A stretch of DNA of 64,000 nt, from positions 272,715 to 336,714 of the forward strand of contig CP055308.1 of the NCBI GenBank assembly GCA_013374855.1. Direction: 5' to 3'. The position numbers and the translations under genes were made by a program. How positions within the stretch are numbered: the stretch's first letter is position 1; each line of letters begins with the position of its first letter. The DNA comes from Candidatus Woesebacteria bacterium. Its GTDB lineage: Bacteria; Patescibacteriota; Microgenomatia; UBA8517. The notes under the pieces were generated by a model. That model had not been told where the DNA came from and made no database searches. It saw nothing but the letters and a program-made list of their open reading frames with translations. Shown here piece after piece: positions 1 through 64,000 of this stretch.

Positions 1-33
1 CAAATCAAAAAGACAGCTTCAAAAATATCTTCT

Positions 34-1677
34 ATGTCATCCGCTCTTGGTTTCTTAACCAGAAGAAAAGCCCCATTTTTGGAAAACACAATAACAGAAA
101 AAAAACCAGGTTGGTTAAACATACATCTCTCTGCCATGGGCATTACCCCAGAGCCAGTTGCCCGTTTTCTTACACAAAGTCTTAACTTTGGTAGTTTCTC
201 TTCCCCTAACATACTAGTTTCGCCAATTTTTAATTTTGCTTTTGACAAAATTATTCAAAAATTAGCTACCACACCCAAAATAAGAAGTGTCGTTTCCGGT
301 CTAACAACAAAGCTTGCAGAAAAAACAGCGGCTAAAGTTGCTGCCACAAAAATTGGGGGGAAATTAACAGCTGCTCTAGCAGCCAATGTAATACCTGTAG
401 CAGGACAGATTATTTCAGCAATAGCAACTGCGCTTTCTATCAAAGATATCACTATTGGAATAGCAAAATGGATTAAAGAAAACTCAGACAAGCTCACTTA
501 TATTCTTGCAGGATTTTTGGTTGGCGGTTTTGCTTTAACCGGCGCACCAATTTTTCTTGTAGCCGGGCTGGGCATTGCTGGTTTTGCTTCAAGAGCGTCA
601 ATTGGTATCTTTATCATATCAACACTTGGTGCAATAGGTTCGGCGGTTCTAGCTTCACTACTTATTCCTATGCTTATTGTTTTTATTGGAATTCCAATTC
701 TTGTTGTTATTATTCTCTTTATAATAAATTCAGGTGCTTATGTATATCCGCCATCAACTACAAATCCACCAGGTGCGCCATCAGGAATAATACAATCAGA
801 ATATATAAATTTAATTAAAAAAGCAGATGTTGACAAAATACCAAACCTAACAACCACTAAAGAGATAAACTATACAATACAGATCACACCCAAAAAGGGT
901 GCTGTAACTATTAAAAGTATAGAAAACAAATATAATATTACAGGAGGCAATAACCCAAACCCCATACAATCACCAGACCTATCTTCTTATGTTGGAAACA
1001 CTATAAACCCTAGCCAAACCCTAACAATCAGTTATAAAATTAATGTTGATCCAAGTCATAATAATTCTATTATAGAAGACATCGTAATCATTGTTGTTAC
1101 CACAAGCGATGGAAAAGATTCCACGGCTTCAACATCCTACTCCATAATGATAGGTTCTCCTCCTGTTGACTGCCCTATTCCAAACGGAAAAATAACCTGG
1201 TGGTCATACCAACCTGGAGATGAAAACGGGACAAGACATGGAAACAACAGATACTGGGGAAGTTATTCCTGTCGCTCATGGCCACTTCCACAATCAACAG
1301 GATGCTATGGACCATCTGATCCATCAGCTTCAGATAATAAATGCTTTAAAGAAACAAGTAAGTGTTCATATTATGGTTATGCGATTGATGTTGTGGGCAG
1401 CAATAGCGTATACGCACCAATGATAGGCGGAAAACAATTAACATGGAATTGTTCTTATGGTTTTGCCAACGGAGGCGGTTCTGCCGGATATACCTATATT
1501 TGTTCTTCTGGAAATTACCGATTAATTCTAACTCATATGAAAAACAATGCCAAAACAGGTACAATTAACTCAGGAGAAAAGATAGGAGAATTGTATCCTA
1601 TGCCAAACGCACACTTGCATATAGAATTAGCTATCGGTGGACAATATGTAAAACCAGAAAATTATCTTTGCAGATGA
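34..1677 (+). CDS. Multi-pass membrane protein with a Thr/Pro/Asn-rich linker and a C-terminal M23/LytM-like peptidase domain. The reading frame is open to the window start, so the true start may lie upstream.
   Basis: Residues 150-230 form glycine-zipper/TM helices. The C-terminal region carries YGYAIDVVG, then LILTHM, then NAHLHIELA, which resembles M23 motifs HxxxD ... HxH with Tyr in place of the first His. No in-frame stop lies between nt 1 and 33. Confidence 0.5.
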   Translation: MSSALGFLTRRKAPFLENTITEKKPGWLNIHLSAMGITPEPVARFLTQSLNFGSFSSPNILVSPIFNFAFDKIIQKLATTPKIRSVVSGLTTKLAEKTAAKVAATKIGGKLTAALAANVIPVAGQIISAIATALSIKDITIGIAKWIKENSDKLTYILAGFLVGGFALTGAPIFLVAGLGIAGFASRASIGIFIISTLGAIGSAVLASLLIPMLIVFIGIPILVVIILFIINSGAYVYPPSTTNPPGAPSGIIQSEYINLIKKADVDKIPNLTTTKEINYTIQITPKKGAVTIKSIENKYNITGGNNPNPIQSPDLSSYVGNTINPSQTLTISYKINVDPSHNNSIIEDIVIIVVTTSDGKDSTASTSYSIMIGSPPVDCPIPNGKITWWSYQPGDENGTRHGNNRYWGSYSCRSWPLPQSTGCYGPSDPSASDNKCFKETSKCSYYGYAIDVVGSNSVYAPMIGGKQLTWNCSYGFANGGGSAGYTYICSSGNYRLILTHMKNNAKTGTINSGEKIGELYPMPNAHLHIELAIGGQYVKPENYLCR

Positions 1678-2144
1678 AAAAACTAATCACAAAAAAACAA
1701 GTAATAATTATTATTGCTTCCGTTGTGTTCTTTTTATCTTTTGTATTTTTTGCTTTTTATTTACTCCCCAAAAAAGAAAAAAACAATATTCCCCAAACAA
1801 TTCCAGAAACATTACCCTTTGAAATAAAAGACAGACCACAAGGAGGAGAAATAGAAACAGCGTTAGATAATCTTGCCTTCAGTTTTACTTTCTCTAAAGA
1901 GATAGACAAAAACTCTGTTTTTGTTCAAATAAACCCTGACACCGAATTTGAAATATCTTTTGAAAACAACAACAAAACTCTTACTATTTTTCCTAAAAAC
2001 AAATGGATTTATGGAGAAAATTACGAAATAAAAATAAACTTGAAATCAAAAGAAAAAGACGAAATAAAAGAACCAATTTTGCACAAATTCAAACTAAATA
2101 AGCCAAAAAACTCCCCAATGGACGAAAGCCAAATAGGATATTAA
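1668..2144 (+). CDS. Hypothetical membrane-anchored protein with an N-terminal TM helix
   Basis: ORF with a single hydrophobic N-terminal segment (IIIIASVVFFLSFVFFAFYLL). It overlaps the upstream ORF by 10 nt and has no recognisable catalytic motif. Confidence 0.35.
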   Translation: MQMKKLITKKQVIIIIASVVFFLSFVFFAFYLLPKKEKNNIPQTIPETLPFEIKDRPQGGEIETALDNLAFSFTFSKEIDKNSVFVQINPDTEFEISFENNNKTLTIFPKNKWIYGENYEIKINLKSKEKDEIKEPILHKFKLNKPKNSPMDESQIGY

Positions 2145-3241
2145 ATTTTAACCGGCATTATAATATGAAGATAATTTTTGTTTGAAATATCTCTAAATTC
2201 AGCCGGTGAAGAAGAATTATTAAAAGACATTTTAACTCTTTCCCCCTTAACTGACTCAACAAAATCAAGTAAAAATTTATAATTAAAGCCTATTTCCAAA
2301 TCATCACCTTCAACATTCGCATCAAAAATACTTTCCTGCGATCCTGAAAGCTGATTTTCAGCCAAAAACCTAGCCTTGCCACTAGTAGAATCTATCAAGA
2401 TTCTCACCACATTAGAAGATTCTTTAGCAAAAACCGAGGCGAGTTTCAAACCTCTTATCATATCTTCTTTATCCAAAAAAACTTTCGTCTTAAACTCTTG
2501 TGGAATTATTTTTTCAAAATCAGGATATTCTCCATCAATTATACGAGAAAAAAATATAGCATCTCTTAATTTAAAAACCACCATATTCTCTGACCCATCA
2601 TAACCAAACTCAAAATATTCATCCGCATCTGCAAAACGAACGATCTCGTTCAATATGCTTTTAGGAACAATTATTTTTTCAACAGGAAAGTCAAATTCCC
2701 CAACACTAGACAAAGAAAGTCTGTAACCATCTGTGGCTACAAGATTTAATTTTTTTTCTTTTTTATAGAACAAAACACCCGTTAAAACAGGTCTTGTTTC
2801 ATCAAAAGAAGAAGCAAAAATCACAGAAACAATAGATTCAAGCAAACTCTTTTTAGATAGTCTAATAAATTTTGCATCCTTACCAACAGAAACTTTAGGA
2901 AATTCGGATGCATTAATCCCAGCTAAGCGAGAAGAAAAACCTTCACTTTTAATGATCAGGTTTTCTTTATCTAAACTTAGATTTAAATTTCCAGGTTTGA
3001 GATTGGAAACAATTTCTAAAAAAAGCCTTGCAGGAACTGTTATAGAACCATCTCTTTCTGTTTTTGCACCAATGTCCATTCTTACAAACATTTCAAGATT
3101 TGTAGATGAAACGGTTAATTTGTTCTTAGAGCTTTCGAGCAAAACATTGCCTAAAACCGGAATTTGAGGTTTTGTGCTAATAAATCGTGATGCAATTGAT
3201 GCTACCTCCCTTAAATCCTCTTGTCTTACTTGGATTTTCAT
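2141..3241 (-). CDS. dnaN: DNA polymerase III beta subunit (sliding clamp)
   Basis: 366-aa product with the typical DnaN N-terminus (MKIQVRQEDL...VLGNVLLES) and the three-domain length. It lies immediately downstream of dnaA on the same strand. Confidence 0.9.
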   Translation of the reverse strand: MKIQVRQEDLREVASIASRFISTKPQIPVLGNVLLESSKNKLTVSSTNLEMFVRMDIGAKTERDGSITVPARLFLEIVSNLKPGNLNLSLDKENLIIKSEGFSSRLAGINASEFPKVSVGKDAKFIRLSKKSLLESIVSVIFASSFDETRPVLTGVLFYKKEKKLNLVATDGYRLSLSSVGEFDFPVEKIIVPKSILNEIVRFADADEYFEFGYDGSENMVVFKLRDAIFFSRIIDGEYPDFEKIIPQEFKTKVFLDKEDMIRGLKLASVFAKESSNVVRILIDSTSGKARFLAENQLSGSQESIFDANVEGDDLEIGFNYKFLLDFVESVKGERVKMSFNNSSSPAEFRDISNKNYLHIIMPVKI

Positions 3242-3359
3242 TTGTTTTAAGTATAATTTATTTCTTTTTTGAAAACCAGTGTTTGTCTTTTAATATAGAG
3301 TAGATCTAGTAGTAGGAATTGTTGAAAAGTGTAAAAGTGTTCCTGATTGGTCTTGTTTT

Positions 3360-3510
3360 CTTTTGTGGATTTTGTCTTATAACAATTGTGGATATTCTTG
3401 TGGATAAACAAGCTATTTCTGTTGATAAGTGGAAAAATTTTGTTTTTTATCCCCATATTGCTTTTTTTATCCCCTCAATATCCTCTCTAATATCCACATT
3501 GGTTGAGGCA
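3360..3510. promoter_or_regulatory. oriC-like DnaA-box cluster in the dnaA-dnaN intergenic region and the dnaA 3' end
   Basis: There is a perfect TGTGGATAA at 3399-3407. Near-consensus boxes are TGTGGATAT 3388-3396, TGTTGATAA 3420-3428, TTATCCCCA 3447-3455, TTATCCCCT 3467-3475, ATATCCACA 3500-3508 and TGTGGATTT 3364-3372. The flanks (3242-3330) are AT-rich. Confidence 0.6.
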
Positions 3511-4835
3511 AGTTTTGTAATTTTTTCCACAGCATGCATTACTGTTGTATGATCTCTTCCTCCTGTTATTCTGCCAACTTCTTGAAGAGGGAGTTGTAAC
3601 TCCGTTCTTAATATGTACATTAGTATTTGACGAGGTAGAGATAATGTTTTGATTCTTGAGTTTCCCAATATTTGTCTTTTTTTTATTGAATATTGTTTAC
3701 ACACAATATCAATGATATCATCAGAACCCACTTTCTTTTTTTCTTTGTTGCCATTTTCCCCCTCCCTTTTTCCAAGAAGATGTTTAATTGTTTCTTCATC
3801 TACAACACTTATATTTTCAAGTTGTATTTTGCTTTGCAGACGAATTAAGAATCCTTCTATTTTTCTTGCTGTATCAAGATTGCCGGCAATAAGCTGGACC
3901 AAACTCATAGGAAGGTTCATTCCCTTTTCTTTTAATTTTATTTGGGTTATGGCGCATCTTAATTCAAAATCAGGTGGGGCAATGTCAACAATAAGCCCTG
4001 CTTCAAAACGACTTCTTAATCTCTCCTCCAGTTTTGAAATGTCAGATGGAGGCTTGTCTGAAGTCATAATTATTTGTCCACCTGACGCAACTATGGCGTT
4101 GAATGTGTGGAAAAACTCTTCTTGGACAGCGTCTTTTCCTGCGATAAACTGAATGTCATCTATTAAAAGTAGGTCTAGTTTTCTGTATTTGTTTCTGAAT
4201 TTTTGGGTTGTTTTATTTCTTATTCCTTCTACAATATCATTTGTAAAATCCTCTCCTGTGCAAAAGTAGACTTTTTTATTTATGTTGTATTTTTTAACTT
4301 TTATTCCCACCGCGTTCATGAGGTGTGTTTTACCAACCCCAACCCCTCCCCAGAGAAACAGAGGGTTATATGAAGTGCCGAGATTTTTGGCAACTGCCTC
4401 GCAAGCTGCCCATGCCATTTGATTTGAGGAAGAGACAGCAAAATTTTCAAATGTAAAAAATGGACGCAGGCGGCAGTTTTTGATTTCTTCAAAAAACTCG
4501 CTGGTGTATTTTTTATTTTCTGCCTTTTCTTTAAACAGAGGAGTCTCAAGACTCTTGTTTTCTTGATTTTCTTGTGTTTTTATCTCAAAGATTATGTCAC
4601 ATTTTTTTTCGGTTATCTTTTCGAGAGTGTCTTGCACCAAGCCGTAATATCTGTTTTCTATAGTATTTTTGGCAAAGGAGGAAGGACAACCTATTTCAAA
4701 AATTAGTCTTCCCTCTTTTTCTTTAATTTGGCTTATGAAAGTTTGGGAAAACCAAGTATTGAAGATTGCCGAGGAAACGGAAACCTTTATGCTTTTGAGG
4801 CAGCCTTGCCAAATTTTTTCTTTATCTACTTCCAT
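3447..4835 (-). CDS. dnaA: Chromosomal replication initiator protein DnaA
   Basis: Walker A GGVGVGKTHLMNA and Walker B LLIDDIQFIAGK are present. The C-terminal helix-turn-helix DNA-binding domain reads ILMYILRTELQLPLQEVGRITGGRDHTTVMHA. Confidence 0.93.
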   Translation of the reverse strand: MEVDKEKIWQGCLKSIKVSVSSAIFNTWFSQTFISQIKEKEGRLIFEIGCPSSFAKNTIENRYYGLVQDTLEKITEKKCDIIFEIKTQENQENKSLETPLFKEKAENKKYTSEFFEEIKNCRLRPFFTFENFAVSSSNQMAWAACEAVAKNLGTSYNPLFLWGGVGVGKTHLMNAVGIKVKKYNINKKVYFCTGEDFTNDIVEGIRNKTTQKFRNKYRKLDLLLIDDIQFIAGKDAVQEEFFHTFNAIVASGGQIIMTSDKPPSDISKLEERLRSRFEAGLIVDIAPPDFELRCAITQIKLKEKGMNLPMSLVQLIAGNLDTARKIEGFLIRLQSKIQLENISVVDEETIKHLLGKREGENGNKEKKKVGSDDIIDIVCKQYSIKKRQILGNSRIKTLSLPRQILMYILRTELQLPLQEVGRITGGRDHTTVMHAVEKITKLASTNVDIREDIEGIKKAIWG

Positions 4836-4924
4836 TTTATTTTGGGGTCTAGGGCAGAAGACACTTGTTAAAGAATATTTAACTATTTATACACAATTAG
4901 TCAACCCCTATTTTTTAGAAGCCT

Positions 4925-4953
4925 TGCAATTTTATCTGTTTTAAGATTATAAT
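4925..4953 (+). promoter_or_regulatory. Sigma70-like promoter upstream of rpmH
   Basis: TTGCAA at 4925-4930, a 17-nt spacer, then TATAAT at 4948-4953, about 8 nt before the rpmH ATG region. Confidence 0.4.
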
Positions 4954-4960
4954 TTCCTCT

Positions 4961-5092
4961 ATGTCAACAAAAAGAACATATAATCCGCACAAAATAAAAA
5001 GAGCTAGTAAATTTGGCTTTAGGGCCAGAAACAAAAAAAGAAAGGGGAGGAAAATTTTAAGACGTAGACTTTTAAAAGGTAGGAAAAAGTAA
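4961..5092 (+). CDS. rpmH: 50S ribosomal protein L34. The ORF is 43 aa, below the ORF-track cutoff.
   Basis: Manual translation gives MSTKRTYNPHKIKRASKFGFRARNKKRKGRKILRRRLLKGRKK. This is the canonical L34 sequence in the canonical position upstream of rnpA and divergent from dnaA. Confidence 0.85.
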   Translation: MSTKRTYNPHKIKRASKFGFRARNKKRKGRKILRRRLLKGRKK

Positions 5093-5097
5093 ATTAA

Positions 5098-5430
5098 GTG
5101 TTGCCTAGAAAAAATCGTTTAACAGATTTGTCTGATTTCGAAAGAATTAAGAAGGAAGGAAAGGTTGTAAAAAGTAATTTTTTCTTTTTGTCTTTTTTAA
5201 AAAACAATCTTCCTTTTTCGAGGTTTGGTATTATTGTCTCAAAAAACATCTCAAATAAAGCGGTTAAAAGGAACAAAATTAAAAGAATAGTCAGAGAATT
5301 TATTAGAAATAATGTTTTATCTGCTTTTGGAGGATATGATTTTGTAATTGTTGCAAGAAAGTCTGTTTTGGGAGAAGAAAATAAAATAACAAAAGAGTTG
5401 GAAGAACTTTTTCATATGGTAAAAAAATGA
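5098..5430 (+). CDS. rnpA: Ribonuclease P protein component
   Basis: 110-aa basic protein (MLPRKNRLTDLSDFERIKKEGK...) located immediately after rpmH, in the conserved rpmH-rnpA-yidD-yidC order. Confidence 0.85.
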   Translation: MLPRKNRLTDLSDFERIKKEGKVVKSNFFFLSFLKNNLPFSRFGIIVSKNISNKAVKRNKIKRIVREFIRNNVLSAFGGYDFVIVARKSVLGEENKITKELEELFHMVKK

Positions 5431-5624
5431 AAAAAATTGCAGTGATTTTGATAAAAGTTTACAGAATTTTTGTCTCTCCCTTTTTGGTAGCTATTTTTGG
5501 CAGAGGTTGTAGGTACAGAGTTACTTGTAGCCAATACTCTCTGCTTGTTTTTAAGAAATATGGTTTTTTAAAAGCTCTGAATCTTTCTTTGCGTCGTTTT
5601 TTTTCTTGCCATTCTTTTTCTTGA
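5427..5624 (+). CDS. yidD: Membrane protein insertion efficiency factor YidD
   Basis: 65-aa product carrying IKVYRIFVSPFL...GCRYRVTCSQY, characteristic of YidD. It overlaps rnpA by 4 nt. Confidence 0.8.
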   Translation: MKKIAVILIKVYRIFVSPFLVAIFGRGCRYRVTCSQYSLLVFKKYGFLKALNLSLRRFFSCHSFS

Positions 5625-6467
5625 TTGTCTATGTTTAATGCTGTTTTTGTTCAACCCTTAGCAAATGGCCTAATACTATTTTATAGATTGTTAGGAGAAA
5701 ATTTAGGAATAGCCATAATATTTTTTAGTTTTTTCTTGAGATTGGTTTTGTCTCCTCTTACAAAACCATATATGGAATCGATGAAGAAAATGAAAGAAAT
5801 AGCTCCTAGATTGGAAAAAATAAAAAAGAAGTTTAAAGATGACAAAATAAAAATAGCTCAAGCTCAGGCGGAACTTTACCGTCAGAACAAAATAAACCCA
5901 GGAGCAGGTTGTTTACCTTATCTTCTACAAATAATTGTTTTTATTGCCTTTTTTAGAGTTTTTAGCCTAACTCTTTATGAAGGAGGGGATATAACAGCGA
6001 AGTTTAACAATCTCTTATACCCTCCTTTAAAATTTTCTCAGGAAGAGGTTATTAACACAAAATTTCTTTATCTGGATGTTTCAAAGCCCGATGTTTTTCG
6101 TTTTTCTTTCTTGCCATTTCCTTTTCCCGGTCCGCTTGTAATTTTGGCCGCATTAGTCCAGTTCTTGAGTTCCAAAATATCTTTGCCAGTTAACACTGCT
6201 TACCGGAAATCTGTTAAGAAAACAGAGGAAAAGACGGATGATATGCAAGCGGCAATCCAGCAATCAATGATTTATACAATCCCTTTTATGACTTTGTTTT
6301 TCGGAATTAGTTTTCCTTCTGGTCTTGTTTTATATTGGTTTCTTTTTTCTCTGATGCAACTTGTTCAGCAGTACAAATCATATACTGGCAAGAGCATTCT
6401 ACCGTCTTTATTTTCGAGATCTGATTTGTTAAAATTCCAAGAGGTGGAAGACAAAAAAAATGAATGA
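5625..6467 (+). CDS. yidC: Membrane protein insertase YidC/Oxa1 family
   Basis: 280-aa multi-TM protein in the conserved position after yidD. It has the YidC-like conserved core (GCLPYLLQI..., C-terminal TM helices). Confidence 0.8.
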   Translation: MSMFNAVFVQPLANGLILFYRLLGENLGIAIIFFSFFLRLVLSPLTKPYMESMKKMKEIAPRLEKIKKKFKDDKIKIAQAQAELYRQNKINPGAGCLPYLLQIIVFIAFFRVFSLTLYEGGDITAKFNNLLYPPLKFSQEEVINTKFLYLDVSKPDVFRFSFLPFPFPGPLVILAALVQFLSSKISLPVNTAYRKSVKKTEEKTDDMQAAIQQSMIYTIPFMTLFFGISFPSGLVLYWFLFSLMQLVQQYKSYTGKSILPSLFSRSDLLKFQEVEDKKNE

Positions 6468-6942
6468 AGATACTCAAAAGCTTGAATTAATAGCAAAGGA
6501 ACTCTTTAGCTTATTAGGAGTTGATGCGAGCTTACAAGCTGGCGAGACGGAAGATGGAGATCTTTTACTGAATGTTGATGTTACGGAGAACAGAGGAATT
6601 CTAATTGGAAAGAGGGGTGAAAATCTTTCTTCGATTCGCACTTTTCTTCAACATGCTTTTTACAATAAAGTAGGTAGGTGGAGATATGTTAAGGTAACAA
6701 TAGGTGACTGGCTCAAAAGGCAAGAAGAATATCTTTTGCCTTTGGCAGAAAAAGCTGCTCAAAAAGCAAAAGAGACCGGTCAGCCTCAGCAGCTTTATAA
6801 CTTGAGTGCAGAACAAAGAAGAATTATCCATCTTGCTATTTCTAGAATGGAAGGTGTTATAAGCGAATCGGTGGGTGAAGGAAGAGAAAGATGTTTGGTG
6901 ATCAAACCAGATGGCAAAGAATCAAAGCCACAGAATTCTTAA
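6460..6942 (+). CDS. jag: Jag/KhpB-like R3H-domain RNA-binding protein
   Basis: 160-aa protein with KH-like and R3H-like regions (LSAEQRRIIHLAI). It sits in the conserved position downstream of yidC. Confidence 0.7.
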   Translation: MNEDTQKLELIAKELFSLLGVDASLQAGETEDGDLLLNVDVTENRGILIGKRGENLSSIRTFLQHAFYNKVGRWRYVKVTIGDWLKRQEEYLLPLAEKAAQKAKETGQPQQLYNLSAEQRRIIHLAISRMEGVISESVGEGRERCLVIKPDGKESKPQNS

Positions 6943-8209
6943 GAAACTTTTCCTTAGGAAAACAATTTATCTTGAAAAAATCCTTCTTTTTTTAATATTT
7001 TTTCTTTCTCCAAGCCAACTTTCAAAGCACTTTTGGTTTCCGTGGTCTTTTGTTTTTGGGATAAGGGTTGATTATCTTGCGTTTTCTTTATCGATTGTTG
7101 ATATTTTGATTTATTGTCTTTTTTTTGTTTTTGTTTTTAGGAAATTCTTAGAGAAAGGTTTGCACAATGTTGCTTTTAGAGAAATTTTTTCTCCGTTTGT
7201 TTTTTTCTTTGTTTTATTGAATATGCTTGTGTCTGTAATTCCTCAAAACACTTTTTTTTATTTTCTAAAAACTTTGCCACTTTTTTTGTTGTTTTTTTAT
7301 TTGAGGAATTACAAGAAAAGTTTTTATAATTTTTTTTTCTTTGCTTGTGTTGCCTCACTTGTTTTCTTTGGGTTAATAGGGGTTTTACAAGTTGTTTTTG
7401 GAAAGACATTGGGCGGGGTGTTTTGGTTTTTGGGAGAAAGGAGTTTTGATGTAAACACTCCCGGTATTGCTCTTTTTTCTTTTCTTGGACAGGATCACCT
7501 GCGGGCATATTCAACTTTTCCGCACCCCAATGTTCTATCGGGTTATTTTGTAGTAATTGTCTTTTTACTTTTGTCGGTTGTTTATAAAATTTGGCATGGG
7601 AAAACTTTTATTTTTTTAACAATTTTTTTGTCTTTTTTCCCTTTTGTTCTTTCTTTTTCTTTAAACTCTTTTTTCTCGCTTTTGGTTGTTTTTGTGATTT
7701 TATTTTTGAAAAGATTTTTTGGCAAGAAAGTTTTTTTGTATATTTTGAGTTCTGTTTTCATCTTTAGTTTTATCTTTCTTTTTATTCTTCCTGGAAAGCT
7801 TGATGTTGATTTGGGAGAAAGTGTTGTAGAAAGATTACATCTTCTTTCTTTGGCAGGTAGAGTTTTTTTACAAAAGCCTTTTTTGGGTGTGGGTTTTGGT
7901 AATTTTATTCCCTCGACTGTTTATCAAAATGTCTCTTGGGGGATGTCGAATTATTTACTTCAGCCAGTTCATAACATTTACGCTTTGGTTTTGTCGGAGG
8001 GGGGATTGTTTGGTTTTGTGTTTTTTTACATTTTCTTTTTAAGGCTTTTTTTGTTTTCTTTTGCTAGAGGAAAAACTTGGCTTTTGTCGGCTTTGGCATT
8101 TATAATGATAACAGGATTGTTTGATCATTATTGGTTAACTTTAGATCAGGGCAGATTGGCTTTTGTTTTTTTAATTTCATTTTTGTTCAAAAATGGCAAA
8201 CAGTTATAG
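6911..8209 (+). CDS. O-antigen ligase/polymerase-like (Wzy_C family) polytopic membrane protein
   Basis: 432 aa with 10 or more TM helices. A Wzy_C-like loop follows (NYLLQPVHNIYALVLSEGGLFGFVFF...ITGLFDHYWL). Confidence 0.5.
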   Translation: MAKNQSHRILKKLFLRKTIYLEKILLFLIFFLSPSQLSKHFWFPWSFVFGIRVDYLAFSLSIVDILIYCLFFVFVFRKFLEKGLHNVAFREIFSPFVFFFVLLNMLVSVIPQNTFFYFLKTLPLFLLFFYLRNYKKSFYNFFFFACVASLVFFGLIGVLQVVFGKTLGGVFWFLGERSFDVNTPGIALFSFLGQDHLRAYSTFPHPNVLSGYFVVIVFLLLSVVYKIWHGKTFIFLTIFLSFFPFVLSFSLNSFFSLLVVFVILFLKRFFGKKVFLYILSSVFIFSFIFLFILPGKLDVDLGESVVERLHLLSLAGRVFLQKPFLGVGFGNFIPSTVYQNVSWGMSNYLLQPVHNIYALVLSEGGLFGFVFFYIFFLRLFLFSFARGKTWLLSALAFIMITGLFDHYWLTLDQGRLAFVFLISFLFKNGKQL

Positions 8210-8648
8210 AAAAATAACAATTAACACTGACGGCGGGGCGAGAGGCAATCCTGGGCCTGCAGCCTGTGCCTTTGTAGCAAGAGAAAACGGAAGGGTTGTT
8301 TGTAAGAAGGGTTTCTTCTTAGGAGAAACAACAAACAATGTTGCAGAATACAGCGGGATAATAGAGGCTTATAGGTGGGTTTTAGAAGGCGGGAAAAATG
8401 TAGAAGAAATTGTTTTTGAAATCGATTCGGAGCTCGTGGTAAAGCAATTAAACGGTTTCTACAGAGTCAAAGACAAAGAATTAATTGTACTTTGGAATAG
8501 AGTTAAAGATATGGAAAAAAAGACAAATGCCAAGGTTTTTTATGTTCATGTTCCAAGAAGTAAAAACAAAGACGCTGATTTTCTTTTGAATTCTGTCCTG
8601 GATGGTTTAAGTATAGTTTCACGTCATCAAAAAACCTCTATCACTTGA
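8193..8648 (+). CDS. rnhA: RNase HI-like ribonuclease H
   Basis: INTDGGARGNPGPAACAFV ... NNVAEYSGIIEAYRWVL ... FEIDSELVVKQLNGFYRVKDKEL ... PRSKNKDADFLLNSVLD carries the DEDD carboxylate pattern of type 1 RNase H. Confidence 0.7.
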   Translation: MANSYRKITINTDGGARGNPGPAACAFVARENGRVVCKKGFFLGETTNNVAEYSGIIEAYRWVLEGGKNVEEIVFEIDSELVVKQLNGFYRVKDKELIVLWNRVKDMEKKTNAKVFYVHVPRSKNKDADFLLNSVLDGLSIVSRHQKTSIT

Positions 8649-8749
8649 AAAACCACCCTTTACATTAAGATGAAAAAAACAATGGCAAGAAAAGAAAACA
8701 CTAGTTTTTTCAAAAAAATCATCGTGTTCTTTCTTTTGTAGACTATCAC

Positions 8750-11680
8750 ATGGAAAAAAAGTCCTTTTTGCAAAGGAAAAAAATAGTTATTTTTTCAGAG
8801 TACAATGGAGTTTCTGTTTCTTTAGTTGAAAAATTTTTGGCAAATTTTTTTAGTGTGAAAGTGGTTTGCGGCAAAAAGATTTTATGGGAGAAATATTCCC
8901 CATACCTTTTCTCTGGCGATTATTTAAGTATAACCAATTCTCTTGATGAAAGCGAAGAGTTGAAACAGAGTTTTTTGATTTTTGTCTCTTGTTTTTTTGA
9001 TAATTTGTCTTATTTAGAAGAAAAAGATGTTTTTGGTAGGGAGGAGGAGAGACTTCAGCGTTTTTTGTTTCTCAATACAAGGAAACGAAAATTTTTGGTT
9101 CTTCCTTATCAAGTTTACGACCCAATTGGCTTAAAGTTGATTGGAATTTACAGCAAAAAAGTTAATTTACAAGAAGACAAGAACTTGTTTATCTGCTATG
9201 TTGGTGAAGTTGTTGGACCTCGTGTTGTCTTATCTTTAAGATCAGAAGCTTTATCGGTTTTACACTCTTGTTTTTCTGGCGAAAATTTGTTTTTTTACTC
9301 AAAGACACCTTTTCTGAAGGTTTGCAGACCGGATGATTTTTCTCGAAAACTTGTAAAATTTGTTTTGGATAGCAAGTCAATAAAAGAGAGAAAAGCTTTT
9401 TTTTTGGGACAAAAGCTTTCTAGAAATTATTTTCTTCAAGTTTTAGAGAATGAGTTAAAGTTGGAACTAAGCAAATTTAGAAAAACAGAAGTTTTTCCTA
9501 AAAAGGCTGTTTTTGATAAAGAAATAGATACAAATTCATCTTTTGATGAAAAAGGAATTTCCGAAGTTGTCAAATGGTTTAGAAAAAATGAAGACGATTT
9601 CTTTTTAGAAAGAAGTGTTGTTAAGGCCGCGTTGCAAAAAGAAGGAATTCCTTTGATTAAAGAAAGTTATAAAAAAAACTATTCTAGCTTTCCATTAAGA
9701 AAAACGCTTTCTCTAGTAAAGGTGTTTTTGGTGTTTTTAGGAAATTTGGCTACTTTAGTTTATAAGAAGGTCGTTTCTGTGATAAAACCCTTATTTTTTG
9801 TTAAAAAGATTGTTAGGAATGATCGCAAAAAAGAATCAACCAAAGGAACAAGGTTTATTTGGAAAGTCGGATTTAGAAACGCTTTTGTGGCTTTTTTCAA
9901 ACCGGCACTTTTTTCTGTGTTTTTAGTTTTGGTTTTTCCTCTTTTTTTGTTTTTCACAAGTGGAATTTTTCTTTATTTAGGATATGTTTCCTTTAAGAAC
10001 TTTAATCTTTCTCGCTCAACTTTTTTTCTTAGATCATCAGAAAAAGTATCTTCTGTTTTGTCTGAAAATTATTATAGTTTAGCTAGATTTCCTGTTGTTG
10101 GTGGCTATTATTTGTTTCTTGGGGAAATGTCCTCCTTGCTTCGTGATTTTACTAACGTTTTTGTTTTGGGGATTTCTCTTGTAAAAAATGCTTCCTCTTT
10201 ATACGAAAAATCTTTGAAAGGTGAAGAAGTTGGTTTAACTGGTTTTTCCAAATCTTTGTTTTTGGACCTTAATTCTTTATATTTCAAGACATCACTTTTA
10301 GAGGGTAAAATTCTAGATCTACAGGAAAAGTATGCTTTCTTGAATGTGTTTTCCCGTGATTTAAATTTGTCTAAATATCGCAGAGAAATAATCGCTGCTA
10401 AGGAAGTGTCTCTTTTCTTGCCTGAAATTTTGGGCGAGAAAGAAGAAAAGAAGTATCTTGTGTTGTTCCAGAATAATATGGAAATAAGAGCAACAGGGGG
10501 GTTTATTGGGTCTTTTGCTATTTTGACTTTTAAAAAGGGGGCGCTTTCTAATTTTGAAGTATATGATGTTTATACAGCCGATGGTCAATTAAAAGGATAT
10601 GTTGAGCCGCCTTGGCAGATTAAAAAATATCTGGATCAGCCAGCTTGGTATTTGAGAGACTCTAACTGGGATCCAGATTTTTCGGTTTCTGCAAAAAGAG
10701 CACAATGGTTTTTAGATAAGTCGATAGATATAAATGTTGATGGGGTCTTTTCTTTTGACGTTTCTTTTGTAAAAGATCTGATTTCTGTGATAGGACACCT
10801 TAATATTCCTGATTATAATAGGACAATAGATCCTAATATTTTTTATGATGTTGTTCAGTATGAGGTTGAAAAAGATTTTTTTCCAGGTTCAAGGCAAAAA
10901 AGCAGTTTTTTAGCAGCTCTTTCAAAATCGCTTATTCTTGAAATAAAAGGAGCAAAACCAAACGTTTTAGTTTCTTTCTTGCCGGTTTTTTATGAGAATC
11001 TTGTTGAGAAGCATTTACAGTTGTTTTTCAACAGCGATAAAATTCAAGAAAAGATAACTTTTTTGGGCTGGGGTGGTGGTGCCAATAGAGACTTTTGCTT
11101 TTCTGAAAACTGTTTTGGTGATTTTGTTTTCTTGGTGGAATCAAACTTTGGTGTTAATAAAGCAAATTATTTTGTTTCAAGGAGTGCCAATATAAAGATT
11201 GAGGTGGGGGAAGACTTTTTAAGAAGAGAAATGGAAGTGCTTTTTGAAAACAGAGCACCTGTCGTTTTGGGGGATAAGGGAAAATATAAGAATTATTTTA
11301 GAATCTTTCTCCCTGCGGATGTGTTTGTAGAAAAGGCTACAATTCAGGAGGGAAATTATTATTATGATGTTGAATTAGATCAGGAAATGATTAGGGGCAT
11401 GAAGCAGGTTGGCTTGTTGGTGGAAATCTCCCCGGAAAGCAGCAAGAAGGTAATTTTGTCTTGGAACGACCGTAATTTGCTTGATCTTTCTAAAAATGGT
11501 GAATACAGATTTTTTTTTAGAAAACAATCTGGAATAGACGACATACCGCTTAATTTGGAAGTTAAATTTCCTTCAGGTTTTAGACCAGCATCAGACAACT
11601 TGCAGTTGACTAAAGATGGTTTTTTTGTTTATAATCAAGCGTCTTTAAAGACAGATTTCTTTACTAGATTTTACTGGTAG
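8750..11680 (+). CDS. Large DUF4012-like secreted/membrane protein
   Basis: 976 aa with internal TM helices. The C-terminal region (MEIRATGGFIGSFAILTFKKGALSNFEVYDVYTADGQL...PPWQIKKYLDQPAWYLRDSNWDPDFS) matches the conserved core of the DUF4012 family. Confidence 0.5.
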   Translation: MEKKSFLQRKKIVIFSEYNGVSVSLVEKFLANFFSVKVVCGKKILWEKYSPYLFSGDYLSITNSLDESEELKQSFLIFVSCFFDNLSYLEEKDVFGREEERLQRFLFLNTRKRKFLVLPYQVYDPIGLKLIGIYSKKVNLQEDKNLFICYVGEVVGPRVVLSLRSEALSVLHSCFSGENLFFYSKTPFLKVCRPDDFSRKLVKFVLDSKSIKERKAFFLGQKLSRNYFLQVLENELKLELSKFRKTEVFPKKAVFDKEIDTNSSFDEKGISEVVKWFRKNEDDFFLERSVVKAALQKEGIPLIKESYKKNYSSFPLRKTLSLVKVFLVFLGNLATLVYKKVVSVIKPLFFVKKIVRNDRKKESTKGTRFIWKVGFRNAFVAFFKPALFSVFLVLVFPLFLFFTSGIFLYLGYVSFKNFNLSRSTFFLRSSEKVSSVLSENYYSLARFPVVGGYYLFLGEMSSLLRDFTNVFVLGISLVKNASSLYEKSLKGEEVGLTGFSKSLFLDLNSLYFKTSLLEGKILDLQEKYAFLNVFSRDLNLSKYRREIIAAKEVSLFLPEILGEKEEKKYLVLFQNNMEIRATGGFIGSFAILTFKKGALSNFEVYDVYTADGQLKGYVEPPWQIKKYLDQPAWYLRDSNWDPDFSVSAKRAQWFLDKSIDINVDGVFSFDVSFVKDLISVIGHLNIPDYNRTIDPNIFYDVVQYEVEKDFFPGSRQKSSFLAALSKSLILEIKGAKPNVLVSFLPVFYENLVEKHLQLFFNSDKIQEKITFLGWGGGANRDFCFSENCFGDFVFLVESNFGVNKANYFVSRSANIKIEVGEDFLRREMEVLFENRAPVVLGDKGKYKNYFRIFLPADVFVEKATIQEGNYYYDVELDQEMIRGMKQVGLLVEISPESSKKVILSWNDRNLLDLSKNGEYRFFFRKQSGIDDIPLNLEVKFPSGFRPASDNLQLTKDGFFVYNQASLKTDFFTRFYW

Positions 11681-11683
11681 AGC

Positions 11684-12352
11684 ATGAAGAACAAATTAAC
11701 TTTAATTGCAAAAAGAAGGGAAATTTTGGGTAGAAAGGTCAAGAGACTCCGTCAAGAGGGCTTTCTTCCTGCCAATGTTTATGGAAAAGACTTTAAATCT
11801 GTTTCTGTTCAGGTTGCATACAAAGACTTTGAGAGAGTTTTCAAGGAAACAGGCGAAACACAACTTCTTTATCTTAAACTTGATGAGGAAGAAATTCCGG
11901 TTTTAATACATAATGTCCAAAAGGATCCAATAAGCGGTCTTTTTCTCCACGCTGATTTTATGAAAGTAAATCTTAAGGAAAAAGTTACTGCTTCTGTTCC
12001 GATTGTTGGAATAGGAGAGTCACCTGCAGAGAAGCAGGGATTGGGAACTGTTGTTTTTTACATAGACGAGCTTGAAGTTGAAGCTTTGCCAACGGATATT
12101 CCAGATAAAATAGAAGTTGATGTTTCTAATTTGTCTGAGGTAGATCAGTCTATATTGGTTTCTGATTTGAATGTAGACAAGAGCAGGGTGGAGGTTAAGG
12201 CAAACCCTGATGAGTTGGTAGTGAAAGTTGAGGCTGTTAGGGAAGAAAAGGAAGAACCCGCTGTTATTGAGACAGAAGAGAGGGAAAAAGAGGCAACCTC
12301 TTTAGACTCCCAAGCAGAAGCTTCTTCTGAAGAAAACAAGGAAGAAAATTAA
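11684..12352 (+). CDS. rplY: 50S ribosomal protein L25 / general stress protein Ctc, with an acidic C-terminal extension
   Basis: The N-terminus LTLIAKRREILGRKVKRLRQEGFLPANVYGK is the L25 signature, followed by the Ctc-type beta-barrel domain. Confidence 0.8.
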   Translation: MKNKLTLIAKRREILGRKVKRLRQEGFLPANVYGKDFKSVSVQVAYKDFERVFKETGETQLLYLKLDEEEIPVLIHNVQKDPISGLFLHADFMKVNLKEKVTASVPIVGIGESPAEKQGLGTVVFYIDELEVEALPTDIPDKIEVDVSNLSEVDQSILVSDLNVDKSRVEVKANPDELVVKVEAVREEKEEPAVIETEEREKEATSLDSQAEASSEENKEEN

Positions 12353-12399
12353 GCTTTTGGCTCTTGCAATTTGTGTTTTTGTTGTTTATATTTTAATTA

Positions 12400-13404
12400 A
12401 TGCCTGAAGATAGTGGTACACAAGACAAACAAACCGGTTTTGTTCAAGAAAATGGTTTTTCTCAGCAAAACGACAAGTTAAGCTCAGAAGTCAATTCTTC
12501 ACAACCCAATCAGCCAACTCCTCTGAGCCAGTCTTCTGAGACACAACAAGGTTTCGTGGGTGGTGTGCAGGGGCAGTCTGATTTGCAACCGACAACTCTT
12601 CAACAACAAGAACCATTTTTACAAAAAAATACTTCTGTTGAACAACCAACCACTTCTTCGGATTCAATCTCAAAGGTAGATAATGAGAGCCAAAAAACCA
12701 TTTTGTTTCTTGCTTTAATTTTTTTTGTTTTCTCTTTGGTTGGTCTTTCTTTCTATCTTTTTTCTGGCATCACCAAAGGCAGGTTTTCTTTGTCTAGTTT
12801 GTTTTCCGGTGGCCAGCGTTTTGTCACACCACAGCCGACGGCGATGGTTATATCTGAAACACCGACACCACAACCTGTTATTGAGAATTTGGTTTATGCA
12901 GACGAGGTTTTATCTTTTGAATATCCTCAAGGGATGTCTGTTGTTAGGAAAGTTAATTCTTGGGTAATTGGTGAAGTTTCTTCTAAGCTACCAGAAAATG
13001 CCACAGGATCCGCTAATGTGGTTTTTGAAGTAGTAATAATCGATTCTGATGCTAAAAATGAGCCGATTGAATACCTTATTGGTGAAATTACAAAAACAGA
13101 CAAAAAGATTAACAAAAGCATTCTAGAGGAGCTTATTTCTAATGAAAAGATTGGTAATTATAATGTGTATTCCTATAAATTTGCTGACAGTAGTGTTGTT
13201 TATGTTTTTGAGGAAAATTTGTCAAAGAGGCTTGTAAAAGTGGTTGATTTTTCTTCCAGAACAAGTTCCGATTTGAAGGAATATGATGCAAAGTATTTAA
13301 TATCAAAGATTCGTTTTGTTGACTCTTCAAATAAGCAATCGCCATCTCCTTCTCTTTTACCTTCCCCCAAACCCACTTCCGGTAGATTTAATCTAGGAGA
13401 ATAG
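12400..13404 (+). CDS. Hypothetical membrane-anchored protein with a Gln/Ser/Thr-rich N-terminal low-complexity region
   Basis: 334-aa ORF. It has a low-complexity N-terminal 110 aa, a single TM helix (ILFLALIFFVFSLVGLSFYLF) and a globular C-terminal domain. No motif was recognised. Confidence 0.4.
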   Translation: MPEDSGTQDKQTGFVQENGFSQQNDKLSSEVNSSQPNQPTPLSQSSETQQGFVGGVQGQSDLQPTTLQQQEPFLQKNTSVEQPTTSSDSISKVDNESQKTILFLALIFFVFSLVGLSFYLFSGITKGRFSLSSLFSGGQRFVTPQPTAMVISETPTPQPVIENLVYADEVLSFEYPQGMSVVRKVNSWVIGEVSSKLPENATGSANVVFEVVIIDSDAKNEPIEYLIGEITKTDKKINKSILEELISNEKIGNYNVYSYKFADSSVVYVFEENLSKRLVKVVDFSSRTSSDLKEYDAKYLISKIRFVDSSNKQSPSPSLLPSPKPTSGRFNLGE

Positions 13405-13421
13405 TTTTGAAAATTGTTTTC

Positions 13422-15614
13422 TTACTTTTCCTTTATTATTGGCCAGCGTTCAATTATCAGGGGTTTTTTGGAGATGTTAAGTTCTCTCCAAACAGCTTCT
13501 GTAATGAAGGGCATAAAAGGGTGTAGGAGTATAAGACAATTTTTGAATACTTCTTGTAAGACAGAGATAGAAGGTTTCCTTATTTTCGTTCCTTTTTCTG
13601 TTTTTATCTTTGTTGACTCCAAATATTTATCGGCAAGTTTGTGCCAGACAAATTTATAAAGCTCATTTATTGCTTCATTTAATCTGTATTCTTCAATTTG
13701 TTTTGTTGTTTTTTGAATTGTTTTTTGTAGGTCTTTTATTATCAAGGAGTCCTCCTTTGTTTGGGGATTTGGTTTTTCTTTTCCCCAATTTAGGTTGGCT
13801 TTTGTTATTTTGATAAACCTTGCTATGTTCCAGAGTTTATTGGCAAAATTTCTTTGGCCCTTTATATTTTCTTCAGAAACACTAATATCGTTTTCTATTT
13901 TGCTTCCCCAAATTAGGGCTGTTCTTAAAGCGTCTGTGCCATATTTATAGGACATCTCAAGGGGATTTATTACATTTCCTTTGGATTTACTGATCTTTTG
14001 TCCTTCTTTATCGCGCACCAAACCATGAATTAGAACCTCTCTAAAAGGAACATTGTTTGTTGCATAAAGACCAAGCATAATCATTCTGATTACCCAAAAA
14101 GGGATGATATCAAATCCAGTTTCCATTACTGATGTTGGGTAGAAGTTTGCAAAATCGATTAATCTTTTTTTGTCTTTTAGGGAGAGAGGAATTTTTATTT
14201 TACTTCCTGACCTGGCAAGCAGTGTGGCATAAGGCCATTGTCCTGATGAGAACCAGGTGTCGAAGGTGTCTTTGTCTTGTTCTATATTTTTGCTGTAGCA
14301 AAACTGGCAGGAAACTGGTGTTTCTCCTTCAGTAATAGTCCATTTTTGGCAATCTTTGCAGAACCATGCTGGAATTCTTATTCCCCAAACGATTTGCCTT
14401 GAGATATTCCAATCTTTTAGATTTGAAAGCCAGTGCATAGCCATTTTTTCATATTTTCTTGAAACAAACCTTACTTTTTTTCCTTTTATGGCAGAAAGTG
14501 CATTTTTTGCCAGTTTTTCAACTTTTATAAACCATTGTTCTTCGGGTAGGGGTTCTATTAGTCCCTTGTCTTTATAACAAATAGAAACCAAGTGTTTTAT
14601 TTTTTCTTTTTTAATAACAACCCCTTCTTTTTCAAGATCTAGGACGACTTTAATTCTTGCCTCTTCAGCTTTGAGACCGAGATATTGTTTTGGGGTATTT
14701 ACCATTCTACCCTGCTTGTCTATTACAAGAATTGTTGGTAGGTTGTGTTTTTTGCCTATTTCAAAATCTGTTGCATCATGCCCTGGGGTAATTTTTAAGG
14801 CGCCGGTCCCAAAATTAATATCCACTAGGTTATCTGCAATGATAGGAATTTTTCTTTTTATTATAGGTATAGTGGCAGTTTTGCCTATTAGTTTTTTGTA
14901 TCTTTTATCTTTTGGATTGACCGCAATTGCGGTGTCTGCAAAAATTGTTTCAGGGCGTGTTGTAGCAATGGTGATTGTTTTATAGTCGAGATAGAAAAGA
15001 GTGCTTTCTCTTTCTTGAGGCTCTGTTTCGAGTTGAGAATAGGCAGTCCCACAGCGGGGGCAGTAGTTTACGATTCTTTTTCCTCGATAAACAAGCCCAT
15101 CTTCATATAATCTTTTGAATGTTTTGTAAACTATTTTTACAATTTCTGTATCCAGGGTAAACTTTTCTCTTGTCCAATCACATGATGCTCCAAGAGATTT
15201 GATTTGTTTTTCCATATTGATTTTGTTTTCCTGAACATAATTCCAGATCAATTGATAAAGTTCTTCTCTGGAAAAATCAAAGCGGCTTTTACCTTGTTCT
15301 TTTAATTTTTTTTCAAAAACAAATTGAGTTTCAATTCCAGCGTGGTCTGCTCCCGGAAGCCAAAGAACATCTTCTCCTTTCATCCTATGGTATCTTATTA
15401 GAATATCTTGGATGGTAATAAACCTTGCATGTCCTATGTGAAGGTCGGCGTTTGCGTTTGGTGGGGGCATAATAATACAAAATTTTTTTCTTCCCTTTTT
15501 TGGTTTTGGGGTAAAATATCCGGATTTTTCCCAAAACTTATATATTTTTTCCTCATATTTTTGATGCTCCCAGACTTTTTGCATTTGCCAAATTATAGCG
15601 CAAAAAGATTTCAA
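13422..15614 (-). CDS. valS: Valyl-tRNA synthetase in a short form lacking the C-terminal coiled-coil
   Basis: PPPNANADLHIGHA is the ValRS-type HIGH region and GADHAGIETQ is also present. The CP1 editing domain and a KMSKS motif (KISKSKGNVINP) are present. Length is 730 aa. Confidence 0.8.
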   Translation of the reverse strand: MKSFCAIIWQMQKVWEHQKYEEKIYKFWEKSGYFTPKPKKGRKKFCIIMPPPNANADLHIGHARFITIQDILIRYHRMKGEDVLWLPGADHAGIETQFVFEKKLKEQGKSRFDFSREELYQLIWNYVQENKINMEKQIKSLGASCDWTREKFTLDTEIVKIVYKTFKRLYEDGLVYRGKRIVNYCPRCGTAYSQLETEPQERESTLFYLDYKTITIATTRPETIFADTAIAVNPKDKRYKKLIGKTATIPIIKRKIPIIADNLVDINFGTGALKITPGHDATDFEIGKKHNLPTILVIDKQGRMVNTPKQYLGLKAEEARIKVVLDLEKEGVVIKKEKIKHLVSICYKDKGLIEPLPEEQWFIKVEKLAKNALSAIKGKKVRFVSRKYEKMAMHWLSNLKDWNISRQIVWGIRIPAWFCKDCQKWTITEGETPVSCQFCYSKNIEQDKDTFDTWFSSGQWPYATLLARSGSKIKIPLSLKDKKRLIDFANFYPTSVMETGFDIIPFWVIRMIMLGLYATNNVPFREVLIHGLVRDKEGQKISKSKGNVINPLEMSYKYGTDALRTALIWGSKIENDISVSEENIKGQRNFANKLWNIARFIKITKANLNWGKEKPNPQTKEDSLIIKDLQKTIQKTTKQIEEYRLNEAINELYKFVWHKLADKYLESTKIKTEKGTKIRKPSISVLQEVFKNCLILLHPFMPFITEAVWRELNISKKPLIIERWPIIKEK

Positions 15615-15637
15615 AGTGAATTTGTTATAATTTTCTT

Positions 15638-15859
15638 ATGCAAGATGTGGGAAAAATTTTTTTGATTGCAGGTTTTGTGTTAATTTTGATTGGATTTCTC
15701 TTTTTAATCGATAAGCAATCTTTTTTTGGGAAACTTCCCGGTGATATTGTTATCGAAAGGGGAAATTTTAGTTTTTATTTTCCTCTTACCACTTCTATTT
15801 TGTTGAGTTTGCTTTTGTCTTTGATTTTTGTTTTTATTTCTTTTCTGAGAGGTAAATAA
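15638..15859 (+). CDS. DUF2905-family small membrane protein
   Basis: 73 aa with two TM helices flanking the GKLPGDIVIERGNFSFYFP motif typical of DUF2905. Confidence 0.5.
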   Translation: MQDVGKIFLIAGFVLILIGFLFLIDKQSFFGKLPGDIVIERGNFSFYFPLTTSILLSLLLSLIFVFISFLRGK

Positions 15860-16415
15860 ACTCAACCGGAGTTAATATCTGAATCCACTCTCTGTTTGAA
15901 ATTTGATCTCTGATTTCTTCTGCTTTATCATCAACAATCATGACTTTTTTGAATTCTTTTTTGTTAATAAAGAACTTTTCGTTTTTGATTCTTGAGGTTA
16001 TAAATTTTACCTTTTTGTCGTTTAAAATTTTAATTTTGTTGAATATTTTCTTTAATCCGAGTTTTTTTATTTTTTTACTTTGTATTTTTCTATCGCCCTC
16101 TGTTAGTAGTATCTTGTATCCTTTGGTTTTCTCTAAAATCAAAATTAAATCTTTGTTTAATCTTTCTTTTTTGACTTTGGAGTAGAATAGGTTTTCTTTT
16201 ATATCATTTTTTGTCTCCCTTTTTATATTTTTGAGGAAATTTTCTAGTAGGTTTTTATAGCCGTTTTTGTTTTTTGTTTTTTTATAAATTTCTTCTATTT
16301 GTTTTTTGGGATAGTTGGTTTTAGCTGCAACGTTGTTAAAGAAATCCTCTTTGATTTTTGATGTATTAAGCAGTGTATCATCAAGATCTACCAGAAGAAC
16401 ATTTTCGGTGTCCAT
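15834..16415 (-). CDS. HAD-superfamily hydrolase-like protein
   Basis: N-terminal LLVDLDDTLLNT (DxDxT motif I) and C-terminal MIVDDKAEEI (motif IV-like). The protein is K-rich. Confidence 0.5.
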   Translation of the reverse strand: MDTENVLLVDLDDTLLNTSKIKEDFFNNVAAKTNYPKKQIEEIYKKTKNKNGYKNLLENFLKNIKRETKNDIKENLFYSKVKKERLNKDLILILEKTKGYKILLTEGDRKIQSKKIKKLGLKKIFNKIKILNDKKVKFITSRIKNEKFFINKKEFKKVMIVDDKAEEIRDQISNREWIQILTPVEFIYLSEKK

Positions 16416-16417
16416 GT

Positions 16418-17473
16418 TTAGATTTTTAAGTTTGGGATTCTTTCAATTTTGTTTATCTCCTTTGGTTTTATTGACTCTGTTGTTTTTTTAATATATGCGG
16501 TAAAAGCTATCATGGCGGCGTTGTCGCTGCATATTTTTTTGTTTTCAGGAAACATTATTTCGATATTTTTTTCCTTGGCTATTTTTCTTAGTCTTTTCCT
16601 TATTTCTAAATTTGCGGCAACTCCACCACCAACTAGAAGAGTTTTTGCTTCATAGAGGTCAACGATTGGCTTGATCGTTCTTGTTAGATGGGTGAAGGCT
16701 CTGTCTTGGTAGAAGTATGATAGATTTATTATGTCTGTTTTGTTAAGATTTCCTTTTAGTGATTCTATTTTCTCAACAAGTCTTACAAGAGCAGTTTTTA
16801 GTCCGGAATAACTGATTTTTCTGTTTTGTTTTTCTTGAGCAAAGGGAAGAGGCAGCGGGTTTTCTTCTTTTGTTGTTTTTTCTTTTAATTGTGCCATTTT
16901 TTCAAGCACAGGCCCTCCGGGATAACCAAGACCCAAGAGGCGAGCCCCCTTATCAAGAGCCTCGCCTAATGCATCATCTGATGTTTCAGCTAAAACTTTG
17001 TATTTTCCTATTTTTTCAGTATAGACAAAAATTGTATTTCCTCCTGATATGACAAGTCCAAAAGCGGGAAACTTGGATTTTATTTTTGGAATACTCCATT
17101 TATTTGAGGATGACACAAATGGGGAAAGGATGTGTCCTTCTAGGTGATTTATGGGGAAAATCGGCTTTTTGTATTTTTGAGATATTTCTTTTGCTTTAGC
17201 GATTCCTACTTCCAAAGCAGGAGCAAGACCGGGCCCAACGGTGACAGCAATGATATCTATATCCTCAATGTCTGTTTTAGCCTGATTTAGAGCTTTTTTA
17301 ATGATGAAATCTATTTTTTCTTGATGTTCTCTTTTGGCAAGAGTTGGGTAAACTCCACCAAATTTTGAATGAAGTATTGCTTGAGACCAAATTTTGTTTG
17401 ACAGAACTCTATTGTCTTGGCAAACCGCTACTGATGTTTCATCACAACTTGTGTCAATTCCAAGAATTATCAT
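16418..17473 (-). CDS. tsaD: tRNA N6-adenosine threonylcarbamoyltransferase (Kae1/TsaD family)
   Basis: MIILGIDTSCDETSVAV, metal-binding HLEGH and the overall ASKHA-fold length of 351 aa. Confidence 0.9.
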   Translation of the reverse strand: MIILGIDTSCDETSVAVCQDNRVLSNKIWSQAILHSKFGGVYPTLAKREHQEKIDFIIKKALNQAKTDIEDIDIIAVTVGPGLAPALEVGIAKAKEISQKYKKPIFPINHLEGHILSPFVSSSNKWSIPKIKSKFPAFGLVISGGNTIFVYTEKIGKYKVLAETSDDALGEALDKGARLLGLGYPGGPVLEKMAQLKEKTTKEENPLPLPFAQEKQNRKISYSGLKTALVRLVEKIESLKGNLNKTDIINLSYFYQDRAFTHLTRTIKPIVDLYEAKTLLVGGGVAANLEIRKRLRKIAKEKNIEIMFPENKKICSDNAAMIAFTAYIKKTTESIKPKEINKIERIPNLKI

Positions 17474-17477
17474 TTGC

Positions 17478-18545
17478 CTATAGAATCCCCCAAGTAATTA
17501 TTCTTTCGTTTTCCCTCTTGCCATAATTGATCCTTACCCAAATAACAATAGCATCCTCGCTGTGTTTTTTTATAATATCAACTATTTTGTTTGCCCACTC
17601 AATGGCAACCACAGGATTCTCTTTTAGCAACTTTTCTAACCCCATTTTTTCTATTTCTTCTTCATTTTCTAGTCTCCAGACATCTATATGAAAGAGTTTG
17701 GTTTTTTTTCCTTTATGTTCGGTAATGATGTCATAGGTTGGTGATTTTATGTCTTCTTTTATTCCCAGAACGCTTCCTAATCCTTTTGTAAACACTGTTT
17801 TTCCTGTCCCCATTTTTCCTTCAAGGGCAAAAATAATGGGTCTTGTCTGGTAAAATTTGGCATATTTCTGGTAAATGGTTTTGGCAAGGCTTTGTGTATT
17901 TTCCTCATCTTTGGATAAAAACTTATTTTTATTTTTTATTTTTATACCTCCTTGTCTGATAATAGCTGGCTCTTCTTGTGTGGTGTCAATAACAGTTGAC
18001 GGCTTGTTTTTTGGTAGCCTTCCGGCATCAACTATAATGTCAATTAGTTCTTTTTGTGAATGGCTTAAGTTATCAAGAATGTCTTTAACTGAGTGTGGAT
18101 TTTTTTTGTAGCTTGCGTTTGCTGATGTGGCAGTTAATGGTTTTTGATATTTTTTAATCACTTCAAGAACAAATGGGTAGTTGGGAATTCTTATTCCAAG
18201 CGTTTTTTCTTCAGATTCAACTCCTTTTGCAACTTTTCCTTTACTTTTGGAAATAATTGTCAAGGGACCCGGCAGGAAATTTTTGTAAAGATTTTTTGCT
18301 GTTTTGTTAAGGTATACATATTTTTCTGCCATCTTTTGATTTGATACTGCTACAGAGTAAGGTTTCCCAAATGGTCTTTTTTTGTATTTGTTCAATTTTT
18401 CAATTGCTTTTGGGTTTGTGGCGTCAACAAACGCTCCATAGACGGTTTCTGTGGGCATAATAACAAGGCCCCCTTTTTGAAGTGTTTCTGTTAATTCTTC
18501 TATATTTGCTTTATTGATTTTTATTATTTTCATCTTGTTGTTCAA
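17478..18545 (-). CDS. tsaC: Fusion protein: threonylcarbamoyl-AMP synthase (TsaC/YrdC domain) + TsaE (YjeE P-loop ATPase)
   Basis: The N-terminal 190 aa form a YrdC fold (GGLVIMPTETVYGAFVDA...KRPFGKPYSVAVSN...LPGPLTII). The C-terminal 150 aa carry the TsaE Walker A EGKMGTGKTVFTKGLG and IKSPTYDIITEH. It lies directly upstream of tsaD. Confidence 0.75.
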   Translation of the reverse strand: MNNKMKIIKINKANIEELTETLQKGGLVIMPTETVYGAFVDATNPKAIEKLNKYKKRPFGKPYSVAVSNQKMAEKYVYLNKTAKNLYKNFLPGPLTIISKSKGKVAKGVESEEKTLGIRIPNYPFVLEVIKKYQKPLTATSANASYKKNPHSVKDILDNLSHSQKELIDIIVDAGRLPKNKPSTVIDTTQEEPAIIRQGGIKIKNKNKFLSKDEENTQSLAKTIYQKYAKFYQTRPIIFALEGKMGTGKTVFTKGLGSVLGIKEDIKSPTYDIITEHKGKKTKLFHIDVWRLENEEEIEKMGLEKLLKENPVVAIEWANKIVDIIKKHSEDAIVIWVRINYGKRENERIITWGIL

Positions 18546-19143
18546 ACTCCTTTCTCTCCTGTTTGATGGATATAATTATTATGGCTATTGCAATACAGAC
18601 AAGGATCCAAGAAAGAACCCCTAATTTTGAGAGAGCAGATTCTATTTGAGATTTCTCTGCTCCTGCAAGAAAGCCAATAAACCCAACCAGAGAAACCCAA
18701 CTTAATGAAGCAGCTGCTGAATATAAGAGAAAACGAAAAAGTGAGTAATTGTCAACTCCTGCAACATAAGCTGTCCAGAATCTAGTTAGATTTGCAAGCA
18801 TTGAGGAAGTGAGAATAAGCGCTCCGTTTTTTTGTAGAAGTGTTTTTGCTCTTTGGGCGTTTCTTTCTTGGTTAAGTTTTTTGACAAACCAAAGACCTGT
18901 TTTTCTTCCCAAGAAGTATCCTCCAATCAGGGAAAACCAAGCTCCGATCCAAGAAGAAATTATGATTTTAATAAAAAGATAAACATTTGGATAACTGAAG
19001 AAGCTGGCAGCAGCAATAACTAAACCGCCAGGTATTGTCCATCCGAAAGGTGTTATTTCTACAAAACTTGCCACAAAGACAATCAGTAAACCAAAATTAT
19101 CAAACAGGAATTTTGTTTTTTCAAAAACTTCTGCAACCCCCAT
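18511..19143 (-). CDS. DedA/SNARE-associated family membrane protein
   Basis: 210 aa, polytopic, with a DedA-like core (FVEITPFGWTIPGGLVIAAASF...). Confidence 0.65.
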   Translation of the reverse strand: MGVAEVFEKTKFLFDNFGLLIVFVASFVEITPFGWTIPGGLVIAAASFFSYPNVYLFIKIIISSWIGAWFSLIGGYFLGRKTGLWFVKKLNQERNAQRAKTLLQKNGALILTSSMLANLTRFWTAYVAGVDNYSLFRFLLYSAAASLSWVSLVGFIGFLAGAEKSQIESALSKLGVLSWILVCIAIAIIIISIKQERKEFEQQDENNKNQ

Positions 19144-19173
19144 TTTTCTATTATATCCTATAGAAGTTATATT

Positions 19174-20973
19174 TCAAAGTTGGCCACCTGTTCCTCTTAA
19201 AAATTTGGCTTGCCATGGACGGTAGTTTGAGTAAAACCTTTTGGAGAATATTTCAATTCCGTCTTTTGTTACTTTATAATCAAACCAGACTTTTGCTCCC
19301 CAAGCCTTTTTTTCTATTTGTTTTATTTGTCCTGCAGGGAGAGTTGGGTCATCTATATATAAATCCTCAGGTGGGGGAGAGGTGGAAGAAATAACTGGCT
19401 TTGATAGATACACTTCCCGCCCGTCTTTTGTCCCATAAAGCTCGAAAACTAGTGTCTTTGATTCATTATCAACCTTTGTTTGTATTAGAATGTGGTTTCC
19501 TGTGTCGTTTTTAAATTTAAAATCAGGTGACGGTTCAAAAACAGTAGCGTCAAGCCCTGGTCCGGCATCTTGTTCATAATAACCAACACGGTATGCATGG
19601 GGATGTCTTTCTATTATGGGTAAACCAGCATTTAGGACAGCCCTGAAAAGCGTGGTGGAGACTTGACAAACTCCACCACCGTCGCCAAGAATCGTTTGCC
19701 CTTCTTTTATTACATAAGCTTGTTGGTACCCTGTTTCTTTTGAGACCTCTCCCAATGTTTTGTTAAAAGAGAAGATTTCTTCCGGTTTAACGAGCACTCC
19801 TTGGAGTCTTGATGAAGCGAGGTTAATGTTGTGAACGCGTGAAGGAGTAGAACCTACAAATCTTGATTTGCCTATTCCTATTAGCTCTTTTATTCCAAGA
19901 TTATTTATTTCTTCTGTTTTGTAGTCGGGTGGTATTCTGACAAAAGGCACCTCCACCTTATATGTTTTTTCCTCTTCCAGCTCCAATTTTTTAAGAGACT
20001 CGATGATTGTCTCTTTTAATTTTTCTAAATCCACAATGGTACCATCTTTTGCGGGTTTGAATTCTTTAACGCGCCCTTCTTCAAAGACAAGAATTGGGTT
20101 TTGGGGTGGTGAATCAAATTCTTTTTTAATCGATTCTGCAAGCAAATTTATTTTTTCTTTATCGTATCCTTCAAAAAAGTCGCTCATCCTTGCTATTTCT
20201 TCGTCGATTATTTCTTTTGCGTAGTTTTCTGAAACAAGAACTAGCTTCTTGCCGATCATTTTTTCTATTCTTTCTCTATATAAAAGCTCGCTTTTTTGGT
20301 CTAAAATAAATTCATCGGAAATTTTGTTAAGTGTAATTGGAGAAAAATCTAAGTTGTAGAATTTTAGATCTAGTTCTTTTTTTATTTTTTCTTTTTTAAA
20401 ATCAATTCCTGCCTTTCCATTTATGATCACTGGTTTTGAGTCTATTATCTGCGCTTTTGGTTTAACGCCTTTTTGGGTTATCTGTTTTTCTATTTCTTCC
20501 AATACTTTTTCTAGTTGTGTATCTTCATAAGATAAAACAGGACGAACTTCTACTCTTTGGAATAGAGAAAGTGGTTGTCTAAAGATGGGAATTCTGTTTT
20601 TCTGAAAGTAAGCATCTTGTGCCATTTTCTTAAAATCAAACACTAGATTTATTTGCCCTGTGTTTATGTAGGCTGATTGGTTGCCTATTTTTATTTCTAT
20701 TTCGCTTGGTATTTTTATCTCTTTTTTCAGTCTTTGTTCTGCTTCATCAACGGTTAAGCCGCCAATATTTACATCTGAGACATAAGTGTTGGGGAGTGTT
20801 CTTTGGTAGAAGACAAAGTAAAAGAAGAGAGGTGGAGATAGGATTATAAATAATGTGGTTAAGATGGTATTTATTGTTGTTTTGATTTTTGTTTTAGATA
20901 CCATTGTCTTGGTTGTTGAATGATTATAGAATAGTATATTAACACAACTGGGGTTTTTGTCTATGGAAACCAA
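19174..20973 (-). CDS. VanW-family protein, membrane-anchored
   Basis: N-terminal TM helix. The C-terminal VanW domain reads ILGDGGGVCQVSTTLFRAVLNAGLPIIERHPHAYRVGYY. Confidence 0.75.
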   Translation of the reverse strand: MVSIDKNPSCVNILFYNHSTTKTMVSKTKIKTTINTILTTLFIILSPPLFFYFVFYQRTLPNTYVSDVNIGGLTVDEAEQRLKKEIKIPSEIEIKIGNQSAYINTGQINLVFDFKKMAQDAYFQKNRIPIFRQPLSLFQRVEVRPVLSYEDTQLEKVLEEIEKQITQKGVKPKAQIIDSKPVIINGKAGIDFKKEKIKKELDLKFYNLDFSPITLNKISDEFILDQKSELLYRERIEKMIGKKLVLVSENYAKEIIDEEIARMSDFFEGYDKEKINLLAESIKKEFDSPPQNPILVFEEGRVKEFKPAKDGTIVDLEKLKETIIESLKKLELEEEKTYKVEVPFVRIPPDYKTEEINNLGIKELIGIGKSRFVGSTPSRVHNINLASSRLQGVLVKPEEIFSFNKTLGEVSKETGYQQAYVIKEGQTILGDGGGVCQVSTTLFRAVLNAGLPIIERHPHAYRVGYYEQDAGPGLDATVFEPSPDFKFKNDTGNHILIQTKVDNESKTLVFELYGTKDGREVYLSKPVISSTSPPPEDLYIDDPTLPAGQIKQIEKKAWGAKVWFDYKVTKDGIEIFSKRFYSNYRPWQAKFLRGTGGQL

Positions 20974-22561
20974 TCAAAATCAAAAGAACAGCCAAGGACA
21001 AGCCAGTTCGGGGCAGGGTTTGCAACAGCATCCACCCATGGTGGGTGCTGAGACTAGTAGCCCTCTTTATGAATCTTCAATGTCTCAACTTGATGTGCCG
21101 GGTGTTTATTTTGGTTCTTCTGCAGTGTTTCAATCTCCAAATGAGGCAAAAAACGAGCAAATTCAAAAACCAAGTCAAACAACCCTGTCTCAGGATAAAG
21201 TTGTGTTCGATGAGGAAAAAAGTAAAAGCACAACCGCGACTCCACCTCCTCCCAGAAGAAAAATTCCATTGTTCTTTGTAGTAATGGTATTGACTTTAGT
21301 AGTCGTTCTTTTGGTGGGAGTGGTTCTTTTTTTTGGTGGGCGGTTTGGTAAAAAAACGGTTGAGACAAAAAAAATAACATGGTGGAATCTTTGGGAAGAT
21401 GATGGAGTTGTGAGATCTTTGATTCAGGAATATGAAACCAAAAATCCAAATGTGAAAGTTGAATATTTGAAGCAATCTCCTCAGGATTATCGTGAGAGAT
21501 TGGTGAACTCTCTTGCCAAAGGTACAGGGCCTGATATTTTTGTGTTTCATAATACATGGGCACCACTTTTGACCCGCGATTTAGACCGTGTTCCTGCTTC
21601 GGTTGCCAGTTCAGCTGATTTTGCTCGTGATTATTATTATGTTATTTCTTCTGATCTGACCGTTGGATCAGGGTTGGTGGGGTTGCCTTTGGGTTATGAT
21701 GCCCTGACTTTATTTATTAATGAAGATCTTTTTAAAGAAGCAAATGTAGACCCTCCAACTACTTGGGTTGAGTTGAGAGATCGTGCAAAGATTTTGACTA
21801 AGGTGGAAAATGGCAAAATTGTCCAAGCCGGTGTGGCCCTGGGAAGAACAGAAAATGTTGATCATTGGCAAGAGATTGTTGGATTAATGTTGCTTCAAAA
21901 TGGTGTTAATCTTTCCAATCCAGAACCGGATCTGATTGAAAATGCTCTTTTATTTTTTACTGCTTTTTCGAGAGTTGATAAAGTTTGGGATGAGACCCTT
22001 CCTCCGTCTACAGCAGCTTTCGCAGGAGGGAAGCTGGCTATGTATTTTGGTCCTTCGTGGCGCTATTTTAATATAAAGGAGGCAAACCCATCACTTAATT
22101 TTAGAACAGTTCCTTTGCCGCAGGTGCCGAAGGAAGACCCTGAAGAGCCAGATATTTCGTATGCAACTTATTGGGTGCAAGGTGTTTGGGCGAAAAGTTC
22201 GAATAAGGATTTGGCTTGGGATTTTTTGAAATTTATTTCTTCCCGCGAGTCTCTTGAGAAGATGTATAAGCAAGCTTCGCTTTATCGGGGATTTGGAGAA
22301 CCTTATCCAAAGGTAGAAATGGGAAATATGTTGCTTGAAGATCCAATTGTTGGATCTGTTGTAAAGATGGCGCCATATGCTCGCAGTTGGTATTTGGCAT
22401 CACGCACTTTTGATGGCCCAACGGGTATTAACTCGCAAATTGGTAAGTATTTTGAGGATGCTATAAATGCAGTGAATGCTAATGAAGATATAAAAGACGC
22501 TATTGAAACCTTGATTTTAGGTATAAAACAGGTTTTGGTTCAGTATGGCCTTTCAAAGTAA
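20957..22561 (+). CDS. ABC transporter extracellular solute-binding protein (family 1, sugar-type)
   Basis: An N-terminal low-complexity region and TM/signal anchor are followed by a SBP_bac_1-like domain (KITWWNLWEDD...EYETKNPNVKVEY...GTGPDIFVFHNTWAPLL). Confidence 0.7.
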   Translation: MSMETNQNQKNSQGQASSGQGLQQHPPMVGAETSSPLYESSMSQLDVPGVYFGSSAVFQSPNEAKNEQIQKPSQTTLSQDKVVFDEEKSKSTTATPPPPRRKIPLFFVVMVLTLVVVLLVGVVLFFGGRFGKKTVETKKITWWNLWEDDGVVRSLIQEYETKNPNVKVEYLKQSPQDYRERLVNSLAKGTGPDIFVFHNTWAPLLTRDLDRVPASVASSADFARDYYYVISSDLTVGSGLVGLPLGYDALTLFINEDLFKEANVDPPTTWVELRDRAKILTKVENGKIVQAGVALGRTENVDHWQEIVGLMLLQNGVNLSNPEPDLIENALLFFTAFSRVDKVWDETLPPSTAAFAGGKLAMYFGPSWRYFNIKEANPSLNFRTVPLPQVPKEDPEEPDISYATYWVQGVWAKSSNKDLAWDFLKFISSRESLEKMYKQASLYRGFGEPYPKVEMGNMLLEDPIVGSVVKMAPYARSWYLASRTFDGPTGINSQIGKYFEDAINAVNANEDIKDAIETLILGIKQVLVQYGLSK

Positions 22562-22570
22562 CTTTTATCT

Positions 22571-23401
22571 TTGAAAAAATTATTACCAGAAGAAAAAGCT
22601 TCGATTTTCTATCACAGTTTCTTTGATTATCCTCTAACGGAGGAAGATCTTTTAAAGTGGGCTGTTGGAAGAAAATTTTTATCGCTTTTTCCAAAAAAGA
22701 TAAATGTTATTCAGAAAGATGGTTTTTATTTTCTTCCAGAAGAAAAGTCCAGTATTTCTTGGCGGCAAAAAAGAGAAAAGTTTTCTGAAAGAAAGATCAA
22801 GATAGCAAAAAAGGCAGCTTCTTTGATTTCTCTTTTACCTACCGTCAAACTTGTTGCCATAACAGGATCGCTTGCGATGAGAAATGCAGATATTGATTCG
22901 GATATTGACTTGATGATTGTAACAAAGAGTGGTTTTCTTTGGACAACAAGGATATTTGTTTATCTTTTCCTTTTTGCCTTTGGTTTTCCTTTCAGAAGGT
23001 TTGGCAGTAGAGAAGTAAAAGATAAACTCTGTCTTAATATTTGGCTTGATGAGGGGAAACTTGTTTGGCATAAAAAAAATATTTTTACTGCGCATGAAGT
23101 TTTGCAAATCGTGCCGCTTTTAAACAGAAACTTTACCTACGAGCAGTTTTTGTCTGCTAATTTGTGGGCTTTTGATTATTGGCCAAATGCGGCAGACAAA
23201 AGAAAGTTGAAATGGACGGCTTTTTTAAAATTGAAAATTGACTTTTTTTCTTATATCTGGGCGCCGTTTGAGCTTTTGGCTTTTCTTTTGCAGAGACTTT
23301 ATATGCTGGGCAAGATTGGAAGAGAGACGGTTTCTTTGGATAGGGCAATATTTCACCCCATTGATCTTTCGGATAGAATTTTGCAAAAGCTACATACATA
23401 G
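22571..23401 (+). CDS. Minimal nucleotidyltransferase (Pol-beta superfamily) domain protein
   Basis: ITGSLAMRNADIDSDIDLMIV matches the GS-x9-13-DxD nucleotidyltransferase signature. Confidence 0.5.
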   Translation: MKKLLPEEKASIFYHSFFDYPLTEEDLLKWAVGRKFLSLFPKKINVIQKDGFYFLPEEKSSISWRQKREKFSERKIKIAKKAASLISLLPTVKLVAITGSLAMRNADIDSDIDLMIVTKSGFLWTTRIFVYLFLFAFGFPFRRFGSREVKDKLCLNIWLDEGKLVWHKKNIFTAHEVLQIVPLLNRNFTYEQFLSANLWAFDYWPNAADKRKLKWTAFLKLKIDFFSYIWAPFELLAFLLQRLYMLGKIGRETVSLDRAIFHPIDLSDRILQKLHT

Positions 23402-23412
23402 GAGCGGGAGAG

Positions 23413-23456
23413 TGGAAGAGTAGAAGTTGAAGATTTGATTTATGATTTATGAATTA
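23413..23456. repeat. Direct repeat copy A (about 44 bp), paired with 25118-25161. It contains internal tandem TGATTTATGA units.
   Basis: TGGAAGAGTAGAAGTTGAAGATTTGATTTATGATTTATGAATTA is identical at 23413-23456 and 25118-25161. A short GAGTGG is shared upstream of each copy. Confidence 0.7.
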
Positions 23457-23462
23457 TGATTC

Positions 23463-24158
23463 ATGATTTATGAACTTATAAGAATCAAGAACGAGCTGGG
23501 TATGAAAACCGATTCGTTAGAGTCTTATCCTGCCTGTTTTTTCGATACCCAAGAAACTAGAGATTTTACTGGTAGTCGAATGTGCAATGCAGGGAAGACG
23601 GCATGTACCATTGGATTTGATGGTAGTATAAGGCCTTGCTCTCATGCTATTCAGACCTATGGATCTATGTTAGATGCTGGCGGGCTATATGAAGCGTGGA
23701 TAAACATGCAGCCTTGGAGAACAGAGGAATATATTCCAGAAAGTTGTAATCAATGTCCTGAAAAAAACTTGTGTAGAGGAGGATGTAGAACAGAAGCTTT
23801 TGCTGTATATGGGAGTCTCAAAGCTCCAGACCCTTACTGTAATTTGTCAAACACCGTCATACCTAGATCCTCTACTAATAGAGAGAGGGTTGATTTTTCA
23901 GCAGAATATTACTTTCACCCAGCCACTAAATACAGAGAGGAAAATTTTGGTGGGATTCTTTTTGTGACTCCCGTAAGATGGGTTGGAGTAACACATCAGC
24001 TGTATAATTTTTTTACAGAAAACAAAGTGAACAGATTTAGACTTAGTGCTTTGGCAAAATCTCTAGGACTAGAGGATAATAATCAAATTGAGACAACAGC
24101 CGAAATGTTAATTCGAAAGACTATATTACAGAAAGGGGGTGATAAGAATGACAAGTGA
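23463..24158 (+). pseudogene. Orphan SPASM/twitch-domain fragment, the C-terminal part of a radical SAM peptide maturase with the radical SAM core missing
   Basis: CNAGKTACTIGFDGSIRPC matches the start of SPASM domains (C-x-AG ... DG-x-V-x-PC). Downstream CNQCPEKNLCRGGCR gives the auxiliary cluster cysteines. No CxxxCxxC is present. An in-frame TGA lies 6 nt upstream of the ATG inside the direct repeat. Confidence 0.55.
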
Positions 24159-24330
24159 AAGAGAAACTAATCCAACCCCTGGAATAGTTGAAATGGTAGT
24201 TGAGGAAAGTGACAAGATTGATGAAAATCAACAACAGAGCTGTTATGAGTCTTGTGATGCAAGTGGTTGTGATTGTTTTGACTCAGGTGATTGTTTTGAT
24301 TACTGTGACAGGGTGCCGGACCCAGATTAA
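24148..24330 (+). CDS. Acidic six-cysteine small peptide, 60 aa from the ATG at 24148 or 63 aa from a GTG at 24139. It looks like a RiPP precursor.
   Basis: The sequence is MTSERETNPTPGIVEMVVEESDKIDENQQQSCYESCDASGCDCFDSGDCFDYCDRVPDPD. It has an acidic leader-like N-terminus. The C-terminal core pattern is C-x3-C-x4-C-x-C-x5-C-x4-C. A GGGGG lies 8 nt upstream of the ATG. It overlaps the 3' end of the SPASM fragment. Confidence 0.45.
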   Translation: MTSERETNPTPGIVEMVVEESDKIDENQQQSCYESCDASGCDCFDSGDCFDYCDRVPDPD

Positions 24331-24378
24331 AAACTTAAACTTTTAAAATAGTGTTAAATAAAAGTAAAAGACAGATCT

Positions 24379-25041
24379 ATGAAAATAATAGTAGATTATT
24401 CTTTGGATCTTGATACTTGGAATTACCTACGTTCTGTTTATAGGTTTGTGTGGTATATTCATGGCAGAAGCAACCTTCAAAAAAAGCTTCTTTCGGCTCT
24501 TCCAGAAGATCTGGTTGCTGACCTAAAAAGTACAAAAGATGAGAAACAAGCAAGGAAGACTATTAAAAAATTTCTGCTTAAAAATATAGAAGTTAGGAAG
24601 AAAAAATACTTCCTTATTGCTCAAAATATAGAATCTGCATGGGAAAAAGAGAGTTTTGAAATAGAGACTAAGCTGGAAAAATTGTACGAAAACAAGATTC
24701 CATTTAGGTCAATAAAAATCTTTCTTTCTACTTTACCCATCTGTCCTTACAACTTTGAGAAAAAATGGATAATGGTATTTGGCGAGACCAATACCAAAAA
24801 ACAGCTTCAAATTATAACTCACGAACTTAACCATTTTATGTTCTACTACTATTTTGGAGAAATAAAGAATGAATTGGGGAAAGAAAAATTTGAATCATTA
24901 AAAGAAGCTCTAACAGTGTTTACCAACCCGGAAGAGAAGGGATATCCTAATCAAAAGAGAATAAGAGATTGGCTGTCAAAACAAAAGCGAAGGTCAATCC
25001 CAGAAATAATCAAAAGCGGTAGGTGGAAAGAATATCTTTAA
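24379..25041 (+). CDS. Hypothetical protein with an HExxH motif (putative zincin-like metallopeptidase)
   Basis: QIITHELNHFMFYYYFGEIKNE has HELNH plus a downstream Glu. There is no signal peptide. It is the last gene inside the repeat-bounded cassette. Confidence 0.4.
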   Translation: MKIIVDYSLDLDTWNYLRSVYRFVWYIHGRSNLQKKLLSALPEDLVADLKSTKDEKQARKTIKKFLLKNIEVRKKKYFLIAQNIESAWEKESFEIETKLEKLYENKIPFRSIKIFLSTLPICPYNFEKKWIMVFGETNTKKQLQIITHELNHFMFYYYFGEIKNELGKEKFESLKEALTVFTNPEEKGYPNQKRIRDWLSKQKRRSIPEIIKSGRWKEYL

Positions 25042-25117
25042 TTCCGACAACCAAAATATCAATTTTAAAGTCTAATGATCTATTAGCTTACGAAAATAAT
25101 AAATAAGAGTGGGGGAT

Positions 25118-25161
25118 TGGAAGAGTAGAAGTTGAAGATTTGATTTATGATTTATGAATTA
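25118..25161. repeat. Direct repeat copy B, paired with 23413-23456
   Basis: Identical 44-mer. It is followed by another GATTTATGAATTTATTC unit. Confidence 0.7.
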
Positions 25162-25276
25162 GGATTTATGAATTTATTCTAGAATCTTAATTCACTTTGT
25201 TCTTTGTTCTACTATTGTCAATGGTTAATGGTTAATGGTCAAATGTCATGCTGAATTCATTTTTCGCATCTCTTAC

Positions 25277-25390
25277 CTTAATTATAAACAAATTACAAAT
25301 TCCAAATCACAAGCTCCAAACAAATTCCAATTAACAAATTACAAACAATACACAAATTCCAAATTACAAAACATCCTCCTTCGCCAAGGC
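25277..25390. repeat. Degenerate tandem A/C-rich repeats with the unit ACAAATTCCAAAT(T/C)ACAA inside a 650-bp non-coding region
   Basis: ACAAATTCCAAAT-like units recur 3 or more times with CAAATTACAA variants. Flanking microsatellites are ATGGTTA x2.5 at about 25230, ATTCACT x3 at about 25518, CTTTGTT x3-4 at 25582-25610 and CAGTTGG/GTTGGATGTTGG repeats at 25630-25690. Confidence 0.5.
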
Positions 25391-25465
25391 TACGGAAGGG
25401 CAAGCAAAAATGGTAATTAACTTTTAACAAGGATAGGAGAAACAATATTAAACAAGTCTCCTAAT

Positions 25466-25497
25466 AAGGTCTGGCCTTTAAGTAAAGGCCAGACCTT
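25466..25497. repeat. 32-nt near-perfect palindrome (15-bp stem, 2-nt loop)
   Basis: AAGGTCTGGCCTTTA-AG-TAAAGGCCAGACCTT. There is no T-tract on either side, so it is not a classic intrinsic terminator. Confidence 0.6.
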
Positions 25498-25705
25498 TAT
25501 AAAATCAAATTCCAAATCACTATTCACTATTCACTGTTTACAAATTTGCTTTCTACCTGATGCTAGATGCTTGCTACCATTCTTTTCTTTGTTCTTTGTT
25601 CTTTGTTCTATCTTTGTTGTTGGTTGGATGTTGGAAGTTGTTTGTTCGCTTTAGCGTTGTTGTCAGTTGGCAGTTGGATGTTGGCAGTTCCGTAAGGAGT
25701 GCCTC

Positions 25706-25807
25706 TTGACAAGTTTTATTTGTTTTTTATAATAGCACTTGGGGTTTAGCAATGCTAAAAGCAAAGTGCTAAATGCCTCTTGACAAAACAAAATTCTTTT
25801 TTAAAAT
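25706..25807 (+). promoter_or_regulatory. Two sigma70-like promoters upstream of groES, each embedded in a repeated GCCTCTTGACAA sequence
   Basis: P1 is TTGACA 25706-25711, 16 nt, then TATAAT 25728-25733. P2 is TTGACA 25780-25785, 16 nt, then TAAAAT 25802-25807. Confidence 0.45.
25732..25772 (+). promoter_or_regulatory. CIRCE-like (HrcA operator) inverted repeats, two overlapping copies with 9-nt spacers
   Basis: TTAGCAATG-N9-AAGTGCTAA at 25746-25772 against consensus TTAGCACTC-N9-GAGTGCTAA. An overlapping ATAGCACTT-N9-CAATGCTAA lies at 25732-25758. Both sit between P1 and P2 of groES. Confidence 0.55.
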
Positions 25808-25819
25808 TTTTTCTAGTCT

Positions 25820-26122
25820 ATGGGAAGCAAAAAATTAAATTTAAAACCAACACCAGGCTATCTTTTAATAGAACCTGCTTTGGCTGAAAAAAAGACTGAG
25901 TCTGGTATTTACCTTCCTGATACTTCAGAGGAAAAACCCCAAAAAGGTAAAGTTTTAGCAGTAGGGGCAGATGAGGTTCTTGATTCTGGAAAGACGAGAA
26001 AATCTCCAGCTAAAGTTGGTGATGAAATAATTTACAAAAAATGGGGTGGTAATGAAGTTAAGATTGATGGCAAGGAATATATCTTTGTTAAGTTTGAGGA
26101 TGTTTTGGCAGTAATTGGCTAA
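25820..26122 (+). CDS. groES: Co-chaperonin GroES
   Basis: 100 aa with [13 protein letters not shown] ... KGKVLAVG ... [11 protein letters not shown], the canonical Hsp10. Confidence 0.95.
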
Positions 26123-27740
26123 TATGGCAAAACAACTTAAATTTTCAGACGAAGCTCGTGTTGCCCTGATGAGGGGAATTGATACTGTTGCAAAAGCAGT
26201 TGTTACTACACTTGGCCCCAAAGGTAGGAATGTCGCTTTGGATAAAAAGTGGGGTGCGCCCAATGTTGTTCACGATGGGGTAACTGTTGCTAAAGAAATA
26301 GAATTAAAAGATCCTTTTGAAAATATGGGAGCTCAGCTTGTAAAGGAAGCTGCAGACAAAACAAATGATATTGCTGGTGATGGTACGACAACAGCAACTC
26401 TTCTTACTCGTGAAATTGCAGCTCTTGGTATGAAGCATATTACTGCAGGAGCAAATCCTATGATAGTTAAGAAGGGTATAGAAAAGGCAGTTTCTGCAGT
26501 GGTTGAGGAATTAAAGAGAATTGCAAAACCAATAAAGAACAAAGAAGAAATAACACAAGTTGCAACAATCTCTGCAGGAGATGAGACAATTGGTGCCAAA
26601 ATAGCCGAAGCTTTAGATGGTAAGGATAGGGTTGTTACCGTTGAAGAGGGTAAGAGCCTTGAACTTGAAATAGAGTATAAAGAAGGAATGGAGTTTGACC
26701 ATGGTTATGTTTCCCCATACTTTGTTACAAACCCTGAAAAAATGGAAGCGGAGGTTACGGATGCTTACATTCTTTTGACTGACAGAAAAATTTCTGCAAT
26801 TTCTGATTTATTACCCTTCCTTGAAAAGTTTATTAAAGTAAGCAAAAATCTGGTTATTATTGCAGATGATATAGAGGGAGAGGCTTTAGCTACCTTGGTT
26901 GTTAATAAGCTTAAAGGTACTTTCAATGTTTTGGCTGTTAAAGCTCCAGGCTTTGGTGATAGAAGGAAGGAAATGCTTGAAGATATAGCAGTTCTTACTG
27001 GAGGAGTAGTAATTTCAGAAGACACTGGAAGAAAACTTGAGTCGGTAGAGATTGAGGATTTGGGGAGAGCTGACAAAGTATGGGCTGATAAAGACAGTAC
27101 CAGAATAATTGGTGGCAAAGGAGAAAAGGAAGCAATAGAGAAAAGAATAAGTCTTATTAAGCGACAAATTGAGGAAGCAGATTCTGATTTTGATAAAGAA
27201 AAACTTCAAGAAAGGTTAGCAAAACTTTCAGGTGGTGTTGCTCAAATTAATGTTGGGGCAGCTACAGAAGTTGAGCTTAATGAGAAAAAAGAGAGAGTGA
27301 AAGATGCTGTTGAGGCAACTAAAGCTGCAATTGAAGAAGGCATTGTCCCGGGTGGTGGAATAGCTCTTTTGAGAGCAAGAAATGTTCTTAAAGATTTGAT
27401 TGAGAAGGAAAACGTGGAGGACGAAAAGATAGGTATAAAAATTGTTTATGATGCACTTGAGCAACCTGTTCGTTACCTAGCAAGAAACTCAGGAGAAGAC
27501 GATGGTTATGTGGTGAGAAGAATTGAAGAATCAAAAGAGCCAGATTTTGGTTATAATTCTCTAACTGGCGAGTTTGGTTCTATGCTTAAGTTTGGAATAT
27601 TAGATCCTTTGAAGGTTACTCGTTCAGCGTTACAAAATGCAGCATCTGTGGCGATGATGGTCTTGACGACTGAGGCTTTGGTAACAGATATTCCAGAAGA
27701 GAAGAAAGAAACCCCAGGTAACCCCGGAATGGATTATTAG
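26115..27740 (+). CDS. groEL: Chaperonin GroEL
   Basis: [25 protein letters not shown] ... DGTTTATLL ... GGGIALL. It ends with the GNPGMDY tail and overlaps groES by 8 nt. Confidence 0.97.
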
Positions 27741-28414
27741 TCTGAACGAAGTAGGGTCATAGGATCAAAGGGTATTCCATCTTTTCTTACCTCGAAGTGA
27801 AGATGATCTCCAGTTGCTCGACCAGTTGAACCCATGTTGGCTATTTTTTGACTAGTTGTTACTTCGTCTCCCACTTTAACAAATATTTTTGAAAGATGTG
27901 CATAAAGAGAGGTTATTCCGTTTCCATGATCAATAAGAATTGCATTTCCGTATCCTGTTTTTGAAAATTGGACTCCTTTTACTTTACCTTTGGCAAATGG
28001 GTAAATTGGATCTCCTGTAATACCGTCAAAATCAATTCCCGGATGGAAGAATTTGTACCCTTGAGTTATTTTTATCTGATCAACTGGATACCGAATTGAT
28101 TTTTGGGTAGTTGTTGAAGAATCGTGTGTTGTTACCACCACTGTTTGAGGATCAATTAAGTTTGGATTCTTGATGTCGGTTTGAGGTAAAACAGAGCTTG
28201 CAACAAGAATTAGTGGTAAGTTTGTGCCAAGAATTTTTTTTATTCTTTGGTTTTCAAAGATAAGCCTAAAATACCTTGAAATTTTAGAACCCTTTTTAAT
28301 ATTTTTAATAACATCTGTGTTTGGAATAAGCGGCTCAATAGATTCTCCCCGCCTTTTAACAAGTGTTATATCAAGGCGTTTCTTGAGGGGCAGATTTATT
28401 GAAAGTTTTATCAT
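27737..28414 (-). CDS. M23-family peptidase (LytM-like), membrane-anchored
   Basis: HPGIDFDG (HxGxD), then LYAHLS, then [12 protein letters not shown] (HxH) are intact M23 motifs. The N-terminus has a single TM helix. Confidence 0.8.
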
Positions 28415-28449
28415 AAGGCTCCTTATTTTTTTAAGGAGTTTTGGGGCAG

Positions 28450-28477
28450 TAAAAAAGCTCGCATATTTTTGCGAGCT
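28450..28477 (-). terminator. Intrinsic-terminator-like hairpin read on the minus strand, just upstream of the M23 gene start
   Basis: AGCTCGCA-tatttt-TGCGAGCT is an 8-bp stem. On the minus strand it is followed by TTTTTT, which is AAAAAA at 28450-28455 on plus. Confidence 0.35.
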
Positions 28478-28820
28478 AGGAAGTATTATAGCAAAAATTA
28501 GGCCAAAAAGTCAAGTTTTAGATCTTTGCTTTATTTTTTAGTTTCCTTTTGTAAACACTTTTTTGTTAACTAAGTCATGAGTGAAGGGGATTCCAAGTGT
28601 ATAAAGTGCAACACTTTTTGCTTCAGCACAAACAGGATGATTAAAAAATAATTTTGTATTACAATTGCAGGTGAGGGTGTTCTGTATTAATAGTCTGCTA
28701 TTTTAACACCCTAATGTCTAAAAATATTTCACCAATAGACAAAAATATAAACAAATCATTTACTATACGCGATTTGCCAAAAGAAGAAAGACCACGCGGA
28801 AGGTTGATTAAATTTGATGG

Positions 28821-29360
28821 TCAATCTCTCTTTCTCCAGAGATCTCTTGCATCCTTAAACATTACTTCGCCTACCTCTCCCCATTTTATGTACTCCGTAA
28901 TTTTATCAGCAGGTACAAATTTCCTTTCCCATGTTTTACCACTTGCAGGATCTGGTGATTGGGGCAAAATTTCCTCAACTTCACAAATACACCTGACTTG
29001 GTAAAAGACACTCCCCTCTTGTTTGTTTGGGTTGTCTGGAAACTCAACCCTTTGTACGCCTAGGACTTTTATATTTCTAACTTTGATGTCTACCTCTTCT
29101 AATAGTTCTCTTGAGAGGGTATTTTCCACGCTTTCTCCAATTTCTGGTTTCCCACCAGGAAGTTGCCATTTATTGTCTGTTTCTTCTCTACAGATAAGAA
29201 TCTCGCCCTTTTTATTAAAACAAATACCGTAGACTTGAGTTATTGGCTTAAACCTTTCTACAGAATCTGTTTCTATCCAACTCATAGTTACTTTTTGCCC
29301 GTTAGAAACATATGATGACTTGGGGTATTTTTTCATTCTAGTTGATATTATATGGAACAC
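28821..29360 (-). CDS. NUDIX hydrolase
   Basis: Nudix box GGKPEIGESVENTLSRELLEEVDI (Gx5Ex7REUxEExGU). Confidence 0.8.
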   Translation of the reverse strand: MFHIISTRMKKYPKSSYVSNGQKVTMSWIETDSVERFKPITQVYGICFNKKGEILICREETDNKWQLPGGKPEIGESVENTLSRELLEEVDIKVRNIKVLGVQRVEFPDNPNKQEGSVFYQVRCICEVEEILPQSPDPASGKTWERKFVPADKITEYIKWGEVGEVMFKDARDLWRKRD

Positions 29361-29677
29361 AAACTAGGGTCAACTAGGGGTTTAATGATAGAATAAGTTT
29401 ACGAAATTAAAGCTCACAGTTTTTGATTTTTAAGCCTTCTTGTCAAGCTAGACACAATATAAATTTTTTGTTAAATTAGTTAAACCTAGAAAAGATTTTT
29501 TAGTTTTTTTAAACTACACTTTTTGGTTGCTTCTGAATTTTTTACTCAACGAAAGCGAGAAATAGTTTCAAAGATGCGATATAATATCGGCAGAGATTGA
29601 TGATGGGCAAAAGTGGATACAATTTGAAACATTAGAATAATGGATGTTTTAGCTATCAATTTATTTAGGTAATAACT

Positions 29678-32600
29678 ATGTTAAATAATTCTGATTTAAC
29701 ATTTATCACAAATGAAAAAGGCCAAAATCTTCTTGAGAGATTTAAGGTGTTGATTAAAGATACCGAATTTTTTGATGTTTTGGTTGGTTATTTCTACACA
29801 AGTGGTTTTTACGCGTTGTATAAATCTTTAGAAAAGGCAAAAAGGATTAGGATCCTAATTGGTATTGGTACTGGCAAAAGAACTGTAGAATTGATAGATA
29901 AGGCTAAACAATCAGAATTGCAATTTTCTCACGCGGAGACAAAAGAACATTTTTCAAATTTGCTTGTTAATGAGATGGAGAATTCACAGGATAGCAAGTC
30001 GGTGGAGGAAGGAGTAATGAAATTTTTGGAATGGTTGCAAAACGGGAAATTAGAAATAAAAGCTTACCCAACAGAAAATATCCATGCTAAGTTATACATT
30101 ATGTCCTTTGCTGAAGGGGACCGCGATGTAGGGCGAATTATTACTGGTTCAAGCAATTTTACGCAAGCTGGTTTGGTGGATAATTTTGAATTTAATGTAG
30201 AATTAAAAAATCGTGCTGATTATGAATTTGCCAAAGCTAAATTTGAGGAACTCTGGAAACATGCTGTAGATGTAAAGGATAAATATATACAAACGATCAA
30301 AGAAAGAACTTGGTTAAATAATACTATTACTCCTTATGAACTTTATCTTAAATTTCTATATGAGTATTTTAAAGATGAACTTCTTCAAACAGATGAAGTC
30401 ATCTTCAAATACGTTCCGTCAGAATTTAAACGATTAGAATATCAAGAGCAAGCAGTATTAAACGCAAAAAAAATTCTTGAAGAATACGGTGGTGTTTTTA
30501 TTTCTGATGTTGTTGGGCTTGGTAAAACTTATATTTCTGCCATGCTTGCTAATCAACTTGATGGCAGAAGTTTAGTCATAGCGCCACCAGTGCTTTTAGA
30601 AAAAGATAATCCTGGTTCCTGGCCAAATGTATTTTCTGATTTTAGAGTACCGGCAGATTTTGAATCTCTTGGCAAATTGGATTATCTCATTCGGCGCGGC
30701 ACCGAAAAATATAGGAACATTTTCATTGACGAGGCACATCGTTTCAGAACGGAGTCAAACATAACTTTCGAAAAACTAGCTCAAATTTGTCGAGGTAAAA
30801 GAATCATTCTTGTCACAGCTACCCCTTATAACAATTCTCCAAAAGATATTCTAAGTCAAATCAAACTTTTTCAAAAAACTAAGAAAAGTACAATTCCTAA
30901 TTTACCAAATTTGGAGATCTTTTTTTCCAAACTTGAAAAACGCCTCAAAAATTTGGATAGATATAAAAACAGTGCTAAATACATTGAAATCTCTAAAGAA
31001 AATGCAAAAGAAATTAGGGAGAAGGTTCTTAAATATATTATGGTAAGAAGAACTAGGACAGAGATTGAAAAATACTTCAGTGATGATTTGAAAAAACAAA
31101 ACCTAAAGTTTCCTAGAGTAGAAGACCCGGAGCCGGTTTTTTATGAGTTAGATGACGAAGAAGATAAAATATTTAATCAAACGATTGAGCTCATTACCAA
31201 AAAATTTAAGTACGCTCGCTATATGCCTTTACTTTACTATAAGGGAAAACTTACTCAACCAGAAGAACTATCTCAAAGGAATATGGGAAGATTTATGAAA
31301 ATTCTTCTGGTTAAGCGGCTGGAGAGCAGTTTTTATGCCTTTAGAAAGAGCATTGAGCGATTTATTATTTATTACGAGAAGTTTTTTAAAGAATTTGAAG
31401 AAGGTAATGTCTATGTGAGTAAAAAATATACCTACAAAATCTTTGAACTACTTGAAAATGACGATGAAGAAAAGATTCAACGCTTAATAGAAGAAGATAA
31501 AGCTAGGAAATACTCGGCTAAAGATTTTAGAAAAGAACTTAAGTTAGATTTAAAACAGGATCTGGAAACTTTAAAAGATATCCAAAAACTTTGGCAAAAT
31601 ATTAAACGTGATCCAAAACTGCTCAAATTTATTGAAATGCTTTCTTCTCATCCAATTTTAAAGAAACAGAAATTAATTATTTTTACTGAATCGAAAGAAA
31701 CTTGCGATTATCTTTATAAAAATTTAGAGAAAAAACTTCCTGATCAAGTTTTATCCTATTCAGGTACTTCAAGCACTGTTATTAGAGAGAAAGTTATTGA
31801 AAATTTTGATGCTCGAGCTCACTTTCCTAAAGATGATTACCGGATATTGATAAGTACAGAGGTTCTATCGGAAGGTGTTAACCTTCATCGTTCCAATGTG
31901 GTGATTAACTATGATATTCCATGGAACCCAACTCGATTAATGCAAAGAGTAGGTCGCATTAACCGAGTTGATACTTCTTTTGATAAAATTTATGCTTTTA
32001 ATTTTTTTCCCACCAAACAATCTAACAGTTTAATAAAACTAAAAGAAGCCGCTGAGGCAAAAATTCATACCTTTATGACTTTACTTGGCGATGATGCTAG
32101 AATTCTTACTGAAGGGGAGCCTATTGGTTCACATGAATTATTTAATCGTTTGGTTTCCAAAAAAACGATCACAGGCGAAGATGAAAAAGAGGAAAGTGAA
32201 CTTAAATATTTACGAATTATTAAAAATATCCGTGACAATAATCCTGATCTATTTTCCAAAGTTAAGCAATTACCTAAGAAAGCAAGAACTGCTAGAAAAA
32301 ATAATCAGAAATCTAATTCACTTATCACCTATTTTCGAAAAGGCAAGCTTCAAAAATTCTTTATTGTCAGTAAAAGAGAACCTCAGGAAATAGATTTTAT
32401 TTCAACAGCCAAGTTACTAGAAGCACATTCAGATACGAAGCGCGAAAAACTTGGTCAAGATTTTTATGAATTGCTTGAAAAAAACAAAAAAGCATTTGAA
32501 TTGGTGACTATTGAAGACATCCCGGAATTAAAAATGAGAGGTGGTAGAGATGCGGCAACTCAGATGTTAAAAATATTAAAAGCGTTAAAAGATTTGCGAA

Positions 32601-32860
32601 AGTTTACTGAAGATCAAGAAATTTATTTAAGAAAAGTAATAAGAGAAGTTGAAGAAGGTGGTTTGCCTAAACAAACAACTAAAAATACTCTCAAAGAATT
32701 ACAAAAAGAATTAAAGAATGGTTTAAATCCTCTAAAAATTTTAGGAGTGCTTCAAAAAAATATCCCAAGCGATTTATTAAAAGAACATATTGTTGAAAGT
32801 GCCGCTCAAACTTCCGGACCAAGAGAGGTGATTTTATCAGAATATCTAGTTAGCGCATAG
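29678..32860 (+). CDS. PLD-family (HKD) nuclease domain fused to an SNF2/SWI2-family DEAH helicase
   Basis: N-terminal HKD motif NIHAKLYIM...GSSNFTQAGL. Helicase motif I is DVVGLGKTYISA, motif II is DEAHRFR, motif III is VTATPYNN, and C-terminal motifs IV-VI include NPTRLMQRVGRINR. Confidence 0.8.
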   Translation: MLNNSDLTFITNEKGQNLLERFKVLIKDTEFFDVLVGYFYTSGFYALYKSLEKAKRIRILIGIGTGKRTVELIDKAKQSELQFSHAETKEHFSNLLVNEMENSQDSKSVEEGVMKFLEWLQNGKLEIKAYPTENIHAKLYIMSFAEGDRDVGRIITGSSNFTQAGLVDNFEFNVELKNRADYEFAKAKFEELWKHAVDVKDKYIQTIKERTWLNNTITPYELYLKFLYEYFKDELLQTDEVIFKYVPSEFKRLEYQEQAVLNAKKILEEYGGVFISDVVGLGKTYISAMLANQLDGRSLVIAPPVLLEKDNPGSWPNVFSDFRVPADFESLGKLDYLIRRGTEKYRNIFIDEAHRFRTESNITFEKLAQICRGKRIILVTATPYNNSPKDILSQIKLFQKTKKSTIPNLPNLEIFFSKLEKRLKNLDRYKNSAKYIEISKENAKEIREKVLKYIMVRRTRTEIEKYFSDDLKKQNLKFPRVEDPEPVFYELDDEEDKIFNQTIELITKKFKYARYMPLLYYKGKLTQPEELSQRNMGRFMKILLVKRLESSFYAFRKSIERFIIYYEKFFKEFEEGNVYVSKKYTYKIFELLENDDEEKIQRLIEEDKARKYSAKDFRKELKLDLKQDLETLKDIQKLWQNIKRDPKLLKFIEMLSSHPILKKQKLIIFTESKETCDYLYKNLEKKLPDQVLSYSGTSSTVIREKVIENFDARAHFPKDDYRILISTEVLSEGVNLHRSNVVINYDIPWNPTRLMQRVGRINRVDTSFDKIYAFNFFPTKQSNSLIKLKEAAEAKIHTFMTLLGDDARILTEGEPIGSHELFNRLVSKKTITGEDEKEESELKYLRIIKNIRDNNPDLFSKVKQLPKKARTARKNNQKSNSLITYFRKGKLQKFFIVSKREPQEIDFISTAKLLEAHSDTKREKLGQDFYELLEKNKKAFELVTIEDIPELKMRGGRDAATQMLKILKALKDLRKFTEDQEIYLRKVIREVEEGGLPKQTTKNTLKELQKELKNGLNPLKILGVLQKNIPSDLLKEHIVESAAQTSGPREVILSEYLVSA

Positions 32861-32863
32861 ATT

Positions 32864-35800
32864 ATGGATGAAGATGCAGCAAAAAATTTAATACGAGAAG
32901 TTTTGGAGAGTTCTTTTAATAAAGAAAAATTTATTTATTTGATAAAAAATATTTTTAACCATATTGAAAATGCCCCTTTCGTTTATAAAGGTAATCTTAT
33001 TTTTGATGACTTTGCAGATTCAATTAAGACTTTAGAACGTATAGGAAAATATAAAGACCCTGAAGATAAACTTATAGATATTCTTATTGTTCATCTTAAA
33101 AAGGAAACTACCCTTGAGCGAGCTAGAACAAAACAAAGAAATTTTATTGCTAAATATCTTAAAGGCAGCCGAGGTGATATTTTGAAAGATGCGGCGTTGG
33201 TGGCTTTTGTATCTCCAAATAATGAAGACTGGCGTTTTTCTCTTGTTAAAATGGAGTATAAGTTTAATGATAAAGGAAAGGTTAAAGAAGAATTCACACC
33301 TGCCCGCCGATATTCTTTTCTCGTTGGTAAGAATGAAAACAGCCATACAGCTCAAAGTCGCCTCTTGCCGCTCCTTTTAAATGATAAAAATAATCCCACG
33401 CTGAAAGAATTAGAGGAGTCATTCAGCGTTGAGCGCGTAACCAAGGAATTTTTTGAAAAGTATCGTGACCTATTTTTGCGAATAAAGGAATCACTTGATG
33501 CTATAGTTAAAAAAGATGCTAAAGTCCGAGCCGATTTCAAGGAAAAAAACATTAATACAGTTGATTTTACCAAAAAACTTTTAGGCCAGATTGTCTTTTT
33601 ATATTTCTTACAGAAAAAAGGTTGGTTTGGAGTTGAAAAAGACAAAGATTGGGGAACTGGCGCAAAAAACTTTTTAAGGTCACTTTTTACAAAGAAAATT
33701 GTTGATTATAAAAATTTCTTTAATGATATTTTAGAACCTCTTTTTTACGAAGCTTTAAGATACGATCGTTCTTATGATAATCATTATTTCAGCTATTTTA
33801 AATGTAAAATTCCATTCCTGAATGGCGGTTTATTTGATCCTATTAATGATTATGATTGGTCAAAAACAGAAATACTCCTGCCAAATGAGCTTTTTTCAAA
33901 CAACCAAAAAACAAAAGAGGGTGACGCCGGCGATGGTATTTTAGATGTTTTTGACCGTTACAATTTTACAGTAAAAGAAGATGAGCCGCTGGAAAAAGAA
34001 GTTGCTATAGACCCGGAAATGCTTGGGAAAGTTTTTGAAAACCTATTGGAAGTAAAAGATAGAAAATCAAAAGGTACATACTACACCCCGCGTGAAATTG
34101 TCCACTATATGTGTCAGGAAAGTTTAATAAATTATCTTTATACCTCTGTGAATGAGGAATTAATGAAAAAAGCAGTTAGACCACAGAAACAGTTAAAACT
34201 TGTTGGCAACGAAGAACCCGAACAACTCAGTCTTCGTACAAAAGAAGAATTGATAAGCAAAGAGGATTTAGAAATATTTATAAAACACGGAGAATTAATA
34301 GCAGAAAATGAAAAAGTAACGATGGTCAGGAAGGAGCATATCAAAGAAGGTAAACTTAAAAGATCGAGTTATAAATTCAAACTTTCCGGGAGTATAAGAG
34401 AAAATGCAAAACTTATAGACGATAAACTAAGAGAAATTAAAGTTTGTGATCCAACCGTCGGCTCTGGTGCCTTTCTGGTGGGAATGATGAATGAGATTGT
34501 TAAAGCAAGACAGGTATTAGAAACTTATATTCAAGCAGGCAAAACCACCTATGATTTTAAGCGTGAATGTATCGAAAAATCTCTTTATGGTGTGGACATT
34601 GATCCAGGTGCGGTAGAAATCGCCAAGCTTCGTCTCTGGCTTTCACTCATTGTGGACGAAGAGAATATTGAAAACATTAAACCCTTGCCAAATTTGGACT
34701 TTAAAATTATGCAAGGTAATAGCTTGCTATCGGAGTTTATGGGAATTGATTTTGACAAAGAATCTGATAATAAAAATGGACAACTACTTATTTCCCACAA
34801 TGACACAAATGTATTGATTGAGGAATTAAAGAGAAAAAAGAAAGAGTATCTTAATAAAGCAAGTGCAGGAGGAAAAAAGGATCTAAAACAGGAGATAGAA
34901 GATTTGATAATTAAAATCTTTGAGGGAAAACTAAAAAGACAAAAGAATGATTACTTTAGCCAAATAAAAACTATTGAAGAAAAATATAAGGTTTTGCTTA
35001 ATATAGAACAGAGAGAAAGTATTATCAAGGAAGAAAAGGAGAAATTGTATAAGGCATCAGGTTTTAATTTAGAGCAATTTGAAAAACAGCTAAGAGAATA
35101 TACTACCGGCAATAAAATCCGCCCATTTTTCCCTTGGAAACTCTATTTTGCTGAAGTCTTTCATGAAAAAGGTGGATTTGATGTGGTAATTGCCAATCCA
35201 CCGTATGTGAGCGTAAAAGAAATAATCCCCCAAGATAAAAAAACTTTTGGTCAGTTGTTTGAGACAGGCAAGGGGCGATTTAATTTATTTACTTTATTTT
35301 TAGAAAAAGGACATAAACTTCTAAGGCCTGACGGGGTGCTAACTTATATTCTCCCAGAAAGTTTATACTTCAATTTTGAATATCGCTTTATTAGAGAATA
35401 TTTGCTAAATCATTCTTCAATTTTATTCGTCAATCTTTTTTCGAGCAGGGTATTTGAAGCCGCCGTTGATACATCCGTCATCAGCTTTGCTAATAAACAA
35501 AAAAGTAACAATTCGTTTCCAGTAATTAGAGACTTAAAAAATTCTAGTTTTAAGTTATCGCAGGAAGAACTTAACCAACTTCCCTTTAAGATTTTCCCTG
35601 TAAACTTAACTCAAAAGTCCAAGCCAATTATTGATAAGTTAATCAGTAATAACTTTGACACCCTCGAAAAAATTCTAGAAATTCAGCAAGGCATTATTTA
35701 TTCCGGCCTTCCCAAAGACAAAGTCTTTTCAAATACCCAAGTCAACAAAACCTACAAGAAGATCTTGGACGGACGGGATGTCTTAAAGTGGAGAATTAAT

Positions 35801-36319
35801 TGGGAAGAAAAACAAGAAAACAGATACATACATTATTCTGATAGGTTACACCGTCCTAGGGAGGAAAGAATTTTTTTAGCGAAAGAAAAGATACTACTTC
35901 CCAGAAAGGCTACCCGAATTTTGGCTGCTTATGATAATAAGCAATATTATGCGCTTAATACAGCTTATTTATGTCTTCCTAAAAGCAAGAAGTACAACCT
36001 TAAATATGTATTGGCTTGTTTGAATTCCAAGCTAATCAATTACTTTTATTCGTCACTCTTTTTTGGGTGGCAAATAACTATTCCAGCACTCAATCTTATG
36101 CCAATCCCCGTACAAAATACCTCGGGTCAAAAACCCTTCATTGATCTCGTTGACAAAATCCTCGCTGTTACCAAAGACGACGACTATTTAGAAAACCCCG
36201 CCAAGCAAGCCAAAGTCCGCGAGTACGAAAAACAAATCGACCAACTTGTTTATAAGCTTTATGGTTTGACAGAAGAAGAGATTAAAATTATTGAAAATGA
36301 AGAAAAAAAGAAGAAATAA
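32864..36319 (+). CDS. Large gamma-class N6-adenine DNA methyltransferase (Eco57I / PglX / Type IIG-like), 1151 aa with a C-terminal TRD-like region
   Basis: Motif X is GTYYTPREIVHYM. Motif I is CDPTVGSGAFLVGM. A K/E-rich coiled-coil insertion follows, then motif IV VVIANPPYVS. Motif I before motif IV gives the gamma order. There is a 3-nt gap after the helicase gene. Confidence 0.8.
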   Translation: MDEDAAKNLIREVLESSFNKEKFIYLIKNIFNHIENAPFVYKGNLIFDDFADSIKTLERIGKYKDPEDKLIDILIVHLKKETTLERARTKQRNFIAKYLKGSRGDILKDAALVAFVSPNNEDWRFSLVKMEYKFNDKGKVKEEFTPARRYSFLVGKNENSHTAQSRLLPLLLNDKNNPTLKELEESFSVERVTKEFFEKYRDLFLRIKESLDAIVKKDAKVRADFKEKNINTVDFTKKLLGQIVFLYFLQKKGWFGVEKDKDWGTGAKNFLRSLFTKKIVDYKNFFNDILEPLFYEALRYDRSYDNHYFSYFKCKIPFLNGGLFDPINDYDWSKTEILLPNELFSNNQKTKEGDAGDGILDVFDRYNFTVKEDEPLEKEVAIDPEMLGKVFENLLEVKDRKSKGTYYTPREIVHYMCQESLINYLYTSVNEELMKKAVRPQKQLKLVGNEEPEQLSLRTKEELISKEDLEIFIKHGELIAENEKVTMVRKEHIKEGKLKRSSYKFKLSGSIRENAKLIDDKLREIKVCDPTVGSGAFLVGMMNEIVKARQVLETYIQAGKTTYDFKRECIEKSLYGVDIDPGAVEIAKLRLWLSLIVDEENIENIKPLPNLDFKIMQGNSLLSEFMGIDFDKESDNKNGQLLISHNDTNVLIEELKRKKKEYLNKASAGGKKDLKQEIEDLIIKIFEGKLKRQKNDYFSQIKTIEEKYKVLLNIEQRESIIKEEKEKLYKASGFNLEQFEKQLREYTTGNKIRPFFPWKLYFAEVFHEKGGFDVVIANPPYVSVKEIIPQDKKTFGQLFETGKGRFNLFTLFLEKGHKLLRPDGVLTYILPESLYFNFEYRFIREYLLNHSSILFVNLFSSRVFEAAVDTSVISFANKQKSNNSFPVIRDLKNSSFKLSQEELNQLPFKIFPVNLTQKSKPIIDKLISNNFDTLEKILEIQQGIIYSGLPKDKVFSNTQVNKTYKKILDGRDVLKWRINWEEKQENRYIHYSDRLHRPREERIFLAKEKILLPRKATRILAAYDNKQYYALNTAYLCLPKSKKYNLKYVLACLNSKLINYFYSSLFFGWQITIPALNLMPIPVQNTSGQKPFIDLVDKILAVTKDDDYLENPAKQAKVREYEKQIDQLVYKLYGLTEEEIKIIENEEKKKK

Positions 36320-39300
36320 AAAACGGAAAGAGTTAAAACAATTAGGAAAACTTGTCTCTTATGGCGATTTTGTATTACCTCCAGTTATACCTGGCCCTAA
36401 AGTAAAAGACCTGTGTAAGAAGATTGATAATTTTTATAAAGGTTATCCAAGGCAACATCGAAAACAAAAAGCATCTGATTTAATCCATGGGGCATTCTAT
36501 GCAGTTAGGCCAGAATGTAAATCTAATGATGACTGGATGAGCCAATCAGCAAATTCGCTACGAGACGTTCTTTATCCATTTTTTAGTGAGGAAGTTAGTA
36601 AAAATAATTTACTAAAATTGTTCAGAAAATATGCAACAGATAAACAATATCGTAAAAAAACTCAGAATTTAAAATTTATTACGACATTTAATGCTCTTTA
36701 TAAAATTTATAAACAGTTGACTGATTTGGCTCATCATGGAACCAAACTAAGTGGATTTACGGAGGAAGAATATAATAATTTTTCAAGAAACGATTTTATG
36801 AATCTTATAAATAGTTTTGTTTCTATTTTAAGAGAAGTTCTTACTTTGCAGCAAATCTATATTCATACTGTCATAGATCTAATTGTGCAAAGAAAGAGAA
36901 AAACAAAAGCCCTTAAAGAAGATTTAGAATTGCTCTCAAAAGTAAATCCTGATGCTTGCCAATACTTTTTTATCAAAGTTGACGAGCAATGGTTAGGCTG
37001 GCTGTGGAAGAATGATTTTCTGGATGTTATAAAGCAAAAAGCAGAAGATCCGACTCGTTATAGTTATCTTACTCCAGAGCTTAATTATCTTGTTCGAATG
37101 GCAGAAAAAGTTCCTGCAAAAGTTGTTAATATTATGCTTGAGGTAGAAATATCAAAAGAAAATTTTAACCCCGAAGTTGTTGATAGATTTATACAAATTT
37201 GTAGTATTCTGCCGGCTGAGCAGCTTAAAAAGATTGTTCCTAAAATTCGTGACGAGAAATGGGTTTCTTTAATGAAAGGGTTTAATCAATGGGGTTTTGA
37301 ATATGAAAAGATGTTTCAAAAATTAGCAGAGGCGAAAGATTATGAGAGTATTATCGCTTTGGCAGAAGCAATCCTTTCGGTGAAAACAAAAGAAGAGATA
37401 GAAGGATATCAAATTGTTTTTGGTGACGAGCTATTTTACTTTGATGATTTGTTTTATACAAAAGTATTTGAATATTTAGTTGCCGTAAATGATAAATATG
37501 CTGAAAAAGCATTCGGATTAGCAATAAAAGTGATGGGTAAATTAATTGGGTTATTAAATAAAGATTCTGAAGAAGAAAGAGTATTTAAATTTTATGACAG
37601 ATATATACTTTCAGATGCAGACTTCTTTAATTTAGGGATTGAACAAAGAAGTCGTTTCTCAAGAGAAGGAAATATTGAAGGGCTTGTTATAGCAATTATT
37701 GAACTTGCTAAGAGATTGATTGTTGGAAAATGTGCGCAAGAAAGAGAAGAAGTTCGTCGAATTTTTAATCAATATATTGGCGACTTTGATGATATTAATG
37801 CGCCCTTACCAGATAGTCAGGCAATGTGGCGATTGCGTCTATTTTTTTTGAGCTTGTGTCCTCAGGTTTTCAAGGAAGAATTGAAAAAATCATTTTTCCG
37901 GTTATTTGAGGTTGAAAGCTATTATGAGATTATTCAAGGTGTGGAGTATTTAGAGGCATTGCGCTCTGGTTTTTATGTTTTATCTGATCATAATAAGCGC
38001 GGTTATGTAAACCGGGTTATAGAATATTTTGTAAAAAAAGAGAAAGAAGAAGAAAAAAGTGGACATTTAGATTTTGGTTCAAAGATTCTTTCTATGATTG
38101 CAAATCATTTGACAGAAGAAGAAAAGAAAAAAGCAGAAAAAATAGGATTTGTGATTAACCAAGATATTAAACCAGAGCCTGAAGTAAAGATAGGTGGGGT
38201 TGGACATATTTTTTCTCAACCACCGTTGTCTTATGAAAGTTTCCAAAAAATAGAAGTTCCTATAATTGCTGAAAAACTGCGTTCAGAATGGTCGCCCAAA
38301 GAGATCGCTGAAAAATATAAAGAAAGGTCAGACTTTTTCAATCGCATAAACGCAGAAGGCGTTGGAGAATACCTTCAAAAAAATATATCAGAGAGACTGC
38401 AGGATTATGTTGATAATGCTTTTAGGTTTTTTGATAGGGAAAATTTGGACTCTCATTACACTTATTCTTATCTTCGTGGGATTCAGGAAACAATTAAAGA
38501 TAATCGTGAACTTGCTGCAAAAGTAGATTGGAGTGGTATTATTAATCTCTTTAAATTAATTAAAGAGTCTGGAGAAAAAAATCAATTTGAGGAAAGAAAA
38601 AGAGAAAGAGAATTTTCTAATTTTTGGTTAGCTAGTTGGAAAACAGTGCATTCTGCAATGGCGGATGTTTTAAAAGAACTGCTTTCTTCAAAAAATGACA
38701 CAGAGGTAATTAATTTTGAAAAATACCGCAATGACATTGTTTCTATTCTCAAATATCTCTTTTTATATCCTGATCCTCGTCTTGAAGATGAAAAATTAGA
38801 AACTACTGACTTAAAAACAAAATCTTCAAATGATAAAGATTATATGGTTAGCGATCCTTTTAGTATTGCTATTAATTCGGTGAGAGGAAGAGTTTTTGAA
38901 GCCTTTTTATTATTTGTTTATCAAGACAGTAAGAGGTTTAAAGAAAAAGATAAGGTAAAGATAGCCGACGATGTAAAGTCTCTTTATGAAAATGTTTTAG
39001 AAAAAGAAAACACTCGTGCCATTATGTTTTTATTTGGTTATCATCTCCCCTCTTTTTATTATCGTGATAAACTATGGATAAAAAGACTTCTGAAGGTGAT
39101 TCTCCCCGGAGAAAAGTCAAAAAAGCATCTTTATACTGCAGCTTGGGAAGGTTATTTGTCTCAAAATCTTTATAAAGAAATTTTTTTTGATTCTGATTTT
39201 CAAAAACTATATGGGCGTGGAGTTGACTTAACTGACGACGATTTTCCACCTTATCAGAAACATTTTAAAGATCCTGAAAATGCTATTGGTATTCATCTTG

Positions 39301-39917
39301 CTCTTGCTTTTATATATTTTCCGGAATTTGGTTTTGAACATAATTTATTTAAAAAATTTTGGAAAACAAAAAGACCCAAAAGCCATAAAGAATTTATATC
39401 CTTTATTGGTAATAGTTGTCTGTCAAACGAGGTGGCTGGAGATGAATGGTTTGAAAAAAATAAAATAGATAAAGGAAAGCTTATTGAATTATGGAATTGG
39501 GCATTAAAGAATGTTTCAGATCCAAAAATTTTATCTGGTTTTGGCTCTTGGATTAATCCTAATAGAGAAATTTTAGATGATAATTTTGTAGTTGAAAAAA
39601 TAGCTTTAACAATACAAAAAACTGGCGGATACATCGATTGGGATTATGGTCTTTTTATGAGGTTGCCTTTTTTTGCAGAAAAGAATAAAGGAAAAACGTT
39701 AGAAATTATTTCGAATTATTTTCTTAATTCAAAAGGTAAACTTAATCAAAACTTTCGAAAGTTTCAATTATATGAGGAAGAGATAAAAAGGGCTATGATA
39801 ATTATTTATAAAAACGGAGATGAAAAAATAAGAGAAAAAGTAAAAATCTTAATAGACACACTTATAAGAGAGGGAAGTAATATATTTTGGGGGTTAAAGG
39901 AAGTTATAGGAGATTAA
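36291..39917 (+). CDS. 1208-aa hypothetical protein, predicted all-alpha and repeat-like, with no recognisable enzymatic motifs
   Basis: It is a long uninterrupted ORF in an AT-rich genome where long ORFs are unlikely by chance. Its start overlaps the methyltransferase 3' end by about 25 nt, which suggests translational coupling. The N-terminus is basic (KKKRRNKKRKE). No Walker A, HKD, PD-(D/E)xK, HNH or HEPN motif was seen by eye. Confidence 0.55.
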   Translation: MKMKKKRRNKKRKELKQLGKLVSYGDFVLPPVIPGPKVKDLCKKIDNFYKGYPRQHRKQKASDLIHGAFYAVRPECKSNDDWMSQSANSLRDVLYPFFSEEVSKNNLLKLFRKYATDKQYRKKTQNLKFITTFNALYKIYKQLTDLAHHGTKLSGFTEEEYNNFSRNDFMNLINSFVSILREVLTLQQIYIHTVIDLIVQRKRKTKALKEDLELLSKVNPDACQYFFIKVDEQWLGWLWKNDFLDVIKQKAEDPTRYSYLTPELNYLVRMAEKVPAKVVNIMLEVEISKENFNPEVVDRFIQICSILPAEQLKKIVPKIRDEKWVSLMKGFNQWGFEYEKMFQKLAEAKDYESIIALAEAILSVKTKEEIEGYQIVFGDELFYFDDLFYTKVFEYLVAVNDKYAEKAFGLAIKVMGKLIGLLNKDSEEERVFKFYDRYILSDADFFNLGIEQRSRFSREGNIEGLVIAIIELAKRLIVGKCAQEREEVRRIFNQYIGDFDDINAPLPDSQAMWRLRLFFLSLCPQVFKEELKKSFFRLFEVESYYEIIQGVEYLEALRSGFYVLSDHNKRGYVNRVIEYFVKKEKEEEKSGHLDFGSKILSMIANHLTEEEKKKAEKIGFVINQDIKPEPEVKIGGVGHIFSQPPLSYESFQKIEVPIIAEKLRSEWSPKEIAEKYKERSDFFNRINAEGVGEYLQKNISERLQDYVDNAFRFFDRENLDSHYTYSYLRGIQETIKDNRELAAKVDWSGIINLFKLIKESGEKNQFEERKREREFSNFWLASWKTVHSAMADVLKELLSSKNDTEVINFEKYRNDIVSILKYLFLYPDPRLEDEKLETTDLKTKSSNDKDYMVSDPFSIAINSVRGRVFEAFLLFVYQDSKRFKEKDKVKIADDVKSLYENVLEKENTRAIMFLFGYHLPSFYYRDKLWIKRLLKVILPGEKSKKHLYTAAWEGYLSQNLYKEIFFDSDFQKLYGRGVDLTDDDFPPYQKHFKDPENAIGIHLALAFIYFPEFGFEHNLFKKFWKTKRPKSHKEFISFIGNSCLSNEVAGDEWFEKNKIDKGKLIELWNWALKNVSDPKILSGFGSWINPNREILDDNFVVEKIALTIQKTGGYIDWDYGLFMRLPFFAEKNKGKTLEIISNYFLNSKGKLNQNFRKFQLYEEEIKRAMIIIYKNGDEKIREKVKILIDTLIREGSNIFWGLKEVIGD

Positions 39918-40056
39918 ACTGAAATTAAATCTTGCCAAACATTAAGCTGCAGATCTTAGCTTTTTCTTTGAGTAAACAAAGTTTTTTGTTGGGATTATTC
40001 AGTTTTTAGGCTCTTTTAAAAAGAAGGGTATGACAATATAATTTGATTAAATTTTA

Positions 40057-41325
40057 ATGGATATCTTTGATAAACTTGCCAAAAATATAAAATTTAGAGT
40101 CAAAAACACGATTTTGCGCCTGAAGGCGTACTTCAAGCGGCTTATCTTTCCTCTGTATCTTTTTCCAATTAAAATTATTACCTATTCTGCCTATTACCTT
40201 ATCAAGTTTGAAGCTAAATTTATTTTTGCTTTTTTGCGTCTTTTTTTTGAGATAATTGTTTTCCCCTTCAAAAGTTTGAAAAATTTTTTGAAGTCTGTTG
40301 CTGTTGTGGTTGTGTTTGTCTATATTGTTGCCTCTCTTTTTGTTATTATTGATTATCTTTCTAATTATTATGGTGATTTAAGAAAATATTTTTGTGTTAT
40401 TGAGAGAAGCAAGCTCCAAAATTCGGTTGTTAGAGTTGTCGGCGGACATTCTGAAGGTTCTGGGTTTTTTATAGCAGAGGATCAGGTCTTGACGAATTTC
40501 CATGTAATTTCCTACGAGGTAAGTCCAAAAGTTATTTTGCCAAGTGGAGAGTTTGTGTTACCAACCAAAATAGTTGGAGACAAAAATGCCGATTTGGCGG
40601 TTATTTTTACTGAGAAAAAATTTCCGGAGATGGTTTTTAAACTACCCGACAATGTTCAGATTATTCCTGAAGAAACACTCCTTTCAATTGGATATCCTTT
40701 GGGAACAGGTCTGAGTGGTAGAGCAACAATACTTAAGGGCAAGTTCATTGACTTCAGAAAACAGCGAAGTCTGCCGGTAAGGTATTTACAGACAGATATA
40801 AATTTAGTTAAGGGAATGAGTGGAGGACCTGTTACTGATTTGTGTGGACAGGTTGTAGGAATAAACACTCTTGGCTTGGCCGGTCTTTCTTTATTTATTG
40901 TAGCTTCTGATGCGAAATCTATTATTCCGAATATGACTGATCGAGATACTGCAAAGATAGAAGTTGACCCTTCTGTTTCTCCTGAGGAGGCTGTTAGAGC
41001 CTTCTATACCTATCTTAAGGCACGAAGAATGGAAGATGGTTTTAATCTTTTGAGCAAAGAATATCTAAATAAAACCAATTTTGAAGAATGGACAAGTAGA
41101 TTTAAAGATGTTTTAGATGTTGATGTGGTTAAAGTAGAAAAATACGAGGATTCGAAGGATACAGTATTTGTGAAGTTCACAACCAAGAATTGGATTGACG
41201 GAGAGGTGGAAATGCGTTTTTATGAAGGCACTTGGCAGACAGTAAAGGAGGATGGTGTTTACAAGATGAACAAAAGCAAGATTAAAGAGATTCCAAGCCC
41301 CGATTGGTTGTGGTTTTATTTTTGA
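40057..41325 (+). CDS. Membrane-anchored trypsin-like (S1/DegP-type) serine protease with an extra C-terminal domain
   Basis: Two N-terminal TM helices. Catalytic triad context is TNFHVI (His), DLAVIF (Asp) and GMSGGPV (Ser). The C-terminal 130 aa (YEDSKDTVFVKFTTKNWIDGE...) are unassigned. Confidence 0.7.
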   Translation: MDIFDKLAKNIKFRVKNTILRLKAYFKRLIFPLYLFPIKIITYSAYYLIKFEAKFIFAFLRLFFEIIVFPFKSLKNFLKSVAVVVVFVYIVASLFVIIDYLSNYYGDLRKYFCVIERSKLQNSVVRVVGGHSEGSGFFIAEDQVLTNFHVISYEVSPKVILPSGEFVLPTKIVGDKNADLAVIFTEKKFPEMVFKLPDNVQIIPEETLLSIGYPLGTGLSGRATILKGKFIDFRKQRSLPVRYLQTDINLVKGMSGGPVTDLCGQVVGINTLGLAGLSLFIVASDAKSIIPNMTDRDTAKIEVDPSVSPEEAVRAFYTYLKARRMEDGFNLLSKEYLNKTNFEEWTSRFKDVLDVDVVKVEKYEDSKDTVFVKFTTKNWIDGEVEMRFYEGTWQTVKEDGVYKMNKSKIKEIPSPDWLWFYF

Positions 41326-41359
41326 GTTGGAGCTTCTTGATGGAGTATAATTTAAAATT

Positions 41360-41815
41360 ATGAAAGTTGAAGAAGCTGTTGCTTTGATTTATGAGTGTGC
41401 AAAAGAGGTTTATGCAGAGCTTGGCACGGGTTGGAACGAGTCAATATATCAATCTGCAATGGAGGTTGCTCTTCGCCATAGAGGTTTAATGTATGAGACA
41501 CAAAGAATTTTGCCAATTACTTTTAAGGGTCATGTAATTGGGGAGTCAATTCCAGATCTTGTTGTGTGGGTGGAGGAAAAGGGGGTAAAGACTGCAATTG
41601 TTATTGATTTAAAGGCAGATACTGGAATAAAAGAGGATCATGATGTTCAGGTAAAAAGATATATTCAAGAGCTCAAGAAACAGGTTCATAAAGACGAAAG
41701 TGTTTATTCGAAGGGGTACTTAATCAATTTTGTTAAAGAGTCAACCTCTAAAAGACTTGCGGAAGGAACGTATGAAGATTTTAACGGAGTGCAGATTTTG
41801 GAAGTTTTTTCTTAA
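41360..41815 (+). CDS. GxxExxY-family protein (PD-(D/E)xK-like fold family)
   Basis: GWNESIYQSAMEVAL matches the family-defining GxxExxY-Q-x-A motif. It is followed by IPDLVV ... DLK, which resembles a nuclease-fold core. Confidence 0.55.
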   Translation: MKVEEAVALIYECAKEVYAELGTGWNESIYQSAMEVALRHRGLMYETQRILPITFKGHVIGESIPDLVVWVEEKGVKTAIVIDLKADTGIKEDHDVQVKRYIQELKKQVHKDESVYSKGYLINFVKESTSKRLAEGTYEDFNGVQILEVFS

Positions 41816-41872
41816 GAAGCCAGAAAAACAGCCTCCATCCAACTTGTTCAAACCTTGATTTTTTCTTTATTT

Positions 41873-42307
41873 TTATTCTCGCTTAAAAACCCAAAAACAG
41901 GCAGCATCTTCGCCGTAGCGAGTGACAGAAACTGCAATTTTTTCAGACCCCTTTTCGTAATTGTAACCACCACCAAAGGATTTAATATCTTTGCAGTCAG
42001 GATAATCCTGATGAACCAGCTTCCACCCGTTTTCTTTTAGGAATTGGCAATAATTTTTGACAAAGTCGGCGCTTTTTTCCTCAACATAAAAGGCGTCTTT
42101 CCCGCATTTATCTGCATCTACTTTGGCTTTGGGATAGGTGGGAATATTTGGCTTTCCTTCTTTGATATCTAAATCACCAGATAGCTGTTTTTCTATCTTA
42201 ACTGGATTTGTGGCTGCCTTTTTTGAGGGAGAAACCTTGTTTTTAATCAAAATTCCTCCTACTAAAGCTGCTGTTACTGCTGCAACAACAACGAGGTTTT
42301 TCTTCAT
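41873..42307 (-). CDS. Secreted or lipoprotein-like hypothetical protein with conserved cysteines
   Basis: An N-terminal signal or TM segment (MKKNLVVVAAVTAALVGGIL) and a small Cys-containing globular domain. Confidence 0.4.
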   Translation of the reverse strand: MKKNLVVVAAVTAALVGGILIKNKVSPSKKAATNPVKIEKQLSGDLDIKEGKPNIPTYPKAKVDADKCGKDAFYVEEKSADFVKNYCQFLKENGWKLVHQDYPDCKDIKSFGGGYNYEKGSEKIAVSVTRYGEDAACFWVFKRE

Positions 42308-42378
42308 TAAATCACCCCCTTTTTCTAGATTTTAATTTCTTGGCAAACGGTTTTCAAGAAAATGAACAGAAAATAGTT

Positions 42379-42852
42379 TTATTCCAACTCGCCAATCTCA
42401 TATTGGGGAAGAAGACTTTGGGCGCGAGGTGGATGAGGACCTTTTCCGCCCGGTCTGTTTAAGAAAAGAGTGGTTGCGTCTTTGCCACAACCCTCAATTA
42501 TTGTCTCACCTCCCGGGTGGCTGTTAATGAAAGATGTTACATCATATACTTTTCCCTTAATTGCCAGCCAGCAATTATCTTTTGTTGAATGTTTTGATAG
42601 TTCCTCACTACTTATAGTGCTTGAGATTGGTTTTTTTGAGTTTTGGCTTGTAGATTCAGTTTTTGGTTTTTTTATGAAAGTAAGATAAGCTGTTACGAAA
42701 ATTGCAGGTAGGAGGATTGTGGGGATAATAAAAAACAACTTGAATGATTTTTTGGAATTTTTTTCTTGCTGGTGTTGTAGACTGACTGATTCTTGGTTTT
42801 CTGTTTCTTCCATAATGGAGTTAAAAATACTAAAAATTTTATTTTTTGTCAA
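42379..42852 (-). CDS. Membrane-anchored cytochrome b5-like heme/steroid-binding domain protein
   Basis: CWLAIKGKVYDVTSFINSHPGG ... GKDATTLF is the cyt-b5 HPGG motif with both heme-ligand His contexts. It is preceded by a TM helix. Confidence 0.65.
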   Translation of the reverse strand: MTKNKIFSIFNSIMEETENQESVSLQHQQEKNSKKSFKLFFIIPTILLPAIFVTAYLTFIKKPKTESTSQNSKKPISSTISSEELSKHSTKDNCWLAIKGKVYDVTSFINSHPGGETIIEGCGKDATTLFLNRPGGKGPHPPRAQSLLPQYEIGELE

Positions 42853-42908
42853 AATTGTGCTTGTTTTGTTTGAGTTTTTTATTATCCTGTTTTGCTAAAA
42901 TCTATTAG

Positions 42909-44276
42909 ATGTTGGATGGATTTGAAAGGATTTTTTTCTTGGGAATTAAGGGTGTGGCGATGGCAAACCTAGCTGTTTTCCTTAAGCAAATGGGAAAGGC
43001 TGTTTGCGGAGTTGATTATTCTGAAGAATTTATCACAGATAAACTTCTCATTGAAAACAACATTTCTTGGCAAAATGATTTTTCTATCTTGCCTCGGGGA
43101 GTTGATTTGTTTGTATTTTCAGCAGCTCATGGTGGAATAAACAGCCTCTTGGCTAAATTGGCAAAAGGAAGAAATATTAGAATAATTTCCCAAGCAGAGC
43201 TGATTGGGGAATTAATGAAAGGTTTCCAGACGAAAATTGCAGTGGCGGGTTGTCATGGAAAGACAACAACATCTTCTTTACTTGCATTTTCTTTGAATTG
43301 TTTGGGTAAAAAACCTTCTTATTTGGTGGGGGTACCTTACTTTATGGAATATCCTGGTGCTTTTTATCAGGGAAATGATTATTTTGTTGTAGAGGCGGAT
43401 GAATATGGAATTAATCCTCCATTGGATAAGACTCCAAAGTTTTTTAAGTTGAACCCTGATTGGATAATTGGATTGAATATAGACCATGATCATCCGGATG
43501 TATATAGAGACATTAGTGATACAAAGAAAGCTTTTTTAAAGTTTTTTGAGAAGAGGAAACTGATTTTAAATTTAGATGATGAAAACACTTTTGATGTTCT
43601 GGATAAGATAAACTCGAAAAAGATTGTTACTTATGGTTTTAGTGGGAATGCGAATTATAGGATAGTTGATTTTGGAGTGGTTGATAACAAAACTTTTTTT
43701 GAATTAGATGGGATTGGTGTTTTTAAGATTTCTCTCTTTGGAAAACATAATGTTTTGAATGCAACATCAGTTGTTGTCATGCTGATTGAGCTTGGTTTTG
43801 AAGTGGAAGATATTATAAAAGCAATTATTAATTTTAAAGGGGCGAAAAGAAGGCTTGAGCTTTTATATAAAAAGAATGGAAATTATATTTTTGATGATTA
43901 TGCGCACCATCCGAAAGAAATAGAATCGACGATTAGGGCAGTTTTGAGCAGATTTCCTAATAAGAAAATTGTTGTTGTTTTTCAGCCCCATACCTTTTCC
44001 AGAACTTTTTATTTAAAGAAGGATTTTGTTGAATCTTTGTCTCTTTCTGATTTTAGTTTTGTTTTACCTATTTTTGGGTCTGCCAGAGAGAAGGAGGATA
44101 AATACCAGATTAGTCACAAAGACATAGCTGATGGAAAAAAGATTTTTTCTGTAGATTCAAATGACGAATTGCTTGTCTTTTTGAAGAGGGTCTTAAATAG
44201 GAACTTTGTTTTATTAATAATGGGAGCAGGTGATGTTTATAAGTTGAAGGATAGTATTATCGGTATTATAGACTGA
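42909..44276 (+). CDS. murC: UDP-N-acetylmuramate--L-alanine ligase
   Basis: N-terminal IFFLGIKGVAMANLAVFL. The Mur ligase P-loop is AVAGCHGKTTTSSLLA. The length is 455 aa. Confidence 0.85.
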   Translation: MLDGFERIFFLGIKGVAMANLAVFLKQMGKAVCGVDYSEEFITDKLLIENNISWQNDFSILPRGVDLFVFSAAHGGINSLLAKLAKGRNIRIISQAELIGELMKGFQTKIAVAGCHGKTTTSSLLAFSLNCLGKKPSYLVGVPYFMEYPGAFYQGNDYFVVEADEYGINPPLDKTPKFFKLNPDWIIGLNIDHDHPDVYRDISDTKKAFLKFFEKRKLILNLDDENTFDVLDKINSKKIVTYGFSGNANYRIVDFGVVDNKTFFELDGIGVFKISLFGKHNVLNATSVVVMLIELGFEVEDIIKAIINFKGAKRRLELLYKKNGNYIFDDYAHHPKEIESTIRAVLSRFPNKKIVVVFQPHTFSRTFYLKKDFVESLSLSDFSFVLPIFGSAREKEDKYQISHKDIADGKKIFSVDSNDELLVFLKRVLNRNFVLLIMGAGDVYKLKDSIIGIID

Positions 44277-44289
44277 ACAATTTTTCTTG

Positions 44290-44361
44290 AGGCACGAGAG
44301 GGAATCGAACCCTCGCATAGCTGTTTTGCAGACAGCCGTGTTTCCACTTCACCATCGTGCC
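44290..44361 (-). tRNA. tRNA-Cys (anticodon GCA), 72 nt, with CCA not encoded
   Basis: The minus-strand read gives acceptor GGCACGA/TCGTGCC, a 3-bp D stem (GTG/CAC), anticodon stem GCTGT/ACAGC with loop CTGCAAA (GCA), T arm GAGGG-TTCGATT-CCCTC, and discriminator U. Confidence 0.8.
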
Positions 44362-44399
44362 GCACTTTTATTTTACCTTTTTTGAATTCATAACGCAAA

Positions 44400-44440
44400 A
44401 GCCCGCCTTATTGGCGGGCTTATTAATTTTTTATTTTTGT
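44400..44440. terminator. Rho-independent terminator-like hairpin between the tRNA-Cys/hsp20 and murC regions
   Basis: AAGCCCGCC-ttatt-GGCGGGCTT is a 9-bp GC-rich stem. It is followed by ATTAATTTTTTATTTTT on the plus strand. Confidence 0.5.
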
Positions 44441-44839
44441 TTAACCCTCTTTTGCTTTGACAGTGATTTTCCTTGGTCTTGCAGCTTCGGTCTTTGGAAT
44501 AGTGATTGTGACTATTCCGTTTTTGACTTCAGCTTTGGTTTTTTGCCACTCGCCACCTGATAGGGCAGTGGTGTAGTAGTATCGGAAACTTGAAGACTGG
44601 TATTCGTCTTTTTTCTTTTCTTCCTTTTTGGTTTCAGCTTTTATGGTAAGAACACCGTCTTCGATTTCCACTTCCACGTCTTTTGCAGGAACACCTGCAA
44701 CCACAGCTTCTACGATAATGTCCTTGTCGGTGTCTCTTACCTTAAGACCTTTTGGTTGATATAAATTTTCCCAGTCTTCATCCCACGTTGGGAAACTAAA
44801 GAGGTTTCTGAAAGGATCTCTTATTGTCAGGTTTACCAT
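44441..44839 (-). CDS. Small heat shock protein (Hsp20 / alpha-crystallin family)
   Basis: An alpha-crystallin domain (DIIVEAVVAGVPAKDVEVEIEDGVLTIKAE ... G.L.I.IPK) with the GVLTI motif. Confidence 0.85.
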   Translation of the reverse strand: MVNLTIRDPFRNLFSFPTWDEDWENLYQPKGLKVRDTDKDIIVEAVVAGVPAKDVEVEIEDGVLTIKAETKKEEKKKDEYQSSSFRYYYTTALSGGEWQKTKAEVKNGIVTITIPKTEAARPRKITVKAKEG

Positions 44840-44962
44840 TTTTCTCTCACCCCCTTTCTAGCACTCTAATAAATTGAGTGCTAATATTATAATATTAATT
44901 GGGTTATTAGTTGTCAAGAGCTATTTTAAGCTGATAAACTTGAGTGGTTTGAACATTTTTCT

Positions 44963-45751
44963 ATGAAGAATATTAGGAGGTTTTTATTTGCTTTTTTTTT
45001 GGTCTTGCTTTTGTTTTTTTTGTCTTTACTTGTTTTTAACTTTTTCTGGCCAAAAAAGGCGGGAATTTTTGTCTCCAGCGAGCCCAAGTCAGTTGTTTTT
45101 ATAGATGGAGAAAAAGTAGGTGAAACTCCAGTCGAAAAGCTTTTAAATCCGGGTGAGGTAATAATTAAGCTTTTGCCGGATAATTCTGAAGAAGGGTTTG
45201 AGACGAGGATAAATCTTGTATCTGGAGTTAAAACGATAGTCCAGAGACATTTTAATAATCAAAACACAGACAGTGCGGGTATTGTGATAACCTTTGAGAA
45301 GGGGAATCCTAAAAAAACTCTAGCTTCGATAATATCGGTTCCCGAAAATGCTCAAGTGTTAATTGATGGTCAATTGAGAGGTAATACACCATTGTTTCTT
45401 GATGATATTTCTCCTGGAAAACATGAAGTAACTGTTATGGCTACAGACTATATTTCCAAAACCATTTCTGCACGTTTTTACAGGGGTTATAAATTCATAG
45501 CTTTTTTTGAGCTTGCTCCTAGAACAAGTTTGGGTGTTCCTAAAGAGAAAGATGAATCATATGTCGTTCTAAAAGAAAAAGCTAAAGGTTTCGAGAGTCC
45601 GTCTAAAACTTCTAGAGTGGTTAAATCTTTGGATAAAGGGGGTAGTTATTTATTTTTGGAGAAAAGTGAGGACGGTAAGTGGTACAAAATAAAAGTTGGG
45701 GAGGATTCGGTGTGGGTAGAGTCTGCTTTGGTTGAGACCAAATCTCCTTAA
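44963..45751 (+). CDS. PEGA-domain membrane-anchored protein
   Basis: N-terminal TM helix and two PEGA-like repeats (KSVVFIDGEKVGETP and PENAQVLIDGQLRGNTP). Confidence 0.5.
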   Translation: MKNIRRFLFAFFLVLLLFFLSLLVFNFFWPKKAGIFVSSEPKSVVFIDGEKVGETPVEKLLNPGEVIIKLLPDNSEEGFETRINLVSGVKTIVQRHFNNQNTDSAGIVITFEKGNPKKTLASIISVPENAQVLIDGQLRGNTPLFLDDISPGKHEVTVMATDYISKTISARFYRGYKFIAFFELAPRTSLGVPKEKDESYVVLKEKAKGFESPSKTSRVVKSLDKGGSYLFLEKSEDGKWYKIKVGEDSVWVESALVETKSP

Positions 45752-46680
45752 AATTTGGAGCCGATTCCACTGTAAAGTATTAGAAGGACTAGAATTACCC
45801 AAGTGGATGCAGAAATAAGAAGCGGAATGTCTGTAAGTATTACCTTTTCTGGCCCCTCGGTTTTTTCATCAAAGATTAACTTTTCATAGCGCATAATAGC
45901 AAAGATGACAAAGGGTATAGTTATCATTAAGAGTTTGTTTACAGTTATTGTCTTTGATATTTCTGCAAGCAATACCCACACTGGAAGAGAGATTCTTGGA
46001 GATTCAAAAAAAGTAAAAAGAGACCAGCTCATCCATGCTGCATTTCCAAACATAGTAACATATGAGTTTAGAAGCTCTCTTCGGTAATCAAGAAGTGCTG
46101 GTCGGGTATTAGTTTCTTTTGTCTGAGAGATGCTTAATTCTGCCCTTCTTTTACCTGACGCAAGGAAAAGTGATACAGATATTACACAAAGCAAGAACCA
46201 AACCGAAAGATGGGCATTTATTGCAAATGCCCCTCCATAAACTCTTAAGATAAATCCTGAGGCTATTATTATGATGTCAAGAACTGCTATTTTTTTAAAT
46301 ATGCTGCTGTAGAGAATTTGAATGATAAAATAGGCAATTATTGTGGTAATAAAAAGAGTTTCCAGCTTACTTGCAGTTGTAATTGCGGCAAGAAAGAAGA
46401 CTCCGCTTTCAAGAAGTGCTATTTGGGGTCTAAGTGCCCCAGAGGCTATTGGCCTTTTCTTTTTTATTGGATGAAGTCTGTCTTTTGGCGCGTCAAAAAT
46501 ATCGTTTATTATGTAGATGCTTGAAGAAACAAGGCAGAAAGATAAAAAAGCTATTATTGTTTTTTTCAGGTATCCTGGTACGAAGAGAGTTCCACTGAAA
46601 ACAAGAGCTGAAAAGACAGCTAAATTTTTTATCCAATGCAGAGGTCGCGCAACCTTTATTAGACTAGTTAGGGTCTTCAT
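45748..46680 (-). CDS. UbiA-family prenyltransferase, decaprenyl-phosphate phosphoribosyltransferase-like
   Basis: RPLHWIKNLAVF...NDIFDAPKDRLHP (Asp-rich motif 1) and a second D-rich motif in a polytopic membrane protein. The family resemblance is to DPPR synthase (UbiA superfamily). Confidence 0.7.
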   Translation of the reverse strand: MKTLTSLIKVARPLHWIKNLAVFSALVFSGTLFVPGYLKKTIIAFLSFCLVSSSIYIINDIFDAPKDRLHPIKKKRPIASGALRPQIALLESGVFFLAAITTASKLETLFITTIIAYFIIQILYSSIFKKIAVLDIIIIASGFILRVYGGAFAINAHLSVWFLLCVISVSLFLASGKRRAELSISQTKETNTRPALLDYRRELLNSYVTMFGNAAWMSWSLFTFFESPRISLPVWVLLAEISKTITVNKLLMITIPFVIFAIMRYEKLIFDEKTEGPEKVILTDIPLLISASTWVILVLLILYSGIGSKF

Positions 46681-47728
46681 TTTTATTACTCTTTGTCCAG
46701 AAACTAATACCTATTACAATCAAGACGATCCCTATTATAGTATAAATCTTTGTAGCACTATTCAAAATTAAAGAGAAAAGCCCCAGTATTAGAGCAGTTA
46801 TCCAATAGAATATTGCTACCTTTGCTTTAGACCAGCCTTTATCAAGCAGTTTGTGATGAAGATGGGTTCTGTCTCCCCATACAGGGGATTTACCTTTTGC
46901 GATTCGTCTTGTAATTACAAAAACAGTGTCGATAATAGGGATTCCCAATACTATTAGCAAAGTTCCTACCTTAGCGGTTGATAGTATTGAAAGAATGGCA
47001 AGCATATAGCCTCCAAGAGTTGACCCGGAATATCCGGGCATTATTTTTTGTGGGTAAAAGTTCCAAGGCAAAAAACCAAGATAAGCACCTGCAGTGATTC
47101 CTGCTAAGATTATTACGGGCCATTGAGTAATATCGGCTGAGAACCTTAAGGAAAGTAACCCGATGGTTAGTGCGGCAACAGCAACAACCCCCGGCAATTG
47201 TCCATCTACTCCTTTTGCTCCCATATTTACCATATTCATAATAAAAAATACCCAGAAAACCGTAAAACCAATAACTAGTGGTTTTATTTTTATGGCAACC
47301 CCACCATAGTTTATATTGAAGAAAAATTTATCAAGTTGGATCATACCTCCTAGGGGGTTGGAAATAAAATTAATACCAATTCCCCCCAAGGCTGGAATTA
47401 GTAGTGCAGATATTTGCAATAAAATTCTTAGGTATGGGTTAAGATTGTATTTGTCGTCTAGAAAACCGATTATGGCGATGAGAGTTGCCCCAAAAATTAT
47501 TAATTTAAGATAATAGTCTAGTGGTAGAAATAGAAGCGATGACATCACAATTGAGAAGTAAATAGGCAATCCGCCACCGCGTGGGACAGGATATGTATGT
47601 ATAACTTTAGGATGTTTGTGGTAACGAGGATCATCTACTATCCTTAATTTTTTGGCTAGTTTTATAGTTGGAGGTGTAGCTAAAAGGGCTATTATTGAGG
47701 AGGTTAAAATGTACTTTAATATGTCCAT
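46664..47728 (-). CDS. Glycosyltransferase family 4 polyprenyl-phosphate sugar-1-phosphate transferase (MraY/WecA family)
   Basis: Polytopic. DDKYNLNP (the DDxxD-like Mg site), NMVNMGAKGVDGQLPG (sugar-nucleotide loop) and a C-terminal HLHHKLL motif. Confidence 0.7.
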   Translation of the reverse strand: MDILKYILTSSIIALLATPPTIKLAKKLRIVDDPRYHKHPKVIHTYPVPRGGGLPIYFSIVMSSLLFLPLDYYLKLIIFGATLIAIIGFLDDKYNLNPYLRILLQISALLIPALGGIGINFISNPLGGMIQLDKFFFNINYGGVAIKIKPLVIGFTVFWVFFIMNMVNMGAKGVDGQLPGVVAVAALTIGLLSLRFSADITQWPVIILAGITAGAYLGFLPWNFYPQKIMPGYSGSTLGGYMLAILSILSTAKVGTLLIVLGIPIIDTVFVITRRIAKGKSPVWGDRTHLHHKLLDKGWSKAKVAIFYWITALILGLFSLILNSATKIYTIIGIVLIVIGISFWTKSNKNEDPN

Positions 47729-47731
47729 TTT

Positions 47732-48130
47732 TTAAAAGGATCCGACTAATAGTATTATTTTAACAATGGCGATGGTGGAGAAAAAGTTGATTGGTATTAG
47801 TATGTAGGTTGAAATTTGTTTTACGAAATTGTTTGAACTTTTATTGCAGATGATAAAATTTAGAATAGTGAACAAAGTGGATAGTAATGCTGGTGTTGTT
47901 ATTAACCACCAAGGAGCAATTTGTCTTTCCCCTTCTGGCAGACCATAAAAGAGAGGGACTTCTGGTGGAATAAAATTTCTTGTTGCTAAAATTAGAGCAA
48001 TAAGAAAGATATTTATTAGAAGCGAAGCAAAAAAAATTTTTGTTTTACATCCATCTTTGTCTGTTTTTATATTGCTGGTCAATGCACTGAAGAAAATTGG
48101 TGCTTTTGTTTTGTTTTTTCTAAGATCCAT
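47732..48130 (-). CDS. Small polytopic membrane protein of unknown function
   Basis: 132 aa with 3-4 predicted TM helices. It is tightly packed between GT4 and the GT-C genes. Confidence 0.35.
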   Translation of the reverse strand: MDLRKNKTKAPIFFSALTSNIKTDKDGCKTKIFFASLLINIFLIALILATRNFIPPEVPLFYGLPEGERQIAPWWLITTPALLSTLFTILNFIICNKSSNNFVKQISTYILIPINFFSTIAIVKIILLVGSF

Positions 48131-49607
48131 TTTGCTTGTTTGGCAGATAAAAGAATTTTACACCCTGGTTTTTGATTTCAGGGGGGTAAAGTCTAATGTA
48201 ATGACTTTCTGCAAAAATTTCCAGCTCAGGAAAGGATTCTGATTCTGGTAATATTACAATTGTTCTTGGTTTTTCCCGAAAAAGGTCTTCTATTAATTTT
48301 TCTTTAGTGTAAAAATCTTTGATGTGATATCCTGCAACATATTTTATGGGTGGAATCCTTTTTGATAGAGCATAAATTTGAGCTGAATCTTCCCAGACAA
48401 ATATGCGGTCCTTTTTGGAGGTTGACTCTCTTACTATCTGCGCAATTTTGTAATTTCTGTCTGTTCTGCTATCAAAATTGTTTATGTATGTTTTTTTGTC
48501 TATTTTGCCAACTGCAAACCTTAGGAAGTTTTCGTAAAAAGGAAGACTTGGATAATACCAGAATTTAAAGTAAAAAGGAACGAAAAAGAAAATGGTTAGC
48601 GGAATAATGGATAGGGTTTGCAAATAACTTTTTTCTGTAAAGAGTAGTCCAAAAAGGATAGAAACAGCAGGAATAGTTTGTACCAGGTAGTGTGGATAGG
48701 GTCTTTCTGAAAGTGTAGCGGCAAATAGTGTTAAAAAAAGCCAGCTAGTGATAAAAATAAATCTTTTATCCAATTTTTTTCTAAGAAGCATCAAGATGAT
48801 TATGGAAATTGAAAGAAAGATAAGTCTTAAAAGAAGTGGGCCGTTTTTGACAAAGAACGGAACCTGAGCTTTTGAAAGCCCTCGCCAAGAGGAAAGATAC
48901 CCCATGTTTTCTAAAAAAGCTGCTTTTATATAATCCAACAGTGCTCCTTTTGAGAAATACCAAATAAATGTAGCAAGAATTGGAAGTACTACTCCCAATA
49001 GAAAGATGGCGCTTTTAAAGATGGTTTCTTTTGTTTCTTTTACATTGATGTTTTTTTGAGAAATGAACCATAGAATAAAGATTGCTGGTATGTCAAAGAT
49101 GGCAGGTATTTTTAGAAGTGGAGCAAAGGAGAATATTATTCCTGCAAGAAGTATTTTTTTATAAGAGATGGTTTTTTGGGCAAGAATCCAGAATGCTGCT
49201 AAAGTTGGAGCAAGCATCAATATTTCTGAATTGACGATGTTTCCTTCCAGTAATGGTAGGTTTGTAAGAATTGAGAATATAATAACAGAAACCTTTTGGA
49301 GCGAATCTTTTTTTGGGAAAAGCCTCTTAACTAGTTTGTAAAAGATGAAAACAGAAAGAATGTTTGCAATAAGTAGTGAAACCTTAAACCAAAAGAGACT
49401 GCCGGTTATGGCGGCCAGAATGTAAATAAGTGGTGGTTTATTGTCGTGGATATCTTTGTAAAGAGTTAAGCCTTGTTTTATTCCTTCGCCTAAAGTTAGA
49501 TAAATTGTTTCATCACCATATGAGTATGGCATATAAAGAGTGGGCAATCTCACTATTAGTATTAGGAGGAATAAGAAAATTAGCCAATTTGGTAGATGCT
49601 TTTCCAT
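48120..49607 (-). CDS. GT-C fold glycosyltransferase (ArnT/PMT_2, GT39/GT83-like)
   Basis: The N-terminal loop YSYGDETIYLTLGEGIKQGLTLYKDIHDNKPPLIY carries the DE-type motif. It is followed by 10 or more TM helices and a C-terminal soluble domain. Confidence 0.65.
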   Translation of the reverse strand: MEKHLPNWLIFLFLLILIVRLPTLYMPYSYGDETIYLTLGEGIKQGLTLYKDIHDNKPPLIYILAAITGSLFWFKVSLLIANILSVFIFYKLVKRLFPKKDSLQKVSVIIFSILTNLPLLEGNIVNSEILMLAPTLAAFWILAQKTISYKKILLAGIIFSFAPLLKIPAIFDIPAIFILWFISQKNINVKETKETIFKSAIFLLGVVLPILATFIWYFSKGALLDYIKAAFLENMGYLSSWRGLSKAQVPFFVKNGPLLLRLIFLSISIIILMLLRKKLDKRFIFITSWLFLTLFAATLSERPYPHYLVQTIPAVSILFGLLFTEKSYLQTLSIIPLTIFFFVPFYFKFWYYPSLPFYENFLRFAVGKIDKKTYINNFDSRTDRNYKIAQIVRESTSKKDRIFVWEDSAQIYALSKRIPPIKYVAGYHIKDFYTKEKLIEDLFREKPRTIVILPESESFPELEIFAESHYIRLYPPEIKNQGVKFFYLPNKQNGS

Positions 49608-49625
49608 CTCAATTTGTATTTAATT

Positions 49626-50993
49626 TTAATTGGTTTTTTCTAGCCAAACAACTTTTAAATCCCCAAAGCTTTTGTGTGAAGTTGCCTTGTAATTCTTGAT
49701 TTTAACTTCCTCTACTGGGCCACTCGTTATTGCCCCTATTTTCTGAAAGTTTCTGGGGATCTCTTTGATTATATCCTCGCTTTTCATCTGAGCGGTTCCC
49801 ACATAGTAGGGCAATTCACCACTGGGGTTGTAAATTGGGGCATCAATGCCATAGAATTTGCTTTCCCACAGGTGGTGCGCTGATGAGTTCCAGTTAATAA
49901 GGAAGGTTTCCTGTTTTGTTTCGCTTTTAAGGTAGCTGGACAACTCTCTGAAAGGCCTTTTTGTCGGATGGATAAAGTAATTGAAATCAATTATTACAAA
50001 GCAAATTATGATCAGAATTAAAATTAAGTTACTTACCCTTCTTCTATTTGATCCCAGAAGTATCATTGCTGCGGGAATAGTATAGAGGAGATAACGGTTA
50101 AAAAAAATTGATTGCATTTTTTGGGATACAAGCCATGTAACTATGATGGGTACCAGAAACCAAGATAGAAAAAATAGGCTTTTTTTAATATCTATGTTCC
50201 ATTTTCTTAATAGGAAGGCAGCTATAACCATATATAAAGATATGTTTCCTAATTCTTTGTTAATGAATGGTATCTTGACGGATGGATTTTTGATTCCTTC
50301 AGCTAAATATTCATAAATCAAATTCCGCAGATCAACAAAGGTTGGTTTCCCAAGCCAAAACCCGCTTGCTACCATTGTGGCCTGTTTGTATAACGGATAG
50401 ATCCATGGCAGATAAAGTAAGGCTGCCAATATCATTCCTTTTATTACCCTTGTTGCTCCGGTTTTGTTTCCTTTTAGAAATTCGATAAAGGTCCAAAAAA
50501 CTTGGGGAACTATTGAGAAAATTGCAAAGTGGTGTGAATATAAAGCCCAATCTAGGCTTAAGGTATAAGCTACTATTGTAATGTCCCCTTTTGTTTTTTT
50601 GTTTTTTTCACTTATTATTTTTAAGAAAAAGTAAATTGATGCAACAACACCAAGAGAGAGTATTGAATACATTCTTCCCTCAAAAGCGTAGGTGAAAAAG
50701 AATGGGTTTAGGAAGGAAAGTAAAGCGACAACGATGCCGGTTTTGTTGTCCCAGATGAGTTTGCCAATAAGGTAGATAAAAAATAAACAAGCAACAAAAT
50801 ATAAGAAAGAAAGGAGTCTTATAGACACTTCGCTTACTCCAAAAATTTTATACCAAAAGTGAAGGGTTAGATTATATAGGGGCGGTGATGTGTCTCTGAT
50901 TATTATTTTTATAATTTCAGTGGGAGAATTGGTAGAAAGCACGGCTGAAAAAGCCTCATCTCCCCAAAGACTGGCGTTAAACTGGTTGGTCAT
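49626..50993 (-). CDS. Second GT-C fold membrane glycosyltransferase (ArnT/PMT-like)
   Basis: N-terminal LWGDEAFSAV (DE motif in the first loop), polytopic, with the same architecture as the upstream paralog. Confidence 0.55.
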   Translation of the reverse strand: MTNQFNASLWGDEAFSAVLSTNSPTEIIKIIIRDTSPPLYNLTLHFWYKIFGVSEVSIRLLSFLYFVACLFFIYLIGKLIWDNKTGIVVALLSFLNPFFFTYAFEGRMYSILSLGVVASIYFFLKIISEKNKKTKGDITIVAYTLSLDWALYSHHFAIFSIVPQVFWTFIEFLKGNKTGATRVIKGMILAALLYLPWIYPLYKQATMVASGFWLGKPTFVDLRNLIYEYLAEGIKNPSVKIPFINKELGNISLYMVIAAFLLRKWNIDIKKSLFFLSWFLVPIIVTWLVSQKMQSIFFNRYLLYTIPAAMILLGSNRRRVSNLILILIIICFVIIDFNYFIHPTKRPFRELSSYLKSETKQETFLINWNSSAHHLWESKFYGIDAPIYNPSGELPYYVGTAQMKSEDIIKEIPRNFQKIGAITSGPVEEVKIKNYKATSHKSFGDLKVVWLEKTN

Positions 50994-51025
50994 TGATTAA
51001 TTTTAGCAAAAATAAGGAGAGGTTT

Positions 51026-52504
51026 TTATACTTTTTCTGTAACTTTATACTCTATGTATTTTCCAAGCATTAGTCTGGTGTGAGATTCTATACCTGGCAG
51101 AGCAGAAAGAAAGAATCCTACAATAGGCATAAGAACAAACTCAAATGGTATTAAAACCCTTTTTATCAGATTGAAGTTTTTAGGTATGGGAGGTTTGTAG
51201 TACCTGTCTATGAAAAGACTAATTGCCAAAAATGATAGGGCAAGAGTGAGAACAAATGATGAAATTTTTGGTACCATATAACCAAGTGAAGTTCTACCAA
51301 AAGCTGGGTTTATTATTGTGGGTAAAGTAAGCCCTATTGTTATGGTAAACCAGTTCACTGGCCAGAGAATATGTGCCCAGAGTGCATATATTAGTCTTGT
51401 TGTCTTAGAAAAAAAGGAAATTTCTTTGTGGGAGAAGTAATTTTTTATTATCCAAGGAAGGTCAGACACTCCCCATGCCCAACGTTTGTATTGTTCGTAT
51501 TGATTTTTTAGAGTTTTCCAAAACCCTACTGCTTGTGCAGCATCCACGTATATTGGTGTGTATATCGGTTCTACTTCTACCTGTCCTTTTTTTCTGAAAA
51601 ATGCTTTAAAGAAAATTCCCCAATCTTCTGGAATTTTATCCGGATCCCAGTACTCTGCGTCATCTAACAACTTGAAAGATAGAGAATAATTTTGTTGGTT
51701 AATTAATCTATCTTTTCTGGGAAGTTGTGCAAGATTCCAAATTGAACCCAGTGTATTTGTAACTCTTGTTAAAGCTGGTATTTCCCAAATGTTGTTGTAA
51801 AAAAGTATCGCCGGTTGCCAGAAGAAATTGTATCTTCTTGGGTTTTTTAGAAAAAGATATGTTAATTGGGAGAAATGTTCTGGATGGTATCTGTGATCAG
51901 CATCGCAACTTGTGACAATTATATTTTTAATATCCAGTTTTTTTGTTTTGATGTATTTATCTTTAAACCAAAGCGATGCATACCTTTCATTAGATGCCTT
52001 ACCCGCAACCTCACCCGGCATCAGTTGATGAACAGTAAAATGAAGAGCATTGAATTTTCCATTGAACTTTTTCTTTAGAATTCTTATTTTTTTCTTTCTT
52101 TCTTTTTCATCTTCTTTTTTTTCCATAGCAAGGATAATTATCATCTGTTTTTGCGGAAAGGTTTGATTGCAAAGTGATTCGAGAGTTCTTTCCAGAATGT
52201 GAAGAGGTTCTTTATAGGTAGGTATTATTACTAGGTTCTTTGTTTTTTTGAAACCTTCTAGTTTTTGGGCATCTTTCAGCCAATTATGTTTGGCTGCTGA
52301 CTGGATTTTTAAATGAGAGATGATTGCAGTTATTGCGATTTGCAACGATTGATAGAACCAATAAATATTGTAAGAAAGGATAAAAAAAGCTACGGTATTT
52401 GGGATTATAAATATTCCCCAGTAAGGAAAAAGAATTAGATTCCAGGAAACAAATCCGGGAAAAATCTCAAGTAATCTTTGCAGAATTTTTTCTTTTTTGG
52501 ACAT
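51026..52504 (-). CDS. GT2-family glycosyltransferase with N- and C-terminal TM segments
   Basis: GT-A core IIPTYKEPLHILERTLESLCNQT plus TSCDADH (a DxD-like motif). Confidence 0.65.
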   Translation of the reverse strand: MSKKEKILQRLLEIFPGFVSWNLILFPYWGIFIIPNTVAFFILSYNIYWFYQSLQIAITAIISHLKIQSAAKHNWLKDAQKLEGFKKTKNLVIIPTYKEPLHILERTLESLCNQTFPQKQMIIILAMEKKEDEKERKKKIRILKKKFNGKFNALHFTVHQLMPGEVAGKASNERYASLWFKDKYIKTKKLDIKNIIVTSCDADHRYHPEHFSQLTYLFLKNPRRYNFFWQPAILFYNNIWEIPALTRVTNTLGSIWNLAQLPRKDRLINQQNYSLSFKLLDDAEYWDPDKIPEDWGIFFKAFFRKKGQVEVEPIYTPIYVDAAQAVGFWKTLKNQYEQYKRWAWGVSDLPWIIKNYFSHKEISFFSKTTRLIYALWAHILWPVNWFTITIGLTLPTIINPAFGRTSLGYMVPKISSFVLTLALSFLAISLFIDRYYKPPIPKNFNLIKRVLIPFEFVLMPIVGFFLSALPGIESHTRLMLGKYIEYKVTEKV

Positions 52505-52506
52505 TT

Positions 52507-53898
52507 TCAGCTCTCCAGTCGAGGGAAAAGGGGTTTTTTTATTTTTTTTACATTTCCTACAAAAGTTTCTTTTATTTTTTCTGCCGTTTCTGGCATGAAG
52601 AAAATTAAGTTTTCAGATAGGTTTATTATTTCTCTGATTATTTTTTTGATTAATTTTTCTTTTGTTTTTTCTTTTTCCCAGAGCCTGTTTTTATTAATCA
52701 AACCGTCTAGGTATGAGATTTTTCTCCAGAGAAAATCAAGCGCTTTATCAGCTCTGTAATTTTCCATATATTGGGATACCTTTTTATAAATTATTCCTTT
52801 TTCTTTTTTATCTATCTTTGTTTTGTAAATTTCCGCAAGCTTTGCCACTCGTGAGACTAAGTTGCCCAAACCATTAGCAAGCTCGGCGTTGTAAACAGAT
52901 TTTATTTTCTCTATTGAGATGTCTGAGTCAGCAATCAGGGGTCCGTACTTAAGGAAATAATATCTTATTGCATCTGTCCCGAAAATTTTTACCAATTCTG
53001 TTGGCCTTATTACATTTCCCTTTGATTTGGAAATTTTTTCTCCGTTTAAGGAAATAAAATTGTGGACAAGTATTGTCTTGGGTAGTTTATAACCTGAGCT
53101 TCTTAGCATTGCTGGCCAATAAATAGCATGGAATTTTAAATTGTCCTTTCCCAAGATGTGTACATCTGCGGGCCAGCATTTTTTTTGCAGTCCAAAAGTA
53201 AGATAGTTAATTAGAGCATCAAACCAGACATATATTGTTTGTGTTTTGTCATCAGGTACAGGAATTCCCCATCTAACATTTTTTCTTGATACAGAGAAAT
53301 CTGTCAGTCCTCTTTTGATGAAGGCAACAACTTCTTTTCTTTTTTCCTTAGGCCAAACAAAATCTGGATTTTCTTTTATGTGTTCTAGAAGAAAATCTTG
53401 GTACTTTGAAAGGCGGAAAAAATAATTTTCCTCTTTAATCTTCTGAAGTTTGAGGTGTGGGTGAAATGGGCACTTTTTGTTTTTAGTATCCTTTTTGTTA
53501 AGGAATGTTTCGCAACCTTCGCAATAAAATCCTTCATAAACACCTTTATAAATGTCTCCTCTTTTTTTTGCCTTTAGGTAAATTTTTTGTGCAAGTTCTA
53601 TGTGATCTTTGTCGGTGGTTCTTATGAATCTGTCGTATGAGATGTTTAGAGCCTTCCATTCGTTTTTGTCTTTTTGGACTATTTCATCGACAAACTCTTT
53701 CGGTTTTCGGCCTTGTTTTTCTGCACTTTTTTCCACTTTTTGTCCATGTTCATCAGTTCCTGTTAAGAAAAAAGTTTTATCTCCAATTCTTCGATGATAT
53801 CTGGCTAGGGCGTCTGCCATTATTTTTTGATAAGCATGACCAATGTGAATTACGTCGTTAGTGTAGTCAATGGCTGTTGTTATATAGAACTTTTTCAT
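52507..53898 (-). CDS. metG: Methionyl-tRNA synthetase (minimal form, with no C-terminal tRNA-binding extension)
   Basis: HIGH region YTNDVIHIGHAYQ. Zn knuckle CEGCETFL...CPFHPH. KMSKS as KISKSKGNVIRP. Length 463 aa. Confidence 0.85.
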   Translation of the reverse strand: MKKFYITTAIDYTNDVIHIGHAYQKIMADALARYHRRIGDKTFFLTGTDEHGQKVEKSAEKQGRKPKEFVDEIVQKDKNEWKALNISYDRFIRTTDKDHIELAQKIYLKAKKRGDIYKGVYEGFYCEGCETFLNKKDTKNKKCPFHPHLKLQKIKEENYFFRLSKYQDFLLEHIKENPDFVWPKEKRKEVVAFIKRGLTDFSVSRKNVRWGIPVPDDKTQTIYVWFDALINYLTFGLQKKCWPADVHILGKDNLKFHAIYWPAMLRSSGYKLPKTILVHNFISLNGEKISKSKGNVIRPTELVKIFGTDAIRYYFLKYGPLIADSDISIEKIKSVYNAELANGLGNLVSRVAKLAEIYKTKIDKKEKGIIYKKVSQYMENYRADKALDFLWRKISYLDGLINKNRLWEKEKTKEKLIKKIIREIINLSENLIFFMPETAEKIKETFVGNVKKIKKPLFPRLES

Positions 53899-53917
53899 AA
53901 TGATTTGTTTGAAGAAA

Positions 53918-54274
53918 TTAACTATTGCCGGTTATTTTTTTTATTTTTCGAGCCCAAACTTCTGCCCATTCTTCAGCTTCTATTTTCTTAAGTGCCAGCT
54001 GGAATCCCTGTTTTTTGGCAAGATTTGATATTTCTGCAATTGTAGCAGATGATGCTTTTAGGTTTTGTTTTATATTTGAGTAAGATCTCCCCTTCTTTAG
54101 CCAGTATGCTATAGCAAGTCTCTTTGCGAAAACTTCGATTTCGGTTTCTTCAAAAAAACCTTGGATGAAGGCAAGTGCTTCTTCTTGGTTTTTAATATCG
54201 GCTATTACTTGAGCAAAAGTTTTTATAAGTTCCTTTTTAAGAGTAGGATTAATTTGTTTTTTGGTTATTCTCAT
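53918..54274 (-). CDS. YerC/YecD-family (TrpR-like) small DNA-binding protein
   Basis: 118 aa with a TrpR-like helix-turn-helix (RSYSNIKQNLKASSATIAEIS) and the family length. Confidence 0.6.
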   Translation of the reverse strand: MRITKKQINPTLKKELIKTFAQVIADIKNQEEALAFIQGFFEETEIEVFAKRLAIAYWLKKGRSYSNIKQNLKASSATIAEISNLAKKQGFQLALKKIEAEEWAEVWARKIKKITGNS

Positions 54275-54651
54275 GGTTCTTTTGAATAAATTATCTAAAA
54301 CTAGTATATCAGAAACTCTTTTTGAGTCAATTGTTTAATAGTTTGTAAATAATTGCCGCCATAATTATTGGCAGATAAATAGGGTAAATTATTCCTAAGT
54401 ATCTTAGGAAAAGGTAAACAGAAAACACAAGCGATATCAGAAAACCCTTTTTTGCGTCTATTAGAGTTACAGATAGGAACATTCCGAATAGAGTAAAAAA
54501 AAGAATGAGAAAAATGATTACTATTAGGTTGTTTTGTGGAGGGATTTTAAAAAGTATAAAAGCAAGGGCAAAAAAATTTAGAGTTATGATAATCAGTGTA
54601 GGAAGATAATTTTTTCTTATTTTTCTTTTTATTTCTTTAGGTTTTCTCCTT

Positions 54652-55686
54652 TTGGGTATTAGTATTTTTTCAAAACGGGTGCTAGAATATCTAAGACTTT
54701 TCTTTTTCTTGAATATGGAATTAAATGTATTTTTGATTTTAGTAAGCATTTCTTTCTTGGTGGCTACTTTCATTATAAACAAAAAACTTTCTGAAATTCT
54801 AAAAAAATCGTCTCCTTCAGAGGAATTACTTGAGTATTTGCGCACCACCAACGCCCGTCTTGATAAGCAAAATGAATCTTTAAACATCTCAACCCGTGCA
54901 CTAAACGAGCGATTGGACAAAGCTGCTCAAGTTATATCTTCGGTTAGAGAAAGCATTGTACAAGTTAGTGAAATTGGAAGAAGCATGAAGGAACTTCAAG
55001 AATTTATCAGCTCGCCAAAGCTGAGAGGAAATTTGGGAGAACATGTTCTAAAGGAGATATTGGGTCAGTTTTTACCTAAAAATTCTTTCAATTTGCAATA
55101 TACTTTCAAGACTGGCGACAAAGTTGATGCGGCGATAAGAACGCAAGCTGGGATTGTCCCTATTGATTCAAAATTCCCGATGGAGAATTTTAGAAAAATG
55201 ATGTCGACTGAGGGCGAGGAGAAAGATCACTTTGCCAGTCTTTTTGAGAAGGATGTCAAAAAGCACATAGACACTATTTCCAAAAAGTATATTTTGACAG
55301 AGGAGGGAACGATTGATTATGCACTAATGTATATCCCATCTGAAGCTGTTTATTATGAGGTAGTTAACAATCCTTCTCTTTTTGAATATGCTTCGGAAAA
55401 AAGGGTTTTACCTGTTTCTCCAACAACTTTTTATGCATACATTAAGGCAATACTTATGAGTTTTGAAGGCCAAAAGATAGAGGAGGAGGCAAAAAGAATC
55501 CTTTTGTCCCTAAAAGCTATAAAAAGAGATTATGATAAGGTAGAGAGCGAGCTGTCTGTTTTACAAAGGCACATTGTCAATTCTTTTAATATGATAGGAA
55601 ATGTAATGTCTTCTTTTGTTCGTATGGGGCAGAAAATCAGTCTTACTCAAAGTTTGGGTGAAAAAAGAAAGGAACTGCCTTCTTGA
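54652..55686 (+). CDS. rmuC: DNA recombination protein RmuC. A more likely start is the Met at 54715, MELNVFLIL.
   Basis: N-terminal TM helix, a coiled-coil region, then the conserved RmuC C-terminal domain (GNLGEHVLKEILGQFLP ... GIVPIDSKFPMENF ... YIPSEAVYYEV). Confidence 0.75.
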   Translation: MGISIFSKRVLEYLRLFFFLNMELNVFLILVSISFLVATFIINKKLSEILKKSSPSEELLEYLRTTNARLDKQNESLNISTRALNERLDKAAQVISSVRESIVQVSEIGRSMKELQEFISSPKLRGNLGEHVLKEILGQFLPKNSFNLQYTFKTGDKVDAAIRTQAGIVPIDSKFPMENFRKMMSTEGEEKDHFASLFEKDVKKHIDTISKKYILTEEGTIDYALMYIPSEAVYYEVVNNPSLFEYASEKRVLPVSPTTFYAYIKAILMSFEGQKIEEEAKRILLSLKAIKRDYDKVESELSVLQRHIVNSFNMIGNVMSSFVRMGQKISLTQSLGEKRKELPS

Positions 55687-55690
55687 GAAT

Positions 55691-58612
55691 ATGACTTCTG
55701 AGAAAAAACTAAATGAAGAGCAACTGAAGGCAATCAAGCACAAAGATGGCCCGCTTTTGATAATTGCAGGAGCAGGTACAGGCAAAACAACAGTAATAAC
55801 AGAAAGAATTAAATATCTAATAAGCAAGGGTTTGGCAAAACCATCGGAAATTCTTGCTTTAACCTTTACAGAAAAGGCAGCTTCTGAGATGCAATCAAGG
55901 ATCGAAGAATCTCTTCCCTATGGTTATGTGCAGATGTGGGTTACTACGTTCCATTCTTTTGGGGATAGAATTTTAAAACAAGAGGCTGTTAATGTTGGTT
56001 TGAGCAACGATTATCATCTTTTAACAGAAGCAGAATCTGTTCAACTTGTTAGGGACAATCTTTTTAGATTTGATCTTGATTATTACAGGCCGCTTGGGAA
56101 CCCAACTAAGTTTATAAGAGAGATGGTCCGTCATTTTTCAAGGCTTAAAGATGAGGATGTTTCGGTAGCTGATTACATTACCTGGGTTGACCGAAAGGAA
56201 AAGGAATTTAGAGGAAAAAGTGAAGATGATCTGCTTGAGATTAAGAAATGGAAGGAGCTTGCTTTTGCCTTCGAGACTTATGAGGAAATTAAGAACCAGA
56301 AAGATTATGTTGATTTTGGTGATTTGATTGTTAAAACCCTTCTTCTTTTTAGAAAAAGACCGAACATCTTAAAAATTTACCAGAATCGATTTAAATACAT
56401 TTTGGTTGATGAATTTCAGGACACAAATTATGCTCAATATGAGTTAGTTAAGCTTTTGGCAGGGGAAAAGGGAAATCTTACTGTTGTTGGTGATGATGAT
56501 CAATCTATATATAGATTTCGGGGTGCAGCGGTAAGCAACATAATTCAGTTTAAGAAAGATTATCCTAGGGCTTTGGTTGTGGTTCTTACTAAAAATTACA
56601 GATCTTGCCAGGAAATTTTGGATAAGGCATATGGCCTTATCAAACACAACGACCCAGACAGACTGGAGGTTGTTGAGAAAATAAACAAAAAGCTTGTTTC
56701 TATGGTGGACACAAAAAAAGAAGATGGGGGTGTTTTTTTCTATAAGGCAAGAACCGGAGATGATGAGGCAGATTTGGTAGCTGATAAGATTATTAACTTA
56801 GTCGACAAAGAAAGTTTCCATTATAAAGATATTGCAGTTTTGGTAAGAGCGAACAACCATGCTGATCCTTTTATTAGGTCATTTTTGAGGAAAGGCATTC
56901 CGTATCAATTTTTAGGTCCGTCTAAGCTTTTCAAAAAAACTGAAGTTTTGAATCTTATTGCTTATCTTAAGATTTTGGAAAATGTTTACGATTCTTCTTC
57001 TTTTTATCGGCTCTTGTCTTCTGAATATGTTGATGTTCCACCGCGTGATATTGCCTTTATCAACTCTCTTGCCAGAAGAAAAAACCTTTCTCTTTTTGAA
57101 GTTTGCGAAAGATTGGATGAGGTAAATATTAGTAATGAAGCTAAGGTTAGAATTGAAAATTTTTTGAAGATTGTCAAAAAACATCTTGCTCTTCTAACGA
57201 AAGAGACAGCAGGCCAGATTCTTTTTAGTTTTCTTGAAGAAAGTGGCTTTTTAAAGAAGCTGGTTTCACCTGATAATCCTTATGCACAAAATATAGCCGG
57301 CAATATTTCTAAATTTTTTGAAAAAATTAAAAACTATGAATCAAGTTATGAAGATGCTAGTGTCACATCGGTTGTTAACTGGATAGATTTGTCTGCCGAG
57401 ATTGGTGAGTCACCTATTGCTACAGAGATTGATTGGGAGGATTCAGATTCTGTAAATATCATTACTGTTCATTCTGCCAAAGGTCTTGAGTTCCCGGTTG
57501 TTTTTCTTGTTAATTTAGTAGAAGAGAGATTTCCTTCACGAGACAGAAGAGAGGTAATTCCCATTCCTGATGAGCTAATTAAAGAGATTTTGCCAGTGGG
57601 GGATTATCATCTTGAGGAAGAAAGAAGGCTTTTTTATGTTGGGATGACTCGTGCAAAACTTAAACTATTTTTAACGGCTTCTGATTTTTATTCTCAAGGG
57701 AAAAGGAAAAAACAAATCTCACCCTTTGTTATAGAAGCTTTGGGGGAAGATTCTTTAAAGACAAAAACTATTTCAAAAGTAAACCAACTTGCTCTTCTTG
57801 ATTATCAACCCTTGATAAAGGAAAAGGATATGCTAAATACTCCTCTTTATATAACATCTCTTTCTTATACTCAGATTGAGACATTTAGAACTTGCCCTCT
57901 TCATTATAAGTTAAGGTATATTCTTAATATTCCTTCTTTACCATCAGCATCGCAAAGTTTTGGAACATCAATTCATCTTGCGCTGCGTGATTTTTACAGA
58001 TTTTTTGGGAAAGGGGAATTTAGAAGATTTTCTCAAGAGAGACTTGTTAAGGAATTGATTTCTCTACTGAAGAAAAACTGGATATCTGATGGTTTTTTAT
58101 CCAAAGATCATGAAAGGCAATTTTTTGATAGGGGTGAAAGGTACTTGGAAGATTATATTAAAACTGAATTTAATCCTGATATAAAAACGGCATTAACGGA
58201 GGAAAATTTTTCTGTTTTTCTACCTCTTGAGAGACCGCTTAAGCTTATAGGCAGGATGGATAGAGTGGATATTTTACCTGATGGGGGGATTGAGATAGTT
58301 GATTATAAAAGTGGCACGAAAGTACCAACCCAGAAAGAAGTTGATAAAGATTTGCAGATGTCCTTCTATGCGATAGCGGCAGACAAAATAAAGGAATCGC
58401 CTTTTGAAGTTGATCTAAAGAAGATTAAGTTTACTCTTTATTATTTTGAGACAAAGACTAAACTAACTACCCAAAGAACAGAAGAACAGATAAGGTTAGC
58501 AATTGAAGAAATTGCAAAAATAAGAGAAGAGATGGAAAACTCTGATTTTTCCTGCTCTGGTTCATATTTGTGCCAGAATTGTGAATTTCGTGATTTTTGC
58601 AATGTTGGCTAA
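55691..58612 (+). CDS. UvrD/PcrA-family helicase fused to a C-terminal RecB-family (Cas4/AddB-like, Cys-cluster) nuclease domain
   Basis: Helicase Walker A AGAGTGKTTVI, motif II VDEFQDTN, and HSAKGLEFPVVFL. C-terminal nuclease motifs are GRMDRVD, EIVDYKSG and a terminal Cys cluster CSGSYLCQNCEFRDFC. The ATG at 55691 lies directly after the rmuC stop. Confidence 0.8.
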   Translation: MTSEKKLNEEQLKAIKHKDGPLLIIAGAGTGKTTVITERIKYLISKGLAKPSEILALTFTEKAASEMQSRIEESLPYGYVQMWVTTFHSFGDRILKQEAVNVGLSNDYHLLTEAESVQLVRDNLFRFDLDYYRPLGNPTKFIREMVRHFSRLKDEDVSVADYITWVDRKEKEFRGKSEDDLLEIKKWKELAFAFETYEEIKNQKDYVDFGDLIVKTLLLFRKRPNILKIYQNRFKYILVDEFQDTNYAQYELVKLLAGEKGNLTVVGDDDQSIYRFRGAAVSNIIQFKKDYPRALVVVLTKNYRSCQEILDKAYGLIKHNDPDRLEVVEKINKKLVSMVDTKKEDGGVFFYKARTGDDEADLVADKIINLVDKESFHYKDIAVLVRANNHADPFIRSFLRKGIPYQFLGPSKLFKKTEVLNLIAYLKILENVYDSSSFYRLLSSEYVDVPPRDIAFINSLARRKNLSLFEVCERLDEVNISNEAKVRIENFLKIVKKHLALLTKETAGQILFSFLEESGFLKKLVSPDNPYAQNIAGNISKFFEKIKNYESSYEDASVTSVVNWIDLSAEIGESPIATEIDWEDSDSVNIITVHSAKGLEFPVVFLVNLVEERFPSRDRREVIPIPDELIKEILPVGDYHLEEERRLFYVGMTRAKLKLFLTASDFYSQGKRKKQISPFVIEALGEDSLKTKTISKVNQLALLDYQPLIKEKDMLNTPLYITSLSYTQIETFRTCPLHYKLRYILNIPSLPSASQSFGTSIHLALRDFYRFFGKGEFRRFSQERLVKELISLLKKNWISDGFLSKDHERQFFDRGERYLEDYIKTEFNPDIKTALTEENFSVFLPLERPLKLIGRMDRVDILPDGGIEIVDYKSGTKVPTQKEVDKDLQMSFYAIAADKIKESPFEVDLKKIKFTLYYFETKTKLTTQRTEEQIRLAIEEIAKIREEMENSDFSCSGSYLCQNCEFRDFCNVG

Positions 58613-59449
58613 AAGGTTTATGCTCCAGAAAGAAAATGCACCGGGGTAGTGTTTTTCTTTTCCTCCAAAGGATTTTTTAAAATGGGTAAATCCAAGCCAG
58701 CTGTGGTTTGGAAAACGGGAGTCATAAATTCCTTCAAAGTCAAAATATTTACATCCTTCTTTTTTTGCCCACTCTATACCTTGCCAGACTATTTGGTATT
58801 GGACTAGTTTTTTTCTTGCTTTTTGATTTGTAAATGCTTGCCAGTAATACCCTGTTGTTTTGGTGCGTAAAAAGATAGCTCCTGAATATGCTCGGCCTTC
58901 TTTGTACAGAAGGAAAAGCGATTTTTCCCCAAAGCTTTGGTGAATTGCCTCTAAATTTGTGATAGATGGAATATATCTTTTGAAATTTACTGATTTTTTC
59001 CAAAGTTTCCTGAATAGTTTAATGTCTTTGGACTTTTCTATTACAAGATCTTTAGTTTTTTTAATTGCGTATTTACAATCTTTTTCAAGATTAGAATACA
59101 GGTCTTTGCCTTTAAGATTAAGAACCAGAGTTTTTGAGGGGAGATACGGATTTGTTTTTTTGAAGCCAAGACTGATTATTTTTTTTGCTTGCGAGCTGTT
59201 TTTTGGCTCAAAAATTATGTTTATTATCCCTTTTGTTTTTTTAAGTCTTCTGATATAGGCAATGTTTATTTTTTCTGGTCTTTGGATCTTGATTATTTTT
59301 AAAAATGGAAAAATCTTTTTCTGAAAATAATAAACTTCTTTTATCTTTTTTATTCGCCAGCCTGTTTTTTGAAGGAGTATTGCATATTCTTTGGTTTGTC
59401 TTATATCTTTCATCTGATAAGGGGAAATATTTTTTTTAAGAAGAACCAT
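58562..59449 (-). CDS. FemAB-family aminoacyltransferase (peptidoglycan interpeptide bridge formation)
   Basis: C-terminal GNAT-like FemAB core (WQGIEWAKKEGCKYFDFEGI...). It is a paralog of the adjacent gene. Confidence 0.6.
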   Translation of the reverse strand: MVLLKKNISPYQMKDIRQTKEYAILLQKTGWRIKKIKEVYYFQKKIFPFLKIIKIQRPEKINIAYIRRLKKTKGIINIIFEPKNSSQAKKIISLGFKKTNPYLPSKTLVLNLKGKDLYSNLEKDCKYAIKKTKDLVIEKSKDIKLFRKLWKKSVNFKRYIPSITNLEAIHQSFGEKSLFLLYKEGRAYSGAIFLRTKTTGYYWQAFTNQKARKKLVQYQIVWQGIEWAKKEGCKYFDFEGIYDSRFPNHSWLGFTHFKKSFGGKEKHYPGAFSFWSINLLANIAKITKFTILAQI

Positions 59450-60411
59450 CTTATTTTATCGACTATTTTGTAGAGGTAGTACATTTTTTTGTTTATGATC
59501 AGATCCCAGCTTCCTATGAATTCTAATGTTTTTGGACTATATCCCTCTTTAAACTTTGTGAATCCTTTTCCTTCCTCTTTACCCCAAAGATCAAAGAAAG
59601 AAAGCTTTTTGTTTTTAGCAAATTTTATTGCCTCCCACATCATAAGGTTGCTCCCCATTAATTTGTGGTATTTATAATCTGAAGCACCGTATGGGTAATA
59701 TAAGAATTTTCCCAGTACAAAAACAATCCAGGTGACTATAATTTTGCCTTTATGTTTGGCTACGAGTAGATGAGCTATCGGTTCTCTTTTCTGTTTTATT
59801 AGGTTTGTGTGAAGGTGTTTCCACATAAGTCTGTGGTATTTTTCTGTGTGTGCGTAAAAGTTTTGTCTTTTGGCGGTTTCAAAGGTCAGTTTTAGGTATT
59901 TATTAAAAGCTTTCTTGGAGTTGTCTTCAACGATAACTACTCCCTTTTTTTGTGCATAGCGAATATTGTAGCGGGTTTTGGGGTGAAATGAAGCCAAAAG
60001 CTCTTCTTCGGTTTTTCCAAGATCAATCCAGAATGTTTGTTGGGTAAAAAGAGGTTTCCCTTTAGCACAACCTTCCTCTTTTAGTATTTCTATTTGTTTT
60101 TGGGCTCTTTTTTCCTCTTTTCTTATATTTGGTTCTATTTTGACAAAAATAGCATTTTTACTCTTGGCTACCGCTTTTATTTTTTGGATAATTTCTTTTG
60201 TGAGGAAGTCACACTTTAAGGCGGTGCCTATGGTAAGTTTAGTGTAGGGAATACGGCTAAAAACTATTTGTAGCACCTTTTTCTTTTTGTTTTGTGTATA
60301 GATGAACCTTTCTACAATATTCCCCCATTCTTTTCTGAACTCTCCCCACTCCCAAGTTTGCAAGGGATGAGTTGCAATTCTATCGAATTCAGATGGACTT
60401 ATTTTATTCAT
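59410..60411 (-). CDS. FemAB-family aminoacyltransferase
   Basis: N-terminal PLQTWEWGEF (FemAB signature), and the C-terminal MWEAIKFAKNKKLSFFDLWG acyltransferase domain. Confidence 0.7.
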   Translation of the reverse strand: MNKISPSEFDRIATHPLQTWEWGEFRKEWGNIVERFIYTQNKKKKVLQIVFSRIPYTKLTIGTALKCDFLTKEIIQKIKAVAKSKNAIFVKIEPNIRKEEKRAQKQIEILKEEGCAKGKPLFTQQTFWIDLGKTEEELLASFHPKTRYNIRYAQKKGVVIVEDNSKKAFNKYLKLTFETAKRQNFYAHTEKYHRLMWKHLHTNLIKQKREPIAHLLVAKHKGKIIVTWIVFVLGKFLYYPYGASDYKYHKLMGSNLMMWEAIKFAKNKKLSFFDLWGKEEGKGFTKFKEGYSPKTLEFIGSWDLIINKKMYYLYKIVDKIRWFFLKKIFPLIR

Positions 60412-62291
60412 TTTTCTTTAAGATACTTTTCTATTATACCCTCGAAGGAGAAGAAATCCTCATAAGATGATTTTTGGGGTTTTTCTGGCTCGGTTTCTAT
60501 CTGGACAACCAAATCTTGAGGTATATCTTGCAAAAATCTTGACGGAGAATTTTCAACAAAATCTCCATAAAAAAGTCTTCGCTTAGAAAATGTTAGGAAC
60601 AGTCTTTCTTTTGCTCGGGTTATTCCTACATAAGCCAGTCTTCTTTCTTCCTCAAGTTGGTTTATATCATCCAAACTTCTTGAGTGGGGGAAAATGCCCT
60701 CTTCAAGTCCTACTATAAAAACATGTTTAAACTCCAAACCTTTTGCGGCATGAAGAGTCATTAGGTATACTGCGTCTTCCTTATTTTCTTTTTTTATTTT
60801 TCCCCCTTTTTCTTGTTCTGCTTCAATTAGGGCAATATTTTCTAAAAATTCGTTTAGGTCTTCAAATTCACGAGCAACTGATCTTAGTTCTTTTATGTTT
60901 TCAAGACGAGACAAATTTTCTTCTGTTTCTCTTTTGAACCTATCGAGATATTTGGTTTTATCTAGGATAGTATCCATTATCTCAAGCGTGGTGAGGTCTT
61001 GGGTTTTGTCTTTAAGTTCCTCTTGTAACTTTTGAAATAAATTTACTCTTTTTTTACCAAGTTTTTTTATCCTGTTTCTAGAAACAGAATCTTTTGGTTT
61101 TACGATTAACCTTAAGAAAGAAATGATATCCTTAATTTCTGCTCGATTGTAGAAACGAACTCCGCCAAATAGTTTGTATCTTATTCCGTAACTTAGGAAG
61201 GCCTCTTCGATGGTTCTTGATTGCGCATTTGTTCGATAAAGTACCGCAATATCCTGATTTTTATCAGTTTGAGAAAGTTCCTTTATCTTTTCTGCAACAA
61301 AAATTGCTTCATCTGTTTGGTTTTTTGCTTTATAGATTAATATTTTTTCTCCTTCCTTGTTCTGAGTCCACAATGAAAGGACTGGATGTGTTTTGTTTTT
61401 TTGTATGACGGAGTTTGCGGCCTTGAGAATTATTTTTGTTGAACGATAATTTTGTTCAAGGTTGATAATTTTGATATCTGGAAAATCTTTGATGAGGTTA
61501 TTTATGTTTCTAAAATCTGCTCCTCTCCAAGAATAGATTGATTGACTTGCATCGCCAACACAAGTTAGATTTTGGTGTTTTTCTACAAGGCTTTTGGTGA
61601 GCAAATATTGAATTTTATTTGTATCTTGCCATTCATCAACAAGTACCATTTTGATTTTTTCTTGCCATTTTCTTTTAGCAAGATTTGATTCCTGCAAAAG
61701 TTCAAAACCCTTGAGCAAAAGATCGTCAAAATCTAAAGCTCCATTTTTTTTCAGACTTTTTTGATAGAGAGAATATATTTTGGCAACATTTTCTTGCCAC
61801 TCGCTTTTTATGAAGTCTTTATATTCATTTTCGTTTAAAAGGCTTGTTTTAATATCAGAAATAGCACTGAGGATTGTCTTTGGTTTATATAAATCAGATG
61901 ATAGCTCTAGTGTCTCTACAATTTCTTTGATCAAACTGGTGCTATCGTCTTCATCATAGATTATAAAATCTTTTGGTATATTTATTTCTTTTCCATCTAT
62001 CCTTAATAGTCTTGCGCAAAATGAATGAAAGGTGCCGGTAAAAAATGGCTGTTTTTGAGAAAGCTTAATTATTCTATTTTTCATTTCATCAGCTGCTTTA
62101 TTGGTAAATGTTAGAAGAACAATGTTTTCTGGTTTTTTTCTATTTGTTTGAATAAACCAAGCGGCTCTATGAGTTAAGACTTTTGTTTTTCCACTTCCAG
62201 CACCAGCAAGAACAAGTAGTGGCCCGCTTTCAAATAAGACTGATTCTTTTTGTTTGTCGTTAAGATCGTTCAGTATATTGTCTTGGTCCAT
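60408..62291 (-). CDS. uvrD: ATP-dependent DNA helicase UvrD/PcrA
   Basis: LNDKQKESVLFESGPLLVLAGAGSGKTKVLTHR, motif II LVDEWQDTN, and HAAKGLEFKHVFIV ... RRLAYVGITRAKERLFLT. Confidence 0.85.
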   Translation of the reverse strand: MDQDNILNDLNDKQKESVLFESGPLLVLAGAGSGKTKVLTHRAAWFIQTNRKKPENIVLLTFTNKAADEMKNRIIKLSQKQPFFTGTFHSFCARLLRIDGKEINIPKDFIIYDEDDSTSLIKEIVETLELSSDLYKPKTILSAISDIKTSLLNENEYKDFIKSEWQENVAKIYSLYQKSLKKNGALDFDDLLLKGFELLQESNLAKRKWQEKIKMVLVDEWQDTNKIQYLLTKSLVEKHQNLTCVGDASQSIYSWRGADFRNINNLIKDFPDIKIINLEQNYRSTKIILKAANSVIQKNKTHPVLSLWTQNKEGEKILIYKAKNQTDEAIFVAEKIKELSQTDKNQDIAVLYRTNAQSRTIEEAFLSYGIRYKLFGGVRFYNRAEIKDIISFLRLIVKPKDSVSRNRIKKLGKKRVNLFQKLQEELKDKTQDLTTLEIMDTILDKTKYLDRFKRETEENLSRLENIKELRSVAREFEDLNEFLENIALIEAEQEKGGKIKKENKEDAVYLMTLHAAKGLEFKHVFIVGLEEGIFPHSRSLDDINQLEEERRLAYVGITRAKERLFLTFSKRRLFYGDFVENSPSRFLQDIPQDLVVQIETEPEKPQKSSYEDFFSFEGIIEKYLKEK

Positions 62292-63401
62292 TTTATGGTT
62301 TACACTACATTAGTTAGTATGACAAGGAAGAATAAATTATCAAGAAGTCTTTTGAGGATAAAAAAGTTTTTTCTCAAGAATATTGTTTTAACTAGATTTA
62401 TAATCTTTTCTTTTGTTTTATTTATTATATTTTTCTTTTCTATTTTTGTTTTTAATTACCTTAGAAATAGTGGGGTCTTTTATTATTTTGATTTAGTTCG
62501 TGCTTTTGTTTTTCCTAGCTTTTCTGACTTTAAATCATCGGGCAGAAGGGTGAACTTTTTGATATTGGGTAAGGGCGGAGCAGGTCATGAGGCACCTGAT
62601 CTAACAGATACAATGATCTTTGCTTCACTTTTTTTGGGAGAGGGCAGTAGAAAACCAAATATTACTCTTATTTCTTTACCGCGTGATATTTGGATATCTG
62701 ATCTGAGAACAAAATTAAATAGCCTTTATTATTGGGGTAATAAAAAGCAAGAAAATGGGGGAATTTCTTTGGCAAGGGTAAAAACAGAAGAGATGTTGGG
62801 AGTTCCAATCCACTATGTAATCGTTGTTGATTTTGGGGTTTTTAGAGAGGTTATTGATCTTTTAGGTGGGGTGAACGTTTATGTTGAAAATTCTTTTGAG
62901 GACAAGTGGTATCCTATAGAAGGCAAGGAAAATGATGATTGTGGTGGCGACCCTCTCTTTCGTTGCAGATACAAAACTGTTGCTTTTGAAAAAGGTTGGC
63001 ATAATATGGACGGGGAAACTGCTTTGGAATTTGTTCGCTCAAGAAAAGCAGAAGGTGACGAAGGAACTGATATTGCTCGGCAGAGAAGGCAACATCAGGT
63101 GATTGAGGCTATAAAAAATGCCCTGCTTGACAAGAGTTTTTTTCTTTCTCCGGTTAAAGTAAAATCATTTTTGAATTTGATTTTATTTAACACAGAAACT
63201 GATATTGATGCAAAAGCAGCCTTTGCTTTGGCAAGATATGCATTTTTAGCAAGAGGTAATATCAAAAAAGAAATTCTGAACGAGAGGTTTTTGGATAATC
63301 CTCCAATTTCTCCCAAATATGACAACCTCTATGTTTTTGTTCCCAAAGGAGGGGATTGGAAAAATGTTCAAGTGTGGGTTAAAGAGGTTCTTGAATACTA
63401 A
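62250..63401 (+). CDS. LytR-CpsA-Psr (LCP) family cell-envelope phosphotransferase
   Basis: N-terminal TM helix, and the LCP core NFLILGKGG...DLTDTMIFASL...ISLPRDIWI. Confidence 0.8.
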   Translation: MFVVKIVQYIVLVHFMVYTTLVSMTRKNKLSRSLLRIKKFFLKNIVLTRFIIFSFVLFIIFFFSIFVFNYLRNSGVFYYFDLVRAFVFPSFSDFKSSGRRVNFLILGKGGAGHEAPDLTDTMIFASLFLGEGSRKPNITLISLPRDIWISDLRTKLNSLYYWGNKKQENGGISLARVKTEEMLGVPIHYVIVVDFGVFREVIDLLGGVNVYVENSFEDKWYPIEGKENDDCGGDPLFRCRYKTVAFEKGWHNMDGETALEFVRSRKAEGDEGTDIARQRRQHQVIEAIKNALLDKSFFLSPVKVKSFLNLILFNTETDIDAKAAFALARYAFLARGNIKKEILNERFLDNPPISPKYDNLYVFVPKGGDWKNVQVWVKEVLEY

Positions 63402-63939
63402 CTTGCTTTTTGATTTTGTAGATTAGACCACTTTCTTCTAAGACAAGGTCTTTTTCTTTGAGATTTATTTTTTCTATGAAATAAACAGGTCTTTTATCAA
63501 TTAGGGTTTTGGCTTCTTCTTCCCAATTTTCTTGCCCTGTGTTTATTATGGTTATGTCTTTTCTTTTTTCTTCAACCTTTTGAAGGTACCACAATGGGGT
63601 AGAATAACTCCACCATGAGAATATTACCGCGTCTTTTTCTGAATTATTTAAAACCTCTTCTGCCCAAAGCCTTGCCTGAAAATTTTTGCTCTGATCAAGG
63701 ATTGGGAAATTCGTAACTATTGATTTGTTAATGAATACAGAAGTTGCAGTTACAAACACTAAAATTATTAAAAATTCTAATTTTTTGCCTTTTTCAATTA
63801 TTTTGCCTATAGAAATAGATGCAAATATTAAAATAATTGACAGAGCAGGAATATAATATCTTTCTATTACCGCATTTGGATAATTGGCAACAAAAATTAG
63901 GTTTGCAAGAAGGGGAATAAAAAGGGTTGTGGTTATCAT
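63379..63939 (-). CDS. Polytopic membrane protein, possibly the C-terminal part of a GT-C-like protein. It may continue beyond the listed start.
   Basis: Hydrophobic N-terminal segments, then a soluble domain (VIFSWWSYSTPLWYLQKVEE). The ORF as listed begins at an internal Met and nearby upstream sequence is also hydrophobic. Confidence 0.3.
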   Translation of the reverse strand: MITTTLFIPLLANLIFVANYPNAVIERYYIPALSIILIFASISIGKIIEKGKKLEFLIILVFVTATSVFINKSIVTNFPILDQSKNFQARLWAEEVLNNSEKDAVIFSWWSYSTPLWYLQKVEEKRKDITIINTGQENWEEEAKTLIDKRPVYFIEKINLKEKDLVLEESGLIYKIKKQVSIQEPL

Positions 63940-64000
63940 TCTTTCTTTTTTTGACGATATTCCTAAAATAATTCCAAAGAAAGAAAATAATAAATAAGGT

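Follow-up and report, generated by a model that had tools for sequence, protein, structure and literature searches.

The 1.7-kb segment bounded by direct repeats in our window (that is, the whole stretch of DNA analysed, 64,000 nt in length) is probably a decayed RiPP-type cassette of three genes, of a kind restricted to Patescibacteria (CPR), which was inserted here next to the chaperonin genes (Table 1). When intact, such a cassette encodes a radical SAM/SPASM maturase with a C-terminal RRE, a precursor that has (P/L)GI(V/I) in its leader and a core rich in Cys and Asp, and an HExxH...E metalloenzyme of about 220 aa with a gluzincin fold. If the pathway resembles known ones, the leader would first be bound by the RRE, the radical SAM core would then cross-link the Cys-rich core of the peptide, most likely through thioethers, and the HExxH enzyme would finally cut off the leader or hydroxylate Asp. 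The window copy has lost the 5' part of its maturase gene, roughly 0.75 kb, which codes for the SAM-cleaving core. As no CxxxCxxC cluster is left, what remains of the enzyme, SPASM domain and RRE, cannot initiate radical chemistry, so that the locus most probably no longer works as a maturation system, even though its three ORFs are open.

Table 1. Features of the cassette, its direct repeats and its flanks, in window coordinates.
Feature	Coordinates	Strand	Description
Left flank, nucleotidyltransferase-fold gene (NTase)	22571..23401	+	276 aa; PF01909 NTP_transf_2, 21.7 bits
Left direct-repeat copy	23385..23486	+	exact core 23413-23456; purine-rich part, then TGATTTA array, then SPASM ORF codons 1-8
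Heptamer array	23436..23479	+	TGATTTA x5.4, also a 21-nt tandem duplication; TRF
5'-truncated maturase gene (SPASM ORF)	23463..24158	+	231 aa; SPASM domain, then C-terminal RRE/PqqD-like winged helix
Precursor peptide gene	24148..24330	+	60 aa; leader with TPGIV; core CYESCDASGCDCFDSGDCFDYCD, six Cys, many Asp/Glu
HExxH protein	24379..25041	+	220 aa; HELNH; uncurated family; gluzincin-type metal site H148, E149, H152, E176
Right direct-repeat copy	25093..25186	+	exact core 25118-25161; one heptamer unit fewer; then GATTTATGAATTTATTCTAGAATC
Non-coding patchwork	25141..25689		unrelated period-7 tandem arrays; perfect 15-bp hairpin 25466-25497
Right flank, native groES control region and groES	25700..26122	+	two sigma-70-like promoters around a CIRCE-like inverted repeat

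The first gene of the segment had been described, from its letters and translation, as a SPASM fragment without a radical SAM core, and our domain searches bear this out. The SPASM model TIGR04085 matched the truncated ORF with 44.6 bits (cutoff 27; E=1.4e-11), which places it among the SPASM proteins, PF13186 alone giving 16.8 bits (below the cutoff of 21.5). The SPASM domain spans residues about 41–126 (window 23583–23840) and the RRE/PqqD-like winged helix residues about 148–225 (window 23904–24137). When the cysteine pattern of the auxiliary Fe-S clusters (Cx9-15Gx4C ... Cx2Cx5Cx3C ... C) was used as the criterion for the domain, eight Cys columns were invariant across five aligned sequences, and the truncated ORF keeps all of its SPASM cysteines. 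The CxxxCxxC motif is absent from the ORF and PF04055 gave no match, so that it does not qualify as a functional radical SAM maturase. In the AF2 model of the protein (pLDDT 89), the C-terminal domain consists of four strands (RRE region, 148–176) followed by three helices (178–218); it shows the RRE fold, a three-stranded sheet and then three helices, and is on the basis of this model predicted to bind a leader. Foldseek matched the SPASM region to PqqE, CteB and anSME, and the C-terminal domain to PqqD (5sxy), the RRE of PbtF (8t19), MccB and lasso B1 proteins (6jx3 and 5v1v), the RRE matches having probabilities of 0.8–1.0 with weak E-values (0.05–0.5). The dN/dS of the SPASM ORF was unusable, dS being saturated.

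Full-length homologs, which were looked for together with the truncation point, were found as intact cassettes in other Patescibacteria. In an alignment with these homologs the window ORF begins at column 253 of 487, which is past the entire radical SAM core, and the N-terminal part that it lacks amounts to about 235–250 residues. Homology to the relatives at the codon level begins at (TTC) ATG ATT TAT GAA, and the intact cassettes place the truncation where the radical SAM core gives way to the SPASM domain; the break is at ...TTC ATG ATT TAT GAA..., with the gene in register with the TGATTTA array. An in-frame N-terminal radical SAM domain encoded elsewhere was also sought: tblastn across the 64-kb window returned chance matches only for this half of the enzyme, and the best 120 of 1636 matches to an N-half profile include none on the 802,554-nt source contig.

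The second gene encodes the acidic peptide of 60 aa with six cysteines that had been noted from the sequence, and our analysis recovered it unchanged. Its start overlaps the end of the SPASM ORF by 11 nt, and a strong Shine-Dalgarno sequence (AAAGGGGGTGA) lies upstream. Related precursors, with (P/L)GI(V/I) in the leader and a CD-rich core, are encoded at L001, L005, L006, L007, L014, L020, L024, L026 and L043 (L numbers denote loci), the L006 precursor having almost the same core as that of the window. Among the NCBIfam models the precursors have no match. Judged from its sequence, the CD-rich core fits a Cys-to-Asp/Glu thioether chemistry at non-alpha carbons.

The third gene encodes the HExxH protein, which likewise proved to be as first described. 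It has the features of a gluzincin (clan MA), namely HExxH and a downstream Glu ligand on a thermolysin-like fold, and the metal-site residues H, E, H and E are invariant. The dN/dS against its closest relative, the L013 protein (68% identity), is about 0.1, but dS is saturated. A Pfam scan of 45 members of the HExxH family matched no family, and no relatives were found on viral contigs. A search of the HExxH profile against PDB sequences returned calmodulin-like matches only, which were judged spurious. The αKG-dependent HExxH hydroxylases of RiPP clusters (ChlH, BpmH and PflC; IPR026337/TIGR04267) were also compared, and by sequence the window protein is not a member of that family.

In intact homologous cassettes the order is a radical SAM/SPASM/RRE enzyme (about 400–465 aa), then the Cys/Asp-rich precursor, then the HExxH protein, and the loci in named genomes are all from Patescibacteria (30/30). 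At L001, for example, a full-length enzyme of 398/434 aa with the motif CPNACLHC is followed by the peptide and a 220-aa HExxH protein, and at L005 and L006 the radical SAM motif is CNERCVHC. The enzyme is intact in a single frame at eight loci in named Patescibacteria genomes, six of which have a Cys/Asp-rich precursor (counted only when at least four Cys were present). The enzyme gene is frameshifted or has deletions in L002/L003, L005, L006, L007, L008/L009 and L043, with two of these breaks recurring in independent assemblies; the loci were sampled via their SPASM and HExxH genes, and the fraction of broken copies is therefore biased. Further erosion is seen at L013, which retains only the 3' half of the precursor and the HExxH gene, and at L035, where an 81-aa SPASM remnant adjoins the HExxH homolog. 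No cassette protein reaches the cutoff of any curated NCBIfam family, only the SPASM domain model being passed, and we found no description of this cassette family in the literature, nor specific work on CPR ranthipeptides or radical SAM RiPPs.

These relatives bear on the question of whether the window ORF might be a working subunit of a split maturase, with a radical SAM core encoded elsewhere pairing with it in trans and the modified peptide still being made. Several observations are compatible with such an arrangement: the ORF is open with its SPASM cysteines and RRE fold intact, the precursor gene is preceded by a strong ribosome-binding site and encodes a conserved core, and in this cassette family the enzyme gene often comes in two parts, one for the core and one for the SPASM domain. 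The WWE3 enzyme is split in this way into 212 aa and 223 aa both in an NCBI genome and in an independent Logan assembly, and one frameshift is common to L002 and L003. However, the halves remain adjacent in the other split loci, whereas here the N-terminal half was found neither in the window nor, among the 120 best profile matches, on the source contig; the positions of the breaks vary by locus, some with at least two frameshifts (L007), so that decay fits better than a selected split; and no Shine-Dalgarno sequence precedes ATG 23463. We consider a split maturase unlikely and retain the reading of a decayed cassette.

The sequence-only reading had compared the locus to the remnant of a SCIFF/ranthipeptide-like radical SAM system. 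The intact homologous cassettes with the same gene order support a radical SAM remnant of this general logic, but membership in the SCIFF or PapB families by sequence does not hold: the PapB model (NF047865, cutoff 340) gave 20 bits with the window ORF and 77 bits with the full-length L020 homolog, the SCIFF maturase model (TIGR03974, cutoff 425) gave 15.3 bits, and the precursor had no match to TIGR03973. Like the ranthipeptides (PapB/freyrasin) and SCIFF, the intact homologs are enzymes in which a CxxxCxxC core is joined to a SPASM domain and an RRE, encoded beside a short precursor with a Cys/Asp-rich core at its C-terminus, and they would share the logic of leader recognition followed by radical cross-linking; PapB joins Cys to Asp beta-carbons. 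They differ in that the RRE is C-terminal to the SPASM domain in the window family, whereas it is N-terminal in CteB and SuiB, in their restriction to CPR and in having an HExxH partner of their own; the window copy, moreover, is without the catalytic core.

The best profile matches of the SPASM region were to PqqE (E=2e-10) and MftC (E=1.5e-9), PqqE (6c8v) being also the best structural match and PqqD (5sxy) matching the C-terminal domain. The scores are nevertheless far under the equivalog cutoffs of PqqE/PqqD and mycofactocin MftC/MftB; in addition, the window ORF carries its PqqD-like domain as a C-terminal fusion, and its precursor shows no relationship to PqqA or MftA. Precedents for SPASM proteins without a canonical radical SAM cluster are provided by the GeoRSP stand-alone SPASM family (TIGR04304; 28.5 bits, cutoff 300) and the pseudo-SAM/SPASM family (TIGR04347; 26.5 bits, cutoff 525), both weak matches, but the window ORF is a 5'-truncated copy of a full-length family and not a dedicated stand-alone family.

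The two identical 44-mers reported to flank the three genes were verified: TGGAAGAGTAGAAGTTGAAGATTTGATTTATGATTTATGAATTA occurs exactly at both positions, which are its sole two matches in the 64 kb with up to 3 mismatches allowed, and the number of matches expected in shuffles is 0. Ungapped, the repeat extends to 76 nt with 89% identity (23394–23469 against 25099–25174, spacing 1705) and, with gaps, to about 100 nt (about 23385–23486 against 25093–25186), where the left copy has one extra 7-nt unit. The purine-rich part of the left copy (23394–23435) overlaps the NTase stop codon, and in the relative L010 (SRR1559028; NTase 84% identical) the purine-rich part likewise lies 3' of the NTase stop. 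The tandem unit, first read as a 10-mer, is a period of 7 (TRF, 87% matches) with a superimposed period of 21 (91% matches). In frame, the array reads stop-FMIYEL followed by stop-FMIYEL(I), and codon-level comparison with L006, L043 and L002 identifies the second unit as the true 5' end of the truncated gene. The stop that was thought to cut this frame within the left repeat does fall inside the extended repeat, but the TGA (23457–23459) is directly 3' of the exact 44-mer. After the heptamers of the right copy, GATTTATGAATTTATTCTAGAATC resembles the first codons of the SPASM ORF; the score of this downstream extension was equalled by 1 of 500 shuffles, the alignment being short and AT-rich. 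Homology of the right copy farther to the left, as a relic NTase 3' end, was considered and rejected as not significant.

The repeat probably marks a recombination junction and is not a dispersed element. The 44-mer could alternatively be one copy of a generic repeat scattered between genes, or a miniature mobile element, with no part in the cassette's history; its partly low-complexity composition (the heptamer array) and the abundance of period-7 arrays just downstream, with similar arrays in another CPR genome, would point that way. This is highly improbable, since either half of the 44-mer queried singly (3 mismatches) matches only the same two sites in the 64 kb, the 26-mer core of the repeat had zero matches in 185,579 GTDB species-representative genomes, which therefore do not include the source genome, and the 22-mer core had zero in JGI metagenome contigs, the repeats are direct and without terminal inverted repeats, the purine-rich 22-mer is not repetitive, and the other heptamer arrays differ in unit. 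Nor does the repeat look like a pre-existing attachment site or miniature element; ORFs and a domain scan revealed no recombinase or transposase gene between the copies, no attC site, tRNA or other Rfam family was found at the cassette site, and the only RNA gene at gathering scores in the window is a tRNA at 44290–44361. Intergenic tandem heptamer arrays with several unit sequences are also known as the cyanobacterial STRR, which are heptanucleotide tandem repeats; these belong to another phylum and have other unit sequences, so this is a resemblance only, and we know of no functional link between them and the window arrays.

The direct repeats of about 100 nt are probably two copies of the left junction, each running from the purine-rich flank through the heptamers into the opening codons of the truncated ORF, and were probably made or homogenised by recent recombination (duplication, single-crossover integration or gene conversion). 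As to the order of insertion, truncation and repeat formation, we infer that the repeat either post-dates the truncation junction or supplied its microhomology, because it contains both the heptamers and a duplicate of the codons with which the truncated ORF opens. Recombination at the repeats, as first proposed for this locus, is plausible, and a crossover between the two copies could readily delete the cassette. At other loci, too, the cassette lies between direct repeats (L020, 728 nt, exact; L024, 39 nt, 92%; L001, 47 nt, 85%), and these repeats of 39–728 nt are unrelated in sequence; the 728-nt repeat of L020 contained no RNA family even at E<=0.1.

Acquisition of the segment is supported by its surroundings. 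The NTase homologs are mostly from Woesebacteria and, taken with the HExxH homologs, suggest that the organism is related to Woesebacteria. The order SBP-NTase-[variable]-GroES-GroEL-M23 is kept in L011, L012 and L044. L012 and L044 have empty sites, with the NTase followed directly by groES and the same groES control arrangement (in the window, promoter matches of 12/12 and 11/12), so that the window region is an insertion; L011 carries a different insert at the same spot. The period-7 patchwork is also missing at the empty sites and is part of the lineage-specific DNA between the NTase and the groES promoter, and the cassette lies within about 2.3 kb of such DNA, at a spot that is variable in the lineage. 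The proposal of an acquired segment therefore stands on the empty sites and the alternative insert, but not on composition, which bears no sign of foreign origin. The SPASM fragment had been judged by eye to be less AT-rich than its surroundings; when computed, its GC (0.388 against a gene mean of 0.350, sd 0.026) did not deviate significantly, its GC3 was 0.306 against 0.289 ± 0.034 and its codon usage was typical. The whole cassette has a GC of 0.353 against 0.343 for the window, and a compositional island was rejected, the cassette being native-like in GC and codon usage.

The empty arrangement in close relatives could also be taken to mean that the true chromosome reads NTase-X-groES (X being the repeat), with the cassette and one X forming a separate circle, a minor variant or a loop mis-joined at the 44-nt repeat. 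In keeping with this, an independent de Bruijn assembly (Logan SRR6186653) has the cassette as a contig of its own of 1721 nt, a length made up of the 1661 nt that separate the repeats and 30 nt of repeat on either side, which indicates that the assembly graph branches at the repeat. We regard an assembly artefact or population variant as very unlikely, however, as ordinary reads are far longer than 44 nt and should run right through the repeat, the sequences to the left and right of the core differ between the two copies as a linear A-X-C-X-B order predicts, and a repeat-cassette-repeat layout occurs in other genomes, such as the exact 728-nt repeats of L020 on a 598-kb contig. The empty sites of the relatives, furthermore, lack the 525-nt heptamer patchwork as well as X, and the window region is hence not simply NTase-X-groES.

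One point speaks against simple decay, namely that the three ORFs are intact and that none of the cluster-binding Cys has been lost along the 231 codons of the SPASM ORF. Together with a precursor core nearly identical to that of L006, this means that the truncation is recent or that the remnant is still under selection. A more far-reaching interpretation would be that the cassettes represent a new CPR-specific class of Cys/Asp cross-linked peptides, moving as repeat-cassette-repeat units without a recombinase of their own (in naturally competent Patescibacteria, for instance, they might circularise and re-integrate by a single crossover), and that here the truncated SPASM-RRE and HExxH proteins still act on the 60-aa peptide, through binding, metal/Fe-S chemistry, hydroxylation or cleavage and without radical SAM chemistry, as a downsized pathway. 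We hold this to be quite unlikely as a whole; on the reading of a decayed cassette, the window copy itself is an ordinary decaying remnant.

The interest of the locus lies rather in the family to which it belongs. None of the curated protein families covers it, and it brings together a radical SAM/SPASM enzyme carrying a C-terminal RRE, a Cys/Asp-rich precursor with a PGIV leader and a new HExxH family, in a group of bacteria whose natural-product chemistry is, to our knowledge, almost unknown. Intact relatives such as L014, L020, L021, L024 and L026 offer themselves for heterologous expression. The loci form a natural series that runs from the empty site through the intact cassette, the frameshifted enzyme and the 5'-truncated enzyme to a lone HExxH gene and, with the flanking repeats at several loci, illustrates the gain and erosion of an accessory cassette in very small genomes.

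The three co-directional ORFs between the direct repeats probably represent a decayed, CPR-specific (Patescibacteria) RiPP-type cassette that entered at a variable site ahead of groES and lost its 5' part at, or close beside, a heptamer array, the repeats being duplicated junction sequence. The first ORF passed the TIGR04085 (SPASM) model (44.6 bits; cutoff 27) and contained no CxxxCxxC; in an alignment with four homologs, full-length or repaired, it retained every conserved SPASM cysteine and started at column 253 of 487, with approximately 235-250 N-terminal residues, the whole radical SAM core, missing. The sequence-only reading had described this fragment, the acidic six-cysteine peptide and the HExxH gene, all of which the ORFs bore out, and a stop within the left repeat; an in-frame stop is present upstream, just 3' of the exact core and inside the extended repeat. 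The impression by eye that the fragment is less AT-rich was not upheld, the difference being non-significant (GC 0.388 versus a mean of 0.350 across genes, sd 0.026; GC3 0.306 against 0.289 +/- 0.034; codon usage inside the range of other genes); GC of the whole cassette was 0.353 against 0.343 for the window. The AlphaFold model (pLDDT 89) has four strands and three helices after SPASM (residues 148-218), and Foldseek matched the N-terminal part to PqqE, CteB and anSME and the C-terminal part to the RRE domains PqqD, PbtF, MccB and lasso-peptide B1 (high probabilities, weak E-values); on this fold and these matches, the protein is predicted to be SPASM plus a C-terminal RRE.

Coordinates and states of the cassette, its surroundings and related loci (window positions unless a locus handle, L001-L043, is given)
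Feature	Position	Strand	Description
NTase gene	22571-23401	+	left flank
Lineage-specific extra DNA	23402-25699		left repeat, cassette, right repeat, 525-nt heptamer-array patchwork
Left repeat	~23385-23486		gapped extent; one additional 7-nt unit compared with right
Left exact core	23413-23456		44-mer
In-frame stop	23457-23459		TGA, just 3' of exact core
Maturase remnant	23463-24158	+	231 aa, SPASM
Peptide	24148-24330	+	60 aa, six Cys, many acidic residues
HExxH protein	24379-25041	+	220 aa, HELNH
Right repeat	~25093-25186		gapped extent
Right exact core	25118-25161		44-mer
Patchwork	25141-25689		period-7 arrays TGATTTA, AATGGTT, ACAAATT x12, CACTATT, TTCTTTG, GTTGGCA/GTTGGAT
Inverted repeat	25466-25497		perfect, 15 bp, AAGGTCTGGCCTTTA / TAAAGGCCAGACCTT, 2-nt loop
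groES control region	25700-25819		two promoters around CIRCE-like inverted repeat
L001 gene 1			full-length enzyme, 398/434 aa, CPNACLHC
L001 gene 2			54-aa peptide ending in CQKCDQDCDCWDCVSCDEDLPSER
L001 gene 3			220-aa protein with HELNHFMFYYYY
L001 flanking repeat			47 nt, 85% identity
L002/L003			one frameshift, seen in two assemblies
L005			~15-codon deletion and frameshift
L006			frameshift within T-run
L006, upstream gene	L006:1721-2230		rve_3 integrase domain (transposase)
L007 (= L032)			at least 2 frameshifts
L043			RRE out of frame
L035			81-aa SPASM remnant abutting HExxH homolog
L008/L009 (WWE3)	L008:6001-7286 / L009:228-1513		maturase split into overlapping ORFs, 212 aa and 223 aa
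L008, second Cys/Asp-rich peptide	L008:9120-9281	-	WWE3 locus
L013 (Woesebacteria Ch104b, complete genome CP055307)	L013:5867-6660		3' half of precursor gene and HExxH gene only
L011 insert	L011:9134-11876		589-aa protein without Pfam domain, M20 peptidase
L020 (598-kb Patescibacteria contig)	L020:3337-4064, L020:6671-7398		728-nt exact direct repeats; intact cassette
L024 flanking repeat			39 nt, terminator hairpin, 92% identity

Queried with the SPASM ORF, a set of 5.8 billion proteins returned five matches only; among their contigs, the L001 locus (JGI), with the same three-gene order as the window, encodes a full-length homolog. Scanning 185,579 species-representative genomes with an HExxH alignment yielded 30 loci from Woesebacteria, Daviesbacteria, WWE3, Uhrbacteria, Nomurabacteria and similar groups, a few carrying other taxon labels in third-party assemblies; no relatives were found on viral contigs. 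A single-frame intact enzyme stood directly upstream of the HExxH gene in 8 of the 30, and six of these eight had a Cys/Asp-rich precursor passing a filter of at least 4 Cys. Many copies are damaged (see table), but their share is a biased figure, since loci were collected through their SPASM and HExxH genes. The full-length homologs reached no NCBIfam equivalog cutoff (top score GeoRSP_rSAM, 112 bits against 400; PapB, 77 against 340), nor did the precursors match NCBIfam; the family is uncurated. A radical SAM/SPASM RiPP cluster is a known kind of system, but this family, judged by sequence models, belongs to none of the named subfamilies. It differs from them in its C-terminal RRE, its new HExxH partner, its restriction to CPR and its precursors, which are CD-rich and carry a PGIV leader. 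The earlier proposal of a radical-SAM peptide remnant is borne out by the truncated maturase, precursor and intact homologs; by sequence, membership of the SCIFF or PapB-type families is not supported.

The window copy is a remnant, ordinary in itself; its value lies in the intact relatives reached through it and in the decay series that the loci form. The WWE3 split, identical in the NCBI genome and an independent Logan assembly, may reflect either a gene that is truly split or a pseudogene that has become fixed; that locus also has two HExxH-type genes and a second radical SAM gene. In L013 the HExxH gene, the closest homolog (68% identity), has lost its partners apart from the half precursor gene upstream and lies in a different neighbourhood; it appears to have outlived the remaining cassette. 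The integrase-domain gene of L006, a metagenomic contig, lies immediately upstream of the frameshifted cassette.

A (P/L)GI(V/I) leader motif and a Cys/Asp-rich core are common to the precursors at nine homologous loci, and the window core, CYESCDASGCDCFDSGDCFDYCD, hardly differs from the L006 core although the enzymes share only 57% identity. The HExxH gene gave dN/dS of ~0.1 against L013, with dS saturated. As HExxH enzymes beside radical SAM maturases were recently shown to hydroxylate Asp/His and also to cleave backbones (PMC12636437), this protein could, by analogy, be a leader peptidase or a hydroxylase. By analogy with PapB/SCIFF-type systems and RRE-dependent maturases, an intact pathway is expected to recognise the PGIV leader through the C-terminal RRE, to cross-link the Cys/Asp core by radical chemistry and finally to have the product processed by the HExxH enzyme; truncation at or beside the heptamer array would have removed the SAM-cleaving core and made the first step, cross-linking, impossible in the window copy. 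The open ORFs, the conserved precursor and the low HExxH dN/dS leave two options: a recent truncation, or some retained function in the genes that are left. The same features leave room for a split enzyme, in which the SPASM-RRE ORF works with a separate radical SAM core partner, but we regard this as unlikely: tblastn with four N-terminal halves found nothing in the window, so that the full radical SAM domain elsewhere in frame, named earlier as a refutation, did not turn up in these 64 kb, and none of the best 120 of 1636 proteins matching an N-half profile in a large database (down to 93 bits) lay on the 802,554-nt source contig, which argues against a close partner elsewhere in the genome.

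The order TsaD - Sua5/TsaE - VTT - VanW - SBP - NTase - variable segment - GroES - GroEL - M23 is kept across relatives, the NTase being a nucleotidyltransferase-fold protein with homologs mostly in Woesebacteria. In L012 and L044 (NTase 57% and 63% identical) only 143-146 nt separate NTase and groES; these empty sites and the intact native groES control region bound the extra DNA of the window. L011 (61%) carries another two-gene insert at the same place, which looks like a hot spot for accessory-gene insertion. In L010, the closest relative (84%), the purine-rich repeat part directly follows the NTase stop, where the 1056-nt contig ends. The groES promoters are near-consensus sigma-70 (12/12 and 11/12 matches) and flank TAGCACTTGGGGTTTAGCAATGCTAAAAGCAAAGTGCTAA, an arrangement also seen in L012 and L044.

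Both 44-mers claimed earlier were present. That they belong to a dispersed repeat is very improbable, since no third copy occurred in 64 kb with up to 3 mismatches (0 expected by chance), and the purine-rich and heptamer halves, searched singly, hit the same two sites only. Ungapped, the repeat covers 76 nt (89% identity; spacing 1705 nt), and its low-complexity part, previously taken for tandem 10-mers, has period 7 (TGATTTA x5.4) and is simultaneously a 21-nt tandem duplication. In frame, the left junction reads TGA TTT ATG ATT TAT GAA TTA, then TGA TTC ATG ATT TAT GAA CTT ATA AGA ATC (stop-FMIYEL, then stop-FMIYELIRI). Codon by codon, the second unit matches FMINELLRIR (L006), LMISELNKIK (L043) and NMIQELIRVR (L002) and is thus genuine gene sequence; the first, occupying the 3'-terminal 21 nt of the exact core, is its near copy. 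The right repeat holds the first unit followed by GATTTATGAATTTATTCTAGAATC, aligning with the gene's GATTTATGAACTTAT--AAGAATC (score equalled in 1 of 500 shuffles). Two readings follow: the array arose from the 5' end of the gene itself, with a copy of the complete left junction placed on the right afterwards, or a pre-existing TGATTTA array gave microhomology where the gene was cut. Under both, the repeats are junction products and not a conserved attachment site; of the proposed acquisition or rearrangement by recombination at the repeats, insertion is upheld by the empty sites, and recombination at the repeats is plausible. The identical core with diverged edges suggests a recent duplication, integration by a single crossover, or gene conversion.

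That the arrangement is an artefact of assembly or a population variant seems quite improbable. An independent Logan assembly of SRR6186653 recovers the cassette on a contig of its own, 1721 nt long (the 1661 nt between the repeats and 30 nt of repeat at either end, as expected from a k=31 graph at a 44-nt repeat), which confirms the internal sequence, though not by itself the joins to the flanks. The repeat-cassette-repeat layout recurs with unrelated repeats in L020, L024 and L001, and was not seen in seven further loci whose flanks were long enough. The L020 repeat yielded neither a tRNA nor a match to an RNA family.

The mutually unrelated arrays of the patchwork fill the spacer from the HExxH gene to the groES promoter, and TRF reported no other period-7 array in the 64 kb. 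The inverted repeat within the patchwork has no T-run and no Rfam match. The patchwork resembles the cyanobacterial STRR heptamer repeats, and similar heptamer-based intergenic repeats occur in L020.

What the first reader, a model, noticed from the sequence alone, without database searches (positions are those of the whole stretch)
24148..24330. Acidic six-cysteine 60-aa peptide that looks like a RiPP precursor
The sequence is MTSERETNPTPGIVEMVVEESDKIDENQQQS-CYESCDASGCDCFDSGDCFDYCDRVPDPD. It has a leader-like acidic N-terminus and a C-terminal core with 6 Cys in 22 residues, most of them followed by Asp or Glu. This arrangement is typical of thioether (sacti- or ranthipeptide) or metal-binding peptides. 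It lies directly after a SPASM domain and before an HExxH protein. Its partner maturase looks truncated, so it may be silent. Alternatively a trans-acting rSAM elsewhere may modify it.
Basis: seen in the sequence. Interest (0 to 1): 0.6.

Follow-up and report, generated by a model that had tools for sequence, protein, structure and literature searches.

The report
Orphaned precursor peptide of CPR RiPP cassette
The 60-residue cysteine/aspartate-rich ORF is a real precursor-peptide gene from a widespread, apparently undescribed three-gene peptide-modification cassette of ultra-small (CPR/Patescibacteria) bacteria, but here the modifying enzyme has lost its catalytic half, so this copy is probably a decaying remnant.

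Summary
ORF 24148-24330 encodes the stated 60-aa peptide, between a SPASM-domain ORF and an HExxH ORF.

It is a real gene. Homologues have a nearly invariant core (CYESCDASGCDCFDSGDCFDxCD), and codon differences from one homologue are mostly synonymous (12 versus 2).

In other Patescibacteria the peptide sits 3' of an intact 435-470-aa radical SAM/SPASM enzyme. I found 39 distinct peptides at that position. They share a leader motif xG[ILV][ILV]x[LMIV] and a core of 23% Asp and 20% Cys, with 56% of Cys followed by Asp.

The enzyme ends in a confidently modelled domain whose fold matches are nearly all RiPP recognition elements. A 210-240-aa HExxH zincin follows in 35 of 37 loci. It is one of two types, never both.

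No curated family covers enzyme, peptide or type-1 HExxH protein, and I found no paper on them.

In this window only codons ~230-465 of the enzyme remain (SPASM plus recognition domain). The CX3CX2C half is absent from all 64 kb. A 76-nt direct repeat brackets the 1.7-kb unit.

Related genomes show further decay. The likely chemistry, Cys-Asp thioether cross-links as made by PapB, is inferred only.

A maturase elsewhere in the ~0.8-Mb genome could not be excluded.

The parts
23394..23469 (.). Direct repeat copy R1. It starts 8 nt before the end of the upstream nucleotidyltransferase gene. It ends in a GATTTAT-type heptamer tract that merges into the remnant of the maturase gene.
   Evidence: 76 nt, 89% identical to 25099-25174, with a 43-nt exact core at 23414-23456 (0 matches in 100 shuffles). 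A gapped alignment extends it to 23346-23478 versus 25060-25189, score 137 against a shuffle maximum of 66.
23449..24158 (+). Remnant of the radical SAM/SPASM maturase gene, codons ~230-465 only. There is an in-frame TGA at 23457-23459, and the open ORF runs 23463-24158 (231 aa). The radical SAM core with CX3CX2C is missing.
   Evidence: tblastn with the intact maturases of L003 and L001 gives 57% and 55% identity over residues 231-464 and 239-469, E 1e-93, and nothing else in the window. The DNA alignment starts at 23449, gene codon 230. Alignment A3 shows the window row covering only the C-terminal half.
23583..23840 (+). SPASM auxiliary Fe-S domain of the remnant (residues 41-126). The full seven-Cys pattern is present: C41-X12-G-X4-C59, C95-X2-C98-X5-C104-X3-C108, and C125.
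   Evidence: TIGR04085 E 1.4e-11, 44.6 bits against cutoff 27. The Cys positions were read from the translation. All are invariant columns in A3 and A4.
23880..24137 (+). C-terminal RiPP-recognition-element (PqqD-like) domain of the remnant, residues ~140-225.
   Evidence: AlphaFold2 pLDDT is 93-97 for this part, with four strands followed by three helices. The leading Foldseek PDB hits are mostly RRE-containing proteins: PqqD 5sxy (prob 0.97, TMt 0.57), PbtF RRE 8t19, MccB, TigE, TbiB1, SuiB and LynD/TruD. Individual E-values are weak (0.08 or higher).
24134..24139 (+). Shine-Dalgarno-like AGGGGG, 8 nt upstream of the peptide ATG.
   Evidence: Read directly from the sequence.
24148..24240 (+). 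Leader region of the precursor (residues 1-31). It includes the family-wide motif PGIVEM at 24178-24195.
   Evidence: The motif xG[ILV][ILV]x[LMIV] is present in 38 of 39 distinct family peptides; one has only GVV. P11, G12 and V14 are invariant in the close subfamily.
24241..24330 (+). Core and tail of the precursor (residues 32-60 plus stop): CYESCDASGCDCFDSGDCFDYCD followed by RVPDPD.
   Evidence: The core is nearly invariant in P0002-P0005 and P0201-P0211. Codon differences from L001 are 12 synonymous and 2 non-synonymous. The tail C[DE]R[AV]PDP is shared with L001, L050, L051, L054, L058 and L060.
24379..25041 (+). Type-1 HExxH protein (220 aa), a small zincin-fold metalloprotein. HELNH lies at 24820-24834 and an invariant Glu176 follows 24 residues later.
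25099..25174 (.). Direct repeat copy R2, 58 nt after the HExxH stop. It contains a second, more degenerate copy of maturase codons ~230-241.
   Evidence: R2 positions 25136-25166 align to L003 maturase nt 692-726 with a 4-nt gap.

Best explanation
The ORF is the precursor-peptide gene of a three-gene cassette found across Patescibacteria (CPR).

How intact copies most likely work:
1. A radical SAM/SPASM enzyme recognises the short hydrophobic leader motif (PGIV-x-M/L) through its C-terminal recognition-element domain.
2. Using the SAM-derived radical and its two auxiliary Fe-S clusters, it cross-links the Cys- and Asp-rich core. The most likely product is several Cys-S-to-Asp carbon thioethers, as made by ranthipeptide maturases such as PapB.
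3. The adjacent small HExxH zincin then trims the peptide (leader removal), or degrades it as protection.

In this genome a rearrangement at a repeat junction removed codons 1-229 of the maturase, including the SAM-binding CX3CX2C cluster. The peptide can therefore no longer be modified by its own neighbour, and the locus is an early-stage remnant. The peptide, the SPASM-plus-recognition fragment and the HExxH gene are still intact. Related genomes show later stages of the same decay.

What is shown: family membership, gene order, the truncation, the recognition-domain fold and the zincin fold.
What is inferred: the thioether chemistry, the role of the HExxH protein, and loss of function here.
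For: Family and gene order:
- Peptide homologues lie between an intact maturase and the HExxH gene.
- 39 distinct peptides share the leader motif and a core of 23% Asp and 20% Cys. 133 of 238 Cys are followed by Asp.
- The core is under purifying selection.

Maturase:
- Homologues carry CX3CX2C and PF04055.
- The SPASM seven-Cys motif is intact in the window.
- The closest solved relatives are peptide-modifying SPASM/twitch enzymes: PqqE, SkfB, SuiB, TigE, anSME and CteB.
- The C-terminal domain has a recognition-element fold.

Chemistry precedent:
- PapB makes Cys-Xn-Asp/Glu thioethers for n = 0-6 (PMC9413430).

HExxH partner:
- Of 37 non-redundant loci with at least 900 nt downstream of the maturase, 23 have type 1, 12 have type 2 (Peptidase_MA_2, PF13485), none have both and 2 have neither.
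- Type 1 has a zincin fold and an HExxH plus Glu signature.

Truncation:
- No N-terminal half anywhere in the window. The junction is at codon 230, inside the repeat. An independent assembly is identical.

Decay series in relatives:
- L008 (Ca. Woesebacteria Ch104b; HExxH 68% identical) has no maturase and a frameshifted, leaderless peptide remnant.
- L029 has an 81-aa SPASM stub and no peptide.
- L030 has an IS3-type transposase where the maturase should be.
- None of the 120 best maturase-family proteins in the 5.8-billion-protein database lies on an 802,554-nt contig, the length of the source contig.
Against: - No chemistry was or could be tested. The maturase scores far below the cutoff of every curated family, including PapB (66 bits against 340). 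Its best partial matches are cofactor-type enzymes (MftC, AhbD, NirJ2, PqqE).
- The 231-codon remnant has no frameshift or internal stop and keeps every invariant residue. The peptide keeps its ribosome-binding site and the conserved 11-nt overlap. The fragment could therefore still be under selection, or the truncation may be very recent.
- Only 64 kb of a ~0.8-Mb genome was visible. One search lists only the 120 best hits (517 bits or more), so a separately encoded N-terminal half, or a more distant maturase, would have been missed.
- Type-1 HExxH genes occur alone in about two thirds of the genomes that have them, mostly without any peptide remnant. Their function is therefore not strictly tied to the cassette.
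- No exporter is conserved in the neighbourhood, which is unusual for a secreted antimicrobial peptide.
Confidence: 0.7

Rival explanations
1. The locus is still functional. The peptide is modified in trans by a radical SAM enzyme encoded elsewhere in the genome. Alternatively the maturase is split: an N-terminal radical SAM half encoded elsewhere pairs with the retained SPASM-plus-recognition fragment.
For: The remnant ORF is open for 231 codons with all invariant residues and the complete SPASM Cys motif. The recognition domain is retained. The peptide core is identical to consensus and has a good ribosome-binding site. Only 8% of the genome was visible.
Against: The remnant has no Shine-Dalgarno sequence before its first ATG and has an in-frame TGA two codons upstream. 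No family member on the source contig appears among the 120 best hits. No CX3CX2C ORF exists in the 64 kb. Relatives show the same cassette decaying further. Among the loci examined no split version of this family was seen; every maturase gene that reaches its 3' end is a single ORF of 434-487 aa wherever the contig also includes its 5' end.
Confidence: 0.15
2. The family product is not a cross-linked antimicrobial-type peptide. It is an intracellular cofactor or metal-handling peptide, like mycofactocin, PQQ or a Cys/Asp metal chelator. The unmodified peptide in this genome may still bind metals on its own.
For: The best partial NCBIfam matches of the maturase are MftC, AhbD, NirJ2 and PqqE, and PqqE is the closest solved structure. 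No exporter is conserved next to the cassette. The core is about 43% Cys plus Asp, with no basic residues in most members. That composition suits metal binding.
Against: Distribution is patchy, cores are hypervariable in length and repeat number, IS elements are associated and loss is frequent. This fits an accessory or conflict function better than a cofactor. The mycofactocin and PQQ signature residues are absent from the peptides. All scores are far below the family cutoffs.
Confidence: 0.12
3. The HExxH partner is not a peptidase but an alpha-ketoglutarate/Fe-dependent HExxH hydroxylase that beta-hydroxylates the many Asp residues of the core, as ChlH does in triceptide pathways.
Against: Neither HExxH type matches TIGR04267/IPR026337. 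Type 1 has an invariant Glu 24 residues after HExxH, the gluzincin third-ligand spacing. In other loci its place is taken by a bona fide Peptidase_MA_2 protein. The reaction needs O2, whereas the partner radical SAM enzyme is oxygen-sensitive and CPR bacteria are mostly anaerobic fermenters (general knowledge).
Confidence: 0.1
4. The ORF is a chance open frame or an assembly artefact.
For: It is only 60 codons long and no curated peptide family matches it.
Against: Homologues are conserved with synonymous-dominated divergence. Synteny is conserved. An independent assembly is identical.
Confidence: 0.01

Closest known systems
Ranthipeptides made by PapB-type radical SAM/SPASM maturases (freyrasin, PapA/PapB)
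   Same: A radical SAM/SPASM enzyme sits next to a short precursor whose core is a run of Cys and Asp. PapB links Cys sulfur to Asp/Glu side-chain carbons in Cys-Xn-Asp motifs with n = 0-6 (PMC9413430). In this family's peptides, 144 of 238 core Cys are immediately followed by Asp or Glu, and spacings up to n = 6 are also common (47-77 each).
   Different: The maturase scores 65-66 bits against the PapB family cutoff of 340. The recognition element is C-terminal, after the SPASM domain. The core is built on CD dipeptide repeats rather than six regular CX3D units. An HExxH zincin is an almost obligatory third gene. The family is confined to Patescibacteria. No product has been characterised.
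SCIFF peptides and their maturase (TIGR03973/TIGR03974; CteB)
   Same: Six-Cys short peptides next to a radical SAM/SPASM thioether-forming enzyme. CteB (5wgg) is a detectable structural-sequence relative.
   Different: The peptide does not match the SCIFF model, and the maturase remnant scores 15 bits against a cutoff of 425. The leader and core motifs are unrelated.
QhpD/QhpC (quinohemoprotein amine dehydrogenase maturation)
   Same: A radical SAM/SPASM enzyme that makes Cys-to-Asp/Glu thioethers inside a small Cys/Asp-rich polypeptide (own knowledge). There is a weak match to TIGR03906.
   Different: Scores of 50-56 bits against a cutoff of 453. QhpC is an enzyme subunit in a dehydrogenase operon, and nothing of that kind lies nearby here.
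Mycofactocin and PQQ systems (MftC/MftB/MftA; PqqE/PqqD/PqqA)
   Same: MftC is among the top-scoring curated families (best for the L003 maturase), and PqqE is the closest solved structure. All use a PqqD-like recognition element to bind a short precursor.
   Different: In those systems the recognition element is a separate protein (MftB) or is encoded separately or fused differently (PqqD). Here it is fused C-terminally. The scores are 98-106 bits against 265 (MftC) and 80-88 against 381 (PqqE). The precursors lack the mycofactocin and PQQ signature residues.
Leader peptidases of the zincin/M1 type (for example EryP) and aKG-dependent HExxH hydroxylases (ChlH, PflC)
   Same: The type-1 HExxH protein has a zincin-like fold. 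Its best matches are M1 catalytic domains, ChlH and EryP. Both enzyme types act on RiPP precursors.
   Different: At 220 aa it is a stand-alone minimal domain. It has no sequence match to any Pfam, NCBIfam or PDB entry. It often occurs without the rest of the cassette.

Membership tests
Radical SAM/SPASM RiPP cassette (sacti-/ranthipeptide type), as a functional unit in this window | Maturase with a CX3CX2C radical SAM [4Fe-4S] site | tested here: not met
   Residues 1-229 are absent. There is no tblastn match and no CX3CX2C ORF of 150 aa or more in the 64 kb. The site is present in homologues (CNERCVHC and similar).
Radical SAM/SPASM RiPP cassette (sacti-/ranthipeptide type) | SPASM domain with the seven-Cys auxiliary-cluster motif | tested here: met
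   TIGR04085 scores 44.6 bits against a cutoff of 27. CX12GX4C, CX2CX5CX3C and the final C are all present.
Radical SAM/SPASM RiPP cassette (sacti-/ranthipeptide type) | RiPP recognition element that can bind a leader | tested here: met
   The fold is met: pLDDT about 95 with a strands-then-three-helix topology, and the leading PDB matches are mostly RRE proteins. Binding itself was not testable.
Radical SAM/SPASM RiPP cassette (sacti-/ranthipeptide type) | Short precursor gene adjacent to the maturase, with a conserved leader and a variable Cys-rich core | tested here: met
   39 distinct peptides lie directly 3' of the maturase, with a shared leader motif and hypervariable C/D-rich cores.
Radical SAM/SPASM RiPP cassette (sacti-/ranthipeptide type) | Thioether (Cys-S to carbon) cross-links in the mature product | not testable with these tools
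   Needs co-expression followed by mass spectrometry and NMR.
PapB family ranthipeptide maturase (NF047865) | Score above the curated cutoff (340 bits) | tested here: not met
   66.4 and 64.9 bits for the intact homologues, and 20 bits for the window remnant.
SCIFF system (TIGR03973 peptide, TIGR03974 maturase) | Peptide and maturase match their models | tested here: not met
   The peptide has no NCBIfam hit. The maturase remnant scores 15.3 bits against a cutoff of 425.
Mycofactocin maturase MftC (TIGR03962) | Score above the curated cutoff (265 bits) | tested here: not met
   106.2 and 97.8 bits for the intact homologues.
aKG-dependent HExxH beta-hydroxylase domain (TIGR04267/IPR026337) | Sequence match to the family model | tested here: not met
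Gluzincin metallopeptidases (clan MA) | HExxH helix plus a downstream Glu ligand on a zincin fold | tested here: met

The most novel reading that the evidence does not exclude
The cassette defines an undescribed, Patescibacteria-wide RiPP class: a radical SAM/SPASM enzyme with a C-terminal recognition element, a 'CD-repeat' precursor, and an interchangeable HExxH zincin. Its chemistry or role may differ from known ranthipeptides. For example, it could have a new cross-link pattern on CD dipeptides, or act as a peptide used in the episymbiotic lifestyle. The frequently orphaned HExxH gene may be an immunity or degradation factor kept after the producer genes are lost. In this genome the retained SPASM-plus-recognition fragment could still have a role, such as sequestering the leader.
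Probability: 0.3. Interest if true: 0.7.

Novelty: new variant of a known kind. Interest (0 to 1): 0.5.

Why it matters
CPR/Patescibacteria have tiny genomes and are usually reported to have few or no biosynthetic gene clusters. One survey states that its Patescibacteria genomes contained none (PMC11613949).

Here, at least 120 sequence clusters score above 517 bits to the maturase profile (704 clusters at E below 1e-20, which may include more distant radical SAM/SPASM enzymes). That is a compact three-gene peptide-modification system found in many of these organisms, yet I found no curated model or paper for it.

The cassette is small enough to synthesise and express, so its chemistry is directly testable.

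The decay series (this window, L008, L029, L030) also shows how such cassettes are lost, and that the HExxH gene outlives the rest.

For this particular genome the practical message is more modest: the peptide gene is real, but its maturase is broken.

Tried and rejected
- Pfam, NCBIfam and PADLOC scans of the peptide and the type-1 HExxH protein gave nothing usable.
- An Rfam scan of 23000-26000 found only sub-threshold chance hits.
- The promoter and terminator scan of 23100-25900 found no more sites than shuffles. A TTGGCA-18-GATAAT site at 24051-24080 upstream of the peptide is noted but not significant.
- The 76-nt repeat was searched in the window (only the two copies) and in all 100 fetched loci (absent, apart from a 19-nt match to the maturase gene itself). 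It is therefore not a genome-wide intergenic repeat within the data I had.
- The upstream nucleotidyltransferase gene is not linked to the cassette in any other locus.
- A profile search of PDB sequences with the HExxH family found no significant hit.
- The afdb50 fold library was unavailable.
- Type 1 versus type 2 HExxH by hhalign gave only 35% probability, so homology between them is unproven.
- Eight literature searches on CPR/Patescibacteria with RiPP, radical SAM, SPASM, ranthipeptide or sactipeptide, plus general searches on ranthipeptide and HExxH chemistry, found no description of this family. Subscription journals are not covered.
- I could not retrieve the rest of the source genome. 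The exact-sequence look-up returned only the 1.7-kb contig from the separate public assembly.
Full report
**1. Observation**

It has six Cys between residues 32 and 53. The N-terminal 31 residues are strongly acidic.
- Three of the six Cys are directly followed by Asp. The other three have Asp or Glu at +2.
- A Shine-Dalgarno-like AGGGGG lies 8 nt upstream of the ATG.
- The upstream ORF 23463-24158 (231 aa) matches the SPASM domain model TIGR04085 above its cutoff. It overlaps the peptide start by 11 nt.
- The downstream ORF 24379-25041 (220 aa) carries HELNH.

The window is 34% G+C.

**2. It is a real, conserved gene**

A word-index search found four homologues besides the peptide itself (56-59%, 54% and 51% identity). 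An exhaustive profile search of 1.84 billion representatives found 14 matches, 11 of them short peptides; the ten retrieved show the same architecture.

In this close subfamily the leader motif P-G-[IL]-V and the core CYE[SA]CDASGCDCFDSGDCFDxCD are almost invariant. The window differs from L001 at 12 synonymous but only 2 non-synonymous codons in the 27-codon core. That is the signature of purifying selection on the peptide.

**3. Genomic context in relatives**

In L001, L003 and L004 the peptide sits between an intact 465-469-aa radical SAM/SPASM gene and a 219-220-aa homologue of the window's HExxH gene. L002 is the same except that its HExxH gene appears split into two ORFs. L005 and L006 end just after the peptide. 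The maturase stop and peptide start overlap by the same 11 nt.

A scan of species-representative genomes with the HExxH family returned 37 loci. Most record titles name Patescibacteria lineages: Woesebacteria, Daviesbacteria, WWE3, Uhrbacteria, Saccharibacteria, Nomurabacteria, Paceibacterota and Shapirobacteria. The rest are labelled only 'bacterium', or 'uncultured Gammaproteobacteria' in four third-party-annotated MAGs. A metagenome scan with the maturase family returned 56 more loci.

Directly 3' of the maturase I found 39 distinct short ORFs. Their shared features are:
- a leader motif xG[ILV][ILV]x[LMIV];
- a core composition of 23% Asp, 20% Cys and 13% Gly;
- Asp following 133 of 238 Cys.

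Core length and repeat pattern vary widely. Examples include CDxCD, CDxGCD and CDCDCD runs.

**4. The maturase**

Intact homologues carry CX3CX2C and PF04055, plus a SPASM domain. No curated NCBIfam family is reached:

| Family | Score (bits) | Cutoff (bits) |
|---|---|---|
| MftC | 98-106 | 265 |
| AhbD | 95-114 | 500 |
| PqqE | 80-88 | 381 |
| PapB | 65-66 | 340 |

The closest solved structures by sequence are PqqE, SkfB, MoaA, SuiB, TigE, anSME and CteB. The family is large: 704 database clusters at E below 1e-20, with the best 120 all scoring above 517 bits. Sources name them only 'radical SAM protein' or give similar generic or automatic labels.

After the SPASM domain comes a stretch of about 90 residues. 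AlphaFold2 models it at pLDDT 93-97 as strands followed by three helices. Its leading Foldseek matches in the PDB are mostly RiPP recognition elements: PqqD, the PbtF RRE, MccB, TigE, TbiB1, SuiB and the LynD/TruD heterocyclases. Each single E-value is weak (0.08 or higher), but the enrichment is unmistakable. A recognition element fused C-terminally to the SPASM domain is unusual, from my own knowledge of the field.

**5. The HExxH partner**

The window's 220-aa protein belongs to a family of 75 unnamed clusters. H148, E149, H152 and E176 are invariant, and the model has pLDDT 94.

- Wss1 and thermolysin.

Foldseek adds the lanthipeptide leader peptidase EryP, but all its hits are weak. There is no sequence-level match to Pfam, NCBIfam or the PDB. 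That includes TIGR04267/IPR026337, the model for aKG-HExxH hydroxylases, which are described in PMC12636437.

Loci that lack this type have a different 210-240-aa HExxH protein in the same place. That second type matches Peptidase_MA_2 (PF13485). Of 37 non-redundant loci with enough downstream sequence, 23 have type 1, 12 have type 2, none have both and 2 have neither. This replacement by a non-orthologous zincin argues that a metallopeptidase-type activity is part of the system.

However, type 1 also occurs alone in about two thirds of the genomes that carry it, usually with no trace of a peptide.

**6. State of the cassette in this window**

Homology to the maturase begins at 23449-23451, gene codon ~230. 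An in-frame TGA lies at 23457-23459, and the first ATG corresponds to codon 235. Nothing resembling residues 1-229 exists in the 64 kb, and no ORF of 150 aa or more has CX3CX2C.

What remains is intact over 231 codons: the full seven-Cys SPASM motif and the recognition-element domain. A separate public assembly, built from sequencing run SRR6186653, gives the identical 1.7-kb unit including the junction.

**7. The flanking repeat**

The unit is bracketed by a 76-nt direct repeat, 23394-23469 and 25099-25174. It is 89% identical, with a 43-nt exact core.

Both copies end in a heptamer tract that is itself homologous to maturase codons ~230-241, FMI(Y/N)EL. The downstream copy is therefore a second, degenerate copy of the truncation junction. 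This implies at least two events: a truncation, then a duplication of the junction or of the whole unit followed by partial loss. I could not resolve the mechanism.

**8. Decay in relatives**

- **L008** (Ca. Woesebacteria Ch104b, complete genome; HExxH 68% identical): no maturase. Upstream of its intact HExxH gene lies a leaderless, mutated and frameshifted remnant of the peptide core, WQNCDASDCSRFDSGDCFDICEG / RAPDPD.
- **L029** (WWE3): an 81-aa SPASM stub abuts the HExxH gene.
- **L030**: an IS3-type transposase sits where the maturase should be, next to an intact peptide and HExxH gene.
- **L002-L005**: an rve-type transposase lies directly upstream of the maturase.

The cassette is therefore mobile or unstable and is repeatedly lost, and the HExxH gene survives longest.

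**9. Mechanism**

Shown:
- family membership;
- the gene order maturase, precursor, zincin;
- the recognition-element fold and the zincin fold;
- loss of the radical SAM half in this window.

Inferred:
- the enzyme binds the PGIV-x-L/M leader through its recognition element;
- it cross-links the Cys/Asp-rich core;
- the zincin then processes the peptide.

Cys-to-Asp thioethers are the best-precedented chemistry. PapB accepts Cys-Xn-Asp/Glu with n = 0-6 (PMC9413430), and QhpD makes similar links (own knowledge). The alpha versus beta or gamma position, and even the reaction type, remain open. Without its catalytic half the neighbouring enzyme here cannot act, so this copy is most likely silent or on its way to loss.

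**10. Limits**

Only 64 kb of a roughly 0.8-Mb genome was visible. The sole test for a maturase elsewhere was that none of the 120 best family hits lies on an 802,554-nt contig. That test would miss a stand-alone N-terminal half or a distant paralogue.

The literature search covers open-access papers and preprints only.

**11. Verdict**

The peptide is a genuine member of an apparently uncurated and undescribed Patescibacteria radical SAM/SPASM peptide family. That family is a new variant of a known kind. In this genome, however, the peptide is the orphan of a truncated cassette.

Noticed in passing
window 23394-23469 and 25099-25174: A 76-nt direct repeat (43 nt exact) brackets the 1,705-bp truncated cassette. 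Both copies contain maturase-derived codons ~230-241, so the downstream copy duplicates the truncation junction. The rearrangement history is unresolved.
   Followed up: partly
window 25175-25820: This is a 650-nt non-coding stretch before groES. It contains low-complexity direct repeats (AAACAAATTCCAAAT-like x4, TTGTTCT runs, GTTGGATGTTGG). It has a perfect 12-bp hairpin at 25468-25498. There are two strong TTGACA-16-TATAAT/TAAAAT promoter-like sites at 25706 and 25780, inside a 34-nt direct repeat, with a CIRCE-like TTAGCA...TGCTAA element between them. No Rfam family matched.
   Followed up: partly
window 29678-39917: Three large consecutive genes. The first (1060 aa) is a PLD plus SNF2-helicase fusion. 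The second (1151 aa) is an Eco57I/MmeI-type N6-adenine methylase with a TaqI-like specificity domain. The third (1208 aa) has no Pfam match. Together they look like a DISARM-like or type ISP-like defence island.
   Followed up: partly
L008:5866-5955 (Ca. Woesebacteria Ch104b, CP055307.1): A pseudogene remnant of the same precursor peptide (no leader, Cys-to-other substitutions, frameshift) lies upstream of an intact type-1 HExxH gene. There is no maturase within 6 kb.
   Followed up: yes
L030:5065-5938 and L029:5759-6004: In L030 an IS3-type transposase occupies the maturase position next to an intact Cys/Glu/Asp-rich peptide. In L029 an 81-aa SPASM stub abuts the HExxH gene and there is no peptide. 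Both are independent decay events of the cassette.
   Followed up: yes
L050, L051, L058, L060, L068-L073, L080 (about 190-390 nt after the maturase stop): A second, unrelated-by-BLAST HExxH protein (Peptidase_MA_2, PF13485) takes the place of the type-1 HExxH protein. The two types never co-occur in the 37 loci examined.
   Followed up: yes
L067:1330-1651: Two different precursor genes lie in tandem after one maturase. Both have the leader motif (VGIVNV and PGVVQI) and Cys/Asp-rich cores.
   Followed up: no
L061 and L065 versus L059; protein P0205: These are natural variants that have lost the Cys residues. L061 and L065 carry an internal deletion of the L059 peptide that removes all three Cys. 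P0205 is a leaderless copy of the window-type core with Cys-to-Tyr and Cys-to-Phe changes.
   Followed up: no
L002-L005 (upstream of the maturase): An rve/rve_3 (IS3/IS481-type) transposase gene lies directly upstream of the intact cassette, consistent with mobility of the cassette.
   Followed up: no

Follow-up and report, generated by a model that had tools for sequence, protein, structure and literature searches.

The repeat-rich DNA upstream of groES, at positions 25099–25701 of the window (the whole 64-kb stretch of DNA analysed), is probably non-coding junction DNA, representing one copy of a lineage-specific family of dispersed heptamer clusters that resides in a recent insertion of ~2.3 kb. 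The ancestral junction lacks a spacer, the insertion is built from two modules that each open with a 76-nt direct repeat, termed DR-A, the tandem arrays have a period of 7, and related clusters occur at other loci as well as at another synteny breakpoint.

Extent and coding content of the gap

The ORF-free gap in front of groES spans 25042–25819 and is the longest true non-coding gap in the window, in line with the original prediction of an unusually long one; its size had been put at 650 bp, whereas the ORF-free length is 778 bp, of which the final 118 bp (25702–25819) form a conserved promoter/operator region without repeat DNA. Besides this region, the gap holds six or seven tandem arrays with a 7-nt period, along with a perfect palindrome. 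A second apparent gap of 695 bp (54921–55615) was discarded, as it is coding and occupied by a 344-aa ORF.

The ORF at 25235–25420 had been described as the sole one in the region, reading into the repeats. The latter part holds for the spacer ORFs in general, whereas three further ones are present at 25293–25445 (minus strand), 25560–25709 and 25567–25695 (both plus strand). These ORFs comprise 42–61 codons and their translations consist of repeats. Two of them were scanned against Pfam without a family match, and tblastx against ~1 Mb of related loci detected no coding remnants in the spacer. Likewise, no Rfam family was assigned to the spacer at gathering and E-value thresholds, the best score there being 30.4 bits compared to a threshold of 60, and the sole gathering-level match in the window was a tRNA-Cys. 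We found no second strain carrying the spacer. The spacer is most likely neither a hidden gene nor an RNA nor a prophage att site.

A lineage-specific insertion at the NTase–groES junction

The insertion and its neighbours comprise the following features:

22571–23401, plus strand: NTase-like gene (Pfam NTP_transf_2), conserved left neighbour with synteny in ~50 loci
23394–23469, plus strand: DR-A copy 1, running from the NTase stop codon, with a AAGAGNNG-type 8-mer array, GTTGAAGATT and a TGATTTA heptamer array
23463–24158, plus strand: 5′-truncated radical-SAM/SPASM maturase fragment (TIGR04085, E=1.4e-11, residues 41–126)
24139–24330, plus strand: small Cys-rich ORF (DNA alignment, blastn)
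24379–25041, plus strand: 220-aa conserved CPR hypothetical protein with a HELNH (HExxH-like) motif, last cassette gene
25099–25174, plus strand: DR-A copy 2, opening the repeat-rich module; 89% identity to copy 1 over 76 nt
25702–25819, plus strand: groESL control block with two promoters and two overlapping CIRCE-like operators
25706–25733, plus strand: promoter P1, TTGACA-16-TATAAT
25732–25758 (4 mismatches) and 25746–25772 (3 mismatches): CIRCE-like operators, TTAGCACTC-N9-GAGTGCTAA-like inverted repeat
25780–25807, plus strand: promoter P2, TTGACA-16-TAAAAT
25820–27740, plus strand: groES (25820–26122) and groEL (26124–27740), conserved right neighbours

The gene order SBP–NTase–groES–groEL–M23 is conserved in Woesebacteria. 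The block 25702–25830 (128–131 nt, reaching 11 bp into groES) is 85–92% identical in the relatives L092, L093 and L095, in which nothing upstream of 25702 is conserved, and the control block is also present in L096, L097 and L099. Immediately downstream of the spacer it provides the best sigma-70 match (12/12) of the 60 kb scanned, followed by a CIRCE/HrcA-type inverted repeat between promoter and groES, with homologous ATAGCACTC-N9-GAATGCTAA sites in most relatives. In practical terms, the groESL control region begins only at 25702. A cluster look-up of GroEL and GroES returned singletons.

The distance from the NTase gene to groES amounts to 112–146 nt in L095 (GroEL 95% identical), L093 and L097 (93%), and L099 (91%), and in L095 the NTase stop codon TGA lies inside the −35 hexamer TTGACA. 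As read from these sequences, the ancestral junction has the NTase stop abutting or overlapping the groES −35 box, without a spacer. The position of the relatives' NTase stop against the −35 box, together with the start of the conserved block at 25702, therefore identifies ~23399–25701 as a lineage-specific insertion of ~2.3 kb. A conserved, collinear counterpart in relatives would have spoken against the original prediction; the close relatives lack the region altogether.

Module 1 contains the radical-SAM/SPASM fragment, the Cys-rich ORF and the HExxH protein, whereas module 2 consists of the repeat-rich spacer. The start of the SPASM ORF lies inside DR-A copy 1, and the SPASM domain with a C-terminal extension is all that remains of the maturase, as the alignment covers only ~230–340 of full-length maturases and residues 268–358 of the 394 of PqqE. 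In other CPR genomes, conservation at the DNA level beside homologues of the 220-aa protein covers the 3′ part of the Cys-rich ORF and the region upstream of the next gene. The 220-aa protein itself has 75 homologue clusters in variable genomic contexts and a weak SprT-like match; none was found in viral contigs.

The two DR-A copies, made up of arrays like those of the spacer, bracket this 1.7-kb cassette. They share an exact 44-nt core, located at 23413–23456 in copy 1, but they remain similar beyond this core, and DR-A itself consists of SSR DNA. Their mismatches are scattered, as in an ordinary duplication, and the duplicated part includes non-repetitive sequence. A relative with 84% identity (L091) carries a DR-A-like array after its NTase gene, and its contig ends there as well. 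The core gave no match in IMG/VR.

A different insert, encoding a 531–589-aa protein and an M20 peptidase, occupies the junction in L092 and L096 (GroEL 97% and 96%) and contains neither DR-A nor the palindrome. At least ten more distant loci carry other inserts of 0.5–4.7 kb, and the NTase–groES junction has been hit repeatedly by unrelated inserts. The earlier proposal of a recombination hotspot or a degenerate mobile-element end thus gains support from the 2.3-kb insertion, the repeatedly hit junction, DR-A and a cluster at a breakpoint in L095.

No integrase, transposase or recombinase was detected by Pfam and NCBIfam in the ORFs of 20957–28414 or in the gene table to 32 kb, and the whole insertion had no match in phage and plasmid collections. 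The inverted-repeat search gave only weak pairs of 10–19 nt, in which no TIR or TSD was recognised. The sequence AGGAG(C/T)G occurs at both edges of the insertion as a candidate target-site duplication too short to be judged. The defining features of a site-specific att module (a recombinase), of a MITE- or IS-derived element (TIR and TSD) and of a REP/BIME family (many copies) were not found in the sequences searched.

Heptamer arrays of the spacer

Tandem arrays were called with TRF. All arrays of the spacer have a period of 7, with seven of them located within 25141–25689 and the units TGATTTA, CTTTGTT, AATGGTT, ACAAATT, TCACTAT, TTCTTTG and GTTGGCA following each other in series. The first, TGATTTA ×5.1 (25141–25177), lies just left of the start of the originally described region; the subsequent segments are:

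25195–25239, plus strand: CTTTGTT ×2.3 (25195–25210) and AATGGTT ×2.9 (25220–25239, 100% matches)
25286–25370, plus strand: ACAAATT/CCAAAT-type array, period 7 ×12.7, alternatively read as 25 nt ×3 or 32 nt ×2.7
25371–25465, plus strand: non-repetitive, relatively GC-rich core left of the palindrome, with the small hairpins CCTTC...GAAGG and AGGAGA...TCTCCT
25466–25497, unstranded: perfect palindrome AAGGTCTGGCCTTTA/TAAAGGCCAGACCTT with 15-nt arms and a 2-nt spacer
25503–25535, plus strand: AAATTCCAAATCAC motif, then TCACTAT ×2.7 (25517–25535, 100%)
25585–25689, plus strand: T/G-rich arrays, TTCTTTG ×3.6 (25585–25609, 100% matches), GTTGG(A/T) units and GTTGGCA ×4.4 (25659–25689)

All features listed in the original prediction are present where it had placed them. 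Eight of the 16 period-7 rows of the window fall within 23436–25689, which makes up 3.5% of its length; the other eight are short T-rich low-complexity runs, except for AAAATTG ×2.1 (23227–23241) and AAAGAAC ×3.1 inside groEL. Perfect complex heptamer runs of at least 2.5 copies occur three times in the window, in each case inside 25220–25609. The spacer also contains an internal direct repeat, DR-B, with copies at 25195–25226 and 25594–25625 and a local alignment score of 37 versus 20.0 ± 2.8 in shuffles. The motif set of the spacer comprises TACAAACAATACACAA, GATTTATGATTTA, TTCTTTGTTCTA, TGTTGGAAGTTG and CAAATTCCAAA.

The perfect palindrome

As originally described, the palindrome has a 15-bp stem, which proved to be perfect. 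It is the only perfect stem of at least 13 bp in the 64 kb, the longest one in 30 block shuffles being 12 bp, and as an RNA hairpin it reaches −23.7 kcal/mol on the plus and −24.2 kcal/mol on the minus strand (z-scores −6.2 and −5.3). The palindrome is located 425 nt past the last ORF, ~210 nt upstream of the −35 box and ~300 nt from DR-A. The claimed lack of a T-tract agrees with the terminator scan, as the tails 3′ of the stem (TATAAAAT on the plus, ATTAGGAG on the minus strand) contain no U-tract by its definition, and the scan yielded no terminator-like site in 23300–26000. No further copy was obtained from the window (hits with up to 3 mismatches were at chance level), ~1 Mb of related loci, IMG/VR or the JGI metagenomes. 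The suggested function as a recombination site finds no backing in these data, with no integrase or transposase nearby and a single copy wherever searched.

The palindrome resembles an intrinsic bidirectional terminator in its GC-containing perfect stem, which folds more strongly than the best canonical terminators of the window, in flanks that are A-rich at the 5′ and U-containing at the 3′ side on both strands, and in its position between the upstream gene set and the downstream promoter. It differs in the U-tract (UAUAAAAU and UAUUAGGA do not qualify), in the distance of 425 nt from the last stop codon and in a stem of 14–15 bp, longer than typical. With REP/BIME or MITE palindromic repeats it shares the intergenic position, the repeat-rich non-coding surroundings and the tie to rearrangement, but it is single-copy wherever searched and has no recognisable TIR or target-site duplication. 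The palindrome may serve as a transcription block or may represent a recent inverted duplication.

A larger imperfect palindrome centred on the 32-nt one was considered and rejected, as the A/C-rich left and T/G-rich right arrays scored 24 versus 20 ± 3 in block shuffles. The whole region folds marginally better than shuffles, with the surplus accounted for by the hairpin. A GC-rich hairpin was seen in the clusters of L040, L062 and L095 and not in those of L024 and L058, a sample too small for a conclusion.

Related clusters in other genomes

Inspection extended over 64 kb of source-genome sequence and, for L095, over 5.8 kb. The L095 sequence contains a 600-bp cluster with seven 11–16-nt motifs common to the spacer, located exactly where synteny with the window ends, at a different synteny breakpoint. 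The array at 25286–25370 carries the shared motifs ACAAATTACAA, CAAATTCCAAA and TACAAACAATACACAA, and the segment 25585–25689 carries TTCTTTGTTCTA and TGTTGGAAGTTG. Within ~1 Mb of related loci, five of the seven motifs were confined to L095, whereas CAAATTCCAAA and TTAACTTTTAAC each turned up sporadically elsewhere; the full set of seven is found only in L095. Their order differs between the window and L095, indicating a mosaic rather than a collinear relationship. Another Microgenomates genome (L062) contains three near-identical clusters, with array segments 91–100% identical and the same imperfections. The serial multi-unit architecture is present in L024 and L040 as well as in L062 and L095.

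Among Microgenomates loci totalling 0.94 Mb, the TRF arrays that scored at least 40 and were built of complex units numbered 29 for period 7, compared to none after shuffling, and by the same criteria none for period 6 and 8 for period 8. Perfect period-7 runs of at least 3 copies in these loci amounted to 10 versus 0 in shuffled sequence. Period-7 arrays are ~5-fold enriched outside ORFs; in the relatives, 32 of 67 arrays nevertheless lie inside ORFs, so they are not purely intergenic junk. Arrays also occur in coding regions and groES–groEL spacers, with a preferred size of ~30–34 nt. Heptamer units shared with distant relatives (AATGGTT in L070, TTGTTGTCAGTTGG in L062) were dismissed as compatible with chance, given ~100 arrays and ~1200 unit classes. 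Within the 64-kb window, only DR-A recurs, in two copies; judged from DR-A and by analogy with L062, the family would be multi-copy in the source genome.

An independent Logan assembly of SRR6186653 matched 25377–32122 and 23427–25147 at 100% identity. Its contig L001 starts at 25377, which hints at heterogeneity.

Proposed origin of the spacer and alternative explanations

We envisage that the arrays expand and contract by replication slippage in a 7-nt register, and that the perfect arrays and the perfect palindrome would be recent products of slippage and template switching. For a spread of the clusters, no TIR/TSD and no associated enzyme were found. Cluster copies at different loci may offer stretches of identity (44 nt exact here) for homologous or illegitimate recombination, which could insert, duplicate and delete accessory DNA beside core genes. 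Recombination on cluster copies would explain both the truncated radical-SAM gene starting in a repeat and the DR-A-bracketed cassette. The spacer is presumably dispensable for groESL expression, since in relatives the promoter/CIRCE block operates right next to the NTase stop. For the palindrome, the most plausible role is to keep transcription of the inserted genes from running on into the HrcA/CIRCE-controlled promoter. This is the least secure part of the scheme, and the insulator remains a conjecture because the palindrome lacks a U-tract, is located 425 nt beyond the last ORF and does not resemble the two best canonical terminators of the window. A bolder version, which we regard as doubtful, would have the heptamer clusters of Woesebacteria/Microgenomates be active self-propagating junction elements, copied from locus to locus by a 7-nt-register mechanism and acting as recombination substrates on which accessory cassettes are loaded and unloaded beside core genes of these very small genomes.

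Arrays and palindrome could instead have arisen purely in situ, from a single 2.3-kb insertion whose non-functional 3′ part decayed and was overwritten by local slippage, with no dispersed family or recombination role. The short perfect arrays do look young, local duplications are nested (DR-B, the 25/32-nt super-periods and a 74-nt promoter duplication), most of the spacer has no second copy in the 64-kb window, and slippage is the published default explanation for heptamers (PMC4679880, PMC4692102). However, the seven motifs recurring at a different locus in L095 include the non-repetitive TACAAACAATACACAA, the three L062 clusters share imperfections, the duplication seen in DR-A is genuine and extends to non-repetitive sequence, and a coding remnant is not detectable, which leaves a purely local origin rather unlikely. 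An integrative element with DR-A as attL/attR, the palindrome as recombinase-binding site and the recombinase encoded elsewhere would account for the exact 44-nt core in direct repeats flanking a cassette, for different cargo at the junction in different lineages and for a perfect palindrome without U-tract. We consider this unlikely, since no domain of an integrase, transposase or recombinase is encoded in the cassette or by its neighbours, there is no tRNA at the junction, one of the cargo genes is truncated, DR-A similarity outruns the core with mismatches scattered as in ordinary duplication, the palindrome lies ~300 nt from DR-A and was found nowhere else, and the junction inserts of L092 and L096 have neither. 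The att-like site of the original prediction is thereby left unsupported, with no recombinase nearby and a single-copy palindrome.

A regulatory upstream element of groESL, in which arrays of variable length or the palindrome would tune the heat-shock promoter, for instance via phase-variable spacing, bending of the DNA or a repressor site, is quite improbable. The spacer does immediately precede the best sigma-70 match of the 60 kb scanned (12/12), and SSRs upstream of promoters are mentioned in PMC4679880 as giving phase variation in other bacteria; but in relatives with 91–95% GroEL identity the control block adjoins the NTase stop or unrelated DNA, so nothing upstream is required for groESL, the arrays lie outside the −35/−10 spacer and the 5′ UTR, and the palindrome is ~210 nt upstream of the −35 box. 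In favour of a structured ncRNA or a small encoded protein one could invoke folding z-scores of −2.9 to −3.5 for segments of 190–526 nt and the existence of ORFs of 42–61 codons. We rate both as very improbable, as the palindrome by itself (about −24 kcal/mol) accounts for the surplus stability, long-range arm complementarity is no higher than in shuffles, no Rfam match reaches the gathering score, and the ORFs translate repeats, with the two scanned having no family. The relatives contain no homologous sequence, and therefore no covariation support is possible for an RNA; the structured ncRNA proposed earlier accordingly fails on family, fold and conservation. Finally, an assembly artefact or repeat-made chimera is hardly credible. 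Logan contigs end at DR-A and at 25377, and 25148–25376 is absent from the independently recovered segments, but an exact repeat of 44 nt assembled at k=31 should produce precisely the breaks seen at 23442, 23427 and 25147, identity is 100% wherever the sequences overlap, the NTase-to-DR-A junction recurs in L091, which derives from another sample, and similar clusters occur in many independent assemblies.

Relation to known repeat systems

The dispersed heptamer-cluster family that we favour has counterparts elsewhere. The STRR of heterocystous cyanobacteria (Calothrix/Nostoc/Anabaena) are serial tandem heptanucleotide units, mostly intergenic and found at multiple loci per genome; to our knowledge, no function has been established for them. 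The spacer likewise contains tandem 7-nt units, several kinds in series and mostly intergenic, and a recurrence of its units at multiple loci of the genome is suggested by DR-A and by the L095 and L062 clusters. It differs in its host, a Woesebacteria-like CPR bacterium, and in its short arrays of ~2.5–5 and up to ~13 copies. Its units are rich in A and T and bear no known sequence relation to STRR1–3. The STRR are also cited in PMC4692102.

MacGregor 2015 described intergenic assemblages of multiple heptamers with TAACTGA repeats in Microcystis, Elizabethkingia, Gramella and Aequorivita, where close relatives keep the gene neighbourhood with short repeat-free spacers, contigs often end in repeats and a role in gene rearrangement was suggested (PMC4679880). 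The spacer matches these as a long intergenic region full of several heptamer direct repeats that is absent in close relatives. However, it has no TAACTGA units, its arrays are not immediately upstream of start codons, and it goes together with a delimited insertion, 76-nt direct repeats as flanks and a gene that is truncated. Mrazek et al. 2007, as cited in PMC4679880 and PMC4692102, reported an excess of heptanucleotides among the LSSR of prokaryotes, and the heptamer SSR excess is explained by slippage in this literature. The preference for period 7 over periods 6 and 8, the slippage-prone arrays and the intergenic bias agree with this, whereas the LSSR work, as far as represented there, consists of genome statistics, with no dispersed mosaic clusters sharing imperfections and no CPR genomes. 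The spacer resembles the cyanobacterial STRR and heptamer assemblages more than it does any gene, RNA or attachment site of a phage.

Genomes of CPR/Patescibacteria are generally regarded as streamlined and repeat-poor. The present locus indicates that STRR-like heptanucleotide clusters of a dispersed kind can exist in them, and here and in L095 such a cluster marks a break in gene order between relatives of 95% GroEL identity. If genes are indeed gained and lost on these clusters as substrates, this would be a simple, enzyme-independent route to genome plasticity where mobile-element genes are few. The heptamer clusters also explain recurrent contig breaks in CPR assemblies.

A repeat-rich gap upstream of groES

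The best GTDB GroEL matches of the window are Woesebacteria MAGs (79–81% identity), placing its host as a Woesebacteria-like member of the Microgenomates/CPR. A 778-bp ORF-free gap separates a 220-aa ORF (24379–25041) from groES (25820–26122) and is the longest true gap of the window; a rival of 695 bp was rejected, being a 344-aa ORF. The original prediction had given about 650 bp and a single ORF, details that needed small corrections, while the feature itself stood. The gap contains the following elements, the arrays detected by tandem-repeat finder (TRF) with period 7 and the palindrome by a repeat search of the window:

25141–25177, TGATTTA x5.1 array
25195–25210, CTTTGTT x2.3 array
25220–25239, AATGGTT x2.9 array
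25286–25370, ACAAATT/CCAAAT-type array
25466–25497, perfect palindrome with 15-nt arms
25517–25535, TCACTAT x2.7 array
25585–25609, TTCTTTG x3.6 array
25659–25689, GTTGGCA x4.4 array

The segment 23436–25689 takes half of the window's TRF period-7 rows, the remainder being mostly T-rich low-complexity runs. The palindrome is the sole perfect stem of at least 13 bp in 64 kb, shuffles reaching 12 bp at most. With period-7 arrays in series and a palindrome unmatched in shuffles, the observation of a long, repeat-packed gap is therefore confirmed, as is its unusual character for this genome.

A lineage-specific insertion at the NTase–groES junction

Conservation upstream of groES begins at 25702, the right edge of the spacer, with the groES control region:

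25706–25733, P1, sigma-70-like promoter TTGACA-16-TATAAT (12/12 match)
25732–25758 and 25746–25772, two overlapping CIRCE-like operators, flanked by P1 and P2
25780–25807, P2, sigma-70-like promoter TTGACA-16-TAAAAT

P1 is the only perfect sigma-70 match within 60 kb scanned. The block 25702–25830, comprising the control region and the first 11 bp of groES, retains 85–92% identity in the own-clade loci L092, L093 and L095 and was also found in L096, L097 and L099. The case named against the original prediction, a region conserved and collinear in relatives, does not hold, as left of 25702 no conserved sequence was found in any relative compared. We infer that the spacer is probably dispensable for the conserved promoter block. 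The control region itself (25700–25807) is a 74-nt tandem duplication (TGCCTCTTGACA…TATAAT / TGCCTCTTGACA…TAAAAT), in which both operators use one common central half-site; the duplicated arrangement is kept in the clade (L092, L093, L095, L096, L097, L099), and the transcript predicted from P2 is a nearly leaderless groES mRNA.

The gene order SBP-NTase-groES-groEL-...-M23, where NTase denotes a nucleotidyltransferase-like gene, is shared by Woesebacteria and many Microgenomates, in which NTase and groES are usually 40–160 nt apart. Among own-clade relatives, ranked by GroEL identity to the window, this distance is 112–146 nt in L095 (GroEL 95%), L093, L097 (93%) and L099 (91%), the NTase stop TGA of L095 falling within the -35 TTGACA. 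L092 (97%) and L096 (96%) carry a different 3.4-kb insert encoding a 531–589-aa protein and an M20 peptidase, and further inserts of 0.5–4.7 kb occur at the same junction in more distant loci. The short junction in close relatives and the differing inserts elsewhere therefore identify ~23399–25701, on comparative grounds, as a lineage-specific insertion at a recurrent target, the NTase–groES junction having been hit repeatedly and independently. The spacer, on the same comparison, belongs to this recent insertion, and the suggested recombination hotspot is supported by junctions lacking the spacer and by the unrelated inserts.

The NTase gene (22571–23401) diverges far faster than its neighbours, with 61–65% identity to L092 and L095 where GroEL reaches 95–97% and SBP 88%; the closest NTase (84%) is that of L091, from a different sample. 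Three sites carry a short sequence, TA(A/G)G(G)AG(C/T)G(G/C): the insertion's left border (23399–23408), the beginning of the second copy of the direct repeat DR-A (25103–25112) and the stretch immediately ahead of the conserved promoter block (25691–25701). Two insertions in succession may have left it as a signature resembling a target duplication, although it is too short to assess.

Direct repeats bracket a cassette with a truncated gene

DR-A, a 76-nt direct repeat with copies at 23394–23469 and 25099–25174 (89% identity), brackets a 1.7-kb cassette, its second copy opening the repeat-rich module. It is made up of an 8-mer array (AAGAGNNG), a short unique stretch and a TGATTTA array, with a 44-nt exact core (23413–23456 = 25118–25161). 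Inside the module lies a second, 32-nt direct repeat, DR-B (25195–25226 and 25594–25625), with an alignment score of 37 compared to 20 ± 2.8 for shuffles. L091 has a DR-A-like array downstream of its NTase stop, and its contig terminates there.

Logan contigs, an independent k=31 assembly of SRR6186653, end at 23442, 23427 and 25147, exactly as the 44-nt exact repeat predicts. Their complete identity (100%) with the window speaks against an artefact of assembly. One of these contigs (L001) starts at 25377, just past the ACAAATT-type array and without a repeated 31-mer there in the window; this break could reflect heterogeneity in the population or a related copy at another place in the genome.

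The cassette contains a SPASM-domain ORF starting inside DR-A whose match to radical-SAM/SPASM maturases is confined to their ~100 C-terminal residues, making it a 5'-truncated fragment. It also encodes a Cys-rich small ORF and the 220-aa protein, which has an HELNH motif and belongs to a CPR-wide family of variable genomic contexts, ~80 nt upstream of its gene being co-conserved with the family. The combination of a maturase missing its ~230-residue radical-SAM core, a Cys-rich ORF of 63 codons (…CYESCDASGCDCFDSGDCFDYCDRVPDPD) and the HELNH-motif protein gives the cassette (23463–25041) the look of a broken RiPP-type cluster. In other CPR genomes (L084 4875–5001; L086 4886–4937), the stretch 24252–24378, made up of the 3' portion of the Cys-rich ORF and the spacer preceding the 220-aa gene, is retained at 71–85% DNA identity, each time beside a 220-aa homologue. 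This pattern suggests either that the two genes form a unit or that a leader is conserved. The homologues' contexts are otherwise unrelated (an rve_3 transposase in L086, LAGLIDADG ORFs in L090). Directly upstream of a tRNA-like sequence, L086 also harbours a heptamer-like array cluster (8300–8470) including ATTGATTTATAATTTATGAATTA, 88% identical to DR-A over 34 nt; this likeness may be chance low complexity.

Alternative readings of the spacer and the palindrome

A structured ncRNA, one of the readings proposed initially, would be in line with the folding excess of 190–526-nt segments (z-scores -2.9 to -3.5); this excess equals the palindrome's own share, ~-24 kcal/mol, no Rfam family reached threshold for the region, and complementarity between the left (A/C-rich) and right (T/G-rich) arrays does not exceed that of shuffles. 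The internal ORFs translate repeats, the two tested matched no protein family, and tblastx against related loci detected no gene remnant. For an att-like site, the perfect palindrome had been the suggestive element, yet neither domain scans nor the neighbouring gene table revealed an integrase or transposase nearby. The proposed search for further palindrome copies found it single-copy across the window, related loci, IMG/VR and JGI metagenomes, and the insertion matched no phage, plasmid or viral contig; neither the att-like nor the ncRNA reading is supported.

The palindrome hairpin is stronger than the two best canonical terminators of the window (-19 and -12.8 kcal/mol), lacks a U-tract and lies 425 nt past the last stop codon. 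Placed as a strong hairpin between the inserted genes and an HrcA/CIRCE-controlled promoter, it could plausibly block read-through; a neutral inverted duplication is about equally probable.

Period-7 arrays and dispersed clusters in relatives

In 0.94 Mb of Microgenomates loci, TRF arrays of complex units (score at least 40) numbered 29 at period 7, against none at period 6 and 8 at period 8, with no period-7 array in shuffles. Perfect runs of at least three copies followed the same pattern (period 7, 10 against 0 shuffled; periods 6 and 8, one each). Period-7 arrays are ~5-fold enriched outside ORFs, and arrays of different units often stand in series (L062, L024, L040, groES-groEL spacers). 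Three clusters in L062 have 18–33-nt segments in common at 91–100% identity, identical imperfections included. Seven 11–16-nt motifs of the window spacer recur in both orientations in a 600-bp cluster of L095 (TACAAACAATACACAA, GATTTATGATTTA, TTCTTTGTTCTA, TGTTGGAAGTTG, CAAATTCCAAA, ACAAATTACAA, TTAACTTTTAAC); five are absent from all other loci (~1 Mb), two have few isolated matches, and the complete set occurs in L095 only. From L062 and L095, the clusters are best regarded as dispersed families rather than independent slippage events. The L095 cluster lies downstream of the M23 promoter, not upstream of groES, and collinearity with the window stops there (reverse-complement 4296 = window 28519); thus both this cluster and that at the insertion border core genes against variable DNA.

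Cyanobacterial STRR heptamers are one of the closest described phenomena. Multi-heptamer intergenic assemblages are known from Microcystis and several Bacteroidetes; there the gene neighbourhood is retained in relatives free of the repeats, the repeats interrupt contigs, and involvement in rearrangement has been suggested (PMC4679880). A general heptanucleotide SSR excess in prokaryotes is attributed to Mrazek 2007, as cited in PMC4679880 and PMC4692102, slippage being the explanation offered (PMC4679880, PMC4692102). The window spacer resembles the known clusters in unit size, serial organisation and over-representation; dispersal within the source genome, as seen in 64 kb, amounts to DR-A in two copies. 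No paper connecting heptamer repeats with Patescibacteria turned up in a full-text literature search. The spacer is a clear, previously undocumented CPR example of a long-known, mechanistically unexplained repeat class, here tied to a well-defined insertion event.

Beyond what the comparisons demonstrate, namely insertion at a hotspot, flanking direct repeats, a truncated gene at the repeat border, period-7 specificity and mosaic, dispersed relatedness, we propose that arrays grow and shrink through slippage in 7-nt register. Cassettes would be inserted or deleted by recombination, RecA-type or illegitimate, between stretches of identity in cluster copies at separate loci. Campbell-type integration would leave DR-A on both flanks, its 44-nt core could equally remove the cassette again, and the perfect palindrome and perfect arrays would be young.

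The L095 cluster (FWPU01016427.1, reverse-complement 4300–4900) comprises AAGTCAA x7.3, its complement TTTTGAC x7.3, AGAACAA, TAAATTC and GTTGGAA arrays and a 26-nt repeat that holds a hairpin (GTCAGCC-CGA-GGCTGAC). Heptamer arrays of ~4.5 copies also lie within variable protein parts of intact NTase ORFs (L017 4396–4725; L018 4816–4854 and 5415–5445), one in L017 substituting a homologous segment with length unchanged. In groES-groEL spacers (L064 5938–5994, L051 5920–5983, L049 5938–5990, L017 5905–5992, L040 1405–1590), an array is often followed by its reverse complement (e.g. ATGAGAA… / …TTCTCAT), predicting a long hairpin in the operon mRNA. Across ~1 Mb (L002–L099), complex period-7 arrays have a secondary length mode at 30–34 nt (32 of 100 arrays), corresponding to about 4.4–4.7 copies.
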